Source of the DNA: Nitrospiraceae bacterium
GTDB taxonomy: Bacteria; Nitrospirota; Nitrospiria; Nitrospirales; Nitrospiraceae
Direction of reading: 5' to 3'
DNA length: 49,899 nt
NCBI GenBank assembly: GCA_035715525.1
Contig: DASTLA010000004.1
Coordinates: forward strand, 1 to 49,899
Below are positions 1-49,899 of this stretch, piece after piece. The translations under genes were made by a program, and so were the position numbers. The notes beneath the pieces were generated by a model. The model saw nothing but the letters and a program-made list of their open reading frames with translations. It did not search any database and was not told the origin of the DNA. How positions within the stretch are numbered: the first letter of the stretch is position 1; each line of letters starts with the position of its first letter.

Positions 1-885
1 AGCGGTGAGAGCGGCACGGGGAAAGAATTGATGGCCCGCTATATCCATGCCCGGAGCCCTCGTGCCCATCGCCCGTTCGTTGCCTTGAACTGCGCAGCGC
101 TGCCGGACAGCCTCTTAGAAAGTGAGTTGTTCGGACACGAACGCGGCGCGTTCACGGGCGCCATCCAGCGAAAACTCGGCAAATTCGAAATGGCGCATAC
201 AGGTACGCTGTTTCTCGACGAAATCAGCGAGATGAATCTGGGCCTCCAGGCCAAATTGTTGCGGGTTCTTCAGGAGCGGGAAGTCGATCGGATCGGCGGG
301 CGCGAGCCGGTGCCGGTCAACATCCGGGTTATCGCCACTACCAATCGGTCGCTGTATCACGAAGTCACCCAGGGACGATTCAGAGAAGATCTTTTTTATC
401 GCCTGAACGTGTTCCCGGTCACGGTTCCTCCCTTACGGGAGCGCACGGGGGATATTCCATTGTTGGCGCGACATTTTCTTAGAGCGTCGGCGGTACGGAA
501 CGGGCTGACAGCCCCTTCCCTGTCCGAGCGTGCGATTCGGGATCTTCAAGGTCGCCCTTGGAAGGGCAACGTCCGCGAATTGGAAAATGTTATGGAGCGC
601 GCGATTCTCGTGGCGTCCGGCGGAGTCGTGGATGTGGAGCACCTGTTGGCAGGAGACGGCACGGTCGCGGCGAAAGAGCCGGAAGCGGTCGTGTCGCCCG
701 CCCTTCCGAGCACGCACGGATCCCTGTGGGAAATGGAGCGAGACCTGATCTTCAAGACGCTCGCACGGGTAAAAGAAAATCGAACCCACGCCGCCAAAGA
801 GTTGGGAATCAGCATCCGGACATTGAGAAACAAGCTTCGGGAATATCGGGATATGGGTTATCAGGTGACGGCGGACAAGGCGTAA
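1..885 (+). CDS. sigma-54-dependent Fis-family transcriptional activator (enhancer-binding protein), 5'-truncated by the window edge
   Basis: Frame 1 is open from base 1 ([10 protein letters not shown] Walker A). It has the GAFTGA sigma-54 contact motif ([15 protein letters not shown]), an AAA+ core and a C-terminal Fis-type HTH ([20 protein letters not shown]). It sits directly upstream of flgB. Confidence 0.9.
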
Positions 886-987
886 GGAGCAGGCCGCCGG
901 GAAGTTCTTACCGATCAAGAGCAAGATTTGCCGACGGGACGGTATTGCCCCACAGGCATCGGGTGATGAGGTACGGTTGCGGCAAGA

Positions 988-1003
988 CGGTATGACGATT
1001 GCA
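988..1003 (+). promoter_or_regulatory. candidate sigma-54 (-24/-12) promoter upstream of flgB
   Basis: CGGTAT-gacga-TTGCA compared with the consensus TGGCAC-N5-TTGCA. The GG and GC dinucleotides have correct spacing, and the site lies about 50 nt upstream of the flgB ATG. Confidence 0.5.
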
Positions 1004-1053
1004 GCCTTAGTTACGAGCCCCACGCAAGGATGAGGCAGAACGGAGGTTCGCTG

Positions 1054-1461
1054 ATGACGATTATCGACAAGACGATGCAGTTGCTGCAACGTTCGCTGGA
1101 TCTCCGGGGCGCACGCCAGCAGATCATTGCTGCGAACATCGCCAATGAAGAAACGCCTCGGTACCGCGCGAGCGATCTCAATTTCGGGCAAGCCTTGGCA
1201 TCGGCGCAACGGGGGAATGTGCCCATCACCTTGGCTTCAACCCATCACAGTCATTTCGGACCCAAGGGCACCGGAGTGCAGCGGGTGTCGGGAAAGATAG
1301 AAGAGGTCCCGGCCGGCGATCTCCCCCTCGACGCCAATACCGTCAATATAGAGTTGGAAATGGCGAAGATGTCGGATAACGCAATGCAGTACAACACCGC
1401 CGCCACGATCCTCGGAATGCGTTTTCGTCAGTTGTTGGCGGCCATCCGGGAGGGGCGGTAA
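1054..1461 (+). CDS. flgB: flagellar basal-body rod protein FlgB
   Basis: N-terminal rod motif (LDLRGARQQIIAANIANEETPRY). GGAGG lies 7 nt upstream of ATG 1054, so the track ORF start at 1030 is probably a 5' over-extension. Confidence 0.9.
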   Translation: MTIIDKTMQLLQRSLDLRGARQQIIAANIANEETPRYRASDLNFGQALASAQRGNVPITLASTHHSHFGPKGTGVQRVSGKIEEVPAGDLPLDANTVNIELEMAKMSDNAMQYNTAATILGMRFRQLLAAIREGR

Positions 1462-1498
1462 CGCTCCGGCAATCGAAGACTTAACGGTGAGGTGACCC

Positions 1499-1948
1499 AT
1501 GGATTTCAGTGATAGTTTGGCGGCGTCGGTGTCCGCGCTGGATGCGCAGCGGCATCGCCTCAACGTCATCGCGAGCAACTTGGCCAATGCGCAGTCTACC
1601 AGGACCAGCAGCGGGGGACCGTATCGGCGCCGTGATGTGGTGTTCCAGTCCGCTCCAATCGGAACGGCGTTTCAACGGGCGTTCAAGCAGGTGGCTGGCA
1701 CGCCCGGGGCGCGTGTCTTAGATGGCGTCAAAGTGGCGAGGGTGATCGAGGATCCGAAACCGGGGCAGGTTTTGTATGACCCCCGCCATCCCGATGCGGA
1801 CAAAAACGGCTACGTCAAGATGCCGAATGTGAATGTCATGGAAGAGATGGTGAACATGATCGGCGCCTCACGCGCCTATGAAGCCAATGTGCAGGCCATC
1901 AACGCCACGCGCACGATGTGGAATCGGGCGCTGGAGATCGGGAAATAG
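1499..1948 (+). CDS. flgC: flagellar basal-body rod protein FlgC
   Basis: SALDAQRHRLNVIASNLANAQSTRT at the N-terminus and MVNMIGASRAYEANVQAINATRTMW at the C-terminus. Position after flgB. Confidence 0.93.
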   Translation: MDFSDSLAASVSALDAQRHRLNVIASNLANAQSTRTSSGGPYRRRDVVFQSAPIGTAFQRAFKQVAGTPGARVLDGVKVARVIEDPKPGQVLYDPRHPDADKNGYVKMPNVNVMEEMVNMIGASRAYEANVQAINATRTMWNRALEIGK

Positions 1949-1950
1949 CC

Positions 1951-2265
1951 ATGACGGACCTTCGCTTGAACGGTGTGAACCTCCCCCGGCCGACCGAGAT
2001 GTCGGAAATTCAAGCCCCGGGGTCAACCTCGGAGTCGGGGGCCACCTCACAATTCATGGGTTCGCTGAAGGACGCCATCAGTTCGATCAATGAGGCGCAG
2101 ACCGGTGCCAGCAAAGCGGTGGAAGAACTCGTCACGGGTCAGTCGCAGAACATCCACCAGACGATGGTGGCGTTGCAACAGGCCGACGTGTCGTTTCAAC
2201 TCATGATGCAGGTACGGAACAAATTGATCTCGGCGTACGAGGAAATCCAGCGCATGCAAGTCTGA
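1951..2265 (+). CDS. fliE: flagellar hook-basal body complex protein FliE
   Basis: C-terminal FliE signature (NIHQTMVALQQADVSFQLMMQVRNKLISAYEEIQRMQV). ATG 1951 follows the flgC stop, and the track start at 1918 overlaps flgC. Confidence 0.88.
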   Translation: MTDLRLNGVNLPRPTEMSEIQAPGSTSESGATSQFMGSLKDAISSINEAQTGASKAVEELVTGQSQNIHQTMVALQQADVSFQLMMQVRNKLISAYEEIQRMQV

Positions 2266-2308
2266 GCATTCCATGGGAGAGGATACGGAGTAGAGGATTC
2301 TTCGCGCT

Positions 2309-3865
2309 ATGCTGCCCAATTTCAGCCAATTCACGATCAGTCAGCGGTTCATCATTCTCGTCGCACTGGCGGGCTCCGTGGCCGGCCTGATTGCGGTGGC
2401 TCTCTGGACCCAACAGCCGGACATGCAGGTGCTGTTTGCCAACCTGGCGACGGACGACGCGGCCGCCATCATCGACAAGTTGAAGGACGGCAAGGTGCCG
2501 TACGAAACGTCGAACGGCGGTACGACCATTCTGGTTCCCAATGCGCAGGTGCATGATTTGAGGCTCGAACTGGCCGGGCAAGGTCTGCCTCACGGTGGTG
2601 GTGTAGGGTACGAAATTTTCGATCGCTCGACCCTGGGGATGTCGGATTTCGTTCAGAAGCTGAATTACCGACGTGCCTTGCAGGGAGAATTGGCCCGGAC
2701 CATTGCGCAGATGCCGGAAGTCGATCGGGCACGCGTCCATTTGGCGATACCGGAACGCAAATTGTTCGCGACGGAGCAGGACCGGCCTCGTGCCTCCGTC
2801 GTGGTCTCGCTTCGAGCGAGCCAAGCGCTTAGCCGGGCGCAAGTGCAAGGGGTCGTCCACCTGGTGTCCAGCAGCGTGGAGGGACTGATGGCGAAGGACG
2901 TGACGGTGGTCGACGGGCACGGGAATTTGTTGTCCAACGTCGCGAGCGACGACTCGGCCGGTCTGTCGGGGACGCAGCTGGAATACCAGCGCACCCTCGA
3001 AAAAGACATTGAAGCGCGTATCCAGACGATGCTCGAAAAGATCGTCGGCGTCAACAAGGCCGTCGTTCGCGTATCCAGCGTGCTCGATTTCCGCAAAGTG
3101 GAAACGACGGAAGAACGATTTGATCCGAACGGGCAAGTGGTGCGCAGCGAACAGCGGGGGCAGGAAAAAGCGAGCGGCGTGAACGGTATGTCCGGGGGGG
3201 TGCCTGGCGTGGAATCGAACGTGCCGGGCGGCAACGATGCCGAGGCCTCTCAGACCAGCTCCAGCAGCAACCAGACGAAAAACGAAACCGTGAATTACGA
3301 GATCAGCCGCACTGTATCTCGAATCGTCGAACCTATCGGAACGATCAAGAAGCTGTCCGTCGCGGTGTTGGTGGACGGCACCTATGAGGCCGTGAAGGCT
3401 GTGGACGGGTCGGCGGAGTCTCCGAAGAAGTACGTCCCACGCGCAGAAGAAGAAATGAAGAGGATCGAGGATATCGTCAAGAAGGCAATGGGATATTCCT
3501 CGGAACGACAGGATCAGGTGGAAGTAGTGAACGTCCAATTCGGATTCGCATCCGAAGAGCCGGCGGGCGCTGGTGTCGAATCCGCGCCGGATCCGACGAA
3601 GATGTGGATGCCCTATATCCGTTACGCCGTCGGCGGGGTCTTATTCCTGCTGATTTTGTTCATGGTCGTTCGGCCGCTGATGGGCATGCTCGCGGCTTCC
3701 GGCCCGGCGGCCATGCAAGCCGAGACGCCGGCCTTGCCGGCGTCGGTCGGACAAGTCGAGGCGGCCATCGTTGCCAAGCAGCCTGCCCAGGTTTTGGAAA
3801 TGGCCAAGAATAATCCCGCCAACACCGCCGTCGTCGTCAAGCAGTGGTTGAAGGGCAACGCGTGA
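2309..3865 (+). CDS. fliF: flagellar MS-ring protein FliF
   Basis: 518 aa with an N-terminal TM segment, the conserved LNYRRALQGELARTI block and a C-terminal TM segment. Position between fliE and fliG. Confidence 0.92.
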   Translation: MLPNFSQFTISQRFIILVALAGSVAGLIAVALWTQQPDMQVLFANLATDDAAAIIDKLKDGKVPYETSNGGTTILVPNAQVHDLRLELAGQGLPHGGGVGYEIFDRSTLGMSDFVQKLNYRRALQGELARTIAQMPEVDRARVHLAIPERKLFATEQDRPRASVVVSLRASQALSRAQVQGVVHLVSSSVEGLMAKDVTVVDGHGNLLSNVASDDSAGLSGTQLEYQRTLEKDIEARIQTMLEKIVGVNKAVVRVSSVLDFRKVETTEERFDPNGQVVRSEQRGQEKASGVNGMSGGVPGVESNVPGGNDAEASQTSSSSNQTKNETVNYEISRTVSRIVEPIGTIKKLSVAVLVDGTYEAVKAVDGSAESPKKYVPRAEEEMKRIEDIVKKAMGYSSERQDQVEVVNVQFGFASEEPAGAGVESAPDPTKMWMPYIRYAVGGVLFLLILFMVVRPLMGMLAASGPAAMQAETPALPASVGQVEAAIVAKQPAQVLEMAKNNPANTAVVVKQWLKGNA

Positions 3866-3878
3866 GGCGGTCTCCGTC

Positions 3879-4874
3879 ATGCCGAAGCAACTGACCGGTG
3901 AGCAAAAGGCGGCGATCCTGCTGCGCGCGATCGGGGAAGAGGCGGCGGCGGCGGTGATGAAATCGCTCGATCCGCGCGATATCCGCAAGCTGGGCACGTA
4001 TATGCGCGATACAGCCAATATCACCAAAGACGAAGAGGACAGCGTCATCGCCGAGTTCGAAAAGGCCAGCGCATCAGGGGAAGTGGCCTTCGAAGGGAAA
4101 GAATTCATGAAGGCGATTCTCGTCAAGGCTCTTGGCCCGGAAAAGGCCACGCGCATGCTGGATTCCTTGAACACCAAGACCTATCCCGGAATCGATTCGT
4201 TGAAATGGGTCGATGCGCGCACGGTGGTGCAGTTGCTGAGGGTGGAGCATCCGCAAACGATTGCCGTATGCCTGGCGCAGATGGAGGCCGAGCAAGCCGG
4301 CCCTGTGCTCGGCATGCTCCCCGAGAACCTCCGCAACGACGTGGCCCTCCGATTGGCGACCATGCAGGAAGTCCAACCGGAGGTGCTCACGGAGCTCAGC
4401 GAGAGTCTGCAGGAAGTGTTGGCGGCCACCACCGGTTCTTCCAGCATGACGGTCGGCGGCCCTGAACTGATGGCCGAGATCCTGACTCGCATGGACAAGA
4501 ATACCGAGGGCACCATCATGGCCAAGATCACAGAACGAGATCAGGCCTTGGCGGACAGCATCCGCGCCTTGATGTTCGTGTTCGACGACCTGGTGAAGCT
4601 CGAAGACCGCGCCATGCAAGAGGTGATGAAAGAGATCAGCAAGGAAGACCTGCCCATCGCGTTACGAGGCTCCGCGCCGGAAGTCAAAGACAAGTTCCTC
4701 AAGAACATGTCGAGCCGCGCAGCCGAAATGTTGAAGGAAGACATGGAGACCCGCGGGCCGGTCAAAGTCGCGGACGTGGAACGGGCACAGCAGAATATCC
4801 TCAAAGTCTGTCGCAAATTGGAAGAAGAAGGCCGGATTGTCATCGCAGGATCGGGCGGAGAGGAGATGCTGTAA
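3879..4874 (+). CDS. fliG: flagellar motor switch protein FliG
   Basis: 331 aa with EHPQTIAVCLAQM and MFVFDDLVKL motifs and a C-terminal torque-helix region. Confidence 0.93.
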   Translation: MPKQLTGEQKAAILLRAIGEEAAAAVMKSLDPRDIRKLGTYMRDTANITKDEEDSVIAEFEKASASGEVAFEGKEFMKAILVKALGPEKATRMLDSLNTKTYPGIDSLKWVDARTVVQLLRVEHPQTIAVCLAQMEAEQAGPVLGMLPENLRNDVALRLATMQEVQPEVLTELSESLQEVLAATTGSSSMTVGGPELMAEILTRMDKNTEGTIMAKITERDQALADSIRALMFVFDDLVKLEDRAMQEVMKEISKEDLPIALRGSAPEVKDKFLKNMSSRAAEMLKEDMETRGPVKVADVERAQQNILKVCRKLEEEGRIVIAGSGGEEML

Positions 4875-5927
4875 ATGGCTGGAGCGCCGGCCGGATTCCA
4901 GCCCCACCGCGCACTGTCCGGCTTACCGGAAAAAGAGCTGGCGCCTCGCGCCATCCTCGTGGTCGACGACGAGCTTCCGATCCGCGACCTGCTGGCGGAA
5001 ATGTTGCGCGGCGACGGCCACTGCGTCCTGACGGCCAGCAATGCCGAGGAAGCGCTTGCGCGACTCCGCAGCCAGCCCGTCGCCATCCTGATTACCGACG
5101 TGCAGCTGCCCGGCACCGATGGAATTACGGTGCTGCAGCAGGCACTCGACTACGATCCGAGGCTGCTGGGCATCGTCATGACGGGATACGGCAACGTGGA
5201 AACCGCCGTGCGGGCGATGAAAGCCGGCGCCGCGGACTTTTTGGCCAAGCCATTTCAGCAGGATCTCGTGCAGCTGACGGTGACGCGGCTGCTGGAACTC
5301 TATCGGTTGCGGCAGGAGAACACGGTGCTCAAGAACACCCTGATTCGTTCCGGCAATATTCGTTTGCGCACCGTGCCGCTGGCCGACTTCGCGCGGGGCA
5401 ATAGTCCGGTCGGGGAGGACGGCTTGACGGATTTCGAGAGAGGGGCAGCCGAGGGAGAGCGAAAGGTCATGGAACGGATTGCGGTTCAGCGCCAGCGCGA
5501 GCAGGCAATGGTGAATGCCGTGGTCATGAAGTTGGAAGAGACGTGGCGCGGGTTGTCCGATACCGTGGAGGAAGAAGTCGCCGCGCTGTCGTTTATGATC
5601 GCCCAAAAGGTGGTGCGCGACGCCGTCGCGGACAAGCGCGAACTCATCGTCGCGCAGGTGAAGGCGGCCTTGGGACACTTACACGAAAGCGGATTGGTTC
5701 GTATACGGGTTCATCCGTCGGACGTACCCTATTTGGAAGCCGCCCGGACATCGTTGAGCCAAACGCCGCATGGACTCTTGACGGTCAAATTGGAAAGCGA
5801 TGCCGGGATAACCCCCGGCGGGTGCATGGTGCAGACCGCGAGTCTGCTGATCGATGCGACGTTGGACAGCCAGCTGTTTCGCCTAGGAGAAGCGTTGCGA
5901 AAGCGAGAAACCGGTGAAGCTGCGTGA
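4875..5927 (+). CDS. fliH: response-regulator receiver domain fused to flagellar export protein FliH
   Basis: The N-terminal part has the REC hallmarks: VVDDE, ILITDVQLPGTDG, VMTGYG and LAKPF. An NtrC-like LRQENTVLKN linker follows. The C-terminal part is FliH-like (IAQKVVRD...RIRVHPSDV...GGCMVQT...IDATLDSQL). It occupies the fliG-fliI slot and overlaps fliI by 14 nt. Confidence 0.8.
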   Translation: MAGAPAGFQPHRALSGLPEKELAPRAILVVDDELPIRDLLAEMLRGDGHCVLTASNAEEALARLRSQPVAILITDVQLPGTDGITVLQQALDYDPRLLGIVMTGYGNVETAVRAMKAGAADFLAKPFQQDLVQLTVTRLLELYRLRQENTVLKNTLIRSGNIRLRTVPLADFARGNSPVGEDGLTDFERGAAEGERKVMERIAVQRQREQAMVNAVVMKLEETWRGLSDTVEEEVAALSFMIAQKVVRDAVADKRELIVAQVKAALGHLHESGLVRIRVHPSDVPYLEAARTSLSQTPHGLLTVKLESDAGITPGGCMVQTASLLIDATLDSQLFRLGEALRKRETGEAA

Positions 5928-7221
5928 ACGACTCGAGCAGGCCGAGCCGCTGGCGGTCACCGGACGGGTGGCGCAGGCGGTCGGCATCGTCATCGAGGCG
6001 TCGGGTCCATTTACGTCCGTGGGCGAGATCTGCGAAATCACCCGTGAGGACGGACAAGGTACGGTCATGGCCGAGGTGATGGGGTTCCGGGAGGACCGCG
6101 TGCTCCTTATGCCACTCGGCGAAATGCAGGGAATCGGGCCGGGCAGCCGGGTGGTCATGAAAGGCCATGCTGCCTCCGTCGCGGTCGGTCCGCAGCTGCT
6201 GGGACGCATTCTCGATGGACTCGGCCAGCCGCTGGACGGCCTTCCTCCGCTGCGGTCGGAGCTGCGCTATCCCTTGCACGCCGTTCCGCTGAATCCGCTT
6301 CACAGAAGCCGGATCACGCAGCCGATCGATCTCGGCATTCGGTCCGTCAACGCCCTGTTGACCTGCGGGCAGGGACAGAAGATCGGCGTGTTCGCCGGAT
6401 CGGGCGTCGGGAAGAGCGTGTTGTTGGGCATGATCAGCCGTTACACCCGGGCCGATGTGAGAGTCATTGCTCTCGTCGGGGAGCGAGGGCGCGAGGTGAA
6501 GGAGTTTTTGGAGCGCGATATGACGCCTGAAACCCGAGAACGCTCCGTGGTCGTCGTAGCGACATCCGACCAGCCGCCGCTGGTGCGAATCCGCGGAGCG
6601 CTGGTGGCGACGGCAATCGCGGAATATTTTCGGGATTGTGGGAAACAGGTGCTGTTGATGATGGATTCGCTGTCGCGGTTGGCCTATAGCCAACGTGAGG
6701 TCGGTTTGGCGATCGGTGAACCCCCCACGACCAAGGGTTATACCCCGTCGGTGTTTGCGGTCCTTCCAAAATTGCTCGAACGCGTCGGGACGGCGCAGAG
6801 CGGAGGGGCGATTACCGGACTCTATACCGTCCTCGTCGACGGGGATGATCTGAACGATCCAGTGGCCGACGCCGTCCGCTCGATTCTGGACGGCCATATC
6901 GTGCTCTCGAGGGAGCTTGCGGCCCGCAACCATTATCCGGCAATCGACATTCTGCAGAGCACGAGTCGCGTCATGCGGGATGTCGTGTCGCCGGCGCATT
7001 ATGCCGCCGCACGCTTGGTGGTGGAACGGAGTGCCCTGTATCGACGCTCCGAAGACCTGATCACGCTCGGAGCCTATAAACCGGGAACGAGCAAGGAACT
7101 CGACAAAGCCGTCTCCGCTCATGACGACATCACCCGCTTCCTGCGTCAGGAAATCCAACAGCCGATTGCCTATGCCAAATCGGTCGAAGAGCTGCTGGCC
7201 TTGGCTCAGAAAATACAATGA
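5914..7221 (+). CDS. fliI: flagellum-specific ATP synthase FliI
   Basis: Walker A AGSGVGKS, Walker B LLMMDSLSR, F1/T3SS ATPase family features. GTG start. Confidence 0.95.
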   Translation: MKLRERLEQAEPLAVTGRVAQAVGIVIEASGPFTSVGEICEITREDGQGTVMAEVMGFREDRVLLMPLGEMQGIGPGSRVVMKGHAASVAVGPQLLGRILDGLGQPLDGLPPLRSELRYPLHAVPLNPLHRSRITQPIDLGIRSVNALLTCGQGQKIGVFAGSGVGKSVLLGMISRYTRADVRVIALVGERGREVKEFLERDMTPETRERSVVVVATSDQPPLVRIRGALVATAIAEYFRDCGKQVLLMMDSLSRLAYSQREVGLAIGEPPTTKGYTPSVFAVLPKLLERVGTAQSGGAITGLYTVLVDGDDLNDPVADAVRSILDGHIVLSRELAARNHYPAIDILQSTSRVMRDVVSPAHYAAARLVVERSALYRRSEDLITLGAYKPGTSKELDKAVSAHDDITRFLRQEIQQPIAYAKSVEELLALAQKIQ

Positions 7222-7643
7222 AATTAGCGGTGCTACGGGCCTATGCCCTGCAGCTGGAGCAGGCGGCAAAATTGGAGCTGGCCGAAGTGGCGCAGGCGCT
7301 GAACGAGACGGACGTGCGGCTGGCTGCGCTGGACCGGCAGGCCGACCTCGGGGCGGATCGGTACGTGGCGCAAGTGCAAGGCGGCACGACGGTCGGCGAT
7401 CTCTATGCGCGACTGGACGAAATGGAGACGATGATCGCGGAAAAGCGGGCGGCAGAGCAGGCTCGAGCTTCTCTCCAAGAGCGGTGGATCTCGAAGAGAG
7501 ATGAGGTTCTCGACGCGTCGCGCTACCGCAAGAAGCTGGACATTCTATATGAGCGGGGCATACGGGAGCAGCGCCGCCGATCCGAGCAAGCGGACCAACG
7601 GTTGATCGACGATCGCACGTGGCGCCGAACGGGAGTGAGCTGA
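7218..7643 (+). CDS. fliJ: flagellar export chaperone-like coiled-coil protein FliJ
   Basis: 141-aa predicted coiled-coil protein with an ATGA overlap with the fliI stop. The call rests on position after fliI, because sequence conservation in this family is weak. Confidence 0.65.
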   Translation: MKLAVLRAYALQLEQAAKLELAEVAQALNETDVRLAALDRQADLGADRYVAQVQGGTTVGDLYARLDEMETMIAEKRAAEQARASLQERWISKRDEVLDASRYRKKLDILYERGIREQRRRSEQADQRLIDDRTWRRTGVS

Positions 7644-8338
7644 TCGTGAGCAGGAGCATCGAGCAAGGCGTGCCGGCGCCATGGGCCTGGCTGGCCTTGC
7701 TCATTCTATGGATCTCGATGCTTGGGGGAGGGTCCGTGGCCGAGTCGGCTGTGACCGAGGCTGCAGAAAAAGACCTTTTGCCTGTCTCCAACGGTCCATC
7801 CAGTTCGGAAGATGCAGGTCCTGCCGCCAAGCAAGGGAAAGCGCATGGCGGGAAGGACATTCACGGCAGCGAGGGATCCGCATCGATTCAAGGGCCTGCC
7901 ACGTCGGTGCCACGAGAAATCCTCGACATGCTGGAACGACGCAGGCGTATGCTCGACAGACGAGAAGCTGCGCTGCGAGGTGCGGAAACGCACTTACTGG
8001 AACTCAAGGCGGAGATCGAGCAGATCCTGACCCGGTTTGAAAAAACCGCCGAGGCGCAGAAAAGACGTCACGAAGCGGCAGCCAAAGCCGAGGCGGATCG
8101 CAAAGCCAGAGAGGGTCGGGATGCCTCGGAACACCGCAACGTGCACCAATCCCAGCTGGCCAAAATCTACGAAGCGATGCCTCCGGAAGAAGCGGCCGTC
8201 CGCTTGGAGCGGATGCCGGAGCGAAAGGCCATCGAGGTGCTTCGCTTGCTCAAAGGTAAATCGGCCGGCGCCATTCTGGCCGTTATCAGGCCGGAGCGAG
8301 CCGCCCATCTCACCGAGCAGTTGTTGAACGTTCCCTGA
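7619..8338 (+). CDS. MotE/YlxF-like flagellar protein with a C-terminal MgtE_N-type domain
   Basis: N-terminal TM or signal segment, a charged coiled coil, and a C-terminal block (IYEAMPPEEAAVRLERMPERKAIEVLRLLKGKSAGAIL). It holds the same slot as ylxF between fliJ and fliK in fla-type operons. The true start may be GTG 7646. Confidence 0.6.
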   Translation: MAPNGSELIVSRSIEQGVPAPWAWLALLILWISMLGGGSVAESAVTEAAEKDLLPVSNGPSSSEDAGPAAKQGKAHGGKDIHGSEGSASIQGPATSVPREILDMLERRRRMLDRREAALRGAETHLLELKAEIEQILTRFEKTAEAQKRRHEAAAKAEADRKAREGRDASEHRNVHQSQLAKIYEAMPPEEAAVRLERMPERKAIEVLRLLKGKSAGAILAVIRPERAAHLTEQLLNVP

Positions 8339-8358
8339 TCACAAGCTCGGTCCGTTTC

Positions 8359-8377
8359 AACGGCAAGAATTGCCGTT
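8359..8377 (+). terminator. stem-loop after the MotE-like gene (possible weak terminator or attenuator)
   Basis: AACGGCAA-gaa-TTGCCGTT forms a perfect 8-bp stem with a 3-nt loop, 21 nt after the stop. There is no U-tract. Confidence 0.3.
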
Positions 8378-8470
8378 CTGTCGCTGCAGAATCTTCCTTT
8401 CCGATTCGGTCCCTCTACATCGTTCCCGTTAAAAAGCGGTCTCACGGAGCAATTTTCCTCTGCAGCGGAG

Positions 8471-8486
8471 TGGCATGCCATTTGTA
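8471..8486 (+). promoter_or_regulatory. weak sigma-54-like element upstream of fliK
   Basis: TGGCAT-gccat-TTGTA. The -24 box is good, but the -12 box has GT instead of the near-invariant GC. It lies about 40 nt upstream of the fliK start. Confidence 0.25.
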
Positions 8487-8526
8487 AAGTGACGCCCTGA
8501 TCTCAACTCTGATCCTGAGAAGCGAC

Positions 8527-10026
8527 ATGATGAGCGGCTTCATACAGCAGACAACGGCGCCTATGCAGGGACCAGGGGCTTCCGCGGTTCAGGCGGATGT
8601 GCGACGAAGGGACTCGGGAGATGGCGGGCAGGGGAAGGATGCATTCGGCACAGTGTTCGACGCAGCAGTGAGCGGTGAGCAGACTGCTTCTGTCAAGCCG
8701 CAGAATACGGGGACTGCCAGACAGTCGAAGGTCGATCGGCATGCATCGCAACCATGCAACCATGGAAAGTCCAGGGAAGCCGCCGAGCACCCGGAGCATC
8801 CTATCGATGCGGAGTCTGGAGAGGTCAGCAAGGTTAGGGCACGACAGACCGATGAGCAGGCTCATTCCGAAGTTGACGCGGACCGGTCGGCAGACGGGCA
8901 GCCGGAATCGGCCGCAGAGACGACCCCGCCACAGGTGGGCACCACCATCGACGTCGCGCTGGTGGCGGTCCAGGGTCTTCAGCAGCAGGCACCGCTTGAA
9001 GTGGAGAGACCCGAGGACCTCCATGTCGACCAGGTCGAACCCCGCGCACTGCCAGACGGCCTGGCCTCCCCGGCGCCGGTAGAACCCGCATCCGAAGGGG
9101 CTGACGTACTCAAGGGCCGCGAGGTCGAACAGGGGAAGGTACAGGTGCAGCAGGCAGGACAGGCTGTGGACCTGTCACAGGGCGGCAGGCAAAGCGATGA
9201 GCAGCTCACGGCCCTGCAGCAGGCAGCCGTCGAGCCGCTAACGGAAGGACATGAACCAGCGATCGTGGCCAAGTCGCCGACAGGAGTGACGCAGGATGGC
9301 ATCCCCCAGGCCGATACAGCGCATGCTCCGGTGCCAAGCGCTCCTCAGTCATCGCCCGTTGAGCCGGCCCCGAGCGCTCCCTCCGCGGATCTCCGGCAAT
9401 GGAATCGGGACGAGAACAGGGGCGAACCGGGCTCGAAGCAGTTTCATTCGGCTGAAGATGCGGAACGGCCGAACCGGTCATTGGAACCCTCAACGACCCC
9501 GTTGGCGCCGTCCAACTTCACCAGTGACCTAGTCGGCGGTAATTCGAATGGCACCCTTGCTTCTCAGCAAGGCCTCAACAGCGACGTCAGAGGATTCTCC
9601 GCAGCGCCGCCGGCTCCGGCGGTACGTCAGCCGGATGAGGGAGCGCAATCGCCTCAGGCCTTCAAGGCCGTGACGCTGGACCTCGACCCGCTCGACATGG
9701 GGCCGTTGCGGGTCCGGGTCATGATGAGCGAGGTGACGGTCAACGCCCATATTCGGACGGAACATGGAGCGTTGGGCCAGGGGTTGGTGCAGCAGGGCCA
9801 CCAGTTGGAGTCATCGCTGCGTACGAACGGGCTGGAGATGGGTTTTCTACGGGTCACCGTGGATCAGCAGCAGCAGGGTCGTGGCGAAAGCGGGTCTACC
9901 TATCAACGGCCGCATCCATTCGCCGCCGGACAGAGGACGGAAGACCATCCGACAACGCAGAGCGAGGCATTGTCTACGACGACAGTATGGGAGCCGGGCA
10001 ACGGACGGGTGAGTTTCTTCGCATAG
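8527..10026 (+). CDS. fliK: flagellar hook-length control protein FliK
   Basis: 499 aa, Pro/Gln/Ala-rich and low-complexity in the centre. The C-terminal Flg_hook-type block reads [37 protein letters not shown]. Position before flgD/flgE. Confidence 0.8.
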
Positions 10027-10037
10027 GGGGGAACGTT

Positions 10038-10334
10038 ATGGATCTCAGCAAAGTGATCACGCAGTCGACCGCGACGACGTCATCGGATGCCCCGAAGACG
10101 GACGGGCCGAAGGCCTTGGGGCAGGATGATTTTCTGAAATTGCTCGTGACGCAATTGCAGAATCAGGATCCGCTGAAGCCGATGGAGAATGAAGATTTCG
10201 TCGCGCAAACGGCGCAATTCAGCCAGCTCGAGCAGTTGTCGAAGCTCGTGTCCTTGACGGAACAGAGCGTGGACCTACAGAAGGCGGCTCAATCGCCAGC
10301 CGACCAGAACCACACCGAAGTGAAGAGTGCGTAG
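10038..10334 (+). CDS. flgD: short FlgD-like hook-cap protein (N-terminal FlgD domain only, 98 aa)
   Basis: [40 protein letters not shown] is the FlgD N-terminal signature. A stop falls at 10332-10334 and flgE starts 48 nt later. Confidence 0.75.
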
Positions 10335-10382
10335 CGGATACAACAGACAGCGGCACGAGCGCCGGATGAGGAGGGGGAAGTC

Positions 10383-11609
10383 ATGGGTATTCTGACGTCG
10401 ATGTTCACGGCAGTCACGGGGCTGAGCTCGTACGGAAACGCCATGGGGGTGATCGGCAACAATATCGCCAACGTGGGAACGGCCGGGTTCAAATCCAGCC
10501 GGGCCACATTTTCGGATTTGATTTCGGCCAGTTTGTCGGGCGGAGCCGGAAGCGACCAAATCGGTCTGGGCGTATTCATGAACGATGTGCAGAGAAATTT
10601 CTCGCAGGGGTCGTTGACCACCACCGGGAATACTTTCGATCTCGCGATCGACGGAAACGGCTTTTATCTGCTGAATGACGCGGCCGGCGGCAACTTTTAT
10701 TCCAGGGCCGGACAATTCAAGGTGGACAATCAAGGCCGGGTGGTGGATGCGGCCGGCTACTTGCTGCAGGGCTATCAGGCCGACAGCTCCGGGAACATCA
10801 CCAGCACCATCGACGACATCACGTTGACCACGACCGCCTTTGCTCCACAAGCCAGCACGACGGCGGACATCGTGGCCAACCTGGACGCCAATGCAACCGT
10901 GCCGACGACCGCATTCTCCGTGACCGACCCGACGACCTATAACTTCTCCACTGGGGTCACCTTTTACGATTCGCTCGGCAATTCGCATCAATTGCAATTT
11001 TATTTCGTCAAGACCTCGACGGCACGTACATGGGACCTGTATTCGCAGGTCGACAGCGGAGCTGCGACGGCGCAAACCGACTTGGTGTTCACGGCAGCAG
11101 GCGCGCTGTCGTCCGGAGGATCGCAGGCTCTCTCGCTCACGATCGGCGGAGGCGCGACCACCCCGCAGACCGTGACGGTCGATTTCACCGGCATGACGCA
11201 ATATGGATCGCCTTCCGGCGTCATCAGCCAGACTCAGGACGGATATGCGTCAGGCACCTTGCAGCGAATCAGCGTCGACAAAACGGGAAAGGTCATTGCC
11301 CAATTCACCAACGGGCAGACCGAAGCTTTGGCCCAGGTGGTCCTGAACAGGTTCATCAATCCAGACGGCCTGGTGAATGCCGGAGACAACCACTTCCTCG
11401 AATCCGTCGAGTCCGGAGCTCCGCTCGCCGGCGCGCCCACGACCAACGGGTTGGGCACCATTGTGTCGGGCGCGGTCGAGCAGTCGAATGTAGACCTGGG
11501 CAAGGAGTTCGTGGATATGATCATCACTCAGCGTGCGTTCCAGGCCAACTCGAGAGCCATCACGACCAGCGATGAAATGCTTCAGGAGTTGGTGAACCTG
11601 AAACGGTAA
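10383..11609 (+). CDS. flgE: flagellar hook protein FlgE
   Basis: N-terminal TAVTGLSSYGNAMGVIGNNIANVGTAGFK and C-terminal SNVDLGKEFVDMIITQRAFQANSRAITTSDEML. Confidence 0.92.
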   Translation: MGILTSMFTAVTGLSSYGNAMGVIGNNIANVGTAGFKSSRATFSDLISASLSGGAGSDQIGLGVFMNDVQRNFSQGSLTTTGNTFDLAIDGNGFYLLNDAAGGNFYSRAGQFKVDNQGRVVDAAGYLLQGYQADSSGNITSTIDDITLTTTAFAPQASTTADIVANLDANATVPTTAFSVTDPTTYNFSTGVTFYDSLGNSHQLQFYFVKTSTARTWDLYSQVDSGAATAQTDLVFTAAGALSSGGSQALSLTIGGGATTPQTVTVDFTGMTQYGSPSGVISQTQDGYASGTLQRISVDKTGKVIAQFTNGQTEALAQVVLNRFINPDGLVNAGDNHFLESVESGAPLAGAPTTNGLGTIVSGAVEQSNVDLGKEFVDMIITQRAFQANSRAITTSDEMLQELVNLKR

Positions 11610-11621
11610 GGTAGACCCTCG

Positions 11622-11648
11622 CCCGGGCGGCGCCAGGAGCCGCTCGGG
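11622..11648 (+). terminator. GC-rich hairpin after flgE (candidate intrinsic terminator)
   Basis: CCCGGGCGGC-gccagga-GCCGCTCGGG forms a 10-bp stem with one mismatch, 13 nt after the flgE stop. A T-run (agttttt) follows about 15 nt downstream. Confidence 0.45.
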
Positions 11649-11788
11649 TGCTTGCCGGATAGTTTTTGCCTAGTTGCTCACCGCCTCGGTTCCGGCCCCT
11701 TTTCCTTCAGCCTCGTCAAGTTTCTGTCGAAGAGCGTACAAGCGGTCGTCATGAGCCTGACGTCGCTGCACAGGCCGGCAGCGCCCTT

Positions 11789-11800
11789 ACGTCGCGACGT
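11789..11800. promoter_or_regulatory. perfect 12-bp palindrome, candidate enhancer (UAS) for the downstream sigma-54 promoter
   Basis: ACGTCGCGACGT is self-complementary and its centre lies about 90 bp upstream of the -24 box at 11885. A nearby imperfect palindrome, CGCTGC-N8-GCAGCG, sits at 11763-11782. Confidence 0.3.
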
Positions 11801-11884
11801 CGATCCGCGCTGCAAAAAACCAATGTTTACGCAGATCCCCCGAGCCCGCTTTCGGCAGGGCGGTGCAACTCCACTGTGTCCATG

Positions 11885-11900
11885 TGGCACATGCATTGCA
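11885..11900 (+). promoter_or_regulatory. sigma-54 promoter for fliL and downstream genes
   Basis: TGGCAC-atgca-TTGCA is an exact match to the TGGCAC-N5-TTGCA consensus, 44 nt upstream of fliL ATG 11944. Confidence 0.75.
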
Positions 11901-11943
11901 GTCCGCGTCAGGTCTGGCAATTAGCGCCTGCAGGAGGTCGATT

Positions 11944-12465
11944 ATGGCAGAAGCAGCACAAGAAAAGATCGCCGTACCGGCGGGAGTCCCGATGAAGATG
12001 GTAATCATTCTTCTGGCAGGAATGCTCGTGCTCGGACTCGGCGGCGCATTCGTCATGTTCAAGATGATGAGCGGCGGGCATGCTAGCGAGGACGCCAAGT
12101 CCGAGACAGCATCGGACAAAGGCCATGGGGACTCCGGGAAGGCGGGCCACGGGGGCGGGGCGCCCGGCGCGATTGCGGAACTGGATCCCTTCATCGTCAA
12201 CTTGGCCGATTCTCCGGAGATTCGGTATCTCAAAGTGAGCATCAAGCTGGAAGTCGATGGCAGTGAGACGGTAGAGGAGATCAAGAACCGCACGCCGCAG
12301 ATTCGCGACAGCGTTCTCGTGCTGCTCACGAGCAAGGATTCCGCGTCGATCAGAACGCCTCAAGGGAAGAGCCAGCTCAGGGACGAGGTGACGCAGCGCG
12401 TCAACGGCATCTTGCCCCGCCGATCGGTCAAATCGGCCTACTTCACGGACTTCGTCATTCAGTAG
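11944..12465 (+). CDS. fliL: flagellar basal body-associated protein FliL
   Basis: Single N-terminal TM segment, then the FliL core (LDPFIVNLADSPEIRYLKVSIKLEV...IRDSVLVLLTSK...YFTDFVIQ). The track start at 11863 would swallow the promoter. Confidence 0.85.
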   Translation: MAEAAQEKIAVPAGVPMKMVIILLAGMLVLGLGGAFVMFKMMSGGHASEDAKSETASDKGHGDSGKAGHGGGAPGAIAELDPFIVNLADSPEIRYLKVSIKLEVDGSETVEEIKNRTPQIRDSVLVLLTSKDSASIRTPQGKSQLRDEVTQRVNGILPRRSVKSAYFTDFVIQ

Positions 12466-12491
12466 CACCGCAGGCCGCCGGCCGGATCCCT

Positions 12492-13463
12492 ATGGACAAG
12501 ATACTGTCGCAGGAGGAAATCGATGCGCTGATGAGCGGCGTGGTGTCGGGTGAAGTCGATACCACGACCAAGGAAGAAGACGATCCGTCCGGTATCAAAT
12601 CCTACAGCCTGACCAATCAGGAACGGATCATCCGTGGGCGCATGCCCACGATGGAGATGATCAACGATCGCTTCACCCGTCAGCAGTCCGTCTCGTGGAC
12701 CTCTCTCCTTCACGAAAAGGTCGAATTCAGCGTCGTCGGGACGCAGATCATGAAGTTCGGCGATTTCGTCAAAAAGGTGCCCCTCCCGTCGTCCTTCAAC
12801 GTATTCATGATGGAACCGCTGCGTGGTAACGGCCTGTACGTGATGGATGCCTCGCTGGTGTATTTGATCGTGGATTACTTTTTCGGCGGTCGGGTGCAAA
12901 CACATGTGAAGCCCGAAGGACGGGAATTCACCTCCATTCAACTGCGGTTGATCAAGAAGGTGGTGCGGCAGGCCCTGGCGGATTTGGAAAAGGCCTGGCA
13001 AGCGGTCATGCAATTGAAGATCGGGTATTCGCGCTCCGAAAGCAACCCGCAATTCGCCATGGTGGTGACCACGACGGAAATCGTCGTCGTGGTGACTCTG
13101 CAGGTCATGATCGGCGAGGCGTCCCGCGACATGTTTATCGCCTATCCCTATTCCATGCTGGAGCCCATCAAAGAAAAACTCTATTCCGGTCTGTTCGCCG
13201 ACAACGTCGAGCAGGACAGCAGTTGGGGGAGCCGTTTCAAGGAATCCCTCCAGGACTGTCTTGTAACGATGACCGTCCAGTTAGGCACCGCCCGCATCAG
13301 CGTTCAGGATCTTCTCAACTTCATGCCCGGCGACGTGCTCATGCTCGACCAACATCCCGGGGACCCGCTGCTGTGCTTGGTGGAAGGCGACGCGAAATTT
13401 CACGGGCAGCCTGGCGTGTTCAAAGGCAATCACGCCTGTCGTGTCACCAACGTGCTGAATTAG
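12492..13463 (+). CDS. fliM: flagellar motor switch protein FliM
   Basis: N-terminal CheY-P binding motif LSQEEIDALM, a FliM middle domain and a C-terminal SpoA-like domain. Confidence 0.93.
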   Translation: MDKILSQEEIDALMSGVVSGEVDTTTKEEDDPSGIKSYSLTNQERIIRGRMPTMEMINDRFTRQQSVSWTSLLHEKVEFSVVGTQIMKFGDFVKKVPLPSSFNVFMMEPLRGNGLYVMDASLVYLIVDYFFGGRVQTHVKPEGREFTSIQLRLIKKVVRQALADLEKAWQAVMQLKIGYSRSESNPQFAMVVTTTEIVVVVTLQVMIGEASRDMFIAYPYSMLEPIKEKLYSGLFADNVEQDSSWGSRFKESLQDCLVTMTVQLGTARISVQDLLNFMPGDVLMLDQHPGDPLLCLVEGDAKFHGQPGVFKGNHACRVTNVLN

Positions 13464-13487
13464 ACCGGCGTAGGAGGAGATCTGGTC

Positions 13488-13862
13488 ATGGCCAATGCTG
13501 ATTCAACGGGCGCATCGGGGGTCGGAAGCGGCATGGACGCCGGGACGGACCCCCAGCCCACGTCCTTTCCGACGATGGAAAACACCGCGACGGTGCCCGC
13601 CAATAAAAATATCGATTTCGTCCTGGACATTCCGCTGCAGGTGACCGTTCAGATCGGATCCACCAAGATGTTGATCCGGGAGTTGCTCCAATTGGGGCAG
13701 GGCTCCGTCATCGAACTGAACAAGCTCGCGGGCGAGCCGATGGAGGTGTTGGTCAACAACAAGCTCGTCGCGCGAGGCGAGGTCGTAGTCGTGAACGAGA
13801 AATTCGGCATCCGTCTGACGGACGTCGTGAGCACGAATCAGCGTATTCAACAACTGGGCTGA
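13488..13862 (+). CDS. fliN: flagellar motor switch protein FliN
   Basis: SpoA domain (VQIGSTKMLIRELLQLGQGSVIELNKLAGEPMEVLVNNKLVARGEVVVVNEKFGIRLTDV). Confidence 0.92.
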   Translation: MANADSTGASGVGSGMDAGTDPQPTSFPTMENTATVPANKNIDFVLDIPLQVTVQIGSTKMLIRELLQLGQGSVIELNKLAGEPMEVLVNNKLVARGEVVVVNEKFGIRLTDVVSTNQRIQQLG

Positions 13863-13913
13863 GCAGCAGTTCGGCGGCCTGCGGTCTCGAAGAAGGGATT
13901 CGACCGAGATTCG

Positions 13914-14282
13914 ATGGAACTCTGGGAAAGCATCGTGCGAATGGCATCGGCTTTGGGTGTGGTGCTGGCGCTTATTCTGGGCCTTCTGGCCGTCCTGCGA
14001 TCCCGTGTGGGGCGCAGATTCTTGGTCGTCGACGGGTCGCAATTGGTGACCGTGCTGGGAAGTGGAGCGATCGGCCCACGAAAGCAGATCGTGGTCCTGG
14101 CGGTGGCGGGGGAAGTGTTGATCGTGGGCACGACGCCGACGGACATCGTTTCGCTCGGCAGAATTTCGGACTCCTCGAAGGTCGCAACCCTGCTGACAGG
14201 GTCTGGCAACGAACGGACCGCCGCTGCCGTCGGTCCATTTACGCCGACGGCGACCCGCCAAGAGGCTTCGCATGCCGGGTAG
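13914..14282 (+). CDS. fliO: flagellar biosynthesis protein FliO
   Basis: 122 aa with one N-terminal TM segment, plus VLGSGAIGPRKQIVVLAVAGEVLIVGTTPTDIVSL. It sits immediately upstream of fliP and overlaps it. Confidence 0.7.
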   Translation: MELWESIVRMASALGVVLALILGLLAVLRSRVGRRFLVVDGSQLVTVLGSGAIGPRKQIVVLAVAGEVLIVGTTPTDIVSLGRISDSSKVATLLTGSGNERTAAAVGPFTPTATRQEASHAG

Positions 14283-15039
14283 CGTGCGGGTTTCTCTCGG
14301 CAAGACGCCTGCGTTCCTGCTGTTGATCCTCACCGTCGTCACGGTGGCAGAGACCGTCCAAGCCGCACAGGGGCCTTCGCTGACCATCGATCTGGGTGAG
14401 GGAGGAAGCAAGCAGACGGCCGTCGTCCTACAAATCCTGGCGCTGTTGACCGTCCTGTCGCTGGCGCCGGCGCTCTTCATCATGGTGACGTCCTTCACGC
14501 GGATGGTCATCGTCTTGTCCTTCCTCCGCCAAGCCATGGGCACGCAACAAGTCCCGCCCAACCAGGTTCTGGTGAGTTTGGCGCTGTTCCTGACCATGTT
14601 CGTCATGGCTCCGGTGGGACAAGCCGTCTACAAGGACGCAGTCCAGCCTCTGCTTGCCGAGCAAATCGGGTACGAAGAGGCCTGGGACCGGGGCGTTCAG
14701 CCGCTGCGGGCTTTCATGCTGAAGCAAATGCGTGACAAGGACCTCGAGCTCTTCATGGAGTTGGCGCACAGCCCCAAGCCGTCTTCGGTAGACCAAGTTC
14801 CGACTCACGTCGTCATTCCGGCCTTCGTATTGAGCGAGCTCCGGATCGCCTTTCAGATCGGTTTCCTGATTTATATCCCGTTTTTGATCGTGGACATGGT
14901 GGTGGCGAGCGTCCTGATGTCGATGGGCATGATGCTGCTGCCGCCCGTCGTCATTTCGCTCCCGTTCAAGTTGATTTTGTTCGTCCTCGCGGACGGCTGG
15001 TATTTGGTGGTGGGTTCAATGGTGAAGAGCTTTCAATAG
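14272..15039 (+). CDS. fliP: flagellar type III export apparatus protein FliP
   Basis: Signal peptide plus the conserved MVTSFTRMVIVLSFLRQAMGTQQVPPNQVL block. Confidence 0.95.
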   Translation: MPGSVRVSLGKTPAFLLLILTVVTVAETVQAAQGPSLTIDLGEGGSKQTAVVLQILALLTVLSLAPALFIMVTSFTRMVIVLSFLRQAMGTQQVPPNQVLVSLALFLTMFVMAPVGQAVYKDAVQPLLAEQIGYEEAWDRGVQPLRAFMLKQMRDKDLELFMELAHSPKPSSVDQVPTHVVIPAFVLSELRIAFQIGFLIYIPFLIVDMVVASVLMSMGMMLLPPVVISLPFKLILFVLADGWYLVVGSMVKSFQ

Positions 15040-15051
15040 GGAGGGCGAGTC

Positions 15052-15321
15052 ATGACTGCTGAAATGGTGACCCAGATCGGCCGTCACGCGATCGAGACTA
15101 CCATGTTGGTCTCGGCACCGGTCTTAGGGTTGAGCCTGGTCGTCGGCCTGATCGTCAGCACGTTTCAAGCCATGACGCAGATCAACGAAGCGACGTTGTC
15201 CTTCGTGCCTAAAGTGCTCGCGGTGTTCGCGGCGACTATTCTGTTTCTACCCTGGATGATGCAGGAGCTGATCAGCTTCATGACCCAGCTGATCACGAGC
15301 ATTCCCGAGTTGATCCACTGA
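15052..15321 (+). CDS. fliQ: flagellar export apparatus protein FliQ
   Basis: 89-aa two-TM protein (VSTFQAMTQINEATLSFVPK) between fliP and fliR. Confidence 0.93.
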   Translation: MTAEMVTQIGRHAIETTMLVSAPVLGLSLVVGLIVSTFQAMTQINEATLSFVPKVLAVFAATILFLPWMMQELISFMTQLITSIPELIH

Positions 15322-15346
15322 AGCCCCGATCGTCGACCTGATACCT

Positions 15347-16129
15347 ATGATGCAAGCGCTGCACATCGCCATCCCGCAGTTTCAATCCTTTTCCGTTCTC
15401 TTGCTGCGGATTGCGGGAATCGTGAGCGTGTTTCCGATCTTGAGCACCAAAACCGTCCCGATGCCGGTCAAAGCCGGCCTGGTGACGATGCTGGGTCTGG
15501 TGTTGGCGCCGGTCATCAGACTGCCGGCATTTCCCGAAGACCCTTTGTTTCTGGTTGCGGGCGCGGGCAGCGAGTTCGTCGTCGGCTTGACCATCGGATT
15601 GGCCGTACGGCTCCTGTTCGCCGGCTTTCAGGTGGCCGGCGAGCTGGTGGGCAGCCAGATGGGATTCAGCGTCGTCCAGTTGTTGGACCCGAGCACGCAT
15701 CAGAACAATCCGCTGATCTCGCAATTTCAGATGACGTTGGGATCGCTCGTCTTTCTGTCGCTGAATGCTCATGTCCTGATCGTGCATGCCATCGGCATCA
15801 GCTATGACCTGGTGCCGCCGTTCGGTGCCCATTTTTCGGAAAGCATCGCACGCGACATCGTGCAATTGGCGCAGAACATGTTGGGAGTCGCCCTCAAACT
15901 GGCCGCACCGGTGTTTGCCACGCTGCTGGTCGTGAACACGATTCTGTCCGTGCTGGGCCGCGCGGTGGCCCAGATGAACGTCTTTGCGTTGAGTTTCCCG
16001 CTGACGATCTCGGCGGGACTGTTCGCGATGGGCCTGGCCTTGCCCTACACGATGTCGCTATTCGAGCAAGAATTCATGACGTTGGTGGACACTATGTTGG
16101 GTTTGATGAGCGTGTTGGGACATGGCTGA
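15347..16129 (+). CDS. fliR: flagellar export apparatus protein FliR
   Basis: 260-aa polytopic membrane protein between fliQ and flhB. Confidence 0.92.
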   Translation: MMQALHIAIPQFQSFSVLLLRIAGIVSVFPILSTKTVPMPVKAGLVTMLGLVLAPVIRLPAFPEDPLFLVAGAGSEFVVGLTIGLAVRLLFAGFQVAGELVGSQMGFSVVQLLDPSTHQNNPLISQFQMTLGSLVFLSLNAHVLIVHAIGISYDLVPPFGAHFSESIARDIVQLAQNMLGVALKLAAPVFATLLVVNTILSVLGRAVAQMNVFALSFPLTISAGLFAMGLALPYTMSLFEQEFMTLVDTMLGLMSVLGHG

Positions 16130-17204
16130 GAACGCGGCCGACCGGACAGAACGCGCAACCCCGAAGAAAAAAGCGGATGCCCGCCGCAAAGGGCAAATCG
16201 CGTTCAGCCGCGACGCCGTGATGGCCTTCGGGCTGTTGGGCAGTGTAGGCGCTCTCTTTTGGCTTGGACCGACCCTGTTCGGCGATTTGAAGCATTCGCT
16301 GCGCGGCTGGTTGAGCAGAATCATGGAAGAGTCGGCTCACCGGTCACTGACGGTGGATCACCTGCATCTGATCCTGCGCGACGTTGGGGTGGAAGTGTTT
16401 CTCATCCTGGGGCCGGTCATTGGCGGGATCGCGGTGGTCGGAATCGGGGCCAACATCGTGCAGACGGGATTCTTGTGGCGGCAAGACGGCCTGGCCTGGG
16501 ATCTGGCGCGGATCAATCCTTTGGGAGGTTTCTCGCGGCTGTTTTCCATTCGAGCCTTCGTCGAATTGATCAAGTCATGGCTCAAGATCCTTGCGATCGG
16601 CGGGATGGGGTATCTGGCCATACGCGACGATATGGGGCAGTTGCCGGCCTTGACGCACTTCGGCGTCGAGCCCTTGCTGATTGCGGTGGGCGCGGAACTG
16701 TTGAAAGCGTCTCTGATGATGGGCGGCGCCGCGGCGGTGATCGGGGTCCTGGACTATGGCTATCAGCGCTACGAATGGGAGCGCAGCCTTCGGATGTCCA
16801 AGGAGGAAATCAAGGAAGAACACCGTGCAGCCGAGGGCGACCCTCAACTTCGGTCCAAGTTGCGGTCGGTTCAAAAAGAGTTGGCCCGCAAGCGCATGAT
16901 GGCGGCGGTGCCGAAGGCGGACGTCATCGTCACCAATCCCACGCACCTGGCCGTGGCGCTTCGATACGATCCCGCCACGATGGGTGCGCCGGTAGTCGTG
17001 GCAAAAGGTGCAGGGTATGTGGCCGAAAAGATCCGGGAAATCGGTCGCCATCACGGGGTCATGATCGTAGAGAACAAACTCATGGCCAGGACGCTCTATA
17101 AACTGGTGGAGGTCGGGCATCAGGTGCCGGAAGATCTCTACCGCGCGGTGGCCGAAATTCTGGCCTTCGTGTATCGCGTTCGCGGGAAATTGCCGCAAGC
17201 ATAA
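16122..17204 (+). CDS. flhB: flagellar export switch protein FlhB
   Basis: N-terminal ERTERATPKKKADARRKGQ and the NPTH autocleavage motif (VTNPTHLAVALRY). Confidence 0.94.
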   Translation: MAENAADRTERATPKKKADARRKGQIAFSRDAVMAFGLLGSVGALFWLGPTLFGDLKHSLRGWLSRIMEESAHRSLTVDHLHLILRDVGVEVFLILGPVIGGIAVVGIGANIVQTGFLWRQDGLAWDLARINPLGGFSRLFSIRAFVELIKSWLKILAIGGMGYLAIRDDMGQLPALTHFGVEPLLIAVGAELLKASLMMGGAAAVIGVLDYGYQRYEWERSLRMSKEEIKEEHRAAEGDPQLRSKLRSVQKELARKRMMAAVPKADVIVTNPTHLAVALRYDPATMGAPVVVAKGAGYVAEKIREIGRHHGVMIVENKLMARTLYKLVEVGHQVPEDLYRAVAEILAFVYRVRGKLPQA

Positions 17205-17225
17205 CCGCATCGGGTTTAGCACATT

Positions 17226-19334
17226 ATGGCTCTCGACAACACGTCCGTGCCGACCACCAGCATCATCAAACATCCCGACATTCTCATGTCCGTCGGCGTC
17301 GTGGCCATGTTGATGGTCATGCTGCTCCCGCTGCCCCGGTTTGTGCTCGACTTGTTGTTGAGCTTCAATATCACCCTGTCCATCGTCATTCTGCTCGTCG
17401 GCATGCAGGTGCGCCGCCCGCTCGAGTTTTCCGTGTTCCCCTCTATTCTGTTGATGGTGACGTTGCTGCGTCTTTCGCTCAACATCGCGTCTACCCGCCT
17501 CATCCTTCTGCACGGCTCCGAGGGAGTGGCGGCGGCGGGAGAGGTGATTCGCGCCTTCGGAAATTTCGTCGTCGGCGGCAATTACACCGTGGGCCTGATC
17601 GTCTTCCTTATTCTCGTCATCATCAACTTCGTCGTCATTACCAAGGGCGCAGGTCGTGTGGCGGAAGTATCGGCTCGTTTCACCTTGGACGCCATGCCGG
17701 GCAAACAGATGAGCATCGACGCCGATCTCAACGCCGGCTTGATCAACGAGACCGAAGCGCGTCAGCGTCGCAAGCAAATCGCCGAGGAGGCCGACTTTTA
17801 CGGCGCCATGGACGGTGCGAGCAAATTCGTGCGCGGCGATGCTGTGGCCGCCGTGATCATCACGGTCGTGAACATCCTGGGCGGGTTGACGATCGGTGTG
17901 TTGCAGCAGGGCATGACGTTGGCCGCCGCCGCGCAAACCTACACCCTGCTGACGGTCGGCGAGGGTTTGGTCGCTCAAGTTCCGGCGCTGATCGTCTCGA
18001 CCGCAACCGGTATCGTCATCACCCGCGCGGCGTCGGAAGTGGATCTGGGCTTCGAGATCACCCGACAGGTCCTCATTTCGCCTAAGGCGGTCGGGACGGC
18101 AGCAGGCATTCTCCTCACCCTCGGACTCGTCCCGGGTCTTCCGCATCTCGCCTTTCTCCTGCTGGGCGGGACGGCGGCCTACATGGCCTATCAGTTGAAT
18201 GAGCGGCAGAAGAGTGCGACCACGGTTGCGGCCCAGCCGAGCCCGGCGGTGAAGTCAGAAGAGCCGGTGCCGCAGGTGGCGCCCTTGGACTTGATGGAGG
18301 TGCAGGTCGGGTACGGGCTGATCGGGTTGGTCGACGCGGGGAACGGCGGGGGGTTGCTGGATCGCATCAAGGGATTGCGCCGCCAATTCGCCGAACAGAT
18401 GGGCTTCATCCTGCCGCCGATCCACATTCGGGACAATTTACAGCTACGCCCGAACGAGTACGCGGCGCTCCTGAAAGGCGTAGAGATCGCCAAATCCGAA
18501 GTGATGCCCGCTCATGTATTGGCCATCGACCCCGGGACGGCGCAGCGGGGACTCGTGCAAGGCCTGCCGACCAAGGAGCCGGCCTTCGGCCTTCCGGCGC
18601 TGTGGGTGCCGGAGCAGGCTCGGGAGCAGGCACAGATGGCCGGCTACACGGTGGTCGATCCAGGAGCGGCCGTGGCGACCCATCTCTCCGAACTGATCAA
18701 ACGACATGCGCACGAACTCCTCGGTCGGCAGGAAGTGCAGGGGCTTCTCGATCAACTGGGCAAGGCGCATCCCAAGCTGGTCGAGGAAGTCATACCCGGA
18801 ATGATTCCACTGGGGACGCTGGTGCGAATTCTGGCGCAGTTGTTGCGCGAAGGGGTGCCGATTCGTGATCTGCGATCCATTCTGGAAACGATCGCCGATC
18901 ATGCCTCGACCACCAAAGATCCCGACATCCTCACCGAGGTCTCGCGGCAAAGCCTGGGGCGGACCATCACGCGGCAGTACCTTGCGCCCGATGGGACTCT
19001 CCCGATCATCGGATTGGATCCCCGCCTGGATCGCACCTTGGCCGAACAAGCCAATTCGACGGCGCAAGGGAGCCAATGGACGCCGGATCCGCAATTGGCG
19101 CAGAAGCTGGTGGCGGCGCTCAAGCAAGCCGCCGAACGGATGGTGGGGCGGGGGCATCAACCGGTGATTCTCTGTTCGCCCTCGCTGAGGCGGCATCTGA
19201 GAAAGCTGACGGACCGGATTCTGCATTCCGTGCCCGTCCTTGGACTGAACGAGGTCGACAGCGTCATACGTCTGCAGGCGTTGGAGACCGTACGGCTCGA
19301 TCTCGAAGTGGTTGAGACGAGGAGCCTGGCATGA
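17226..19334 (+). CDS. flhA: flagellar export gate protein FlhA
   Basis: 702 aa with the conserved RFTLDAMPGKQMSIDADLNAGLI block and a large C-terminal cytoplasmic domain. Confidence 0.96.
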   Translation: MALDNTSVPTTSIIKHPDILMSVGVVAMLMVMLLPLPRFVLDLLLSFNITLSIVILLVGMQVRRPLEFSVFPSILLMVTLLRLSLNIASTRLILLHGSEGVAAAGEVIRAFGNFVVGGNYTVGLIVFLILVIINFVVITKGAGRVAEVSARFTLDAMPGKQMSIDADLNAGLINETEARQRRKQIAEEADFYGAMDGASKFVRGDAVAAVIITVVNILGGLTIGVLQQGMTLAAAAQTYTLLTVGEGLVAQVPALIVSTATGIVITRAASEVDLGFEITRQVLISPKAVGTAAGILLTLGLVPGLPHLAFLLLGGTAAYMAYQLNERQKSATTVAAQPSPAVKSEEPVPQVAPLDLMEVQVGYGLIGLVDAGNGGGLLDRIKGLRRQFAEQMGFILPPIHIRDNLQLRPNEYAALLKGVEIAKSEVMPAHVLAIDPGTAQRGLVQGLPTKEPAFGLPALWVPEQAREQAQMAGYTVVDPGAAVATHLSELIKRHAHELLGRQEVQGLLDQLGKAHPKLVEEVIPGMIPLGTLVRILAQLLREGVPIRDLRSILETIADHASTTKDPDILTEVSRQSLGRTITRQYLAPDGTLPIIGLDPRLDRTLAEQANSTAQGSQWTPDPQLAQKLVAALKQAAERMVGRGHQPVILCSPSLRRHLRKLTDRILHSVPVLGLNEVDSVIRLQALETVRLDLEVVETRSLA

Positions 19335-20605
19335 ACGTACGCACCTTTCACGTCAAATCCATGCACGAGGCGATTCGTGCGATCAAGGAGGCGCTTGGGC
19401 CGGAGGCCGTCATCCTCTCCACCAAACGCGTGCGCTCGTGGGGAAACGGATTTGGGCTGCTCGGCGGCTCGATGCTGGAAGTCGTCGCGGCGAATGACGA
19501 GGAGAGCGACGCCGGGAATCCACCCGTCGCACGAGAGGGCGAAATTGCGGAGCGAGCTGGCGCGGAGCATTCAGCCGTTTCCGCGACCGGAGCGACGCCA
19601 TTCGAGCACACGTTGCGCGGCGCCATGGTGAATGGAGCGGTACGGGAACCCGCTCCAAAGAAAGGCCCGACGCAGGATAAGACACCCGCCGGTGTCGGCT
19701 TTTTTGTGCGGAACTATGCTTCGAGGGCGGGAACCAGCGGAATCGAAAGTTTCGAGCGGGTCTACGACGATTTGCTCGCCCATGGCGTCGAGGCGGAAAC
19801 CGCAGAACAGTGCCTGCGGGAGTTGCAGGCGACCTTGGTGGAACCAGGTCAATCCGGCAAAGCCTCCTCACTGCAGTTGCTACGGACCGTCCTGCTTTCC
19901 CGGATCACGACGGTCGGCCCGCTACTCGCCCCGAGGGGCGACCGAAAAGTGGCGCTGTTCATCGGTCCGAGCGGGGTGGGAAAGACGTCGACGATCGCGA
20001 AGCTTGCCACGCACTATGGACTCGTCGAACAGCGCAGTGTGGTGCTGATCACGATGGATACGTTTCGTCCTGCGGCGGTGGAACAGCTACGCCTGTACGC
20101 CGAGGTCCTGGGCATCGACTTGCGTGTCGCTGGCACATCCGATGAGGTTCGCGCCGCGATCGACGAGAGTCGTGAAGCCGAACTCGTCTTGATCGATACA
20201 CCGGGACTTCTTCCCTATCAGCCGCTCGAAGGGCAACGGTGGCGAGATCTCGTGAAAGCGGGATACCCGTTGGAGATTCATTTGGTGATGGCGGCGGGGA
20301 CTCGTGTCCCCGATCTGGTCGCGACGGTTTCGAACTGCATCGACCTTCCCGCGCTCCGTCTCCTCTTTACCAAGTTGGATGAGACCCGAGGATACGGCGG
20401 TATCTTTGAGACGACGCACCGGACCGGGGTGCCGCTGTCCTACTGGGGGACGGGGCAGCGGGTGCCCGACGACCTCGTGTTAGCGCGTGTGGAGCGGTTG
20501 GGGGACCTGCTTCTGGGCGGGCATCTTTGGCTGTCAGGGGCAGCGACCGTCTCACCGGCCGGGCAGGCAGATATGGGAATGCTATCGGGAACGAGAATGC
20601 AATAG
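19331..20605 (+). CDS. flhF: flagellar SRP-type GTPase FlhF
   Basis: G1 motif GPSGVGKTSTIAKLA, DTPG, and TKLDET (G4-like). ATGA overlap with flhA. Confidence 0.9.
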   Translation: MNVRTFHVKSMHEAIRAIKEALGPEAVILSTKRVRSWGNGFGLLGGSMLEVVAANDEESDAGNPPVAREGEIAERAGAEHSAVSATGATPFEHTLRGAMVNGAVREPAPKKGPTQDKTPAGVGFFVRNYASRAGTSGIESFERVYDDLLAHGVEAETAEQCLRELQATLVEPGQSGKASSLQLLRTVLLSRITTVGPLLAPRGDRKVALFIGPSGVGKTSTIAKLATHYGLVEQRSVVLITMDTFRPAAVEQLRLYAEVLGIDLRVAGTSDEVRAAIDESREAELVLIDTPGLLPYQPLEGQRWRDLVKAGYPLEIHLVMAAGTRVPDLVATVSNCIDLPALRLLFTKLDETRGYGGIFETTHRTGVPLSYWGTGQRVPDDLVLARVERLGDLLLGGHLWLSGAATVSPAGQADMGMLSGTRMQ

Positions 20606-20631
20606 CACAGTAGGACGAGACGCTACGGAGG

Positions 20632-21504
20632 ATGTGCGAGGCCATGCAACAAGGGATGCTCGACCGGCAGGTGCGCGATAAAAACAATCTCCCAGCACCC
20701 CCTCAAACCAAAGTCATCACGGTGACGAGTGGGAAGGGCGGGGTCGGAAAGACCAACGTCGTGGCCAACACTGCGATCGCGCTCGCGCAGGCCGGCAAGC
20801 GAGTGCTGGTCCTCGATGCCGATCTGGGTTTGGGCAATATCGATATTCTTCTCGGCCTGACACCGAAATATACGCTTGAACACGTGTTGAAGAAAGCCTG
20901 TCGATTGGAAGAGATCGTCTTGTCTGGACCTGCAGGCATCATGGTCCTGCCGGCCAGTTCGGGCGTTCCCCAATTGACCACGTTGACTGAGCCTCAGCAG
21001 TTGCTGCTCCAGGAAGAACTGGAGCGGCTGGCGGCCACCATGGACGTGCTCCTCATCGATACCGGCGCCGGCATCTCGTCTACTGTCACGTACTTTGCGG
21101 CGGCCGCCCAATCGATCGTCGTCGTCGTCTCACCGGAACCGACGTCGCTGACGGACGCCTACGCGCTCATGAAGGTCATGTTGCGGCAGTATCGGGAACG
21201 GCGGTTCCACGTGCTGGTCAACATGGTGAAATCACCCAAGGAGGCTACGCAGGTCTTTGCAAAGCTGGACACGGCGGTGAGCCGTTTTCTGCACGTGTCG
21301 CTGGATTATCTCGGGTTCATTCCGTTGGACGATTACGTGCCCCTCGCCGTGACCCACCAGCGCGCCGTCGTCGACGAATTCCCCCACACCCGTGTCAGCC
21401 GCGCCTTTCGGGATCTAGCCGGTGCCGTCGGCCGGCTTTCACCTCCCGCGCTTCCCAAAGGCACGGTGCAATTTCTCTGGCAACAGCTCTTGTCGGCGCA
21501 GTGA
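20632..21504 (+). CDS. flhG: MinD/ParA-type ATPase FlhG (FleN/YlxH)
   Basis: Deviant Walker A SGKGGVGKT. Position between flhF and fliA. Confidence 0.88.
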   Translation: MCEAMQQGMLDRQVRDKNNLPAPPQTKVITVTSGKGGVGKTNVVANTAIALAQAGKRVLVLDADLGLGNIDILLGLTPKYTLEHVLKKACRLEEIVLSGPAGIMVLPASSGVPQLTTLTEPQQLLLQEELERLAATMDVLLIDTGAGISSTVTYFAAAAQSIVVVVSPEPTSLTDAYALMKVMLRQYRERRFHVLVNMVKSPKEATQVFAKLDTAVSRFLHVSLDYLGFIPLDDYVPLAVTHQRAVVDEFPHTRVSRAFRDLAGAVGRLSPPALPKGTVQFLWQQLLSAQ

Positions 21505-21520
21505 CGGAAAGGACGATTGA

Positions 21521-22276
21521 ATGGACGGACCAAGAGGCAGCTCGACGGGCGCGGCGAAGCGGACCATCCCGGAAGGGGATCGTGAACGGGTCATCCAAGA
21601 ATTCGCCCATGTCGTCAAGGCGATGGCACACCGGTTGGCGTTTCGCCTGCCGGCCTATCTGGACGCCGAAGATCTCGTGTCCGTCGGCATTATCGGCCTG
21701 ATGGATGCGATGAACAAGTATGATCCCAAGCGGGAGGCCAAGTTCAAAACCTACGCGGAGTTCAGAATTCGCGGCGCTATGCTGGACGAAATCAGATCGA
21801 TGGATTGGATTCCCCGCTCGGTTCATGAACGGATCGCCTTGCTGCAGAAGACCTACACGGAACTGCTCAATCGTCTCGGCCGCCCGCCGTCGGATCAGGA
21901 GGTTGCCAAGGAACTGCAGATGTCGATGGAGGAGCTGGACGAGTTTCTCACGCGCTCGCGGGGCGCCGTGGTGATCAGTCTAGACGATCTGGGCGTACAA
22001 GATCCCGACGGCCAAAAGATGCTGAGTGTGCTGACGGATCCCAATCAGCCGGACCCGTTGTCGGTCCTCGTCAACGATCGCGAACGCAAGGTACTGGAGT
22101 CCGCGATACAGGAATTGCCTGAAAAAGAACGAGTGGTGTTGTCGCTGTACTACTTCGAGGAACTCACGATGAAGGAGATCGGGCAGGCACTCAAGGTGAC
22201 TGAGTCACGCGTCTGTCAAATCCATTCGAAAGCCATCCTTCACCTCAAAGCCAGACTCCAACCGGTCGATGCGTGA
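21521..22276 (+). CDS. fliA: flagellar sigma factor FliA (sigma-28)
   Basis: Region 2 (YAEFRIRGAMLDEIR) and region 4 HTH (LTMKEIGQALKVTESRVCQIHSKAI). Confidence 0.92.
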   Translation: MDGPRGSSTGAAKRTIPEGDRERVIQEFAHVVKAMAHRLAFRLPAYLDAEDLVSVGIIGLMDAMNKYDPKREAKFKTYAEFRIRGAMLDEIRSMDWIPRSVHERIALLQKTYTELLNRLGRPPSDQEVAKELQMSMEELDEFLTRSRGAVVISLDDLGVQDPDGQKMLSVLTDPNQPDPLSVLVNDRERKVLESAIQELPEKERVVLSLYYFEELTMKEIGQALKVTESRVCQIHSKAILHLKARLQPVDA

Positions 22277-22370
22277 ACGCCGCCGCCGATCCCGTTCTTG
22301 AACGATCGCGTTCATTCCGGCCGGTTCGTATAGAAGCCCTGCTTCTCAAATTCCTACTTCCCATCCGAGC

Positions 22371-22398
22371 TTTAGTTTTCCTTTTCAGATACCGATAG
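22371..22398 (+). promoter_or_regulatory. candidate sigma-28-type promoter upstream of the degenerate GGDEF gene
   Basis: TTTAGTTT-N12-ACCGATAG compared with the consensus TAAAGTTT-N11-GCCGATAA. It has the same architecture as the flgM site. It lies only 12 nt before ATG 22411, so the CDS start may be further downstream. Confidence 0.4.
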
Positions 22399-22410
22399 CT
22401 CATCAGCTTC

Positions 22411-23379
22411 ATGTCCCAGGGCATTCCTGTGCCCATCTGGATCGATCATTCCGAACGCGCAGGTTTCATGGATAGGATGATCTCACGTACCTCCCGCCGG
22501 TCCCTGTTCACGAATTCCGCTGTCCGATCGGATGCGTCGCATCATCATGCCTGGTCGCCAAAGGACTTTCCAGGGACGTCGTCGATCCTGCCGTTGGGGT
22601 CCGGCCTCATGGGGATGATCGTCTCCTTCATGGTGGTAGCGGGAGGATTGTATTGGATCAACGCAACGGGGTTGTTGACGGCATCGGCGCTGCGATCGGT
22701 TCCGATGGCTCTATGGGGGGCCGCTGTTCTTGCCATAGGAGCACTATCGGGGCTCATCGTCTGGGGAATGCGATCGCCCAGGACCCATCCGATCGGTTGG
22801 TTTGTGGGAGGGCAATCGAAGCTGGCGATCCCAACCACCTACGATTCCGTGACCGGGCTGCCCACCTCGCGCCTGTTCATGTCCATGCTCAATAACGCAC
22901 TCGTCAGGGCCGATAGAGAAGGGCGTCACGTGGCAATCCTCCTGGTAGAGTTGGAGCATTTTACCTTGACGGGCGGATCTCAAGAACCGAGCAACCCCAA
23001 CCTCATCTATAGGGTGCAGGCGGCACGGGTGAAAAGCGCACTGCGAAGCACCGACACGGTGGCGCGGTTGGCCGAGCGAACATTCGTCGTTCTGCTGGAT
23101 AAGATCACCGCCGACGAGGCGGTTGGTATCGCGACCAAAATGCAGGCGACGGTGTCATTGCCCTTTCTCGTAGAAGGACAGGAGGTTTTCCTTACCAGCC
23201 GTATCGGGATCAGCGTCTCTGGCCCGGGAGCAATGGACGGAGCAACCTTGCTCCGGACGGCCGAGGAAGCGGTCGAGAAGGCGAGGGCGGAGGGCTTTGT
23301 CATATACGGACTCAACGTCGACATGGCGAATGATTCATCTCTTACTCCCGTCACAAAGTCCACCCCCCAGGCCGCGTGA
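22411..23379 (+). CDS. membrane protein with a degenerate GGDEF domain (A-site lost, RxxD I-site retained)
   Basis: Hydrophobic N-terminal half with 2-3 TM segments. The GGDEF-fold block begins YDSVTGLPTSRLF. The GG(D/E)EF position reads AERTF and the DxDxFK position reads ELEHFT. RSTD sits exactly 5 residues upstream, as a canonical I-site does. Confidence 0.75.
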   Translation: MSQGIPVPIWIDHSERAGFMDRMISRTSRRSLFTNSAVRSDASHHHAWSPKDFPGTSSILPLGSGLMGMIVSFMVVAGGLYWINATGLLTASALRSVPMALWGAAVLAIGALSGLIVWGMRSPRTHPIGWFVGGQSKLAIPTTYDSVTGLPTSRLFMSMLNNALVRADREGRHVAILLVELEHFTLTGGSQEPSNPNLIYRVQAARVKSALRSTDTVARLAERTFVVLLDKITADEAVGIATKMQATVSLPFLVEGQEVFLTSRIGISVSGPGAMDGATLLRTAEEAVEKARAEGFVIYGLNVDMANDSSLTPVTKSTPQAA

Positions 23380-23625
23380 CCGGACTTACCTCGTACCCTC
23401 GACGACACGTCATCTGAGCTGCAAGGCTTCCCTTCGACGCTAGGCAGGACTTTCCATTCGATCGGTAAAGAGTTCCCTGTTCCCGATCTCGTTCTTTGCC
23501 GCGGAAGGCAGCCTAGCCCTGGTTCCTTGCCTGAAGAAATCCGTCCGTCCGCCAATTCCGCCGGTTCGGCAGCTTTTTGTCGATGCTTCGGTTTGTGTCG
23601 TCCGATAAAGCCGTCGGTCTTCCGA

Positions 23626-23641
23626 TGGCATATCGATTGCT
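23626..23641 (+). promoter_or_regulatory. sigma-54 promoter for the flgF operon
   Basis: TGGCAT-atcga-TTGCT with GG and GC correctly spaced, 44 nt upstream of flgF ATG 23685. Confidence 0.65.
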
Positions 23642-23684
23642 AATCTCCCACCGAGACTCGCACTCCACCCAAGAACGTTACGCG

Positions 23685-24455
23685 ATGAACCGAGCGATCT
23701 ATCCCATCCTGTCGGGCGCCGTGGCGCAAGAAAAGCAGCTGCAGGTCTTCGCCAACAATTTGGCAAACGTCAACACGACTGGTTTCAAGCAGGATCAGCA
23801 AGCCTTCCGGGGGCTCCTCGCCCGAGCGGCTGTCACCGCGCCGATCGCGATGCCATCCGTGACGGTGAGTGCCTCGCTTGCCTCTCGTCCCGCAGGACCG
23901 ACCGAGCGCGTCTTCGCTGAGCCCCACGCGCTGCGCACCGCATTCGAACCCGGACGCATCCGTATTACAGGAAATCCGCTCGACTTGGCGTTACAGGGAA
24001 GCGGATTTTTTGAAGTCAAAACGGCCCAGGGGGTCCGATATACCAGGAGCGGCATGTTTTCCCTCGATAACCAACGTCGTCTCGTCACGACCCTCGGTCA
24101 CCCCGTCATGGGGATGAAAGGCGAAATCAAAATCCCGCCGGGGACCGTACAGATCAATGCTCAAGGCGGCATTCAGGTGGATGGCAACCCGGTCGGAACG
24201 ATCAAGGTCGTGGAATTTCCGGACAAGGCCATGCCGCAGAAACATGCGGAAGGATTGTTTGTCGGCGGGCAGCCGAAGGTTTCCCTGAACCCGCAGGTCC
24301 AATCGGGGCATATCGAAGAGTCCAACGTCAATGCATTGGGCGAAATGGTCAAAATGATCCAGGGCATGCGCACCTATGAGTCCGCGCAGAAGTTAATCCA
24401 GACGCTGGATCGGATGACCGAGACCGCCATCCAGGACATCGGTCGGGTGCAGTAG
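23685..24455 (+). CDS. flgF: flagellar basal-body rod protein FlgF
   Basis: MNRAIYPILSGAVAQEKQLQVFANNLANVNTTGFK at the N-terminus and SNVNALGEMVKMIQGMRTYESAQKLIQTLD at the C-terminus. The track start at 23577 runs over the promoter. Confidence 0.85.
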   Translation: MNRAIYPILSGAVAQEKQLQVFANNLANVNTTGFKQDQQAFRGLLARAAVTAPIAMPSVTVSASLASRPAGPTERVFAEPHALRTAFEPGRIRITGNPLDLALQGSGFFEVKTAQGVRYTRSGMFSLDNQRRLVTTLGHPVMGMKGEIKIPPGTVQINAQGGIQVDGNPVGTIKVVEFPDKAMPQKHAEGLFVGGQPKVSLNPQVQSGHIEESNVNALGEMVKMIQGMRTYESAQKLIQTLDRMTETAIQDIGRVQ

Positions 24456-24464
24456 GAGGAGCCT

Positions 24465-25256
24465 ATGATTCGTGCCATGTGGACCGCCGCCACGGGAATG
24501 ACGGCCCAGCAAATCAACGTCGACACGATCGCGCATAACCTGGCCAACGTCAATACGAACGCGTTCAAGCGGAGTCGGGCTGAATTCGCCGACCTCCTCT
24601 ACCAAATTCAACGGCTGCCCGGGACCAACGCGTCCAACGTCGGCGTATTCCCCACAGGGGTACAGATCGGCGCCGGCGTCCGCCCCATCACGGTAGCCAA
24701 GGAATGGATTCAGGGAAACGTGCGTCAAACCAACAACGACCTCGATCTAGCCATCGACGGACCGGGGTTTTTCCAGGTTGCCAGGCCGGACGGCACGATC
24801 ATGTATACCCGGAACGGCTCATTCAAACGCGACAATGTGGGGAACTTGGTAACGGGCGACGGGGATCAACTGACGCCGGTGATTACCGTTCCCTCGGGCG
24901 CCTTGAAGATCGACATCGGCCAGGACGGGACCGTTTCCGTGCTGCTTCCCGGCGTAACGCAAGCCTCGCAGGTCGGCCAGATCCAACTTGTCCGTTTCGA
25001 CAATCCCTCCGGGCTCGTCTCGATGGGCAACAATCTGTTTCTCGACAGCTTCGCCTCCGGCCCGCCGCTGCAGGGAACCGGCGGCTTCTCGACGGGATTC
25101 GGCATGCTGCAACAGGGATTCTTGGAAAGCTCCAACGTCAACTTGGCAGAAGAAATGGTCAACATGATCATCGCGCAACGGAGCTATGAGATCAATTCCA
25201 AGACGATTCAGGCGTCGGATGAAATGATGCAAATCGCGAACAATCTTCGCCGATAA
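24465..25256 (+). CDS. flgG: flagellar distal rod protein FlgG
   Basis: MIRAMWTAATGMTAQQINVDTIAHNLANVNTNAFKR and SNVNLAEEMVNMIIAQRSYEINSKTIQASDEMMQ. Confidence 0.95.
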   Translation: MIRAMWTAATGMTAQQINVDTIAHNLANVNTNAFKRSRAEFADLLYQIQRLPGTNASNVGVFPTGVQIGAGVRPITVAKEWIQGNVRQTNNDLDLAIDGPGFFQVARPDGTIMYTRNGSFKRDNVGNLVTGDGDQLTPVITVPSGALKIDIGQDGTVSVLLPGVTQASQVGQIQLVRFDNPSGLVSMGNNLFLDSFASGPPLQGTGGFSTGFGMLQQGFLESSNVNLAEEMVNMIIAQRSYEINSKTIQASDEMMQIANNLRR

Positions 25257-25283
25257 CCGCGATCGACGCTCGACGGGGGATCC

Positions 25284-26084
25284 GTGAGACCAACTAGTGT
25301 GATGTTTCTCGCCGCGCTGCTCTCTCTGCAGTTCGCATCGGCAGCCGGAGCGGAAGTAGGGCGGCGCGCCAGTCGCGCAGAGATCCAGCCCGTGCACGAC
25401 TTCATGCCGAGCGCGGGCGCCAGGGCCCTTCGAGCCCGTGGCGGACGACTGCTCTATCCGGAGCGGATCCGGGACGCCATCCAGACTTACGTACGAAAGG
25501 AACTGGCGGGCCGGGCGTTGGATTGTCAGGTGACGGTCGGTGAACCACAGGAGCCGGTCGTGGTGCCGGCCGGGACGCTGGACATCAAGGTCAGCGGAGG
25601 CGGCGCAGAAGATCCGTTGGGACGACGCACGTTCCTCGTCCATGTGGCCGTCAATGGTCGCTTGGTTCGGTCTATCGAAGCGACCGCCGATGTGGCAGCA
25701 GTGCTGGAAGTCGTCGTGCCGGTCCGGCTGATCAAAGCGGACGAACAGATCGAACCCGACGACGTGACGACCGACCGTATGGTCGTATTCGATCTCAAAC
25801 AGGCGGTCGCAACCGATCCGGCAGAGGTCGTGGGGAAAGCCGCCATGCGCCCGCTGGCCCCGCAAAGCCCGATTCGACTGACGGCGGTGCGGCGACCATT
25901 TGCAGTGCACAAGGGTGACCGGGTCACCATCGAAGCGCGACAGGGTGGGCTTGCCATTCAGACGGTGGGCGTCACGAAGTCTCACGGCGAACTCGGGCAG
26001 ACCATCACCGTTTCCAACGTGGATTCCGGAAAAGAATTGCGGGCAAAAATCGTCGGACCGGGGGTCGTGCGTGTCGATTTCTAA
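25284..26084 (+). CDS. flgA: P-ring assembly chaperone FlgA
   Basis: Signal peptide, then a C-terminal FlgA/SAF block (VHKGDRVTIEARQGGLAIQTVGVTKSHGELGQTITVSNVDSGKELRAKIVGPGVVRV). GTG start. Confidence 0.85.
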   Translation: MRPTSVMFLAALLSLQFASAAGAEVGRRASRAEIQPVHDFMPSAGARALRARGGRLLYPERIRDAIQTYVRKELAGRALDCQVTVGEPQEPVVVPAGTLDIKVSGGGAEDPLGRRTFLVHVAVNGRLVRSIEATADVAAVLEVVVPVRLIKADEQIEPDDVTTDRMVVFDLKQAVATDPAEVVGKAAMRPLAPQSPIRLTAVRRPFAVHKGDRVTIEARQGGLAIQTVGVTKSHGELGQTITVSNVDSGKELRAKIVGPGVVRVDF

Positions 26085-26787
26085 CCGGTTAAGAACGACG
26101 GCTGCCTTGTGTGCCGGCCTCATGACGCTCGCAACTGTGCTGTCCATGGCGGCGTGCTCGGCCTCCCCCAGCACAAAGCAACAACGGGTGGAGGTCGCAA
26201 AATTGCCGCCTCCCAAGACAACGGGATCGCTCTGGCAGGAAGAAAACGGTCGAGCCTACCTTTATGAAGACCTGCGGGCAATGCGAGTGGGAGACATCAT
26301 CACGATTCTGATCGCGGAGAAGCACAAAGGGTCAAAGAGCGCCGATACGAGCGCCGAAAAAGACTCCAGCATCACGAATAGCCTGGAAGGCGGCGCCTTA
26401 GGCTACCTCGGCATCCCGGGGCTGCGATTGGGTGCCGAGGCAACGCGCGGATTGGGCATCGATGCCAGTGCAAAGAACAAATTCGGCGGTAAGGGAGCCA
26501 CCAACCGCGAGGACACTCTGACCGGCACCATTTCGGCGATCGTCACCGAGGTCCTGCCCAACGGCGATTTGCGGGTCGAGGGGAGACGCGAAGTGACGGT
26601 GAATTCGGAGCGGCAGATCATGACGATCGCTGGAATCGTGCGTCGGGTCGACGTGAACACGAAAAACACCGTGCAATCCACGGCGATTGCGGATGCGAAG
26701 ATCGAATATTCCGGGCTCGGCGTCGTCGACGACGTTCAGCGGCCGGGATGGTTTGTCAGGATACTTGATTGGATTTATCCCTTCTAA
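26071..26787 (+). CDS. flgH: flagellar L-ring lipoprotein FlgH
   Basis: GTG 26071 yields a lipoprotein signal (RLRTTAALCAGLMTLATVLSMAAC). The FlgH core (GSLWQEE...RAMRVGDIITI...) follows. The track start at 25900 lies deep inside flgA. Confidence 0.9.
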   Translation: MSISNRLRTTAALCAGLMTLATVLSMAACSASPSTKQQRVEVAKLPPPKTTGSLWQEENGRAYLYEDLRAMRVGDIITILIAEKHKGSKSADTSAEKDSSITNSLEGGALGYLGIPGLRLGAEATRGLGIDASAKNKFGGKGATNREDTLTGTISAIVTEVLPNGDLRVEGRREVTVNSERQIMTIAGIVRRVDVNTKNTVQSTAIADAKIEYSGLGVVDDVQRPGWFVRILDWIYPF

Positions 26788-26959
26788 TCGTGACGTCGGG
26801 ATTTTCGTCGATAAAGTAGGGGAAGCGGGTGTGACGATGCGTTGGACTAAAGAGCGCTTGCTGGTTGCCCAAACTCTCAAGCTGATGGTTTCGAGCGGCG
26901 TGGTGCGTACCGCTGACGCCGATCCGGCTCTGCTGCCCAGACCATGGGCTCCCCCGGCC

Positions 26960-28141
26960 ATGCCCCCAGAGACTGATCAAGCCGTCCTGCTCACGGCCGT
27001 ACACCCGCTTCGCCGCGCCCTGGTCGGGATGCTGGCCGGCCTCGTGTTCTGGCTCGCCGGCAGCTCCATGGCTGAGGCCGTTCGGGTGAAGGACGTGGCC
27101 ACCATTGAAGGCGTACGCGAGAACCAATTGATCGGATACGGCTTGGTCGTCGGCCTCGATCGCACGGGCGACCAAGTGATCGGTGGTCAGTTCACGATCC
27201 AAGCGATGATGTCCATGTTGAATAAGATGGGAATCAATCTGGTGATCGACCCGATTCAGTTATTGACTCGCAACATCGCTTCCGTGATGGTCACGGCCAA
27301 ACTGCCTCCCTTCGTAAAACCGGGCATGACGCTCGACGCCATTGTGTCTTCCATGGCCAACGCGAAGAGTCTGCAGGGAGGCACCCTGCTGATGACGCCG
27401 CTCAAGGCACCGAATCAGCAGGTGTTCGCGGTCGCGCAGGGGCCCGTCTCCATCGGAGGATTTCTCGGGGGAACCGGCGGGCCAGGAGGCGCGACGGTCT
27501 CAAAGAATCACCAAGCGGCAGGCGTCGTCCCGGCCGGGGCGATCGTCGAAAAGGAAGTGGTAGTCGATATCGACTCCTGGGACTCCGTCTCGGTGCTCCT
27601 GCGCCATCCGGACTTCACGACTGCCATCCGCACCGCAGAAGCGATCGAGGGGACGTTCGGCAAGGGAACGGCGGTCCCCGTCAATGCCGGTCTGGTAAAG
27701 GCCATGCTTCCGGGTACGTTTCGAGGTCGAGTCGTTGAATATATTGCCACGATGGAAGGCCTGGACGTATCGGTCGATGTGGCAGCCAAGGTCGTCGTGA
27801 ATGAACGAACCGGCACGGTCGTGCTCGGGGAGCATGTTCGCCTGTCGACCTGCGCCATCTCGCATGGCAACCTGACGATTTCCGTGAAAAACACCCTCAA
27901 TGTGTCCCAGCCGCTTGCTCCCGTCATCGGATCGTCTCAAGGGCAGACCACGATCACCCCCGACGTCCAAACTGAAGTCAAGGAACAGGAGTCCCGACTG
28001 ATCGTGGTGGACCAAACCGTCACGCTCGGCGACGTCGTACGGGCCTTGAATGCCGTGGGAGTGACGCCCCGTGATCTGGTGGCTATCCTGTCCGCATTGC
28101 GCGCGGCCGGGGCGCTTCAAGCGAACCTTGAAATTGTATAG
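26960..28141 (+). CDS. flgI: flagellar P-ring protein FlgI (start uncertain)
   Basis: Signal-like segment RRALVGMLAGLVFWLAGSSMAEA, then the mature N-terminus RVKDVATIEGVRENQLIGYGLVVGLDRTGD. In-frame alternative starts are GTG 26831 and ATG 26837, which have a better RBS but give a pre-sequence too long for Sec export. Confidence 0.85.
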   Translation: MPPETDQAVLLTAVHPLRRALVGMLAGLVFWLAGSSMAEAVRVKDVATIEGVRENQLIGYGLVVGLDRTGDQVIGGQFTIQAMMSMLNKMGINLVIDPIQLLTRNIASVMVTAKLPPFVKPGMTLDAIVSSMANAKSLQGGTLLMTPLKAPNQQVFAVAQGPVSIGGFLGGTGGPGGATVSKNHQAAGVVPAGAIVEKEVVVDIDSWDSVSVLLRHPDFTTAIRTAEAIEGTFGKGTAVPVNAGLVKAMLPGTFRGRVVEYIATMEGLDVSVDVAAKVVVNERTGTVVLGEHVRLSTCAISHGNLTISVKNTLNVSQPLAPVIGSSQGQTTITPDVQTEVKEQESRLIVVDQTVTLGDVVRALNAVGVTPRDLVAILSALRAAGALQANLEIV

Positions 28142-28164
28142 GGAGAACTGAGGAACCCGCTGCC

Positions 28165-28500
28165 ATGGACCTGTCGAACTTCATAAGGGGTCAACTGGAC
28201 CTGGCTACGATGGATACCGCCCAGGCTTTCCGGCTACCCGGCGAAGTCGCCCAGCTCAAGCAGGATGCAGGGCGAACCTCGGGCAATTTGCACAAGGCCG
28301 CACAAGAGTTCGAGTCTTACTTTATTTCCTATCTCATGAAGACGATGCGTGAAACGGTCCCGCATGGTCTGCTCGATCGCAAAGGCGAAGAGGTTTGGTA
28401 CAGCTTTTATGACCAGGAAATCGCACACTTGGCTACGGAAGCCGGAGGCATCGGCATCGCTAAATTCATTGACGCCTATATCGAAAAAACTCGGTCATAA
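28165..28500 (+). CDS. flgJ: FlgJ-type rod-binding protein (no peptidoglycan hydrolase domain)
   Basis: Rod-binding block AAQEFESYFISYLMKTMRETV...FYDQEIAHLATEAGGIGIAKFI. Only 111 aa. Confidence 0.8.
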   Translation: MDLSNFIRGQLDLATMDTAQAFRLPGEVAQLKQDAGRTSGNLHKAAQEFESYFISYLMKTMRETVPHGLLDRKGEEVWYSFYDQEIAHLATEAGGIGIAKFIDAYIEKTRS

Positions 28501-28513
28501 AGGCCGTTTCTGC

Positions 28514-28541
28514 TAAAGTTCCCCGTAGGGTAGACCGATAA
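28514..28541 (+). promoter_or_regulatory. sigma-28 (FliA) promoter for flgM
   Basis: TAAAGTTC-N12-ACCGATAA compared with the consensus TAAAGTTT-N11-GCCGATAA, 60 nt upstream of the flgM ATG. Confidence 0.7.
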
Positions 28542-28600
28542 AGGAGTCGACCGGGCAACAGGCGCTTCGGGGCTCCTTTCGGAATCGGAGGGAACAGCAG

Positions 28601-28909
28601 ATGGAGATTTCGAACAACGGCCGCGCGGCAGATCTGGCGAAAATCCTACTGGGAGTGCAAGAGACCCAGCGCACGATGTCCCAGAAAGCAGTCTCGCAGG
28701 ACGCCGGCGCACAAGACAGTGTTCAGATTTCCGAGCAAGCGAAGGAACTACAGCGGCTTCATGGACTGGTAGAGCAGCCGGACGTCGAACGCCAGGCCCG
28801 AGTTGACCGACTTCAGGCCTCGGTGGAGGCGGGGACTTATACCGTCGATGGCAAGAAGGTCGCGGACGCGATCATTCGCAATGTGCTGACGGATTCGATC
28901 CTCTCCTAA
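28601..28909 (+). CDS. flgM: anti-sigma-28 factor FlgM
   Basis: 102 aa with a C-terminal FlgM block (RVDRLQASVEAGTYTVDGKKVADAIIRNVL). A sigma-28 promoter lies upstream. Confidence 0.8.
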   Translation: MEISNNGRAADLAKILLGVQETQRTMSQKAVSQDAGAQDSVQISEQAKELQRLHGLVEQPDVERQARVDRLQASVEAGTYTVDGKKVADAIIRNVLTDSILS

Positions 28910-28977
28910 CTTCTCTCGCGTCGACGCTGCCAGGCCCCGACCGTCACGTTTCGGGTCCGTTCATCCGATGAGGGCAC

Positions 28978-29424
28978 ATGGCGTCGACTCCACAAAACGA
29001 CAGCTCCACACCGCCCGAATCGCTGCTCGGGCGCATGCGCGCCAAGATGAGCGAATTCCAAGCCCTGTTGAGAGAAGAGCAGCAAGCCATTCGCTGTCTT
29101 TCCTTCGGACAGTTTTCCAGCGTCACGCTGCGTAAGGAACGGTTGCTCGAAGAGATTCGTATTCTGGAGGGGCAGCGCCGCAGCGCGATGGGGACCGTCC
29201 GGGAAGCATCGGACTGGCTCGAGCGGGAAGAATCGGCCCTGGCGACGGCCATCGCGGAAACCGATCGCATGAACCGATTCAATGCCGCCCTGATTGGACA
29301 ATCTCTTCAGTTTCTTGAAGGAACGCTGCGGCTCTGGCAGCGGTCGCCCGAGTCGGCCGCGCTGTATTCCTCGTCCGGCGCCATGGTTCCAAGCGGCGGC
29401 GCACGGATTCGAACCCAAGGCTGA
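28978..29424 (+). CDS. flgN: FlgN-like export chaperone for FlgK/FlgL (tentative)
   Basis: 148-aa helical protein between flgM and flgK, matching the FlgN position. Sequence signature is weak (FQALLREEQQAIRCLSF...). Confidence 0.5.
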   Translation: MASTPQNDSSTPPESLLGRMRAKMSEFQALLREEQQAIRCLSFGQFSSVTLRKERLLEEIRILEGQRRSAMGTVREASDWLEREESALATAIAETDRMNRFNAALIGQSLQFLEGTLRLWQRSPESAALYSSSGAMVPSGGARIRTQG

Positions 29425-29426
29425 TC

Positions 29427-30818
29427 ATGTCGCTCAACGCGCTGTTCGGGATCGGGACCAATGCGCTTGCCACGTTTCAGCAGGCGCTGTCGGTCACCGG
29501 TCAGAACATCTCGAACGTGAACACCCCGGGCCATTCGCGTCAGGAAATCATTCTCAGTGAGACACAACCCCAGAATTCCCGGCCGGGCCAGGTCGGAACC
29601 GGTGTCGAAGCCGAGCAGATTCGACGGTCCGTCGACACGTTCGTCGAGCAGCAATTACAGAACTCGCATGAGCGCCTGGGACAATTCGGCGCGACCAGAA
29701 GCGCGCTGAATCAAATCGAACCGTTTTTCGCTGACTCCAATGATCTCGGTGTCGGCGCAGCCATGAACGAGTTTTTCTCGGCCTGGCAGGACGTGGCCAA
29801 CAACCCGACCGATTTGACCGGGCGCACCGTGCTGCTTTCGAAGGCTGCAGTCTTGACCGGCCGCTTCAATCAGGCGGCCGTTCAACTCGCCGATCAGCGG
29901 GAAGCACTCGACGGGCAGGTGCGACAGGGGATCACGGATATCAATGGTCTGGCGGACCAGGTGGCCGACCTCAATGTCCAGATCAAATTCGCCGAGGTCA
30001 GCGGCCAGCAGGCCAACGATCTACGAGATCAACGAGGGCGGCTGCTCAACCAGCTCGCCGAATTGATTGACATTTCGACCTTGGAAGACTCGACCGGGCA
30101 AGTCAACGTGTTCATCGGAAACGGACAGAGCTTGGTGGCGGGCCATACGACGTACGACCTCTCAGGCGTATCCAACTCGAGCAACGGCGGTCTCGTAGAT
30201 GTCATGTACGACGCCGGCAGCGGGGCGACCACGCCTCTCCAGTCGGTGATAACCGGCGGCCGGCTGAAAGGATTGCTCGACTCCCGCGACACGATCATTC
30301 CGTCGCTGCAGACGACGCTGGACACCCTCGCGGCCCAACTGGTGAGTCAGATCAATACCCAGCATCAGGCCGGCTATGGGCTGGACGGGTCTACGGCCCA
30401 GGCGTTTTTTTCCTCGGGCGGAACCACGGCGGCGAAGATGTCCGTAGCACTCACGGACCGCAACAAGATCGCCGCTTCCTCGACCGCTGCCGGGGTCCCG
30501 GGCAACAACGTCAATGCGTTGGCGATCACCACGCTGCAGACGACGGCGGTGGCCGGATTGGGCAATACCACCTTTCAGGCCTACTACAGCGCGGCAGCAG
30601 GAAGCTTCGGTGCGACCCTGCAAAGCGCGGAGCGTGATTTGAGTGCGCAAGAAATCATTCATCAGCAGTTGGAGGCGCATCGTGCCGAAGTATCGGGCGT
30701 GTCATTGGATGAAGAGCTGGTCAACCTGCTGAAGTATCAGCGCGCGTTTCAAGTCGCGTCGAAACTGATTACCACCAGCGACGAGATGCTGCAAACCATC
30801 CTCTCGATCAAACGATAG
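29427..30818 (+). CDS. flgK: hook-associated protein 1 FlgK
   Basis: N-terminal ALATFQQALSVTGQNISNVNTPGHSRQ and C-terminal VSLDEELVNLLKYQRAFQVASKLITTSDEMLQT. Confidence 0.92.
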   Translation: MSLNALFGIGTNALATFQQALSVTGQNISNVNTPGHSRQEIILSETQPQNSRPGQVGTGVEAEQIRRSVDTFVEQQLQNSHERLGQFGATRSALNQIEPFFADSNDLGVGAAMNEFFSAWQDVANNPTDLTGRTVLLSKAAVLTGRFNQAAVQLADQREALDGQVRQGITDINGLADQVADLNVQIKFAEVSGQQANDLRDQRGRLLNQLAELIDISTLEDSTGQVNVFIGNGQSLVAGHTTYDLSGVSNSSNGGLVDVMYDAGSGATTPLQSVITGGRLKGLLDSRDTIIPSLQTTLDTLAAQLVSQINTQHQAGYGLDGSTAQAFFSSGGTTAAKMSVALTDRNKIAASSTAAGVPGNNVNALAITTLQTTAVAGLGNTTFQAYYSAAAGSFGATLQSAERDLSAQEIIHQQLEAHRAEVSGVSLDEELVNLLKYQRAFQVASKLITTSDEMLQTILSIKR

Positions 30819-30830
30819 GGAGCGTAAACC

Positions 30831-31721
30831 ATGAGGGTCGCCGATCAGCAGATCTACGGCACGTTGTTGGGCAATCTGCAGCGCTCCCGGCTGCAGATCA
30901 TGGACGCCCAGGAGCAGATTTCCAGCCAGAAAAAGGTCCAGCGGCCCTCCGATGATCCAATGGCCTTTGGTGAAATCGTGCTGGATAAATCGGCGCTCTC
31001 TCGCACGGAGCAATGGATTCGGAACATCTCGTTTGGGCAGTCGCGGATCGACGCCGCGGACAAAGCCGTCTCGCAGGCGCAAGATTTGGTCACTCGGATC
31101 CGGGAGTTGACCATTCAGGGCAGTAGCGACACGACGTCTGCGCAGGGCCGGACCGCGATCGCCCAAGAGGTCCGGCAATTACAGCGTCAGTTGTTGCAAA
31201 TCGCGAATACCGAGGTCGCGGGGCAATTCATTTTTTCCGGGACGGAGACCGATGTGCGGCCTTATTCCAGCACCAGCGGCGACACCGTGGCTTATGCCGG
31301 AAACAGCGAAACGCAGGCGGTGGCGGTGGGAGAAAATCAGACTGTGCAGATCCTGATTCCGGGAAACAGCATTTTTTCTGGCGCGACCACGAATGTCTTC
31401 GATACGGTCCGCGACCTTTTGACGGCGCTCGAAGGCAACGATCGCAGCGGGGTTCAGGCGGCACTGGGAAGCCTCGATCAAGCGACGGCCCAATTGAGCG
31501 ATGCGCAGGGGACGATCGGCGGTTTGGGGAACCGCTTGCAAGTCACCAAGGACGCGCTCGATACCGCGACGTTGACTATTTCGCGCGCGATTTCCGATAA
31601 CCAGGACGCAGATCTGGCCACGGCCATCACGCAGCTACGGATGCAGGAGGTGGCGGTCGAGGCCGCCAGCCAAGCCTTCACCCGGATTTTCGACCAGACG
31701 CTGCTCAACTATCTCCGGTAA
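30831..31721 (+). CDS. flgL: hook-associated protein 3 FlgL
   Basis: Flagellin-like N-terminus (RVADQQIYGTLLGNLQRSRLQIMDAQEQISSQKKV) and C-terminus (DADLATAITQLRMQEVAVEAASQAFTRIF). 296 aa, after flgK. Confidence 0.88.
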   Translation: MRVADQQIYGTLLGNLQRSRLQIMDAQEQISSQKKVQRPSDDPMAFGEIVLDKSALSRTEQWIRNISFGQSRIDAADKAVSQAQDLVTRIRELTIQGSSDTTSAQGRTAIAQEVRQLQRQLLQIANTEVAGQFIFSGTETDVRPYSSTSGDTVAYAGNSETQAVAVGENQTVQILIPGNSIFSGATTNVFDTVRDLLTALEGNDRSGVQAALGSLDQATAQLSDAQGTIGGLGNRLQVTKDALDTATLTISRAISDNQDADLATAITQLRMQEVAVEAASQAFTRIFDQTLLNYLR

Positions 31722-31728
31722 GCATGTC

Positions 31729-31756
31729 TTAAGTCCTTCCTCCCCGTGACCGATAG
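31729..31756 (+). promoter_or_regulatory. candidate sigma-28-type promoter for csrA-fliW
   Basis: TTAAGTCC-N12-ACCGATAG has the same 8-mer-N12-ACCGATA[AG] layout as the flgM promoter. It lies 39 nt upstream of the csrA ATG. Confidence 0.45.
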
Positions 31757-31794
31757 AGACGGGTGAACTGTTTCATTCGCCAAGGAAGGCCGAC

Positions 31795-32052
31795 ATGCTT
31801 GTACTGACGAGGCGCCGCGGAGAAGGTGTCACGATCGGGCCCAATGTCCGTATCGTGGTTCTGGGCATCAAGGGCGGGCAGGTGCGGCTTGGGATCGAGG
31901 CGCCGTCCAATGTCGAAGTGCATCGAGACGAAGTGCATGCCAGAATTCAGGAAGAGAACCGTATGGCGGCAGGAACCGGAGCAATCCCCTTGGAGGCGTT
32001 TCGCCAACTCTCCCAACGAAGCGGCGTCGGGGATCCTAGGAGGCGGCGGTGA
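31795..32052 (+). CDS. csrA: carbon storage regulator CsrA
   Basis: MLVLTRRRGEGVTIGPNVRIVVLGIKGGQVRLGIEAPSNVEVHRDEV. AAGGAAGG RBS upstream. Confidence 0.93.
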   Translation: MLVLTRRRGEGVTIGPNVRIVVLGIKGGQVRLGIEAPSNVEVHRDEVHARIQEENRMAAGTGAIPLEAFRQLSQRSGVGDPRRRR

Positions 32053-32525
32053 AGTGTAGGACCACGCGATTCGGGACGTTGGACATTGCGGAAGAGGCGT
32101 TGCTGACCTTTCCTTCCGGCATACTCGGGTTCGCCGAATGGACCCGGTACGTGCTGCTCGACCATGACACGGAAGCACCGATCAAATGGCTGCAATGCGT
32201 CGAAAATCCTGAATTGGCCTTTGTCGTGCTGGATCCCGTCCTTTTCAAGCCCGATTACCAAGTGGCTCTGGGGGAGGACGCCCTCGCAGAGTTGGAAAGT
32301 CGCGAAGGCGACGACCTGTCCGTGGTCATCATTCTGACCATCCCCTCGGAGGACCCGACCCGTGTGACGGCGAACCTTCGCGGGCCGCTCGTCATGAACC
32401 ACCGCACTCGCCGGTGTAAGCAGTTGGTGTTGTCCGACGACATTCCCACGCGCCATCCGCTTTTCGACACGGCCGTTTCGCGTCCGGGCACACCCGCCAC
32501 ATCGCTTCAGGCCACCGCCTGTTGA
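32049..32525 (+). CDS. fliW: flagellar assembly factor FliW (CsrA antagonist)
   Basis: LTFPSGILGFAEWTRYVLL...WLQCVENPELAFVVLDP. GTGA overlap with the csrA stop. Confidence 0.9.
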   Translation: MKCRTTRFGTLDIAEEALLTFPSGILGFAEWTRYVLLDHDTEAPIKWLQCVENPELAFVVLDPVLFKPDYQVALGEDALAELESREGDDLSVVIILTIPSEDPTRVTANLRGPLVMNHRTRRCKQLVLSDDIPTRHPLFDTAVSRPGTPATSLQATAC

Positions 32526-32556
32526 TCGATCTGTATCCAGCTTAAAGAGAGGAATG

Positions 32557-32572
32557 AGCCGGCCTTCCGGCT
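32557..32572. terminator. hairpin between the convergent fliW and hybrid kinase genes (candidate bidirectional terminator)
   Basis: AGCCGG-cctt-CCGGCT forms a 6-bp GC-rich stem in the 55-nt convergent spacer. Confidence 0.4.
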
Positions 32573-32580
32573 TGAGAGGG

Positions 32581-35412
<2,832 letters not shown>

Positions 35413-35418
35413 GATGGA

Positions 35419-36675
35419 TTACTGTCCCGAAGCCGGCTCCAAGTATGCCGCGACGTTCACCTGCTCGGTCTTCGGGTCGAGCGCGCGGAGAATCGTCCGT
35501 GCCGGCTGAGATCCGCACTCCGCCGAGAGATCGAGCCCGATCGACTCACTGAAGATCTGACCTTTCGCGTCGGTGATGATCCGAATCTTTGGCTTGAGGC
35601 GATGTTCATGGTTCAGTCCGGTGACCAAGGCGGATTCTCCCGTATTGAGCTTGATGAGACTCCCGATCGGATAAACGCCCAGCGCTTTGATGGCCACTTC
35701 GACGACGGCTTTATCGAACCGGCCCTTTTCCCCCAGCACGAACAGTTGGCGGATGGCATCGTGGGGCAACAGCGCTGGCTTGCCGTTCCGCGACGTCACC
35801 ATGCCGTCGTAGGTGTCGACCAGTCCGACGATCTGTACGAGCGGAGACAAGCTCGCGCCGGTGAGCTTGTTGGGGTACCCGCTGCCGTTGAAATGCTCAT
35901 GATGCTCCGCAATGATGTGCCGGACGAGTTCCGGCACGTCCGCCGACTCGGCCATGACCGTCAGTCCAAGTTGGGGATGTTGCTGCATCAGGGCCTTTTC
36001 CTGTGGCAGCAAGATCCCCGATTTGCGGTACAGGTTTCGCGGCAGGCGGGTGTAGCCGATATCATGAAGCATCGCCCCCATTCCCAAGAACTCGCGGTCG
36101 GATTCTTGCAGCCCCTGTTCGTTCGCAACGATCAGCGACAAGACGCACACGTCGATGCCGTGGCTCGCTAGGCTCCGGTCGAACCGTCGCATCTTCTGCA
36201 GGCAAAACTGCATCAACATCGATTCCTGGTGCAGCAGGATTTGGTCCACCACGCGTGCAACCACAGAGCGAACCGACACGAGATTAGGAGCATGGCCGGC
36301 GTCCAGGTCGGCGAAGATGCGTTCCATGGCGGCCGTGGCTTCCCGGTAGGTTGTTCGCGCTTCCGCCATGATCTTCTGGGCGTCAGGCGAAGTCGCAGTC
36401 GGCTCGTCCGTAGAACCGGCTTCGGAAGATCCGGCTGGTTCCTCCGTCGGCCGCGCATCGTCCCCAGCGGCGGCCGCTGCCGGTATGTCGATTCCTTGGT
36501 CGGTATCGATTGTGACTTCTTGGATACCGGCCCCACGCATTTGGAGAACATCGTCCTGGTCCGCGATGAGGCGTTTGTGGAACAAGAAGGGGGTCCGGTA
36601 CCACGGCTGATCCATTGCCACGACGAACATGCCGGGCTTGAGCTCGTCAATGGAGATGCGCTTTGTGCTGGCCAT
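35419..36675 (-). CDS. HD-GYP domain c-di-GMP phosphodiesterase with an N-terminal DUF3391-like domain
   Basis: MLHDIGY (HD) and HHEHFNGSGYP (GYP). The N-terminus reads MASTKRISIDELKPGMFVV. The track start at 36801 is probably an over-extension. Confidence 0.88.
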   Translation of the reverse strand: MASTKRISIDELKPGMFVVAMDQPWYRTPFLFHKRLIADQDDVLQMRGAGIQEVTIDTDQGIDIPAAAAAGDDARPTEEPAGSSEAGSTDEPTATSPDAQKIMAEARTTYREATAAMERIFADLDAGHAPNLVSVRSVVARVVDQILLHQESMLMQFCLQKMRRFDRSLASHGIDVCVLSLIVANEQGLQESDREFLGMGAMLHDIGYTRLPRNLYRKSGILLPQEKALMQQHPQLGLTVMAESADVPELVRHIIAEHHEHFNGSGYPNKLTGASLSPLVQIVGLVDTYDGMVTSRNGKPALLPHDAIRQLFVLGEKGRFDKAVVEVAIKALGVYPIGSLIKLNTGESALVTGLNHEHRLKPKIRIITDAKGQIFSESIGLDLSAECGSQPARTILRALDPKTEQVNVAAYLEPASGQ

Positions 36676-36797
36676 AATTCCTGTGTAGGCGAAAGGTAAG
36701 CAGCGAACCTCCAGGAGTTGCACCATACAGGTCCGCATACTTGATATCGGTTGCTGGCAGATTTGGCTTGAATCCGCACCGTTGAAGGGGGGCAGGC

Positions 36798-36825
36798 TCA
36801 AGGTTTTGTCGATGGGCTCCGATAG
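36798..36825 (+). promoter_or_regulatory. candidate sigma-28-type promoter for the PilZ (YcgR-like) gene
   Basis: TCAAGGTT-N12-TCCGATAG. The -35 box matches 6 of 8 positions, the -10 core is CCGATA, and the spacing equals that of the flgM promoter. Confidence 0.4.
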
Positions 36826-36872
36826 CGTTCATCAGGACACGTTCGTGCACATTGTTGCCGGACCGAGGAGTG

Positions 36873-37592
36873 ATGGGGGAATCGAGTCTTCCATGCCAGT
36901 CTGCCGGCTCGTTTCTGAGTGTCGGGCTGTCGCTGCAAATCAACTTTCAACCGAGTGATTCGCGAATCCAGCACGGTTCGTCGTTGTTGGGATGGCGGGA
37001 AGGAAGCTGGTTGGTCTGCGAGTGGCCGTTCCAATTGGGTCAGCCGGTGGAATGCAGTCCGGGATCGACCTGCCTGATCCGGTACGTGCATCAAGGAAAA
37101 ATGATCGGGTTCCGCAGTGCGGTCATTTCAGCCCATGAGTCTCCATTTCCGTTTCTTCTGCTGAGCTACCCAGCCCAGAGAGAGGAAATGCCGCTCCGCC
37201 GCCATTCGCGTGTTGCCATCAACGAACCAGTCTTGGTCAGAACGATCAGCGGTGCCAATACACGGCGTCCGGAACTGCCGGATCGCATCGGCGGACTCTT
37301 GCGCGATCTCAGCGCGGAGGGTTGTTGCTTATCAGTACAACGGCCGTTACAGGATTTTTTCCCTGGGATGCTCGTTCGGCTGGAATTTGAGGTGATGGGG
37401 GTCGGTCACATCAGCAGTCTAGGGGGTATCGTCCGTAACATCTCGCCGGCGGGGGCAGGCACGGAAGTAGGACTGGAGTTCCGCTTCGACGGAAAGGAAG
37501 CCATCGAATACCGGGGGTGGGGTGCATCGGTACAAAAAGCCCTCGAACAATGGACCAGCCGAGCTCTCGACTCCCCTCCGCAAGAACGATGA
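36873..37592 (+). CDS. PilZ-domain c-di-GMP receptor, YcgR-like (putative flagellar brake)
   Basis: RxxxR (LRRHSRV) and DxSxxG (DLSAEG) c-di-GMP binding motifs in the C-terminal half. An N-terminal beta-rich domain of about 100 aa resembles YcgR. The start is uncertain: TTG 36852 or ATG 36873. Confidence 0.8.
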   Translation: MGESSLPCQSAGSFLSVGLSLQINFQPSDSRIQHGSSLLGWREGSWLVCEWPFQLGQPVECSPGSTCLIRYVHQGKMIGFRSAVISAHESPFPFLLLSYPAQREEMPLRRHSRVAINEPVLVRTISGANTRRPELPDRIGGLLRDLSAEGCCLSVQRPLQDFFPGMLVRLEFEVMGVGHISSLGGIVRNISPAGAGTEVGLEFRFDGKEAIEYRGWGASVQKALEQWTSRALDSPPQER

Positions 37593-37628
37593 ATCACGTC
37601 CCTCGTCGGATCTGAAATTCCTAGCGAC

Positions 37629-37645
37629 CCGGCAAAACTTGCCGG
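37629..37645 (+). terminator. stem-loop after the PilZ gene
   Basis: CCGGCAA-aac-TTGCCGG forms a 7-bp stem 37 nt after the stop. There is no U-tract. Confidence 0.3.
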
Positions 37646-37759
37646 TGATGACGCCCGCAGGCCCATGGATTGGTCGAAATCGCAGCACTTCGGCCGCAGC
37701 TCGGCTGCTGCGAATCGGCACACATCTTGCCAGTTCCGATCGCGAGGAGCTCACCGCAG

Positions 37760-38236
37760 ATGCCGATCAGTGCGAACGTGGCCATAGACCGAGGCGTCGT
37801 CATTCACCATCCGGAACTGGTGAACCTCTACGGCTGCCGCATTGGCACCGACACCAAGATCGGCGCCTTCGTCGAGATTCAGAAGAACGCAACGATCGGC
37901 AGTCGATGCAAGATTTCCTCGCACAGCTTCATCTGTGAAGGCGTGACCATCGAAGACGATGTCTTTGTCGGCCACGGTGTGGTCTTCATCAACGACCGAT
38001 ATCCGAGAGCAACAATCAATGGGCGTCTGCAATCCGAAGCGGATTGGACCGTGATGCCGATCCTCGTGAAGCGGGGAGCGTCCATCGGAAGCGGGGTCAT
38101 CGTCATGTGCGGCGTCACGATCGGAGAGGGAGCGCTCGTAGGAGCCGGAGCGGTCGTGACCCGCGACGTGCCTGCCGGTGCCACGGTCCTCGGCCTGCCT
38201 GCCCGCGTGACCGCCATGAAACGGAGGAGCGCTTAA
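37760..38236 (+). CDS. hexapeptide-repeat (left-handed beta-helix) sugar N-acetyltransferase, WbpD/WlbB-like
   Basis: Repeated [LIV]-G-x4 hexapeptides (IGTDTKIGAFVEIQKNATIGSRCKISSHSFI...IGSGVIVMCGVTIGEGALVGAGAVV). GAGGAG RBS 9 nt upstream of ATG 37760. Confidence 0.85.
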   Translation: MPISANVAIDRGVVIHHPELVNLYGCRIGTDTKIGAFVEIQKNATIGSRCKISSHSFICEGVTIEDDVFVGHGVVFINDRYPRATINGRLQSEADWTVMPILVKRGASIGSGVIVMCGVTIGEGALVGAGAVVTRDVPAGATVLGLPARVTAMKRRSA

Positions 38237-38237
38237 G

Positions 38238-39275
38238 ATGATCGGTGTCGGTGTCATCGGCTTCGGCTATTGGGGCCCCAATTTAGTGCGGAACTTCCAT
38301 GAAATGCCGGATGCCAGAGTCTTGGCGGTGAGCGATCTCAGGATGGAACGCCTCAGCCTCGCGGCCTCCCGCTATCCGGGGATTACGGTTACGACGCACG
38401 TACAGGAATTGCTTCGCTCTCCTGCGGTCGACGCGGTCCTCATCGCCACGCCGGTCTCGACGCATTACGAACTCGCGCTGCAGGCACTGCGGGCCGGGAA
38501 GCATGTGCTGGTGGAAAAGCCGCTGACGACGACTTCCGAGCAGGCCCTGAGACTGTCGGAAGAAGCCGACCGGCGCGGTCTGACGCTGATGGTGGATCAC
38601 ACCTTCGTCTACACGGGCAGTGTGCGAGCGATGAAGGAGCTGTTGGCCAAGGGCGACATCGGGGATCTTTATTACTACGATTCGGTCCGGGTGAACCTCG
38701 GATTGTTCCAGCACGACGTCAATGTGCTGTGGGACTTAGCCGTCCATGACCTCTCCATCATGGATCATCTTCTGCCCTGCAGGCCTCGGGCAGTGTGCGC
38801 AACCGGCATGCGGCATTTCCCCAAGGAGCCGGAGAATATCGCGTACCTCACGCTGTTCTACGATTCCTCGTTGATTGCGCACATCCATGTGAACTGGCTC
38901 GCGCCGGTGAAGGTGAGACGGACGCTCATCGGCGGCAGCAGAAAAATGATCATGTATGACGATGTGGAGCCCAGCGAAAAAGTGAAGGTCTACGACAAGG
39001 GCGTCATGACAGAAACGCAGCAGGCCGGGAGCGAGGCTATGTACAAGATGCTGGTGGGCTATCGCGCCGGGGACATGTGGGCGCCCCAGCTCGATACCGC
39101 CGAAGCCCTCAAAAGAGAAGCACGACATTTCCTCGATTGCATTACGGACCGACAAATCCCTCTGACCGGTGGCGAAGCGGGGACGCGTGTGGTCCAAATT
39201 CTCGAGGCCGCGTCGCGGTCCATGGCGGAACGCGGGCGCTTGATCGAGGTTGAAAGCATGAGGCTGGCGGCATGA
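38238..39275 (+). CDS. Gfo/Idh/MocA-family NAD-dependent sugar-nucleotide dehydrogenase (3-dehydrogenase-like)
   Basis: N-terminal Rossmann motif GVIGFGYWGPNLVRNF and the EKPL motif (HVLVEKPLTTT). It is flanked by an acetyltransferase and a DegT aminotransferase. Confidence 0.85.
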   Translation: MIGVGVIGFGYWGPNLVRNFHEMPDARVLAVSDLRMERLSLAASRYPGITVTTHVQELLRSPAVDAVLIATPVSTHYELALQALRAGKHVLVEKPLTTTSEQALRLSEEADRRGLTLMVDHTFVYTGSVRAMKELLAKGDIGDLYYYDSVRVNLGLFQHDVNVLWDLAVHDLSIMDHLLPCRPRAVCATGMRHFPKEPENIAYLTLFYDSSLIAHIHVNWLAPVKVRRTLIGGSRKMIMYDDVEPSEKVKVYDKGVMTETQQAGSEAMYKMLVGYRAGDMWAPQLDTAEALKREARHFLDCITDRQIPLTGGEAGTRVVQILEAASRSMAERGRLIEVESMRLAA

Positions 39276-40387
39276 TTCCGCTTGTGGATCTTCAGACGCA
39301 GTATCAGGGGATTTGTGAAGAGATTCAGACGGCAATCAGCCGGACGCTGGTGAGCGGGCAATTTGTACTCGGCCCCGAGGTGGCGACGTTCGAGAAAGAG
39401 TTCGCAGCCTATTGCGGCGCCGCTCACGGGGTCGGCGTCAACTCAGGCACGAGTGCGTTGCATCTGGCGCTTCTGGCGGCCGGCATCAGGGCCGGTGACG
39501 ACGTGATCACTGTGCCGTTTACATTTGTCGCCACGGTGGCCGCGATTCGCTATGTCGGAGCCAATCCGATTTTTGTCGATATCGATCCAGCTTCCTACAC
39601 GATGGATGTGAGCCGGCTGGAAGCGGCTTTGACCGACAAAACGAAGGCAATCATCCCGGTGCATCTATATGGTCAACCAGTCGACATGGACCCTTTGATG
39701 GCATTCGCGCGGCAACACAAGCTCGCGGTGATCGAAGATGCGGCCCAGGCTCATGGCGCGCGCTACAAGGGACGGCCGGTGGGAAGTCTTGGAGACTATG
39801 GCTGCTTCAGTTTCTATCCCGGAAAGAATCTCGGAGCGTACGGGGAAGGCGGCATGATCGTCACCAACGAGGATGCGGCTGCCGACCGCCTTCGTCTGCT
39901 GAGAGACTGGGGAGCCCGGGAGAAGTACCATCATGACACCCTTGGCTTCAACTATCGGATGGAAGGAATTCAAGGCGCCGTCCTTCGGGTCAAGCTGCGA
40001 TATCTCAACGCGTGGAACCAAAGACGCCGGGATGCCGCCGGCCTATACTCGCAGCTCTTAGAGCCTGAAACCTGCGCCGTCCCTTCCATCATGCCCTTCG
40101 CTGAGCACGTGTTCCACCTCTATGTCGTCAGAGTCAAGGAACGGGAGGCGCTGCAACGTTTCCTGCAGGCAAAAGGGATCTCCACCGGCATTCATTATCC
40201 GATTCCAGTGCATTTGCAGAAGGGCTATGCGCTTGCCGCTTATCCTCCGGGAGCATTTCCCGTAGCAGAACGGGCGGCGCGAGAAGTGCTTTCTATCCCG
40301 CTCTATCCGGAAATCACCCCCGGTCAAGTCGAGATGGTCGCTCGCGCCCTGTCCGATTTCGGTCACCTTCGGAGGATGGCGGCGTGA
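39272..40387 (+). CDS. DegT/DnrJ/EryC1-family PLP-dependent sugar aminotransferase
   Basis: FEKEFAAYCGAAHGVGVNSGTSALHLAL and the PLP-lysine context FSFYPGKNLGAYGEGG. ATGA overlap with the upstream gene. Confidence 0.9.
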   Translation: MIPLVDLQTQYQGICEEIQTAISRTLVSGQFVLGPEVATFEKEFAAYCGAAHGVGVNSGTSALHLALLAAGIRAGDDVITVPFTFVATVAAIRYVGANPIFVDIDPASYTMDVSRLEAALTDKTKAIIPVHLYGQPVDMDPLMAFARQHKLAVIEDAAQAHGARYKGRPVGSLGDYGCFSFYPGKNLGAYGEGGMIVTNEDAAADRLRLLRDWGAREKYHHDTLGFNYRMEGIQGAVLRVKLRYLNAWNQRRRDAAGLYSQLLEPETCAVPSIMPFAEHVFHLYVVRVKEREALQRFLQAKGISTGIHYPIPVHLQKGYALAAYPPGAFPVAERAAREVLSIPLYPEITPGQVEMVARALSDFGHLRRMAA

Positions 40388-41391
40388 AAACTCTGTTCGT
40401 GGGCGGTACCAAGCGAGGATTTCTCACGCTGAAAGCGCTGCTCGAAAGCCGGGCCCAGGTCGTGGGAGTGCTGAGCCTCGCGCAGGATGTGCACGAACAG
40501 GAGCGGTACGAGGAGCGCATCAGAGCATTGGCCGCACAATACGCTGTGCCCATCCGCGAGACCAAGTTCGTTCGTTCTGCTGAGTTCGCCCGTTGGGCGG
40601 CAAGGGATCTCGGCGCCGAAGCAGCCATTGGAGTCGGCGTGAGGATCCTGCTTCCGCAGGATTTCTATACAGCGTTTCCCAAGGGTTGTTGGGGAGTGCA
40701 CGACAGTCTGCTGCCGGAGTATCGCGGGTTCGCGCCGTTGAACTGGTCCATCTTGAACGACGAATCCAGGACCGGCGTCAGTTTCTTCCGGATCTCCGAA
40801 CGCATGGACGGCGGTGAGATCCTCTTGCAGCGCGAGGTGCCGATCGGGCGCAGCGAGACTGCTCCGGAAGTATATCGAAGCGTGTGTGATGCGACGGTTC
40901 ATGCCGTGCTTGATGGATATCGAATGTTGGACGAGGGAAAGGGAGCCCCGAGACTTCAAGACTATTCAAAAGGCTCCTTCACCTGCGCCAGGACCCCGGC
41001 AGACGGCTGTATCGACTGGACGCAATCGACGCGAACGATCTTCAACCTCATCCGCGCTCTCACCTTTCCCTATCCCGGCGCCTACACCCACTATCAGGCT
41101 CGGCGTCTGGTCGTAGTCGCGGCCGAAGAGGTGCGGAATCCTCCCCGTTACATAGGCCGCATTCCCGGCCGGGTCGTTCGATTTGCTCCGGGGCATGGCG
41201 TCGATGTGCTGACCGGCGACGGATTGCTGACGCTTACACGGGTATCAACGGACGGGCAGACGATCAAGCCGGCCGAGGAGATCATCCGCTCCGTCAAGAC
41301 GAATTTGGGGCTGTGCATCGAGGACCTGGAGCAGCGAGTCATGGAACTTGAACGGCGCCTGGAGGCTATGACGGTGCATGCGCATCACTAA
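40384..41391 (+). CDS. formyltransferase-family protein (putative sugar N-formyltransferase)
   Basis: Catalytic motif HDSLLPEYRGFAPLNWSI plus a C-terminal Fmt-like domain. GTGA overlap with the aminotransferase stop. Confidence 0.85.
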   Translation: MKTLFVGGTKRGFLTLKALLESRAQVVGVLSLAQDVHEQERYEERIRALAAQYAVPIRETKFVRSAEFARWAARDLGAEAAIGVGVRILLPQDFYTAFPKGCWGVHDSLLPEYRGFAPLNWSILNDESRTGVSFFRISERMDGGEILLQREVPIGRSETAPEVYRSVCDATVHAVLDGYRMLDEGKGAPRLQDYSKGSFTCARTPADGCIDWTQSTRTIFNLIRALTFPYPGAYTHYQARRLVVVAAEEVRNPPRYIGRIPGRVVRFAPGHGVDVLTGDGLLTLTRVSTDGQTIKPAEEIIRSVKTNLGLCIEDLEQRVMELERRLEAMTVHAHH

Positions 41392-42367
41392 CGCGAGGGT
41401 TTTGATCACCGGTGGGGCCGGGCTGATCGGCTCCCACATCGCGGATCTCCTCATTCGAGAGGGAGCCGGCGACATCGTCATTCTGGACAATTTGTCTCGG
41501 GGGCGACGAGAGAATCTTGCCTGGGCGTTGCAGCATGGAGCGGTTACGCTCATCGAAGGCGACGTCAGGGATCGCGCGACGCTGCGGCATGCCATGCGGG
41601 GCATCGATATTGTGTTTCACCAGGCGGCGATCCGTATCACGCAATGTGCCAAGGAGCCGCGGCTCGCGTTGGAAGTGCTCGCCGACGGCACGTTCAACGT
41701 GTTGGAAGCGGCCGTCGAAACCGGCGTTAAGAGGATCGTCGCAGCCTCGTCGGCGTCGATCTATGGGATGGCCGACGATTTTCCCACCTCTGAACGTCAT
41801 CACCCCTACAACAATCGGACGCTGTATGGCGCCGCCAAGGCGTTCAATGAGGGATTGCTGCGCAGCTTCAATGACATGTATGGCCTGTCGTATGTGGCGC
41901 TTCGCTACTTCAACGTCTACGGGCCGCGCATGGATGTATACGGAGCTTATACCGAAGTGCTCATCCGCTGGATGGAACGGATTGCACAGGGTCTGCCGCC
42001 GCTCATCCTTGGCGACGGCACCCAGACGATGGATTTCGTCTATGTCGAGGATATCGCGCGTGCCAATGTTTTGGCCATGCAGTCCGACGTGACGGATGAG
42101 GTCTTCAATGTCGCGACCGGAATCGAGACCAGCCTCAATGAGCTCGCGCGGCAGCTGCTGACGGTGATGGGCTCGGCGCTGCAGCCGGAGTATGGCCCGC
42201 CGCGTGCCGTCAATCCGGTCCCTCGCCGTTGGGCTTCGACCGAAAAGGCAGACAAGCTACTGGGCTTCAAAGCCCAAACGACGGTGGAGGAAGGGTTACG
42301 GCGGCTCGTCGGTTGGTGGCGAAGCACGTCGGCGCCGGTGCTTGACCAATCGAAGGAGGCCGCATGA
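41378..42367 (+). CDS. NAD-dependent epimerase/dehydratase (extended SDR)
   Basis: [10 protein letters not shown] glycine motif and a YxxxK context (YGAAKAFNE). Confidence 0.85.
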
Positions 42368-43386
42368 AGCGCGCCCTGATCACCGGCATCACGGGGCAGG
42401 ACGGTTCGTATCTCGCAGAGCTGTTGCTGGGAAAAGGGTATGAAGTCCACGGACTCGTCCGCCGCGCCAGCACGTTCAATACGGGGCGGATCGATCACCT
42501 GTTCCAGGATCCTCATGTCGCGGATGCCCGTTTGCACCTCCATTACGGCGATCTCGCCAATTCCGAACAACTCACGAACGTGATCTACAACATCAGGCCG
42601 GAAGAGATTTACAACCTTGGAGCGCAGTCGCATGTGAAGGTCAGCTTCGACATGCCTGAATATACCGGGGAAGTCACCGGCTTGGGAGTGACCCGGCTGC
42701 TCGATGCCATCCGCCGCAGCGGAATCACGACCCGGTTCTACCAGGCTTCGAGCTCGGAATTATTCGGCGATTCGCCGGCGCCTCAAAACGAGTGCACGCC
42801 CTTTCGCCCGCGGAGCCCCTATGCGGCGGCCAAGCTGTATGCCTATTGGATGACGGCCAACTACCGTGAGGGATACAGCCTCTGGGCCTGCAACGGCATC
42901 CTGTTCAACCACGAGAGTCCACGGCGCGGTCCGACATTCGTGACCAGAAAAATCACGATGGGGGTCGCCGCAATTCTCGCCGGCAAGCAAGACAAGCTCT
43001 ATCTCGGGAATCTCGATGCGAAGCGGGACTGGGGCTATGCCCCGGACTATGTCGAAGCCATGTGGCTGATGCTGCAACAGGAACGGCCGGAGGACTTCGT
43101 CGTCGGCACAGGAGAGGTCAGAACGGTGAGGGAATTCGTCCAGGCGGCCTTTGCCCATGTGAACCTGGATTGGCGGGACTATGTGGTGACCGACCCGCGG
43201 TATTACCGGCCGACGGAGGTCGCGCACCTGCTGGCCGACGCATCGAAGGCCAAATCCAAGCTCGGATGGGTGCCTCGCGTCACATTCGAGGAACTCGTTC
43301 GGATCATGGTGGAGCACGATCTGCGGGCCCTGCGAGGGGACGTGCCCGAGGGTCGTACCAAGGCGGTCAAGTCGTTGGCGGCCTAG
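42364..43386 (+). CDS. gmd: GDP-mannose 4,6-dehydratase
   Basis: [37 protein letters not shown] and [12 protein letters not shown] are characteristic Gmd blocks. Confidence 0.95.
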
Positions 43387-43413
43387 CGCAGAGAGTTGTA
43401 CGGAGAAGGCACG

Positions 43414-44400
43414 ATGGGATTCTGGGGCGGGCGCGCCGTTCTGGTGACGGGAGGGAACGGATTCATCGGCAGTCACCTGGTGGAACTTCTGGTTAAGGAA
43501 GGGGCTCGAGTCACGTCCACTGCCTCGACCGAAGCCGGCAGATTTCGCTATCTGGATCGGGTGAAACAGGACATTCGAACCGTCGTTGGCGATCTCGCGG
43601 ACCCAGACATCGCCCGGCGGGCGGTCCGAAATCAGGACACCGTCCTGCATCTCGCTGCGAGAGTCGGCGGCATTCAATACAATCTCGACCATCCGGCCTC
43701 GATCTTTCGTGACAACATGACGGCATTTCTATCGGTGATGGAAGCGGCACGGTCCGAGGGCGTCCCGCGCTTCGTCGTCACCAGCTCCGCCTGCGTCTAC
43801 CAGCGGCACTGCACGGTCCCGACGCCGGAGAACGAAGGGTTTGTCGGGAGACCGGAGCCCTCCAACGAAGGCTATGGGTGGGCGAAGCGGATGGAAGAGT
43901 ACCTTGCGGCTGCCTATGCCGGCGAATATGGGCTGTGCGTGCGCGTGGCCCGACCGTACAACGCCTATGGGCCTCGGGATAATTTTGACGAGGCATCGAG
44001 TCACGTGATTCCCGCTCTGATCCGGCGTGTGGTTCGCGGCGAAGATCCCCTGGTCGTCTGGGGCGATGGGCAAGCGACCAGAAGCTTCCTCTACGCAACC
44101 GATTTCGCCCGCGGGCTCATGGCGGTGGCGGAGCACAGCCGGGATGCCGAAGCGATCAACATCGGAAGCGACGAAGAAGTGTCTATGGGAGATCTCGCCC
44201 GAATGATCGTGGAGGAATCGGGGCAATCCACTCGGATCGTTTTCGATCCGTCACGGCCGACGGGGCAACCTCGGCGTGCGTGTGACACCAGGAAGGCTCA
44301 ACGGCTGCTCGGGTATCGGGCTGCCGTGCCGCTGCGTGAAGGACTCCGTCAGACGCTCGAATGGTACCGCTCTCACGTTCCGGCTGAGGCGGCCGGATGA
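43414..44400 (+). CDS. GDP-4-keto-6-deoxymannose epimerase/reductase family protein (Fcl/ColC-like)
   Basis: TGGNGFIGSH, VGGIQYNLDHPASIFRDNM, YGWAKR and SHVIPALIRR resemble GDP-fucose synthase family blocks. ATG 43414 has a GGAGAAGG RBS, whereas the track start at 43396 is TTG. Confidence 0.78.
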   Translation: MGFWGGRAVLVTGGNGFIGSHLVELLVKEGARVTSTASTEAGRFRYLDRVKQDIRTVVGDLADPDIARRAVRNQDTVLHLAARVGGIQYNLDHPASIFRDNMTAFLSVMEAARSEGVPRFVVTSSACVYQRHCTVPTPENEGFVGRPEPSNEGYGWAKRMEEYLAAAYAGEYGLCVRVARPYNAYGPRDNFDEASSHVIPALIRRVVRGEDPLVVWGDGQATRSFLYATDFARGLMAVAEHSRDAEAINIGSDEEVSMGDLARMIVEESGQSTRIVFDPSRPTGQPRRACDTRKAQRLLGYRAAVPLREGLRQTLEWYRSHVPAEAAG

Positions 44401-45731
44401 ACGCGATGCCGCCTTCCATGGCAACGGCACTTCAGTCGGGCGGTGAGTCCGATGCCTCGGCATTGCGAGATCGCCTGCATGATCTGATCAGACGGTATGT
44501 CGGGACCACGCGGCGACCGTACCCGCCGGATGCCCTTCAGCTGGCTCGGACCACTCTCGATGCAGACGAGCTCATCGCCGGCCTGGACGTGCTGCTCGAC
44601 GGGCACGTCACGATGGGGGCCCAGACGACGGCCTTCGAAGACGAATGGTCACGCTGGCTACCGGCGGATTTTTCGCTCATGGTCAATTCCGGGTCTTCGG
44701 CAAACCTCCTCATGTTGGCAGCGCTGGCCTTTCCCGGCCTGGCCGAGGGGCTGCGCCCGGGCGACGAGGTCATTCTGCCGGCGGTGGGTTGGTCGACCTC
44801 GTTGTTCCCTATCGCCCAAATGGGTTGCGTACCCGTGCTGGTCGATGTAGACCCCGAGACATTGAACCTGGATCCCGAACGGGTCGAGGAAGCCGTCACC
44901 GGAAAGACACGCGCGATCCTGGCGATCCATCTGCTGGGCAATCCCTGCGACGTCCCCCGCCTTTTGGACATCGCCCGGGGGCACGATCTGATCCTCTTGG
45001 AAGATTGCTGCGAGGCTCACGGCGCCGCGATCGAGGGACGTCGCGTCGGCACGTTCGGCACGTTGTCCTCTTACAGCTTCTTTTATTCCCACCACATCAC
45101 GAGCGTGGAGGGCGGAATGGTCTGTGGGCAGGATCGCGTCGCCTGGCGAGATCTGCTGATCTCGCAGCGGGCGCATGGATGGATTCGTGGGAGGAGCGAC
45201 GAGCGGGCATGGACTGCGGCCCATCCCGATCTGGACCCGCGCTGGCTGTTCGTGACGCCGGGGTATAACGTCCGTCCCACCGATCTCAATGCAGCGATCG
45301 GTCGAGTGCAACTGAAGAAGCTGCCTTCGTTCGTCGAGAAGCGAAGGACGATCCGGACCCGCATCTTGGAGCAATTGAGGCCGTTCGGACATCTCCTCTC
45401 GTTCCAGCAGGAACGCCCGGGACACATGCACTCGGCCTTCGGCCTGTCCCTTGTCGTGCGCCCTGAGGCGCCCTTTACGAGGCAGGCCTTGCAGTCCTAT
45501 TTGGAATCACGACGGGTGGAGACCAGGCCGATCGTCGGCGCCAATCTGGCGCGACATCCCGTCATGCGCCATGTCCCCCACCGCCTGTCGGGCAGCCTCG
45601 TCAACGCCGATCTGATCCATCGCAACGGATTGATGATCGGCAATCACGCAGACCTCACCGATAGGCAAGTGGACTATCTTGGGAGCTGTATTGCGGAATT
45701 CATCCATTCGATCGTGCAACGGGCAGCATAG
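44397..45731 (+). CDS. ColD/RfbH-like PLP/PMP-dependent sugar-nucleotide 3-dehydratase
   Basis: DegT-fold protein in which the usual Schiff-base Lys position reads His (SYSFFYSHHITSVEGG). VNSGSSANLL block. It follows gmd and the fcl-like gene. Confidence 0.75.
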   Translation: MNAMPPSMATALQSGGESDASALRDRLHDLIRRYVGTTRRPYPPDALQLARTTLDADELIAGLDVLLDGHVTMGAQTTAFEDEWSRWLPADFSLMVNSGSSANLLMLAALAFPGLAEGLRPGDEVILPAVGWSTSLFPIAQMGCVPVLVDVDPETLNLDPERVEEAVTGKTRAILAIHLLGNPCDVPRLLDIARGHDLILLEDCCEAHGAAIEGRRVGTFGTLSSYSFFYSHHITSVEGGMVCGQDRVAWRDLLISQRAHGWIRGRSDERAWTAAHPDLDPRWLFVTPGYNVRPTDLNAAIGRVQLKKLPSFVEKRRTIRTRILEQLRPFGHLLSFQQERPGHMHSAFGLSLVVRPEAPFTRQALQSYLESRRVETRPIVGANLARHPVMRHVPHRLSGSLVNADLIHRNGLMIGNHADLTDRQVDYLGSCIAEFIHSIVQRAA

Positions 45732-45749
45732 CCGCCGACTGAAAATGCC

Positions 45750-46919
45750 ATGGCTATTCCTTTAACCAAACTCATGGTAGGCGGGGAGGAGCGCTCGGCT
45801 CTCGACGCAGTCCTGAGCTCGTCGTGGCTCACGCAAGGACCGCAGGTCGCAGCCTTCGAGCGGGAATTCGCCGACGCCGTATCCGCCCCCTATGCCTGTG
45901 CGGTTTCCAACTGCACCACGGCCCTCCATTTGGCGCTGCGGGCTGTGGGGGTCGGCGCCGGTGACGAGGTGGTCACGGTGAGCCACTCCTTCATCGCCAC
46001 GGCCAACAGCATCCGGTACTGCGGCGCGATTCCGGTGTTCGTCGATATCTCGGACGGCGGGTTCAATATCGACCCGGCGCTCATCGAAGCGGCCATTTCG
46101 CCGCGAACCAAGGCGGTGCTCTGCGTGCACCAAGTGGGGATGCCCTGCGATCTCGGGGCCATCCTTTCGATCGTACGCGCTCGCGGATTGCCGCTCGTAG
46201 AGGACGCTGCCTGTGCGATCGGGAGCGAAATCTCGCTTCATGGCCGCTGGGAACGCATCGGACGTCCTCACGGCGATGTGGCCTGTTTCTCATTGCACCC
46301 GCGTAAGGTGATTACGGCGGGGGAGGGCGGCATGTTGACGACGGCCAACCGGGAATATGATCGCCTCTTTCGCCTCTGGCGGCAACACGGCATGACGGTC
46401 AACGACCGCCAGCGCCACGAAGCCGACCAAGTGCTGTTCGAGGCCTACGAGGATCTCGGCTACAACTACCGGATGACCGATCTGCAGGCGGCAGTGGGAC
46501 GTGCCCAGCTGGCGAAGCTGCCGCAGATCATTCCTATGCGACGGGCGCTGGCCGCTCGGTACCACGATCTCCTGAAGGACGGGGCATGCATCGCTCCGGA
46601 TGAGCCCTGTTGGGCGCGCAGCAATTGGCAAAGCTATTGTGTCGGACTGCCGGCCGGCTGCGACCAGCGCAGGGTCATGCAGCGCATGTTGGACGCGGGG
46701 ATCACGACCAGGCGGGGCATCATGTGCGCGCACCGCGAACCGGCCTATGCCGATGAGCATTGGCGTGCCGGCAGCTCCCTCCACCGTAGTGAACAGGCGC
46801 AGGATCGCTCCCTGCTGCTCCCCCTGTTCCCAGGGTTGACGGGGCAAGAGCAAGTCGAGATCGTCACATCTCTGCATCTCGCCGTCACCGGCGAGGCGAC
46901 GTCTGCGAGGGCCGCATGA
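45750..46919 (+). CDS. DegT/DnrJ/EryC1-family sugar aminotransferase (second true aminotransferase)
   Basis: VSNCTTALHLALRAVG and a retained PLP lysine (FSLHPRKVITAGEGG). Confidence 0.88.
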   Translation: MAIPLTKLMVGGEERSALDAVLSSSWLTQGPQVAAFEREFADAVSAPYACAVSNCTTALHLALRAVGVGAGDEVVTVSHSFIATANSIRYCGAIPVFVDISDGGFNIDPALIEAAISPRTKAVLCVHQVGMPCDLGAILSIVRARGLPLVEDAACAIGSEISLHGRWERIGRPHGDVACFSLHPRKVITAGEGGMLTTANREYDRLFRLWRQHGMTVNDRQRHEADQVLFEAYEDLGYNYRMTDLQAAVGRAQLAKLPQIIPMRRALAARYHDLLKDGACIAPDEPCWARSNWQSYCVGLPAGCDQRRVMQRMLDAGITTRRGIMCAHREPAYADEHWRAGSSLHRSEQAQDRSLLLPLFPGLTGQEQVEIVTSLHLAVTGEATSARAA

Positions 46920-49899
46920 AAATCCTGTTTTTCGCTCCCGATGCCGTACGGCCGAATGGAGAAGGCGCCTACGCGCATGGCAACCTGCGTGCGACCCTCC
47001 TACAGCTGGGGCATCGCATCATCGACTACGATTTTCGCCCAGCGCATAAAGCCGGCGGGGCGGATCAAATCACGTCGGAGGTGCTCGGTCTCATCGAGGA
47101 CGAACGTCCCGACCTCTTCTTCCACATGCATTGCACGGACGAATTGCCAGCCCCGCTCGCCGAGCATCTCCTCCACGAGAGCGGCGTGACGTCGGTGGTC
47201 TTCTTCAGCGACGACGATTGGAGACTGCAGGACTCGCTGAAGGTCGCCGGGCGGTATCACGTCGTCATCACCACCTGCCTCGAGGCCATTGCGGAATATC
47301 GGCGCCACGGCATCACGAACGTACTTTGTGCTCCGTATGCCTGTAATCCCGACTTGTATTATCCGATACCCGGCCTTCCCAAACGCTATGACGTCTCATT
47401 CGTCGGACAAGCCTATCGAGGGCGTCCCGAGATGATTCGATGGCTCAAGGACCAGGGCGTGAATATCAGGGTATGGGGACAAGGCTGGGAAAGGCAGCCC
47501 GCACTACGCGATATCGCGGGAGGATTATTGCCGCACCGCGCGATGCTCGAGGTGTTCTCCGCCTCGAAGATCCTGTTGGGCATGTCCTGGGTATCCGGGG
47601 ACGGGGCGACGCTGCAAATCAAGGGGCGCACGTTCGAATATGCCGCGTGCCGGGGTTTCCAGTTGACCACCCATGACGCCCGCCTGACGGCGTACTTCAG
47701 AGAGAACGAGGAGATTGCGTTCTACCGGAACCGGGAGGATCTGCTGAAGCAGATCCGGTTCTACCTGGATCATGAGGACGAGCGAGAACGCATCGCTCAG
47801 GCCTCGTACGAGCGCGTCTTGAACGACCATACGTGGGGGCGCCGACTGCAACGCGTGCTTGCCGATATCGCTCTGATGCGTCGTGAACGAACGATGCGGC
47901 CGGTCGCATCGGAGCGGGTGCGACAGGACCCGTTCGTCTCGGTGCTCACATATGTCTACAACGGCGAACGTTACATCGACGAATTGATCAACTCTGTACT
48001 CGCACAGACCTATCGAAACTTCGAATTGTTGGTACTGGACGATGGGTCCACGGACGGCACTAGAACCTGCGTCGAACGCTATCTGAACGATCCGCGTGTG
48101 CGCTACGTCTACCAGGACAATGTCGGCAAGAATCTCGATGCCTTTCATGAATTGATCAACCGGAGCGTGGCGCTCACGACCGGAGATCTGATCTGTTTTG
48201 CCGGAGCCGACGATGTCTACCTGCCGGAGAAGCTCGCGATACAGGCCGAAGCATTCCGGGACAATCCGACCCTCGATATCGCATTCTCCGATGGCTATCA
48301 CATCGATGCCGAGGGAGCCGCGTTACGGTCCGATTTCGGGTTTGCCGAGTCCAAAGCCTTCACACGACGCAGTCTCCTGCGCACGCTTTTCAAGAAAAAC
48401 ATCATTGCTCACCCCACCGTCATAATGAAGCGGACGGCCATAGAGGAGATGGGCGGATTCGAAGACGGATATACGACGGATCCTCACTTTTGGCTCAAGG
48501 CTGCGCCCCATTTGAGCTTTATCTATATCGACCGCAAACTCATCAAGTATCGAATTCACGAAGGAGGGTCATCCACCAGCTCCACGAATAGAACGGTGCC
48601 GGAGACGATCGGCCTGCTCACGAGAATGAGGCAGCGGTTCACGATCGTCGACCTCTATCCCGAGTTGACCGCATGCGCCGAGAAGTCGTCCGCCTTGTAC
48701 AGCGCCTACGTTCATTTCGGCAACCTGCTCATGACTGCGAATATTCCGGTGCCGGCGCTGGCAGTCACGGAGTACGCCAAGGCGTTGGAGCACAGACCGG
48801 GAGGAATCGAGGCGGTCAATAACGCCGCGGTGGGCTTGTGGGTCATCGGCGCGCGCGAAAAGGCCCTGCCGTTGATCGCTGTCCTCGAGCGACAGACGGC
48901 GGCGCATCCGAGCATTCGACAAAACCTGCAGTTGTTTCGAGAACTTCAATCGCCGCAGCCACGCGTGACGGATGGTTTTGTGCTGCTGTCGGAACCGCCT
49001 CAACTTTCCGAGTTGCTGAGAGCCTTGGATCCGCCCCATGATTTGGCCTCCGACGGCTATCGAGGCCGGTGGCCCATTGCCCGGATCGACTCATTCCGTC
49101 CGCCGTCCGAAACCCGAGCGGGCGCGGAGCCTGCCGATGGACGGCCACAGGCCATCGTGCCTGAGACAAGTGCGGCTGCCTCTTCGGCCCCGGCCGGAAG
49201 TCCGCTGGTTTCCGTGATTATTCCCACGTTCAACCGGCCGGAGCGCCTTGCCCAAGCGATTCAAAGCGTGCTGGCGCAATCGTACCCCTGCGTCGAAATC
49301 ATTGTCGTCAACGATGGAGGTCGGGAGCTCGAAGAGGTCGTTACCCGATACAACGTAGGGAGGCAGATCACGTATATCCGGCACGCGCGAAACCTTGATC
49401 GCGCGGCGGCTCGCAATACCGGCTTGAAGGTGGCGAGAGGAAAATATATCGCCTACCTGGATGATGACGATCGCTTCCTGCCGAATCACGTCCAAGTTCT
49501 CGTCGAGTTTCTCGAATCACACGACTTCCGGGTCGCCTATACGGACGCTTGGCGGGTGCATGAGGAGCGGCAGGGAGGGAGGTACGTCGAAACCGGACGA
49601 GACGCCCCATACTCCTATGACTTCGACGCGACGAAACTCTTGGTATCGAACTACATTCCCGTACTCTCCGTGATGCATGAACGGGCCTGTCTCGAGGAGG
49701 TAGGGCTGTTCGACGAGAGCCTGACTTCGCACGAAGACTGGGACCTCTGGATCCGCCTGTCCAGGGTGTATCCCTTTGCCCACCTCAAAGAGTTCACGGC
49801 GGAGTTCACGTGGAGAGCCGACGGCAGCACCACCACCAGCCGAAATCGCAAGGATTTCGTCCGGACCGCGGAGATGGTCTATCGAAAACACCGATCGCT
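46916..49899 (+). CDS. large multi-domain glycosyltransferase (CgeB-like GT domain + GT2 + TPR-like linker + GT2), 3'-truncated by the window edge and absent from the supplied ORF track
   Basis: ATG 46916 overlaps the upstream stop (ATGA). By my own translation, frame 2 stays open for 994 codons to the window end, and no + frame-2 ORF appears in the track beyond 46919. GT2 number 1 reads FVSVLTYVYNGERYIDELINSVLAQTYRNFELLVLDDGSTDGT...GADD. GT2 number 2 reads LVSVIIPTFNRPERLAQAIQSVLAQSYPCVEIIVVNDGG...LDDDD...HEDWDLW. Confidence 0.85.
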   Translation, partial: MKILFFAPDAVRPNGEGAYAHGNLRATLLQLGHRIIDYDFRPAHKAGGADQITSEVLGLIEDERPDLFFHMHCTDELPAPLAEHLLHESGVTSVVFFSDDDWRLQDSLKVAGRYHVVITTCLEAIAEYRRHGITNVLCAPYACNPDLYYPIPGLPKRYDVSFVGQAYRGRPEMIRWLKDQGVNIRVWGQGWERQPALRDIAGGLLPHRAMLEVFSASKILLGMSWVSGDGATLQIKGRTFEYAACRGFQLTTHDARLTAYFRENEEIAFYRNREDLLKQIRFYLDHEDERERIAQASYERVLNDHTWGRRLQRVLADIALMRRERTMRPVASERVRQDPFVSVLTYVYNGERYIDELINSVLAQTYRNFELLVLDDGSTDGTRTCVERYLNDPRVRYVYQDNVGKNLDAFHELINRSVALTTGDLICFAGADDVYLPEKLAIQAEAFRDNPTLDIAFSDGYHIDAEGAALRSDFGFAESKAFTRRSLLRTLFKKNIIAHPTVIMKRTAIEEMGGFEDGYTTDPHFWLKAAPHLSFIYIDRKLIKYRIHEGGSSTSSTNRTVPETIGLLTRMRQRFTIVDLYPELTACAEKSSALYSAYVHFGNLLMTANIPVPALAVTEYAKALEHRPGGIEAVNNAAVGLWVIGAREKALPLIAVLERQTAAHPSIRQNLQLFRELQSPQPRVTDGFVLLSEPPQLSELLRALDPPHDLASDGYRGRWPIARIDSFRPPSETRAGAEPADGRPQAIVPETSAAASSAPAGSPLVSVIIPTFNRPERLAQAIQSVLAQSYPCVEIIVVNDGGRELEEVVTRYNVGRQITYIRHARNLDRAAARNTGLKVARGKYIAYLDDDDRFLPNHVQVLVEFLESHDFRVAYTDAWRVHEERQGGRYVETGRDAPYSYDFDATKLLVSNYIPVLSVMHERACLEEVGLFDESLTSHEDWDLWIRLSRVYPFAHLKEFTAEFTWRADGSTTTSRNRKDFVRTAEMVYRKHRS

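Follow-up and report, generated by a model that had tools for sequence, protein, structure and literature searches.

A response regulator receiver fused to FliH in the flagellar gene cluster of Nitrospiraceae

To our knowledge, two-component control of flagella acts either on transcription (FlgSR, FlrBC, FleSR) or on rotation (CheY). A gene between fliG and fliI of a Nitrospiraceae bacterium, taken in a sequence-only reading for an in-frame fusion of a receiver domain (REC) to FliH, raises the question of whether such control could also reach the secretion machinery itself. A receiver on FliH would amount to a third route, the direct phospho-control of the flagellar type III export ATPase complex; a flagellar kinase could instead use this receiver to sense assembly, and how FlrB/FleS do so is an open question (PMC7064773). 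We analyzed the gene within its 49,899-nucleotide stretch of contig DASTLA010000004.1 (hereafter, the window), together with related loci and homologs. The features of the window that bear on the question are collected in Table 1.

Table 1. Coordinates of REC-fliH, of the segments of its product, and of other relevant features in the window
Feature	Position	Strand	Details
REC-fliH ORF	4875–5927	+	350 aa; slot between fliG and fliI
Variable N-terminal tail, residues 1–25	4875–4949	+	Predicted disordered; pLDDT 36–40; column conservation 0.34
REC domain, residues 26–128	4950–5258	+	Key residues D31, D32, D75 (codon 5097–5099), T103, F122, K125, P126
Extended α5/NtrC-type linker helix, residues 129–158	5259–5348	+	...RLLELYRLRQENTVLKNTLIRS; helix 129–158 in model
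FliH N-terminal-type segment, residues 159–185	5349–5429	+	Predicted disordered; motif L169-x-D171-F172-x-x-G175; LADF (residues 169–172) at 5379–5390
GxxxG element and long coiled-coil helix, residues 186–251	5430–5627	+	Helix in model; G190xxxG194 at 5442–5456
FliH C-terminal globular domain, residues 252–345	5628–5909	+	PF02108 overlap; pLDDT 80–87
Translational-coupling junction	4857–4877	+	Shine-Dalgarno-like GGAGAGGAG 4857–4865; fliG TAA 4872–4874; ATG 4875–4877
fliG	3879–4874	+	FliG_N, FliG_M, FliG_C; TAA 4872–4874 abuts REC-fliH ATG
fliI (export ATPase)	5914–7221	+	ATP-synt_ab, T3SS_ATPase_C; GTG start at 5914
fliJ	7218–7643		Neighbor
RR2, sigma-54 activator (REC-AAA+-HTH_8), 3′ part	1–885	+	Sigma54_activat, AAA_lid_14, HTH_8; cut by window start
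fliM	12492–13463	+	FliM, FliMN_C domains in fliM/fliN region; N-terminus MDKILSQEEIDALM
fliN	13488–13862	+	FliM, FliMN_C domains in fliM/fliN region
Hybrid histidine kinase	32581–35412	-	Pfam: PAS, HisKA, HATPase, two REC stretches, HPt

The gene encodes a single in-frame REC-FliH protein in the fliG–fliI slot. Its coordinates agree with the sequence-only reading, which had described a 350-residue product, a start on the base after the fliG stop, and a 14-nt overlap with fliI (5914–5927); this overlap is kept in related loci. Of 13 REC-fliH genes compared (that of the window and those of 12 related loci), 10 have their ATG directly after the preceding in-frame stop, and the remaining 3 start with GTG in a TAGTG context. 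Nearly all related loci carry a purine-rich GGAG/GAGG run upstream of the start, and all 13 related loci, like the window, show translational coupling and synteny with fliG and fliI in the order fliF-fliG-RECfliH-fliI, with fliJ downstream where detectable. The frame also runs through 5300–5550, where a stop or frameshift had been named as speaking against the fusion, without either. Errors of sequencing or assembly, as well as a split ORF, are ruled out by the continuous frame, by a homolog (P0001) that is 99% identical and also 350 aa long, and by 146 collinear homologs (more than 140 of them collinear at 341–370 aa).

The REC-FliH fusion is lineage-wide in Nitrospiraceae and no one-off. Its architecture occurs in 146 full-length homologs from independent assemblies, and those that carry a name are all from Nitrospira, Nitrospiraceae, or Nitrospirota. 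In a one-genome-per-species scan, full-length matches came exclusively from Nitrospira/Nitrospiraceae among the matches listed. Among the best 150 of 5780 FliH relatives, the proteins with both REC and FliH were from Nitrospiraceae or Nitrospirota where named, and no independent REC-FliH fusion outside Nitrospirales was found; distant independent fusions may occur elsewhere. No second FliH-like ORF was found in the scanned parts of the 50-kb flagellar region. Close Nitrospira matches with PF02108 only were considered as true stand-alone FliH proteins and rejected, these entries being frameshifted, starting inside the receiver (MTGHG...), or lying on short contigs. Two close relatives, L083 and L084 (FliI 68–70% identical), encode a stand-alone FliH in the same fliG–fliI slot.

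Profile searches, which the sequence-only reading had proposed as a check, recovered both halves of the product well above curated cutoffs. Response_reg (PF00072) matched residues 27–132 (E 8.3e-24, 84.3 bits against a cutoff of 30.2), and FliH (PF02108) matched residues 209–335 (E 9.7e-21, 74.5 bits against a cutoff of 24.1). The receiver is complete, as had been claimed from its acidic pair, phospho-acceptor Asp, Thr, and Lys, and all of the quoted motifs were found: VVDDE (D31, D32), ILITDVQLPGTDG (D75), VMTGYG (T103), and LAKPF (K125, P126), together with LRQENTVLKN. In the AF2 model, this domain adopts a (βα)5 fold of five alternating strand-helix units with a pLDDT of about 90. Foldseek aligned it to many receivers at TM 0.9, with the NtrX receiver 4d6y as the best match (42% identity, rmsd 1.2) and the receivers of NtrX, NtrC1, DctD, HupR, and FleR as the closest structural neighbors. 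When the whole model was used, the top 50 Foldseek matches were all receivers, with no match for the FliH half. The catalytic set ([DE]-D acidic pair, D75, T/S103, K125, and P126) is kept in 145 of the 146 homologs, which are 42–99% identical, and the aromatic switch residue F122 is kept in 140. Retention of D75, K125, and T/S103 on this scale fits selection for phosphotransfer chemistry. In P0144, from a Nitrospiraceae lineage, all five catalytic residues are replaced (VEGVV), but the REC fold is retained (38 bits) in the same fliG–fliI slot, and a receiver of this kind can therefore serve without phosphorylation.

The FliH C-terminal domain proposed from the sequence is likewise supported, by PF02108 and by the NCBIfam FliH models (including PRK05687), which cover residues 188–341. 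This domain in Salmonella FliH is the FliI-binding part, and phmmer against PDB sequences retrieved Salmonella FliH 5b0o (E 0.013). It had been supposed, however, that the receiver stands in place of the N-terminal docking segment of FliH. We reject this replacement, as residues 148–350 match stand-alone FliH nearly whole: hhalign placed them on columns 4–222 of 247 of a stand-alone FliH profile (E 3e-44; for the N-terminal part of the alignment, at the permissive setting mact 0.05). The organization known for canonical FliH is a coiled coil preceded by a disordered docking peptide, and the Salmonella peptide binds FliM–FliN (PMC4443714); the GxxxG element is a hallmark of FliH (PMC2674601). 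In REC-FliH, residues 160–178 have a pLDDT below 50 and carry an L-x-D-F motif whose L169 is kept in 139 and F172 in 132 of the 146 homologs, whereas G190 and G194 are invariant in all 146. The near end-to-end alignment and the position of L-x-D-F ahead of G190xxxG194 and the coiled coil thus indicate that the receiver is an addition to a complete FliH. In alignment, the L-x-D-F segment falls on the N-termini of stand-alone FliH proteins (e.g., VKTYALQDV and VQAYALQAL), and residues 159–185 are a candidate docking peptide for FliM/FliN (and FlhA). Its match to the Salmonella docking residues W7/W10/L15 holds at motif level only and within an internal segment. FliM and FliN, the expected C-ring docking partners of REC-FliH, are both encoded in the window.

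The two domains are joined by a helix for which the sequence-only reading had quoted an NtrC-style LRQENTVLKN linker. The motif is present, and the NtrX, AtoC, and GlrR profiles aligned over residues 24–159, that is, through the linker to residues 158–159. In the 146-homolog alignment, linker conservation is 0.70, compared with 0.68 and 0.66 for the two domains, and a linker as conserved as the domains that it joins points to a functional coupler rather than a mere spacer. The same linker is shared by the paralog RR1 (...ALDVYKLKQENHLLRK). Its end, ENTVLK, coincides with the "s-x-V-I-K" motif at the N-terminus of canonical FliH (hhalign placed ENTVLK over s.ViK); an hhK motif lies within the first 25 residues of 58 of 126 stand-alone FliH proteins, compared with about 9 in shuffles.

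The receiver had been described as CheY-like, and this part of the description did not hold. By profile, NtrX (E 6e-31) outscored CheY (CheY_Halo, E 1.4e-13); the best structural matches are NtrX and NtrC1; and in a neighbor-joining tree without support values, the FliH receiver is sister to that of the sigma-54 regulator RR1. Rather than belonging with CheY, the protein has two domains, scores better with NtrX, and clusters with the receivers of sigma-54 regulators. Mean identity of the FliH receiver is 39.9% to RR1, 28.5% to RR2, and 36.0% to receivers from other phyla. Derivation from the adjacent RR2 was rejected, with only about 28% identity over a 132-residue REC+linker alignment, against 40–46% and a common linker for RR1. 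Judged by sequence, the FliH receiver and its linker are of NtrC/NtrX type and closest to RR1. This ancestry applies to the input module only: the AAA+ sigma-54 interaction domain (PF00158) and HTH_8 are absent from REC-FliH, in which only PF00072 and PF02108 were found, and the protein is therefore not a member of the NtrC family.

RR1 and RR2 belong to a conserved RR1-TPR-PAS kinase-RR2 module, which heads the flagellar cluster and lies immediately upstream of the window. The frame of RR2 is open from nucleotide 1, and its full-length orthologs were examined in loci L001–L013. The kinase of the module, encoded outside the window, is a cytoplasmic, FleS/FlrB-like PAS-HisKA-HATPase protein. 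About 14 Nitrospira-type loci have the RR1-PAS kinase-RR2 arrangement, four of them with a detectable TPR gene, and RR2-flgB...fliG-RECfliH is found in ten loci, in eight of which the 3′ end of the kinase gene is visible. In L016/L003, the whole run RR1-TPR-kinase-RR2-flgB...fliG-RECfliH lies on a single contig, with the kinase ortholog at L016:4005–5294. The sequence-only reading had pointed to a sigma-54 activator and to an HPt-bearing hybrid kinase within the window, and Pfam confirmed both. On the strength of linkage, however, the upstream PAS kinase appears to be a better phosphodonor candidate than the hybrid kinase, which is 27 kb away, and the sister placement of the FliH and RR1 receivers makes a shared kinase plausible.

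The reading that we favor, at a probability of roughly 55%, is that REC-FliH is a complete FliH with an added NtrC-type receiver and linker, the phosphorylation of which would tune docking or assembly and thereby gate export. REC-FliH would be the FliH of this flagellar gene cluster, in one polypeptide, and most likely would still form the dimeric stalk that tethers the FliI–FliJ ATPase to the C-ring (FliM/FliN) and FlhA. A histidine kinase, for which the FleS/FlrB-like PAS kinase upstream of the window is the best candidate, would phosphorylate Asp75. Phosphorylation would rearrange the dimer of receiver and linker that abuts the docking segment (residues 159–185), and this rearrangement would alter the docking or assembly of FliH2–FliI at the export gate. 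In that case, a signal of the kind that drives sigma-54-dependent transcription of flagellar genes would also gate export, at the post-translational level. We infer that such phosphorylation-dependent control of FliH–FliI docking or assembly is plausible; the stand-alone FliH of L083 and L084 and the catalytic loss in P0144 are counterpoints. A more tentative extension, possible though in our view rather doubtful, is that the flagellum-associated two-component system has in REC-FliH a third output, or a feedback node, built into the machine itself. If so, the FleS/FlrB-like kinase that activates sigma-54-dependent flagellar genes would also phosphorylate the receiver on the FliH stalk, and transcription and type III export would be coupled at the protein level. 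Conversely, the kinase could read fT3SS assembly through FliH, which would provide a physical answer to export-apparatus sensing.

The signal could also run in the opposite direction, which we consider unlikely. In this case, the flagellum-associated kinase would find in the FliH receiver a phosphate acceptor or sink, or a docking site, bound to the machine, and kinase flux to the two sigma-54 regulators would be set by whether FliH–FliI is free or assembled, providing an assembly checkpoint on transcription and no export switch. Consistent with this, a conserved supercluster links three receivers, those of RR1, RR2, and REC-FliH, to a single cytoplasmic PAS kinase, the sister relation of the FliH and RR1 receivers allows for a shared kinase, and the window also encodes FlhF, FlhG, and FliA, the set present in polar flagellates. 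Moreover, sensing by FlrB/FleS has been described as acting "possibly through an unidentified factor" (PMC7064773; PMC3760246). The argument is purely inferential, however, and a linker so strongly conserved suggests coupling within the protein to what FliH does, for which a simple sink would have no need. This direction of signaling and our main explanation are mutually compatible. It appears quite improbable, in turn, that phosphorylation is irrelevant and that the receiver is a purely structural dimerization or spacer module fitting the FliH stalk to the Nitrospira motor. Conservation of the catalytic residues in 145 of 146 homologs is hard to explain in this way unless phosphoryl chemistry is under selection, given that loss of these residues, seen in P0144, is normal for pseudo-receivers. 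P0144 itself, with a recognizable REC fold but no catalytic residue left in the same operon slot, speaks for a structural role, and the Foldseek matches 1ny5, 1l5y, and 1zy2 are dimerizing receivers of the NtrC1/DctD type, which pair through α4-β5-α5 and the linker helix; FliH is itself a dimer.

We give little credence to a tethered CheY, in which the phosphorylated receiver would attach to FliN or to the N-terminal peptide of FliM and act as a second C-ring anchor or as a competitor of CheY. Although FliM of the window bears a canonical CheY-binding N-terminus (MDKILSQEEIDALM), F122 and T103 are conserved, and there is generic structural similarity to the CheY–FliM complex 4iga, the receiver is NtrC/NtrX-like by profile, by structure, and by its sister placement to a sigma-54 regulator. 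Furthermore, a candidate FliH-type docking segment is still there, and a replacement anchor would therefore not be needed. It is hardly credible that an internal start near 5480–5560 yields the working, stand-alone FliH and that the fusion is a minor or nonfunctional read-through product or a mis-assembly. In-frame GTG, TTG, and ATG codons with Shine-Dalgarno-like sequences do occur in the window, at residues 132, 151, 184, and 199. Nevertheless, no internal start is conserved across the window and the 12 related loci, 5 of which lack any in-frame start accompanied by a Shine-Dalgarno-like sequence at residues 130–215. The region upstream of the candidate starts is strongly conserved at the protein level, database entries lacking REC are truncated or frameshifted gene calls, and as many as 146 independent assemblies contain the fusion.

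Compared with known systems, REC-FliH combines familiar parts in a different arrangement. Canonical FliH (Salmonella FliH2–FliI, PDB ID code 5B0O; FliH/SctL, PF02108) occupies the same fliG–fliI position with overlapping frames and shares the C-terminal domain, the long coiled coil, the GxxxG element, and, ahead of the coiled coil, a hydrophobic/acidic segment, predicted to be disordered in REC-FliH, in the position of the FliM–FliN-binding peptide. In contrast, REC-FliH has about 150 extra N-terminal residues (receiver and helical linker), its docking-type segment is internal and without a free N-terminus, and the Trp7/Trp10 clamp residues of Salmonella FliH are replaced by L-x-D-F. With the receivers of the NtrC family (NtrX, NtrC1, DctD, HupR, and FleR), it shares the fold, all catalytic residues, and an α5 that runs into the conserved "L-R-x-E-N-x-x-L-K/R" linker helix, but in place of a transcription module its output is FliH, a structural part of the secretion ATPase complex. 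CheY is a phospho-receiver acting at the C-ring, as REC-FliH would be, and the T103/F122 switch pair and the CheY-binding peptide of FliM are present; however, REC-FliH is multidomain, is not CheY-like by profile or phylogeny, and has export or assembly rather than rotational switching as its expected output.

Input directly on the T3SS/flagellar export ATPase is reportedly provided by c-di-GMP, the binding of which to FliI/HrcN was described by Trampari et al. in 2015. There, too, a signal would arrive directly at the FliH–FliI–FliJ module and not at transcription; it would be a small-molecule ligand on the ATPase, as opposed to covalent phosphorylation on a domain fused to the stator/regulator. 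In the FlgSR, FlrBC, and FleSR systems, we know of receivers on transcription factors only, whereas REC-FliH puts a further, related receiver into the fT3SS ATPase complex itself. These systems otherwise resemble the present one in having a cytoplasmic PAS-HisKA-HATPase kinase beside sigma-54 regulators, as well as FlhF, FlhG, and FliA (PMC7064773).

The fusion had been thought to be without a characterized example. Literature searches found no paper describing a receiver-FliH fusion, in agreement with this, but the fusion is already recorded in some database names, one of which reads [quoted passage not shown] Nitrospira are the main nitrite oxidizers and include the comammox bacteria, and they live in soils, waters, and wastewater plants; conserved across Nitrospira, the fusion bears on the switch between motile and attached life. 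Other database names for REC-FliH range over "response regulator," "OmpR/FixJ family regulator," "F0F1 ATP synthase subunit delta," and "FliH," and with such inconsistent naming, automated pipelines can make Nitrospira flagellar clusters seem to lack fliH.

We found that the gene in the fliG-fliI slot of the flagellar cluster encodes a single protein, REC-FliH, that joins a receiver domain (REC) to FliH. As the sequence-only reading had proposed, the two lie in one uninterrupted frame, and both scored above the Pfam cutoff: Response_reg (PF00072) at residues 27–132 (E 8.3e-24, 84 bits, cutoff 30) and FliH (PF02108) at residues 209–335 (E 9.7e-21, 74.5 bits, cutoff 24), the latter reaching back to residue 188 with the NCBIfam FliH models. 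Every motif quoted in that reading was found where it had been placed, and its account of the gene borders, with a start right after the fliG stop and a 14-nt overlap of the 3′ end with fliI, agrees with the coordinates (fliI GTG start at 5914). A GGAGAGGAG run lies 9 nt 5′ of the ATG, and the neighboring products are FliF, FliG, FliI, and FliJ (Pfam). The hallmark of FliH is a series of GxxxG repeats followed by a helical dimerization segment (PMC2674601); in an alignment of 146 full-length REC-FliH sequences, G190xxxG194 is invariant. Its domain, its GxxxG/coiled coil, and its gene position place REC-FliH in the FliH/SctL family, and it is the FliH of this flagellar cluster, made as a fusion.

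The best 120 of 491 database homologs all carry PF00072 and PF02108 at ∼349 aa, with identity down to 44%. Across the 146 aligned members, the distant ones added by an exhaustive HMMER search that used only the FliH half as query, the phospho-acceptor Asp75, Lys125, Thr/Ser103, and the acidic pair [D/E]31-D32 are each kept in 145, and the aromatic switch residue F122 is kept in 140. These full-length homologs and their catalytic residues rule out an artefact. Apparent FliH-only matches were truncated or frameshifted gene calls starting within the receiver. We also surveyed start codons in the window and 12 related loci (13 in all): the ATG directly follows the preceding in-frame stop in 10, and the other three have GTG in a TAGTG context. 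Because of the homologs, the kept residues, and this survey, neither a split ORF nor a failed domain assignment is tenable.

Positions of the features discussed (residues are those of REC-FliH; L numbers denote related loci)
Feature	Position	Strand	Remarks
fliG stop TAA	4872-4874	+	directly abuts REC-FliH ATG
REC-FliH ATG	4875-4877	+
REC-FliH ORF	4875..5927	+	uninterrupted, 350 aa
Tail	residues 1-19		pLDDT below 50, disordered
Receiver	residues 26-128		pLDDT about 90, confident
Alpha-5, prolonged as single helix	to residue 158
Disordered stretch	residues 160-178		pLDDT below 50
Very long helix	residues 186-251
Compact C-terminal domain	residues 256-345		pLDDT about 80-87
239-aa protein between fliJ and fliK	7619-8338	+	weak MgtE_N match, E 1e-5
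GGDEF protein	22411-23379	+	right after fliA
Hybrid kinase	32581-35412	-	PAS, HisKA, HATPase, two REC stretches, HPt
DUF3391+HD_5 protein	35419-36801	-	HD-GYP-type
YcgR-like protein	36852-37592	+	PilZNR+PilZ
Nine sugar-nucleotide modification genes	37670-46919	+	in a run, 3′ of flagellar genes
Long ORFs without Pfam match	24819-26216, 31947-32603, 47525-49495	-
RR1, 740-aa TPR protein, 429-aa kinase	L016:239-5294		just upstream of window start, RR2 next
Same module	L015:5977-11043		just upstream of window start
P0141, stand-alone FliH	L083:4001-4684		227 aa, fliG-fliI slot
P0147, stand-alone FliH	L084:4001-4642		213 aa, fliG-fliI slot
P0144, pseudo-receiver REC-FliH	L081:4001-5107		MFO0775876.1, Nitrospiraceae MAG, 3.16-Mb contig

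An AlphaFold model (24-sequence alignment, mean pLDDT 72.6) divides REC-FliH into the segments tabulated. Column conservation over the 146 sequences was 0.34 in the tail, 0.68 in the receiver, 0.70 in the linker helix, 0.54 at residues 159–185 (where L169, D171, F172, and G175 are conspicuous), 0.62 in the coiled coil, and 0.66 in the C-domain. The linker is therefore constrained as much as the domains, and a conserved helix couples the receiver to a complete FliH.

The receiver had been thought to stand in place of the FliN-docking N-terminus, a view that our alignments speak against, as both MAFFT and hhalign align an FliH-type N-terminal segment behind it. An ‘s-x-[VI]-[IL]-K’ motif occurs within the first 25 residues of 58/126 stand-alone FliH proteins (shuffled sequences gave about 9 and an internal control window gave 5), followed ∼10 residues on by a hydrophobic/acidic stretch (VKTYALQDV, VETVALEEF, or IETWEALDL). 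The corresponding REC-FliH sequence is ...ENTVLKNTLIRSGNIRLRTVPLADF..., and MAFFT aligned the second motif to residues 164–172. With hhalign, columns 4–222 of the 247-column stand-alone FliH profile matched residues 148–350 (probability 100, E 3e-44), with ENTVLK placed over the s.ViK consensus at an N-terminal end obtained with a permissive setting. Disordered residues 1–18 of Salmonella FliH, which precede a coiled coil, bind the FliM-FliN heterodimer via W7, W10, and L15 (PMC4443714). REC-FliH also has a disordered motif and then a coiled coil, but the motif sits behind the receiver, and its correspondence to the Salmonella docking residues goes only as far as likeness of motif. The evidence points to the receiver as an addition to FliH rather than a replacement of its N-terminus, and REC-FliH likely retains a candidate docking peptide.

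The receiver had also been called CheY-like; its best NCBIfam matches, NtrX (6e-31), AtoC, and NtrC, against 1.4e-13 for CheY, make it NtrC-type. The alignments of all three extend across the linker as far as residue 159, in keeping with the NtrC-style linker of the same reading. The top Foldseek matches were the NtrX receiver (42% identity), NtrC1, DctD, HupR, and FleR. By tblastn over residues 27–156, the closest paralog in Nitrospira genomes is RR1 (42–47%), a full REC-AAA+-HTH sigma-54 regulator encoded near the head of the flagellar cluster, with the linker ...ALDVYKLKQENHLLRKAVR...; RR2, the sigma-54 regulator whose truncated ORF occupies 1-885, is more distant (36–40% over the receiver core, also by tblastn). 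In a 132-residue receiver-plus-linker alignment, mean identities of the FliH receiver were 39.9% to RR1, 28.5% to RR2, and 36.0% to NtrC-like receivers from other phyla, and an NJ tree without support values placed the FliH receivers in one clade, sister to RR1. REC-FliH is not itself an NtrC-family regulator, having neither AAA+ nor HTH, and it is not a CheY. Judged by its residues and matches, the receiver is bona fide, chemically competent, and NtrC-type.

When one genome per species was scanned, the full-length matches among those listed came only from Nitrospira/Nitrospiraceae-titled records (L001–L013; the title of L013 reads ‘Nitrosospira sp.’), the remaining loci listed having a receiver match alone. 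More distant REC-FliH proteins (357–370 aa) belong to Nitrospiraceae or Nitrospirota wherever named. The order fliF-fliG-RECfliH-fliI is kept in 13/13 loci as far as contigs reach, with RR2, flgB, flgC, and fliE 5′ of REC-FliH in most and fliJ detected 3′ of fliI in 4. The nearest stand-alone FliH proteins (200–227 aa, one named ‘Nitrospirales bacterium’) share 34–39% identity over the FliH half. Stand-alone FliH occupies the same slot in close relatives, whose FliI is 68–70% identical to that of the window; the fusion is therefore a lineage character that would have arisen within Nitrospirales, to which it appears confined within reach of our searches. One of these stand-alone proteins, P0141, has IVK...(14 residues)...FQLQSV with the spacing of the REC-FliH linker and 25 unrelated residues in front, and may represent a secondary receiver loss or an intermediate form.

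Most database records name REC-FliH ‘response regulator’; others use ‘DNA-binding response OmpR family regulator’, ‘FixJ family...’, ‘ActR/RegA family...’, ‘F0F1 ATP synthase subunit delta’, or ‘FliH/SctL family protein’, a labeling that could lead automated surveys to count Nitrospira as being without fliH. Annotators have already spotted the fusion: ‘putative flagellar biosynthesis protein FliH with response regulator receiver domain’ is one of the NCBI names. Full-text literature searches found no paper about a receiver-FliH fusion; both building blocks are ordinary, and their combination is uncharacterized as far as these searches reach. Two-component input on FliH would be unexpected to a flagellar-export specialist, and through this locus one could study concretely how flagellar two-component signaling is coupled to the export apparatus, though in organisms that are difficult to manipulate.

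RR1 and RR2 belong to a module in the order RR1, TPR protein, cytoplasmic coiled-coil/PAS-HisKA-HATPase kinase, RR2. About 14 Nitrospira-type loci contain RR1, kinase, and RR2 together, and 4 of these also have a detectable TPR gene. RR2 lies directly upstream of flgB; the 3′ end of the kinase gene is visible before RR2 in 8 of L001–L013, and the module continues straight to flgB...fliG-RECfliH on one contig (L016 + L003). The 5′ end of the window falls within RR2, which leaves the kinase just beyond its border; three receivers are thus linked to a single kinase. FlhF, FlhG, and FliA are encoded within the window, and in these genes and in module layout the region resembles FlrBC/FleSR of polar flagellates (PMC7064773).

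We favor, with a probability of roughly 0.55, a mechanism in which D75 phosphorylation would rearrange the dimer and change FliH2-FliI recruitment. A histidine kinase would phosphorylate Asp75, the best candidate donor being the linked PAS kinase of the module. In NtrC1/DctD-type receivers, phosphorylation changes the dimer arrangement via alpha4-beta5-alpha5 and the linker helix. Because FliH is dimeric and the docking-type segment begins at the end of the linker, rearrangement of the receiver dimer could alter the exposure or geometry of that segment and thereby the recruitment of FliH2-FliI to FliM/FliN and FlhA.

An attractive, if unlikely, alternative is that the kinase uses the receiver as an acceptor or sink that reports assembly state, with feedback on sigma-54 transcription; this would offer an answer to how FlrB and FleS sense the fT3SS. 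A purely structural dimerization module would fit P0144, the sole pseudo-receiver among the 146 sequences, which has a weak REC match (38 bits) and VEGVV in place of DDDTK at the five catalytic positions and keeps fold and fliG-fliI slot despite losing every catalytic residue; conservation of these residues in the other 145 makes this role improbable. LSQEEIDALM is present in the FliM of the window, as a tethered CheY binding FliM would have it, but the NtrC-type ancestry of the receiver speaks against that idea, which we consider very improbable. Hardly credible are separate products via an internal start: residues 130–215 hold no conserved in-frame start with a Shine-Dalgarno sequence in the 13 loci, and sole use of such a start for the FliH product seems unlikely from the sequences. 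Phosphorylation-dependent recruitment of FliH2-FliI remains our preferred reading.

FliM (12492-13463) has a canonical CheY-binding N-terminus (MDKILSQEEIDALM), and ordinary CheY switching control is therefore expected beside REC-FliH. The 239-aa protein between fliJ and fliK has a hydrophobic N-terminal segment, and its position is kept in all related loci reaching past fliI/fliJ. The flagellar region also contains a set of second-messenger and phosphorelay genes, namely those tabulated for the GGDEF protein, the hybrid kinase, the DUF3391+HD_5 protein, and the YcgR-like protein. In the flgG-flgI interval, the long ORF at 24819-26216, one of those without a Pfam match, overlaps three plus-strand ORFs (24465-25256, 25284-26084, and 25900-26787) and probably represents a spurious antisense frame of high-GC DNA. 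The sugar-nucleotide run comprises one hexapeptide acyltransferase, one GFO/IDH/MocA oxidoreductase, one formyltransferase, three DegT-type aminotransferases, and three epimerase/dehydratases, and may serve flagellin or surface glycosylation.

Follow-up and report, generated by a model that had tools for sequence, protein, structure and literature searches.

A degenerate GGDEF gene follows fliA in the Nitrospira flagellar cluster

The window, i.e., the whole stretch of 49,899 nucleotides that was analyzed, belongs to a Nitrospira flagellar gene cluster. It carries flhA, flhF, flhG, fliA, a gene for a degenerate GGDEF protein, flgF, flgG, flgA, flgH and flgI in this order, and farther downstream a rod-binding (FlgJ-like) gene, flgM, flgK, flgL and genes for a hybrid histidine kinase, an HD-GYP-type protein and a YcgR-like PilZ protein. 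The degenerate GGDEF protein (322 amino acids) is encoded by the ORF at 22411-23379 on the forward strand, which is the longest ORF at this position and has a Pfam match. It lies directly after fliA (21521-22276, forward strand), where a reading of the sequence alone (the sequence-only reading) had placed it, and the upstream gene was identified as that of sigma-28 by a TIGR02479 (FliA/WhiG) score of 260.5 bits against a cut-off of 189.6, along with matches to Sigma70 regions 2, 3 and 4.

The real start of the protein is likely to be the ATG at 22468 (M20 of the ORF, leaving 303 amino acids) rather than the ATG at 22411, judging from the N-termini of homologues and the promoter-to-start distances in orthologues. 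The ATG at 22411 lies 13 nt past the -10 element described below and has no ribosome-binding site, while orthologues mostly start 47-51 nt past their own -10 element. In the closest species, candidate ATGs are found at +53 and +74, of which gene callers picked the one at +74 (MDSK...); this start corresponds to the ATG at 22468 in the window, which lies at +70 and from which the protein begins MDRM.... The other conclusions on the protein are independent of the choice between the two starts, and residues are given here in ORF numbering.

Two other explanations of the ORF were considered and rejected. A pseudogene or spurious ORF was ruled out by the ~188 intact orthologues with a Pfam-level domain, and a fragment of a GGDEF-EAL gene was ruled out because the ORF stops ahead of a conserved sigma-54 promoter.

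Homologues of the protein carry the names Nitrospira, Nitrospiraceae or Nitrospirota, and in the databases they have no annotation beyond 'GGDEF domain-containing protein' or 'diguanylate cyclase'. Nearly all of the 80 related genome loci come from Nitrospira or close kin, and they include the Candidatus Nitrospira defluvii chromosome. A local tblastn search of these 80 loci with the FlhF, FlhG, FliA, FlgF and FlgG proteins of the window showed that the order flhF-flhG-fliA-GGDEF-flgF-flgG is kept in essentially every locus that is long enough to tell, the exceptions being four loci with ~1.5-3 kb extra between fliA and the GGDEF gene and four others in which ~6 kb separate the GGDEF gene from flgF. 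The GGDEF protein itself evolves much faster than FliA and FlgG, with identities across loci of 35-63%, as opposed to 67-91% for FliA and mostly 87-96% for FlgG.

Not every flagellated member of the Nitrospiraceae has a clear member of the family. Among 31 related genomes, FlgG was found in 9 (one, G007, is unpublished and was used for this count alone), and clear orthologues, defined by an E-value below 1e-30 and an ORF of 269-345 codons, were present in 5 of these 9 genomes and in none of the 22 that lack FlgG. In three flagellated Nitrospiraceae genera without a clear orthologue, no such gene was found in the fliA-flgF slot that was inspected: one of them (G004) has an empty gap ahead of flgF, another (G016) has a REC-HD-GYP gene in divergent orientation between fliA and flgF, and the third (G014), for which fliA falls outside the stretch examined, has a GGDEF-REC-HD-GYP gene upstream of flgF. 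In view of these three genera, the degenerate GGDEF gene is not needed for flagellar function as such, and, with the genes found in G016 and G014, the fliA-flgF stretch tends to attract c-di-GMP genes.

A conserved sigma-28-type promoter precedes the gene

Upstream of the gene lies a sigma-28-type promoter motif (22371-22398, forward strand), which consists of the -35-like element TTTAGTTT (22371-22378), a 13-nt spacer and the -10 element CCGATA (22392-22397). The arrangement TTTAGTTT-N13-CCGATA is similar to TAAAGTTT-N11-GCCGATAA, the FliA consensus of enterobacteria, but its spacer is one base longer. When the 42 orthologous intergenic regions containing an exact CCGATA were aligned, the block CTT[TC]AGTT[TC]-N13-CCGATA was found in 40 of them, within unconserved flanks. 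A second clade carries TCAAGTC-N13-ACCGAAA at the equivalent position, and most of the ~80 Nitrospira loci have a sigma-28-type promoter in either the CCGATA or the CCGAAA variant.

The genome from which the window comes (3.07 Mb, 81% complete) contains 7 occurrences of AGTT[TC]-N13-CCGATA, compared with 1-4 in shuffled sequences. The sites include those of the degenerate GGDEF gene, flgM (at 28517), the che operon and a FIST-domain gene (contig C217); the che-operon site (contig C34) lies ahead of a small helix-turn-helix gene that heads cheR-cheY-cheZ-cheA. Slight variants with identical spacing precede csrA (csrA-fliW; 31729) and the YcgR-like gene (36798). A stricter scan with [CT]AGTT[TC]-N11-14-CCGATA gave 8 matches, only one of which, that of the degenerate GGDEF gene, lies before a motility gene; the flgM site was missed by this pattern because an A precedes AGTT there. 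The sigma-28-like motif to which the sequence-only reading had drawn attention has therefore held up, being present, conserved across species and common to the flgM, csrA-fliW, YcgR-like and che promoters.

The downstream flgF operon has a sigma-54 promoter of its own (TGGCAT-N5-TTGC; 23626-23640, forward strand), which is kept in 68 of 70 orthologous loci, and the degenerate GGDEF gene thus appears to be a separate late-flagellar unit. Judging from these promoter motifs, it is probably a monocistronic sigma-28-class unit, with the fliA operon on one side and the rod operon, driven by sigma-54, on the other. Intrinsic terminators were not found on either side of the gene; neither the scans nor a folding of the 3' region exceeded chance.

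The GGDEF domain has lost its active-site residues

The Pfam profile PF00990 (GGDEF) matches residues 143-295 (22837-23295, forward strand) with an E-value of 9.9e-20 and 71.4 bits against a cut-off of 23.8, and the match extends over profile positions 2-158 of 161. It was the only domain found in the search, which gave no GAF and no PilZ match. An AlphaFold model of the protein, built on 29 family members, has pLDDT values of mostly 81-96 across this domain. Foldseek returned MorA, a T. maritima GGDEF domain, PA0575 and PleD as the best matches of the model (E-values of 1e-11 to 7e-14), and the matches at a probability of 1.00 include these four and WspR. In sequence, the closest relatives are the GGDEF domains of the GGDEF-EAL proteins DibA, PA0575 and MorA.

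The register of the domain was fixed by residue-by-residue phmmer alignments to solved GGDEF domains, i.e., PA0575 (5m3c), 3icl and MorA (4rnf). In these alignments, AERTF (residues 221-225; 23071-23085, forward strand) takes the place of GG(D/E)EF in the active site (A-site), and ELEHFT (residues 180-185; 22948-22965, forward strand) aligns with DLDRFK, i.e., the metal- and phosphate-binding DxDxFK, for which the family also has the variants ELEHFR, ELDHFT and EMDHFT. Four of the five A-site residues differ from GG(D/E)EF, both catalytic acids among them. The guanine-binding positions are lost as well: hiNDslGHpiGD of the solved domains aligns with ltGGsqEPsnPN, and N-D...G-H..G-D faces G-G...E-P..P-N. 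In the PleD numbering that we assume for the metal- and GTP-binding residues, and which agrees with the offsets in the alignments to solved domains, the positions of D327, K332, N335, D344, E370 and E371 read E180, T185, G188, N197, R223 and T224.

These losses extend to the whole family, for which 120 database proteins and the translations from the 80 genome loci were combined into a set of 188 non-identical sequences. None of the 188 has GG(D/E)EF. Because the GG(D/E)EF, metal-binding and guanine-binding residues are gone, the domain is predicted to be unable to make c-di-GMP, and on the evidence of its motifs normal diguanylate cyclase activity cannot be expected of it. An active cyclase was ruled out as a candidate on these grounds. 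The sequence-only reading had recognized a GGDEF fold, had set AERTF and ELEHFT at the A-site and DxDxFK positions and had called cyclase activity very unlikely; the profile match and the structural comparison support the fold, the alignments support both placements, and the replaced residues support the judgment on activity.

The RxxD motif of the I-site is present in the protein and moderately conserved in the family

RSTD (residues 212-215; 23044-23055, forward strand) aligns with RDVD of the RxxD inhibitory site (I-site), and the five residues TVARL separate D215 from A221. Against 5m3c, RSTD-TVARL-AERTF is aligned with RDVD-TVARL-GGDEF, with an identical spacer, and the proposed geometry, in which RSTD sits five residues upstream of the dead A-site in register with RxxD, is thereby confirmed. 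Two other basic residues appear to belong to the pocket. K243 (23137-23139, forward strand) lies 18 residues past the Phe of the A-site motif and presumably corresponds to R390 of PleD, the third I-site residue, an assignment made from spacing and the PleD sequence and consistent with the alignment offsets; this third basic position (PleD R390, PelD R402) is therefore Lys rather than Arg, with an equivalence that is one of spacing only. R166 (22906-22908, forward strand) is taken, again from spacing and the PleD sequence, to be at the position of PleD R313, which forms the secondary I-site that cross-links two GGDEF domains. The PleD numbering that we assume here reproduces the published landmark residues and fits the alignment offsets.

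In the 188 sequences, the A-site drifts between clades (AERTF, GERSF, GDRSF, AEARF, AQDQF, RQDQF, TPDQF, DEYTF), and the most frequent residue at each of its first four positions reaches only 44-59%. The I-site loop, R[ST]T[DE], is much better kept than these letters, with Arg in 85% of the sequences and an acidic residue in 99% (Asp 81%, Glu 18%), as are K243 (Lys in 96%) and R166 (Arg in 89%). A strict RxxD is found in 70% of the family and RxxE in 15%. Parsimony mapping on a maximum-likelihood tree showed that the Arg of RxxD was replaced ~17 times. Many of these replacements are singletons in metagenome bins, and others form a QxxD clade of ~9 species and small KxxD and HxxE groups; the clade to which the window belongs is solidly RxxD. 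R212 is surpassed in conservation by more than 25 other positions of the domain, e.g., R154, R201, R206, K208, R219, Q245, E258 and R264.

By these counts, the I-site pocket appears to be only moderately conserved across the family. The claim of an intact RxxD I-site is therefore correct in register for the protein of the window and does not extend to the family as a whole, and the ~17 replacements, together with the ~70% share of strict RxxD, suggest that the core function of the family may not need the I-site. In view of the Arg losses and of the many better-conserved positions, a receptor function is our best guess for the protein of the window and not a demonstrated property of its family.

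A membrane hairpin and a flexible linker precede the GGDEF domain

The N-terminal part of the protein contains two hydrophobic segments, with peaks above 1.4 in a 19-residue Kyte-Doolittle window around residues 66-80 and 100-113, and AlphaFold places helices at residues 64-85 and 94-120. Hydropathy and model together support the earlier claim of a membrane protein and predict two transmembrane helices, the first at residues 64-85 (22600-22665, forward strand), with an AGGLYW motif that is conserved in the family, and the second at residues 94-120 (22690-22770, forward strand). Approximately 12 residues separate the hydrophobic cores (8 residues separate the modeled helices), and basic residues flank the N-terminal and linker sides, as would be expected of a hairpin whose two ends are cytoplasmic. 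The hairpin sequence (AGGLYW...GLLT.SAL) is the best-conserved part of the protein outside the GGDEF domain. It is followed by a linker rich in Pro, Gly and Ser (residues 121-142; 22771-22836, forward strand), which is variable in the family alignment and predicted to be disordered (pLDDT below 50); in the model, it looks like a tether and not like a signaling helix.

A c-di-GMP receptor acting on the flagellum is the favored reading

A working c-di-GMP system exists for the protein to sense: the genome contains at least 3 GGDEF domains with a canonical RLGGDEF, RYGGEEF or RYGGDEF, and the window has an HD-GYP-type gene and a YcgR-like gene (36852-37592) with PilZNR and PilZ domains. The YcgR-like gene shares its promoter type with the degenerate GGDEF gene.

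We favor the reading that the protein is an inactive, membrane-tethered c-di-GMP receptor that acts on the flagellum, and give it a probability of about 50%. From the promoter motif, we infer that FliA (sigma-28) would transcribe this Nitrospira-specific late-flagellar gene from its own promoter, after the basal body and hook are done and FlgM has been exported, at the same time as flgM, the che genes and the gene for the YcgR-like protein. The two-helix hairpin would anchor the product in the inner membrane with both ends in the cytoplasm, and a flexible linker of ~20 residues would connect it to the GGDEF fold. The allosteric product pocket would be kept in this fold, made up of R212 and D215 from RxxD together with K243 and R166, which presumably occupy the positions of PleD R390 and R313, respectively. 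The I-site would most likely bind (c-di-GMP)2, and the ligand may bridge two tethered domains through R166, leading to dimerization. The signal would then be relayed through the hairpin to a membrane part of the flagellum, such as the stator, the export gate or the polar-placement machinery; this target is a guess that we base on gene position and timing. With such a receptor, c-di-GMP would act on motility by a second route that does not involve PilZ, in addition to the YcgR-like protein of the cluster.

A more far-reaching proposal, which we make tentatively and consider possible at best, is that the protein represents a new non-PilZ class of flagellar effector. As a sigma-28-timed, membrane-tethered I-site receptor, it would dock through its hairpin on the stator, FliL, the export gate or the FlhF/FlhG placement system, and would alter motor function or assembly when c-di-GMP bridges two GGDEF domains, in parallel to the YcgR-like brake.

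The main rival to the receptor reading is that the protein is blind to nucleotides, and that its dead GGDEF fold serves as a membrane-tethered interaction module that recruits or holds a flagellar or polar partner, with the RxxD loop being structural or part of an interface. This explanation must be taken seriously, although we think it doubtful. It would account for the fact that the Arg of RxxD was lost repeatedly, in whole small clades, yet the gene, its position and its promoter persist, and for the conservation of the entire ALR[ST]TDxVARL stretch, including 'x' residues that do not touch c-di-GMP. GGDEF domains are known as interaction modules, e.g., in the PdeB-HubP pair of Shewanella (preprint 10.1101/2021.08.12.456111). 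However, R166, R212, D215 and K243 are kept together in the protein of the window and in most of the family while the neighboring A-site drifts freely, a pattern that argues against an adaptor. A different role for the same pocket would be that of a decoy, in which the protein pairs with the GGDEF domains of active cyclases, perhaps through c-di-GMP between I-sites, and holds them inactive so that local c-di-GMP stays low during swimming. Cyclases work only as GGDEF dimers, several active-looking cyclases are present in the genome, and in PleD, I-site cross-linking through R313, the presumed counterpart of the well-kept R166, immobilizes the domains. We nevertheless consider a decoy improbable, as heterodimers find no support here and the conserved transmembrane hairpin suggests a membrane partner and not soluble cyclases.

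The two remaining explanations place the function in the degenerate A-site. A role in sensing nucleotides, whether GTP or another, as is found for the GGDEF domain in certain GGDEF-EAL phosphodiesterases, would agree with the relationship to DibA, PA0575 and MorA and with the fairly conserved N195 and N197 at the usual place of GHxxGD. We judge it very improbable, since T, G, N and F/Y stand at the positions of PleD K332, N335, D344 and R446, and the protein has no EAL partner domain, its ORF ending ahead of the sigma-54 promoter in 68 of 70 loci. It is hardly conceivable that the protein has low but genuine diguanylate cyclase activity from an unorthodox active site. Some variant sites can work, as is reported for the AGDEF of V. 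cholerae VCA0965 (PMC3974145), but in the protein of the window the divergence affects four of the five motif residues with both catalytic acids and the positions of PleD N335 and D344, and the motif drifts between clades.

The receptor hypothesis is a clean one, and there is little in it that would greatly surprise a c-di-GMP specialist. The contribution of the I-site could be studied in a ready series of naturally occurring QxxD, KxxD and HxxE variants. In soils, waters and wastewater plants, Nitrospira are the main nitrite oxidizers and include complete ammonia oxidizers. They grow there mostly in flocs and biofilms, and to our knowledge their switch between swimming and settling is essentially unstudied. 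The degenerate GGDEF gene, the YcgR-like protein and the HD-GYP enzyme of the cluster would together constitute a testable wiring from c-di-GMP to the flagellum.

Comparison with known c-di-GMP receptors

That degenerate GGDEF proteins with a retained I-site act as receptors is well known already. Among the I-site receptors, those whose A-site is dead or odd include PelD, PopA, YdaK, SgmT, CdgA and PssE. In Pseudomonas aeruginosa, PelD combines four transmembrane helices with a GAF domain and controls Pel polysaccharide, and YdaK of Bacillus subtilis, likewise with four transmembrane helices, controls an exopolysaccharide operon. YdaK is named as a receptor in two papers (PMC9800504, PMC5422440). 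The Nitrospira protein resembles PelD and YdaK in its inner-membrane anchor and in a GGDEF domain that is catalytically dead but retains RxxD; in both of those proteins, the receptor role has been assigned to the I-site. It differs from them in its two-helix hairpin and disordered linker, in the absence of a GAF domain and in belonging to a flagellar regulon and not to a polysaccharide operon; the GAF domain, four transmembrane helices and pel operon context of the PelD family were not found in it.

A link to motility is shared with CbrR of Campylobacter jejuni, a GGDEF protein with a non-canonical A-site that regulates flagellar motility and whose I-site binds c-di-GMP, replacement of the I-site having abolished binding (PMC8779298). 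However, CbrR is a response regulator of REC-REC-GGDEF architecture that is soluble, carries a KGRD/SAEKI pair and may retain some cyclase activity; it has no membrane anchor, and its gene does not follow fliA. In Caulobacter crescentus, the degenerate GGDEF proteins PopA and CmrA are c-di-GMP effectors at the pole, and CmrA, a degenerate GGDEF/EAL protein, has been tied to flagellar motor behavior and lost its function upon mutation at the I-site position (preprint 10.64898/2026.08.21.746235). Unlike the Nitrospira protein, both are soluble, PopA having two receiver domains and CmrA a tandem GGDEF/EAL arrangement, and neither is encoded in a flagellar cluster as part of a sigma-28 regulon. 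The likeness to the PilZ brakes YcgR, FlgZ and MotI is one of proposed principle only, i.e., a late-flagellar c-di-GMP receptor that acts on the motor, whereas the fold is unrelated (PilZ as opposed to GGDEF), the brakes are soluble, and their binding mode (RxxxR/DxSxxG) is another.

Our literature search found no paper on this Nitrospira gene. What is new in comparison with the systems above is the family itself, its minimal architecture, and the constant position and promoter of its gene in the flagellar regulon of Nitrospira. If the receptor reading is true, the list of I-site receptors would gain a minimal architecture, consisting of a transmembrane hairpin and a dead GGDEF domain, and a flagellar-regulon setting.

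Conservation and variation of the fliA-GGDEF-flgF locus

We examined the degenerate-GGDEF gene between fliA and flgF and its Nitrospira orthologues, and found that gene order at this locus is fixed except for insertions of ~1.5-3 kb between fliA and the GGDEF gene in loci L044, L046, L064 and L065, and of ~6 kb between the GGDEF gene and flgF in loci L051, L076, L080 and L085. A sigma-54 promoter, TGGCAT-N5-TTGC, lies upstream of flgF at window positions 23626-23640 and is kept in 68 of 70 Nitrospira loci. Its position implies that the true translation start of flgF is the ATG at 23685, rather than the start of the open reading frame at 23577.

The family alignment showed that the N-terminus differs in one clade, whose A-site (the GG(D/E)EF position) reads GERSF or GDRSF (e.g., proteins P0048, P0053, P0056 and P0059). 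In place of the AGGLYW hairpin, a two-helix membrane anchor, members of this clade have only one hydrophobic segment, together with the conserved motif W-C-G-I-D-R-Y.

The fliA-GGDEF-flgF arrangement was also found on a 2839-bp contig from a MAG labelled Myxococcota (L019; JBPOIJ010000150.1). Its FliA is 84% identical to that of the window, and the promoter stretch compared with the N. defluvii locus (L021) differs by a single base. The contig is probably a mis-binned piece of a Nitrospira genome.

The gene is absent from two other flagellated Nitrospiraceae genera at the loci retrieved. In G016, the fliA-flgF slot is occupied by an oppositely oriented gene encoding a REC-HD-GYP protein (L095 328-1485, plus strand of that locus). 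In G014, the gene upstream of flgF, likewise in opposite orientation, encodes a GGDEF-REC-HD-GYP protein (L097 181-2079, minus strand); the stretch retrieved from this genome did not include fliA. In a third flagellated genus (L096), nothing was found in the slot where the gene would sit.

Putative FliA-dependent units and c-di-GMP-related genes

The local sigma-28 motif, an 8-mer followed by N12-13 and CCGATA, occurs with identical spacing upstream of four units: flgM (motif at 28514-28541), csrA-fliW (motif at 31729-31756), a YcgR-like PilZ gene (motif at 36798-36825) and, on contig C34 of the same genome (motif around 3004-3035), a 76-aa helix-turn-helix gene that heads cheR-cheY-cheZ-cheA. 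Judged by this motif, these units would together sketch the outline of a Nitrospira FliA regulon. The same sigma-28-like motif, CTTTAGTTC-N13-CCGATA, lies close upstream of a FIST_N/FIST_C sensor-domain gene on contig C217 (around 2766; L094 2721-3851), which may be an additional regulon member or may reflect a chance match.

Within 32581-37592 of the window, the YcgR-like gene (PilZNR+PilZ) is divergent from two minus-strand genes, one HD-GYP-type (DUF3391 + HD_5) and the other encoding a PAS-HisKA-HATPase-REC-REC-Hpt hybrid kinase. The HD-GYP-type and YcgR-like genes thus bring the number of c-di-GMP-related genes in the flagellar cluster to three.
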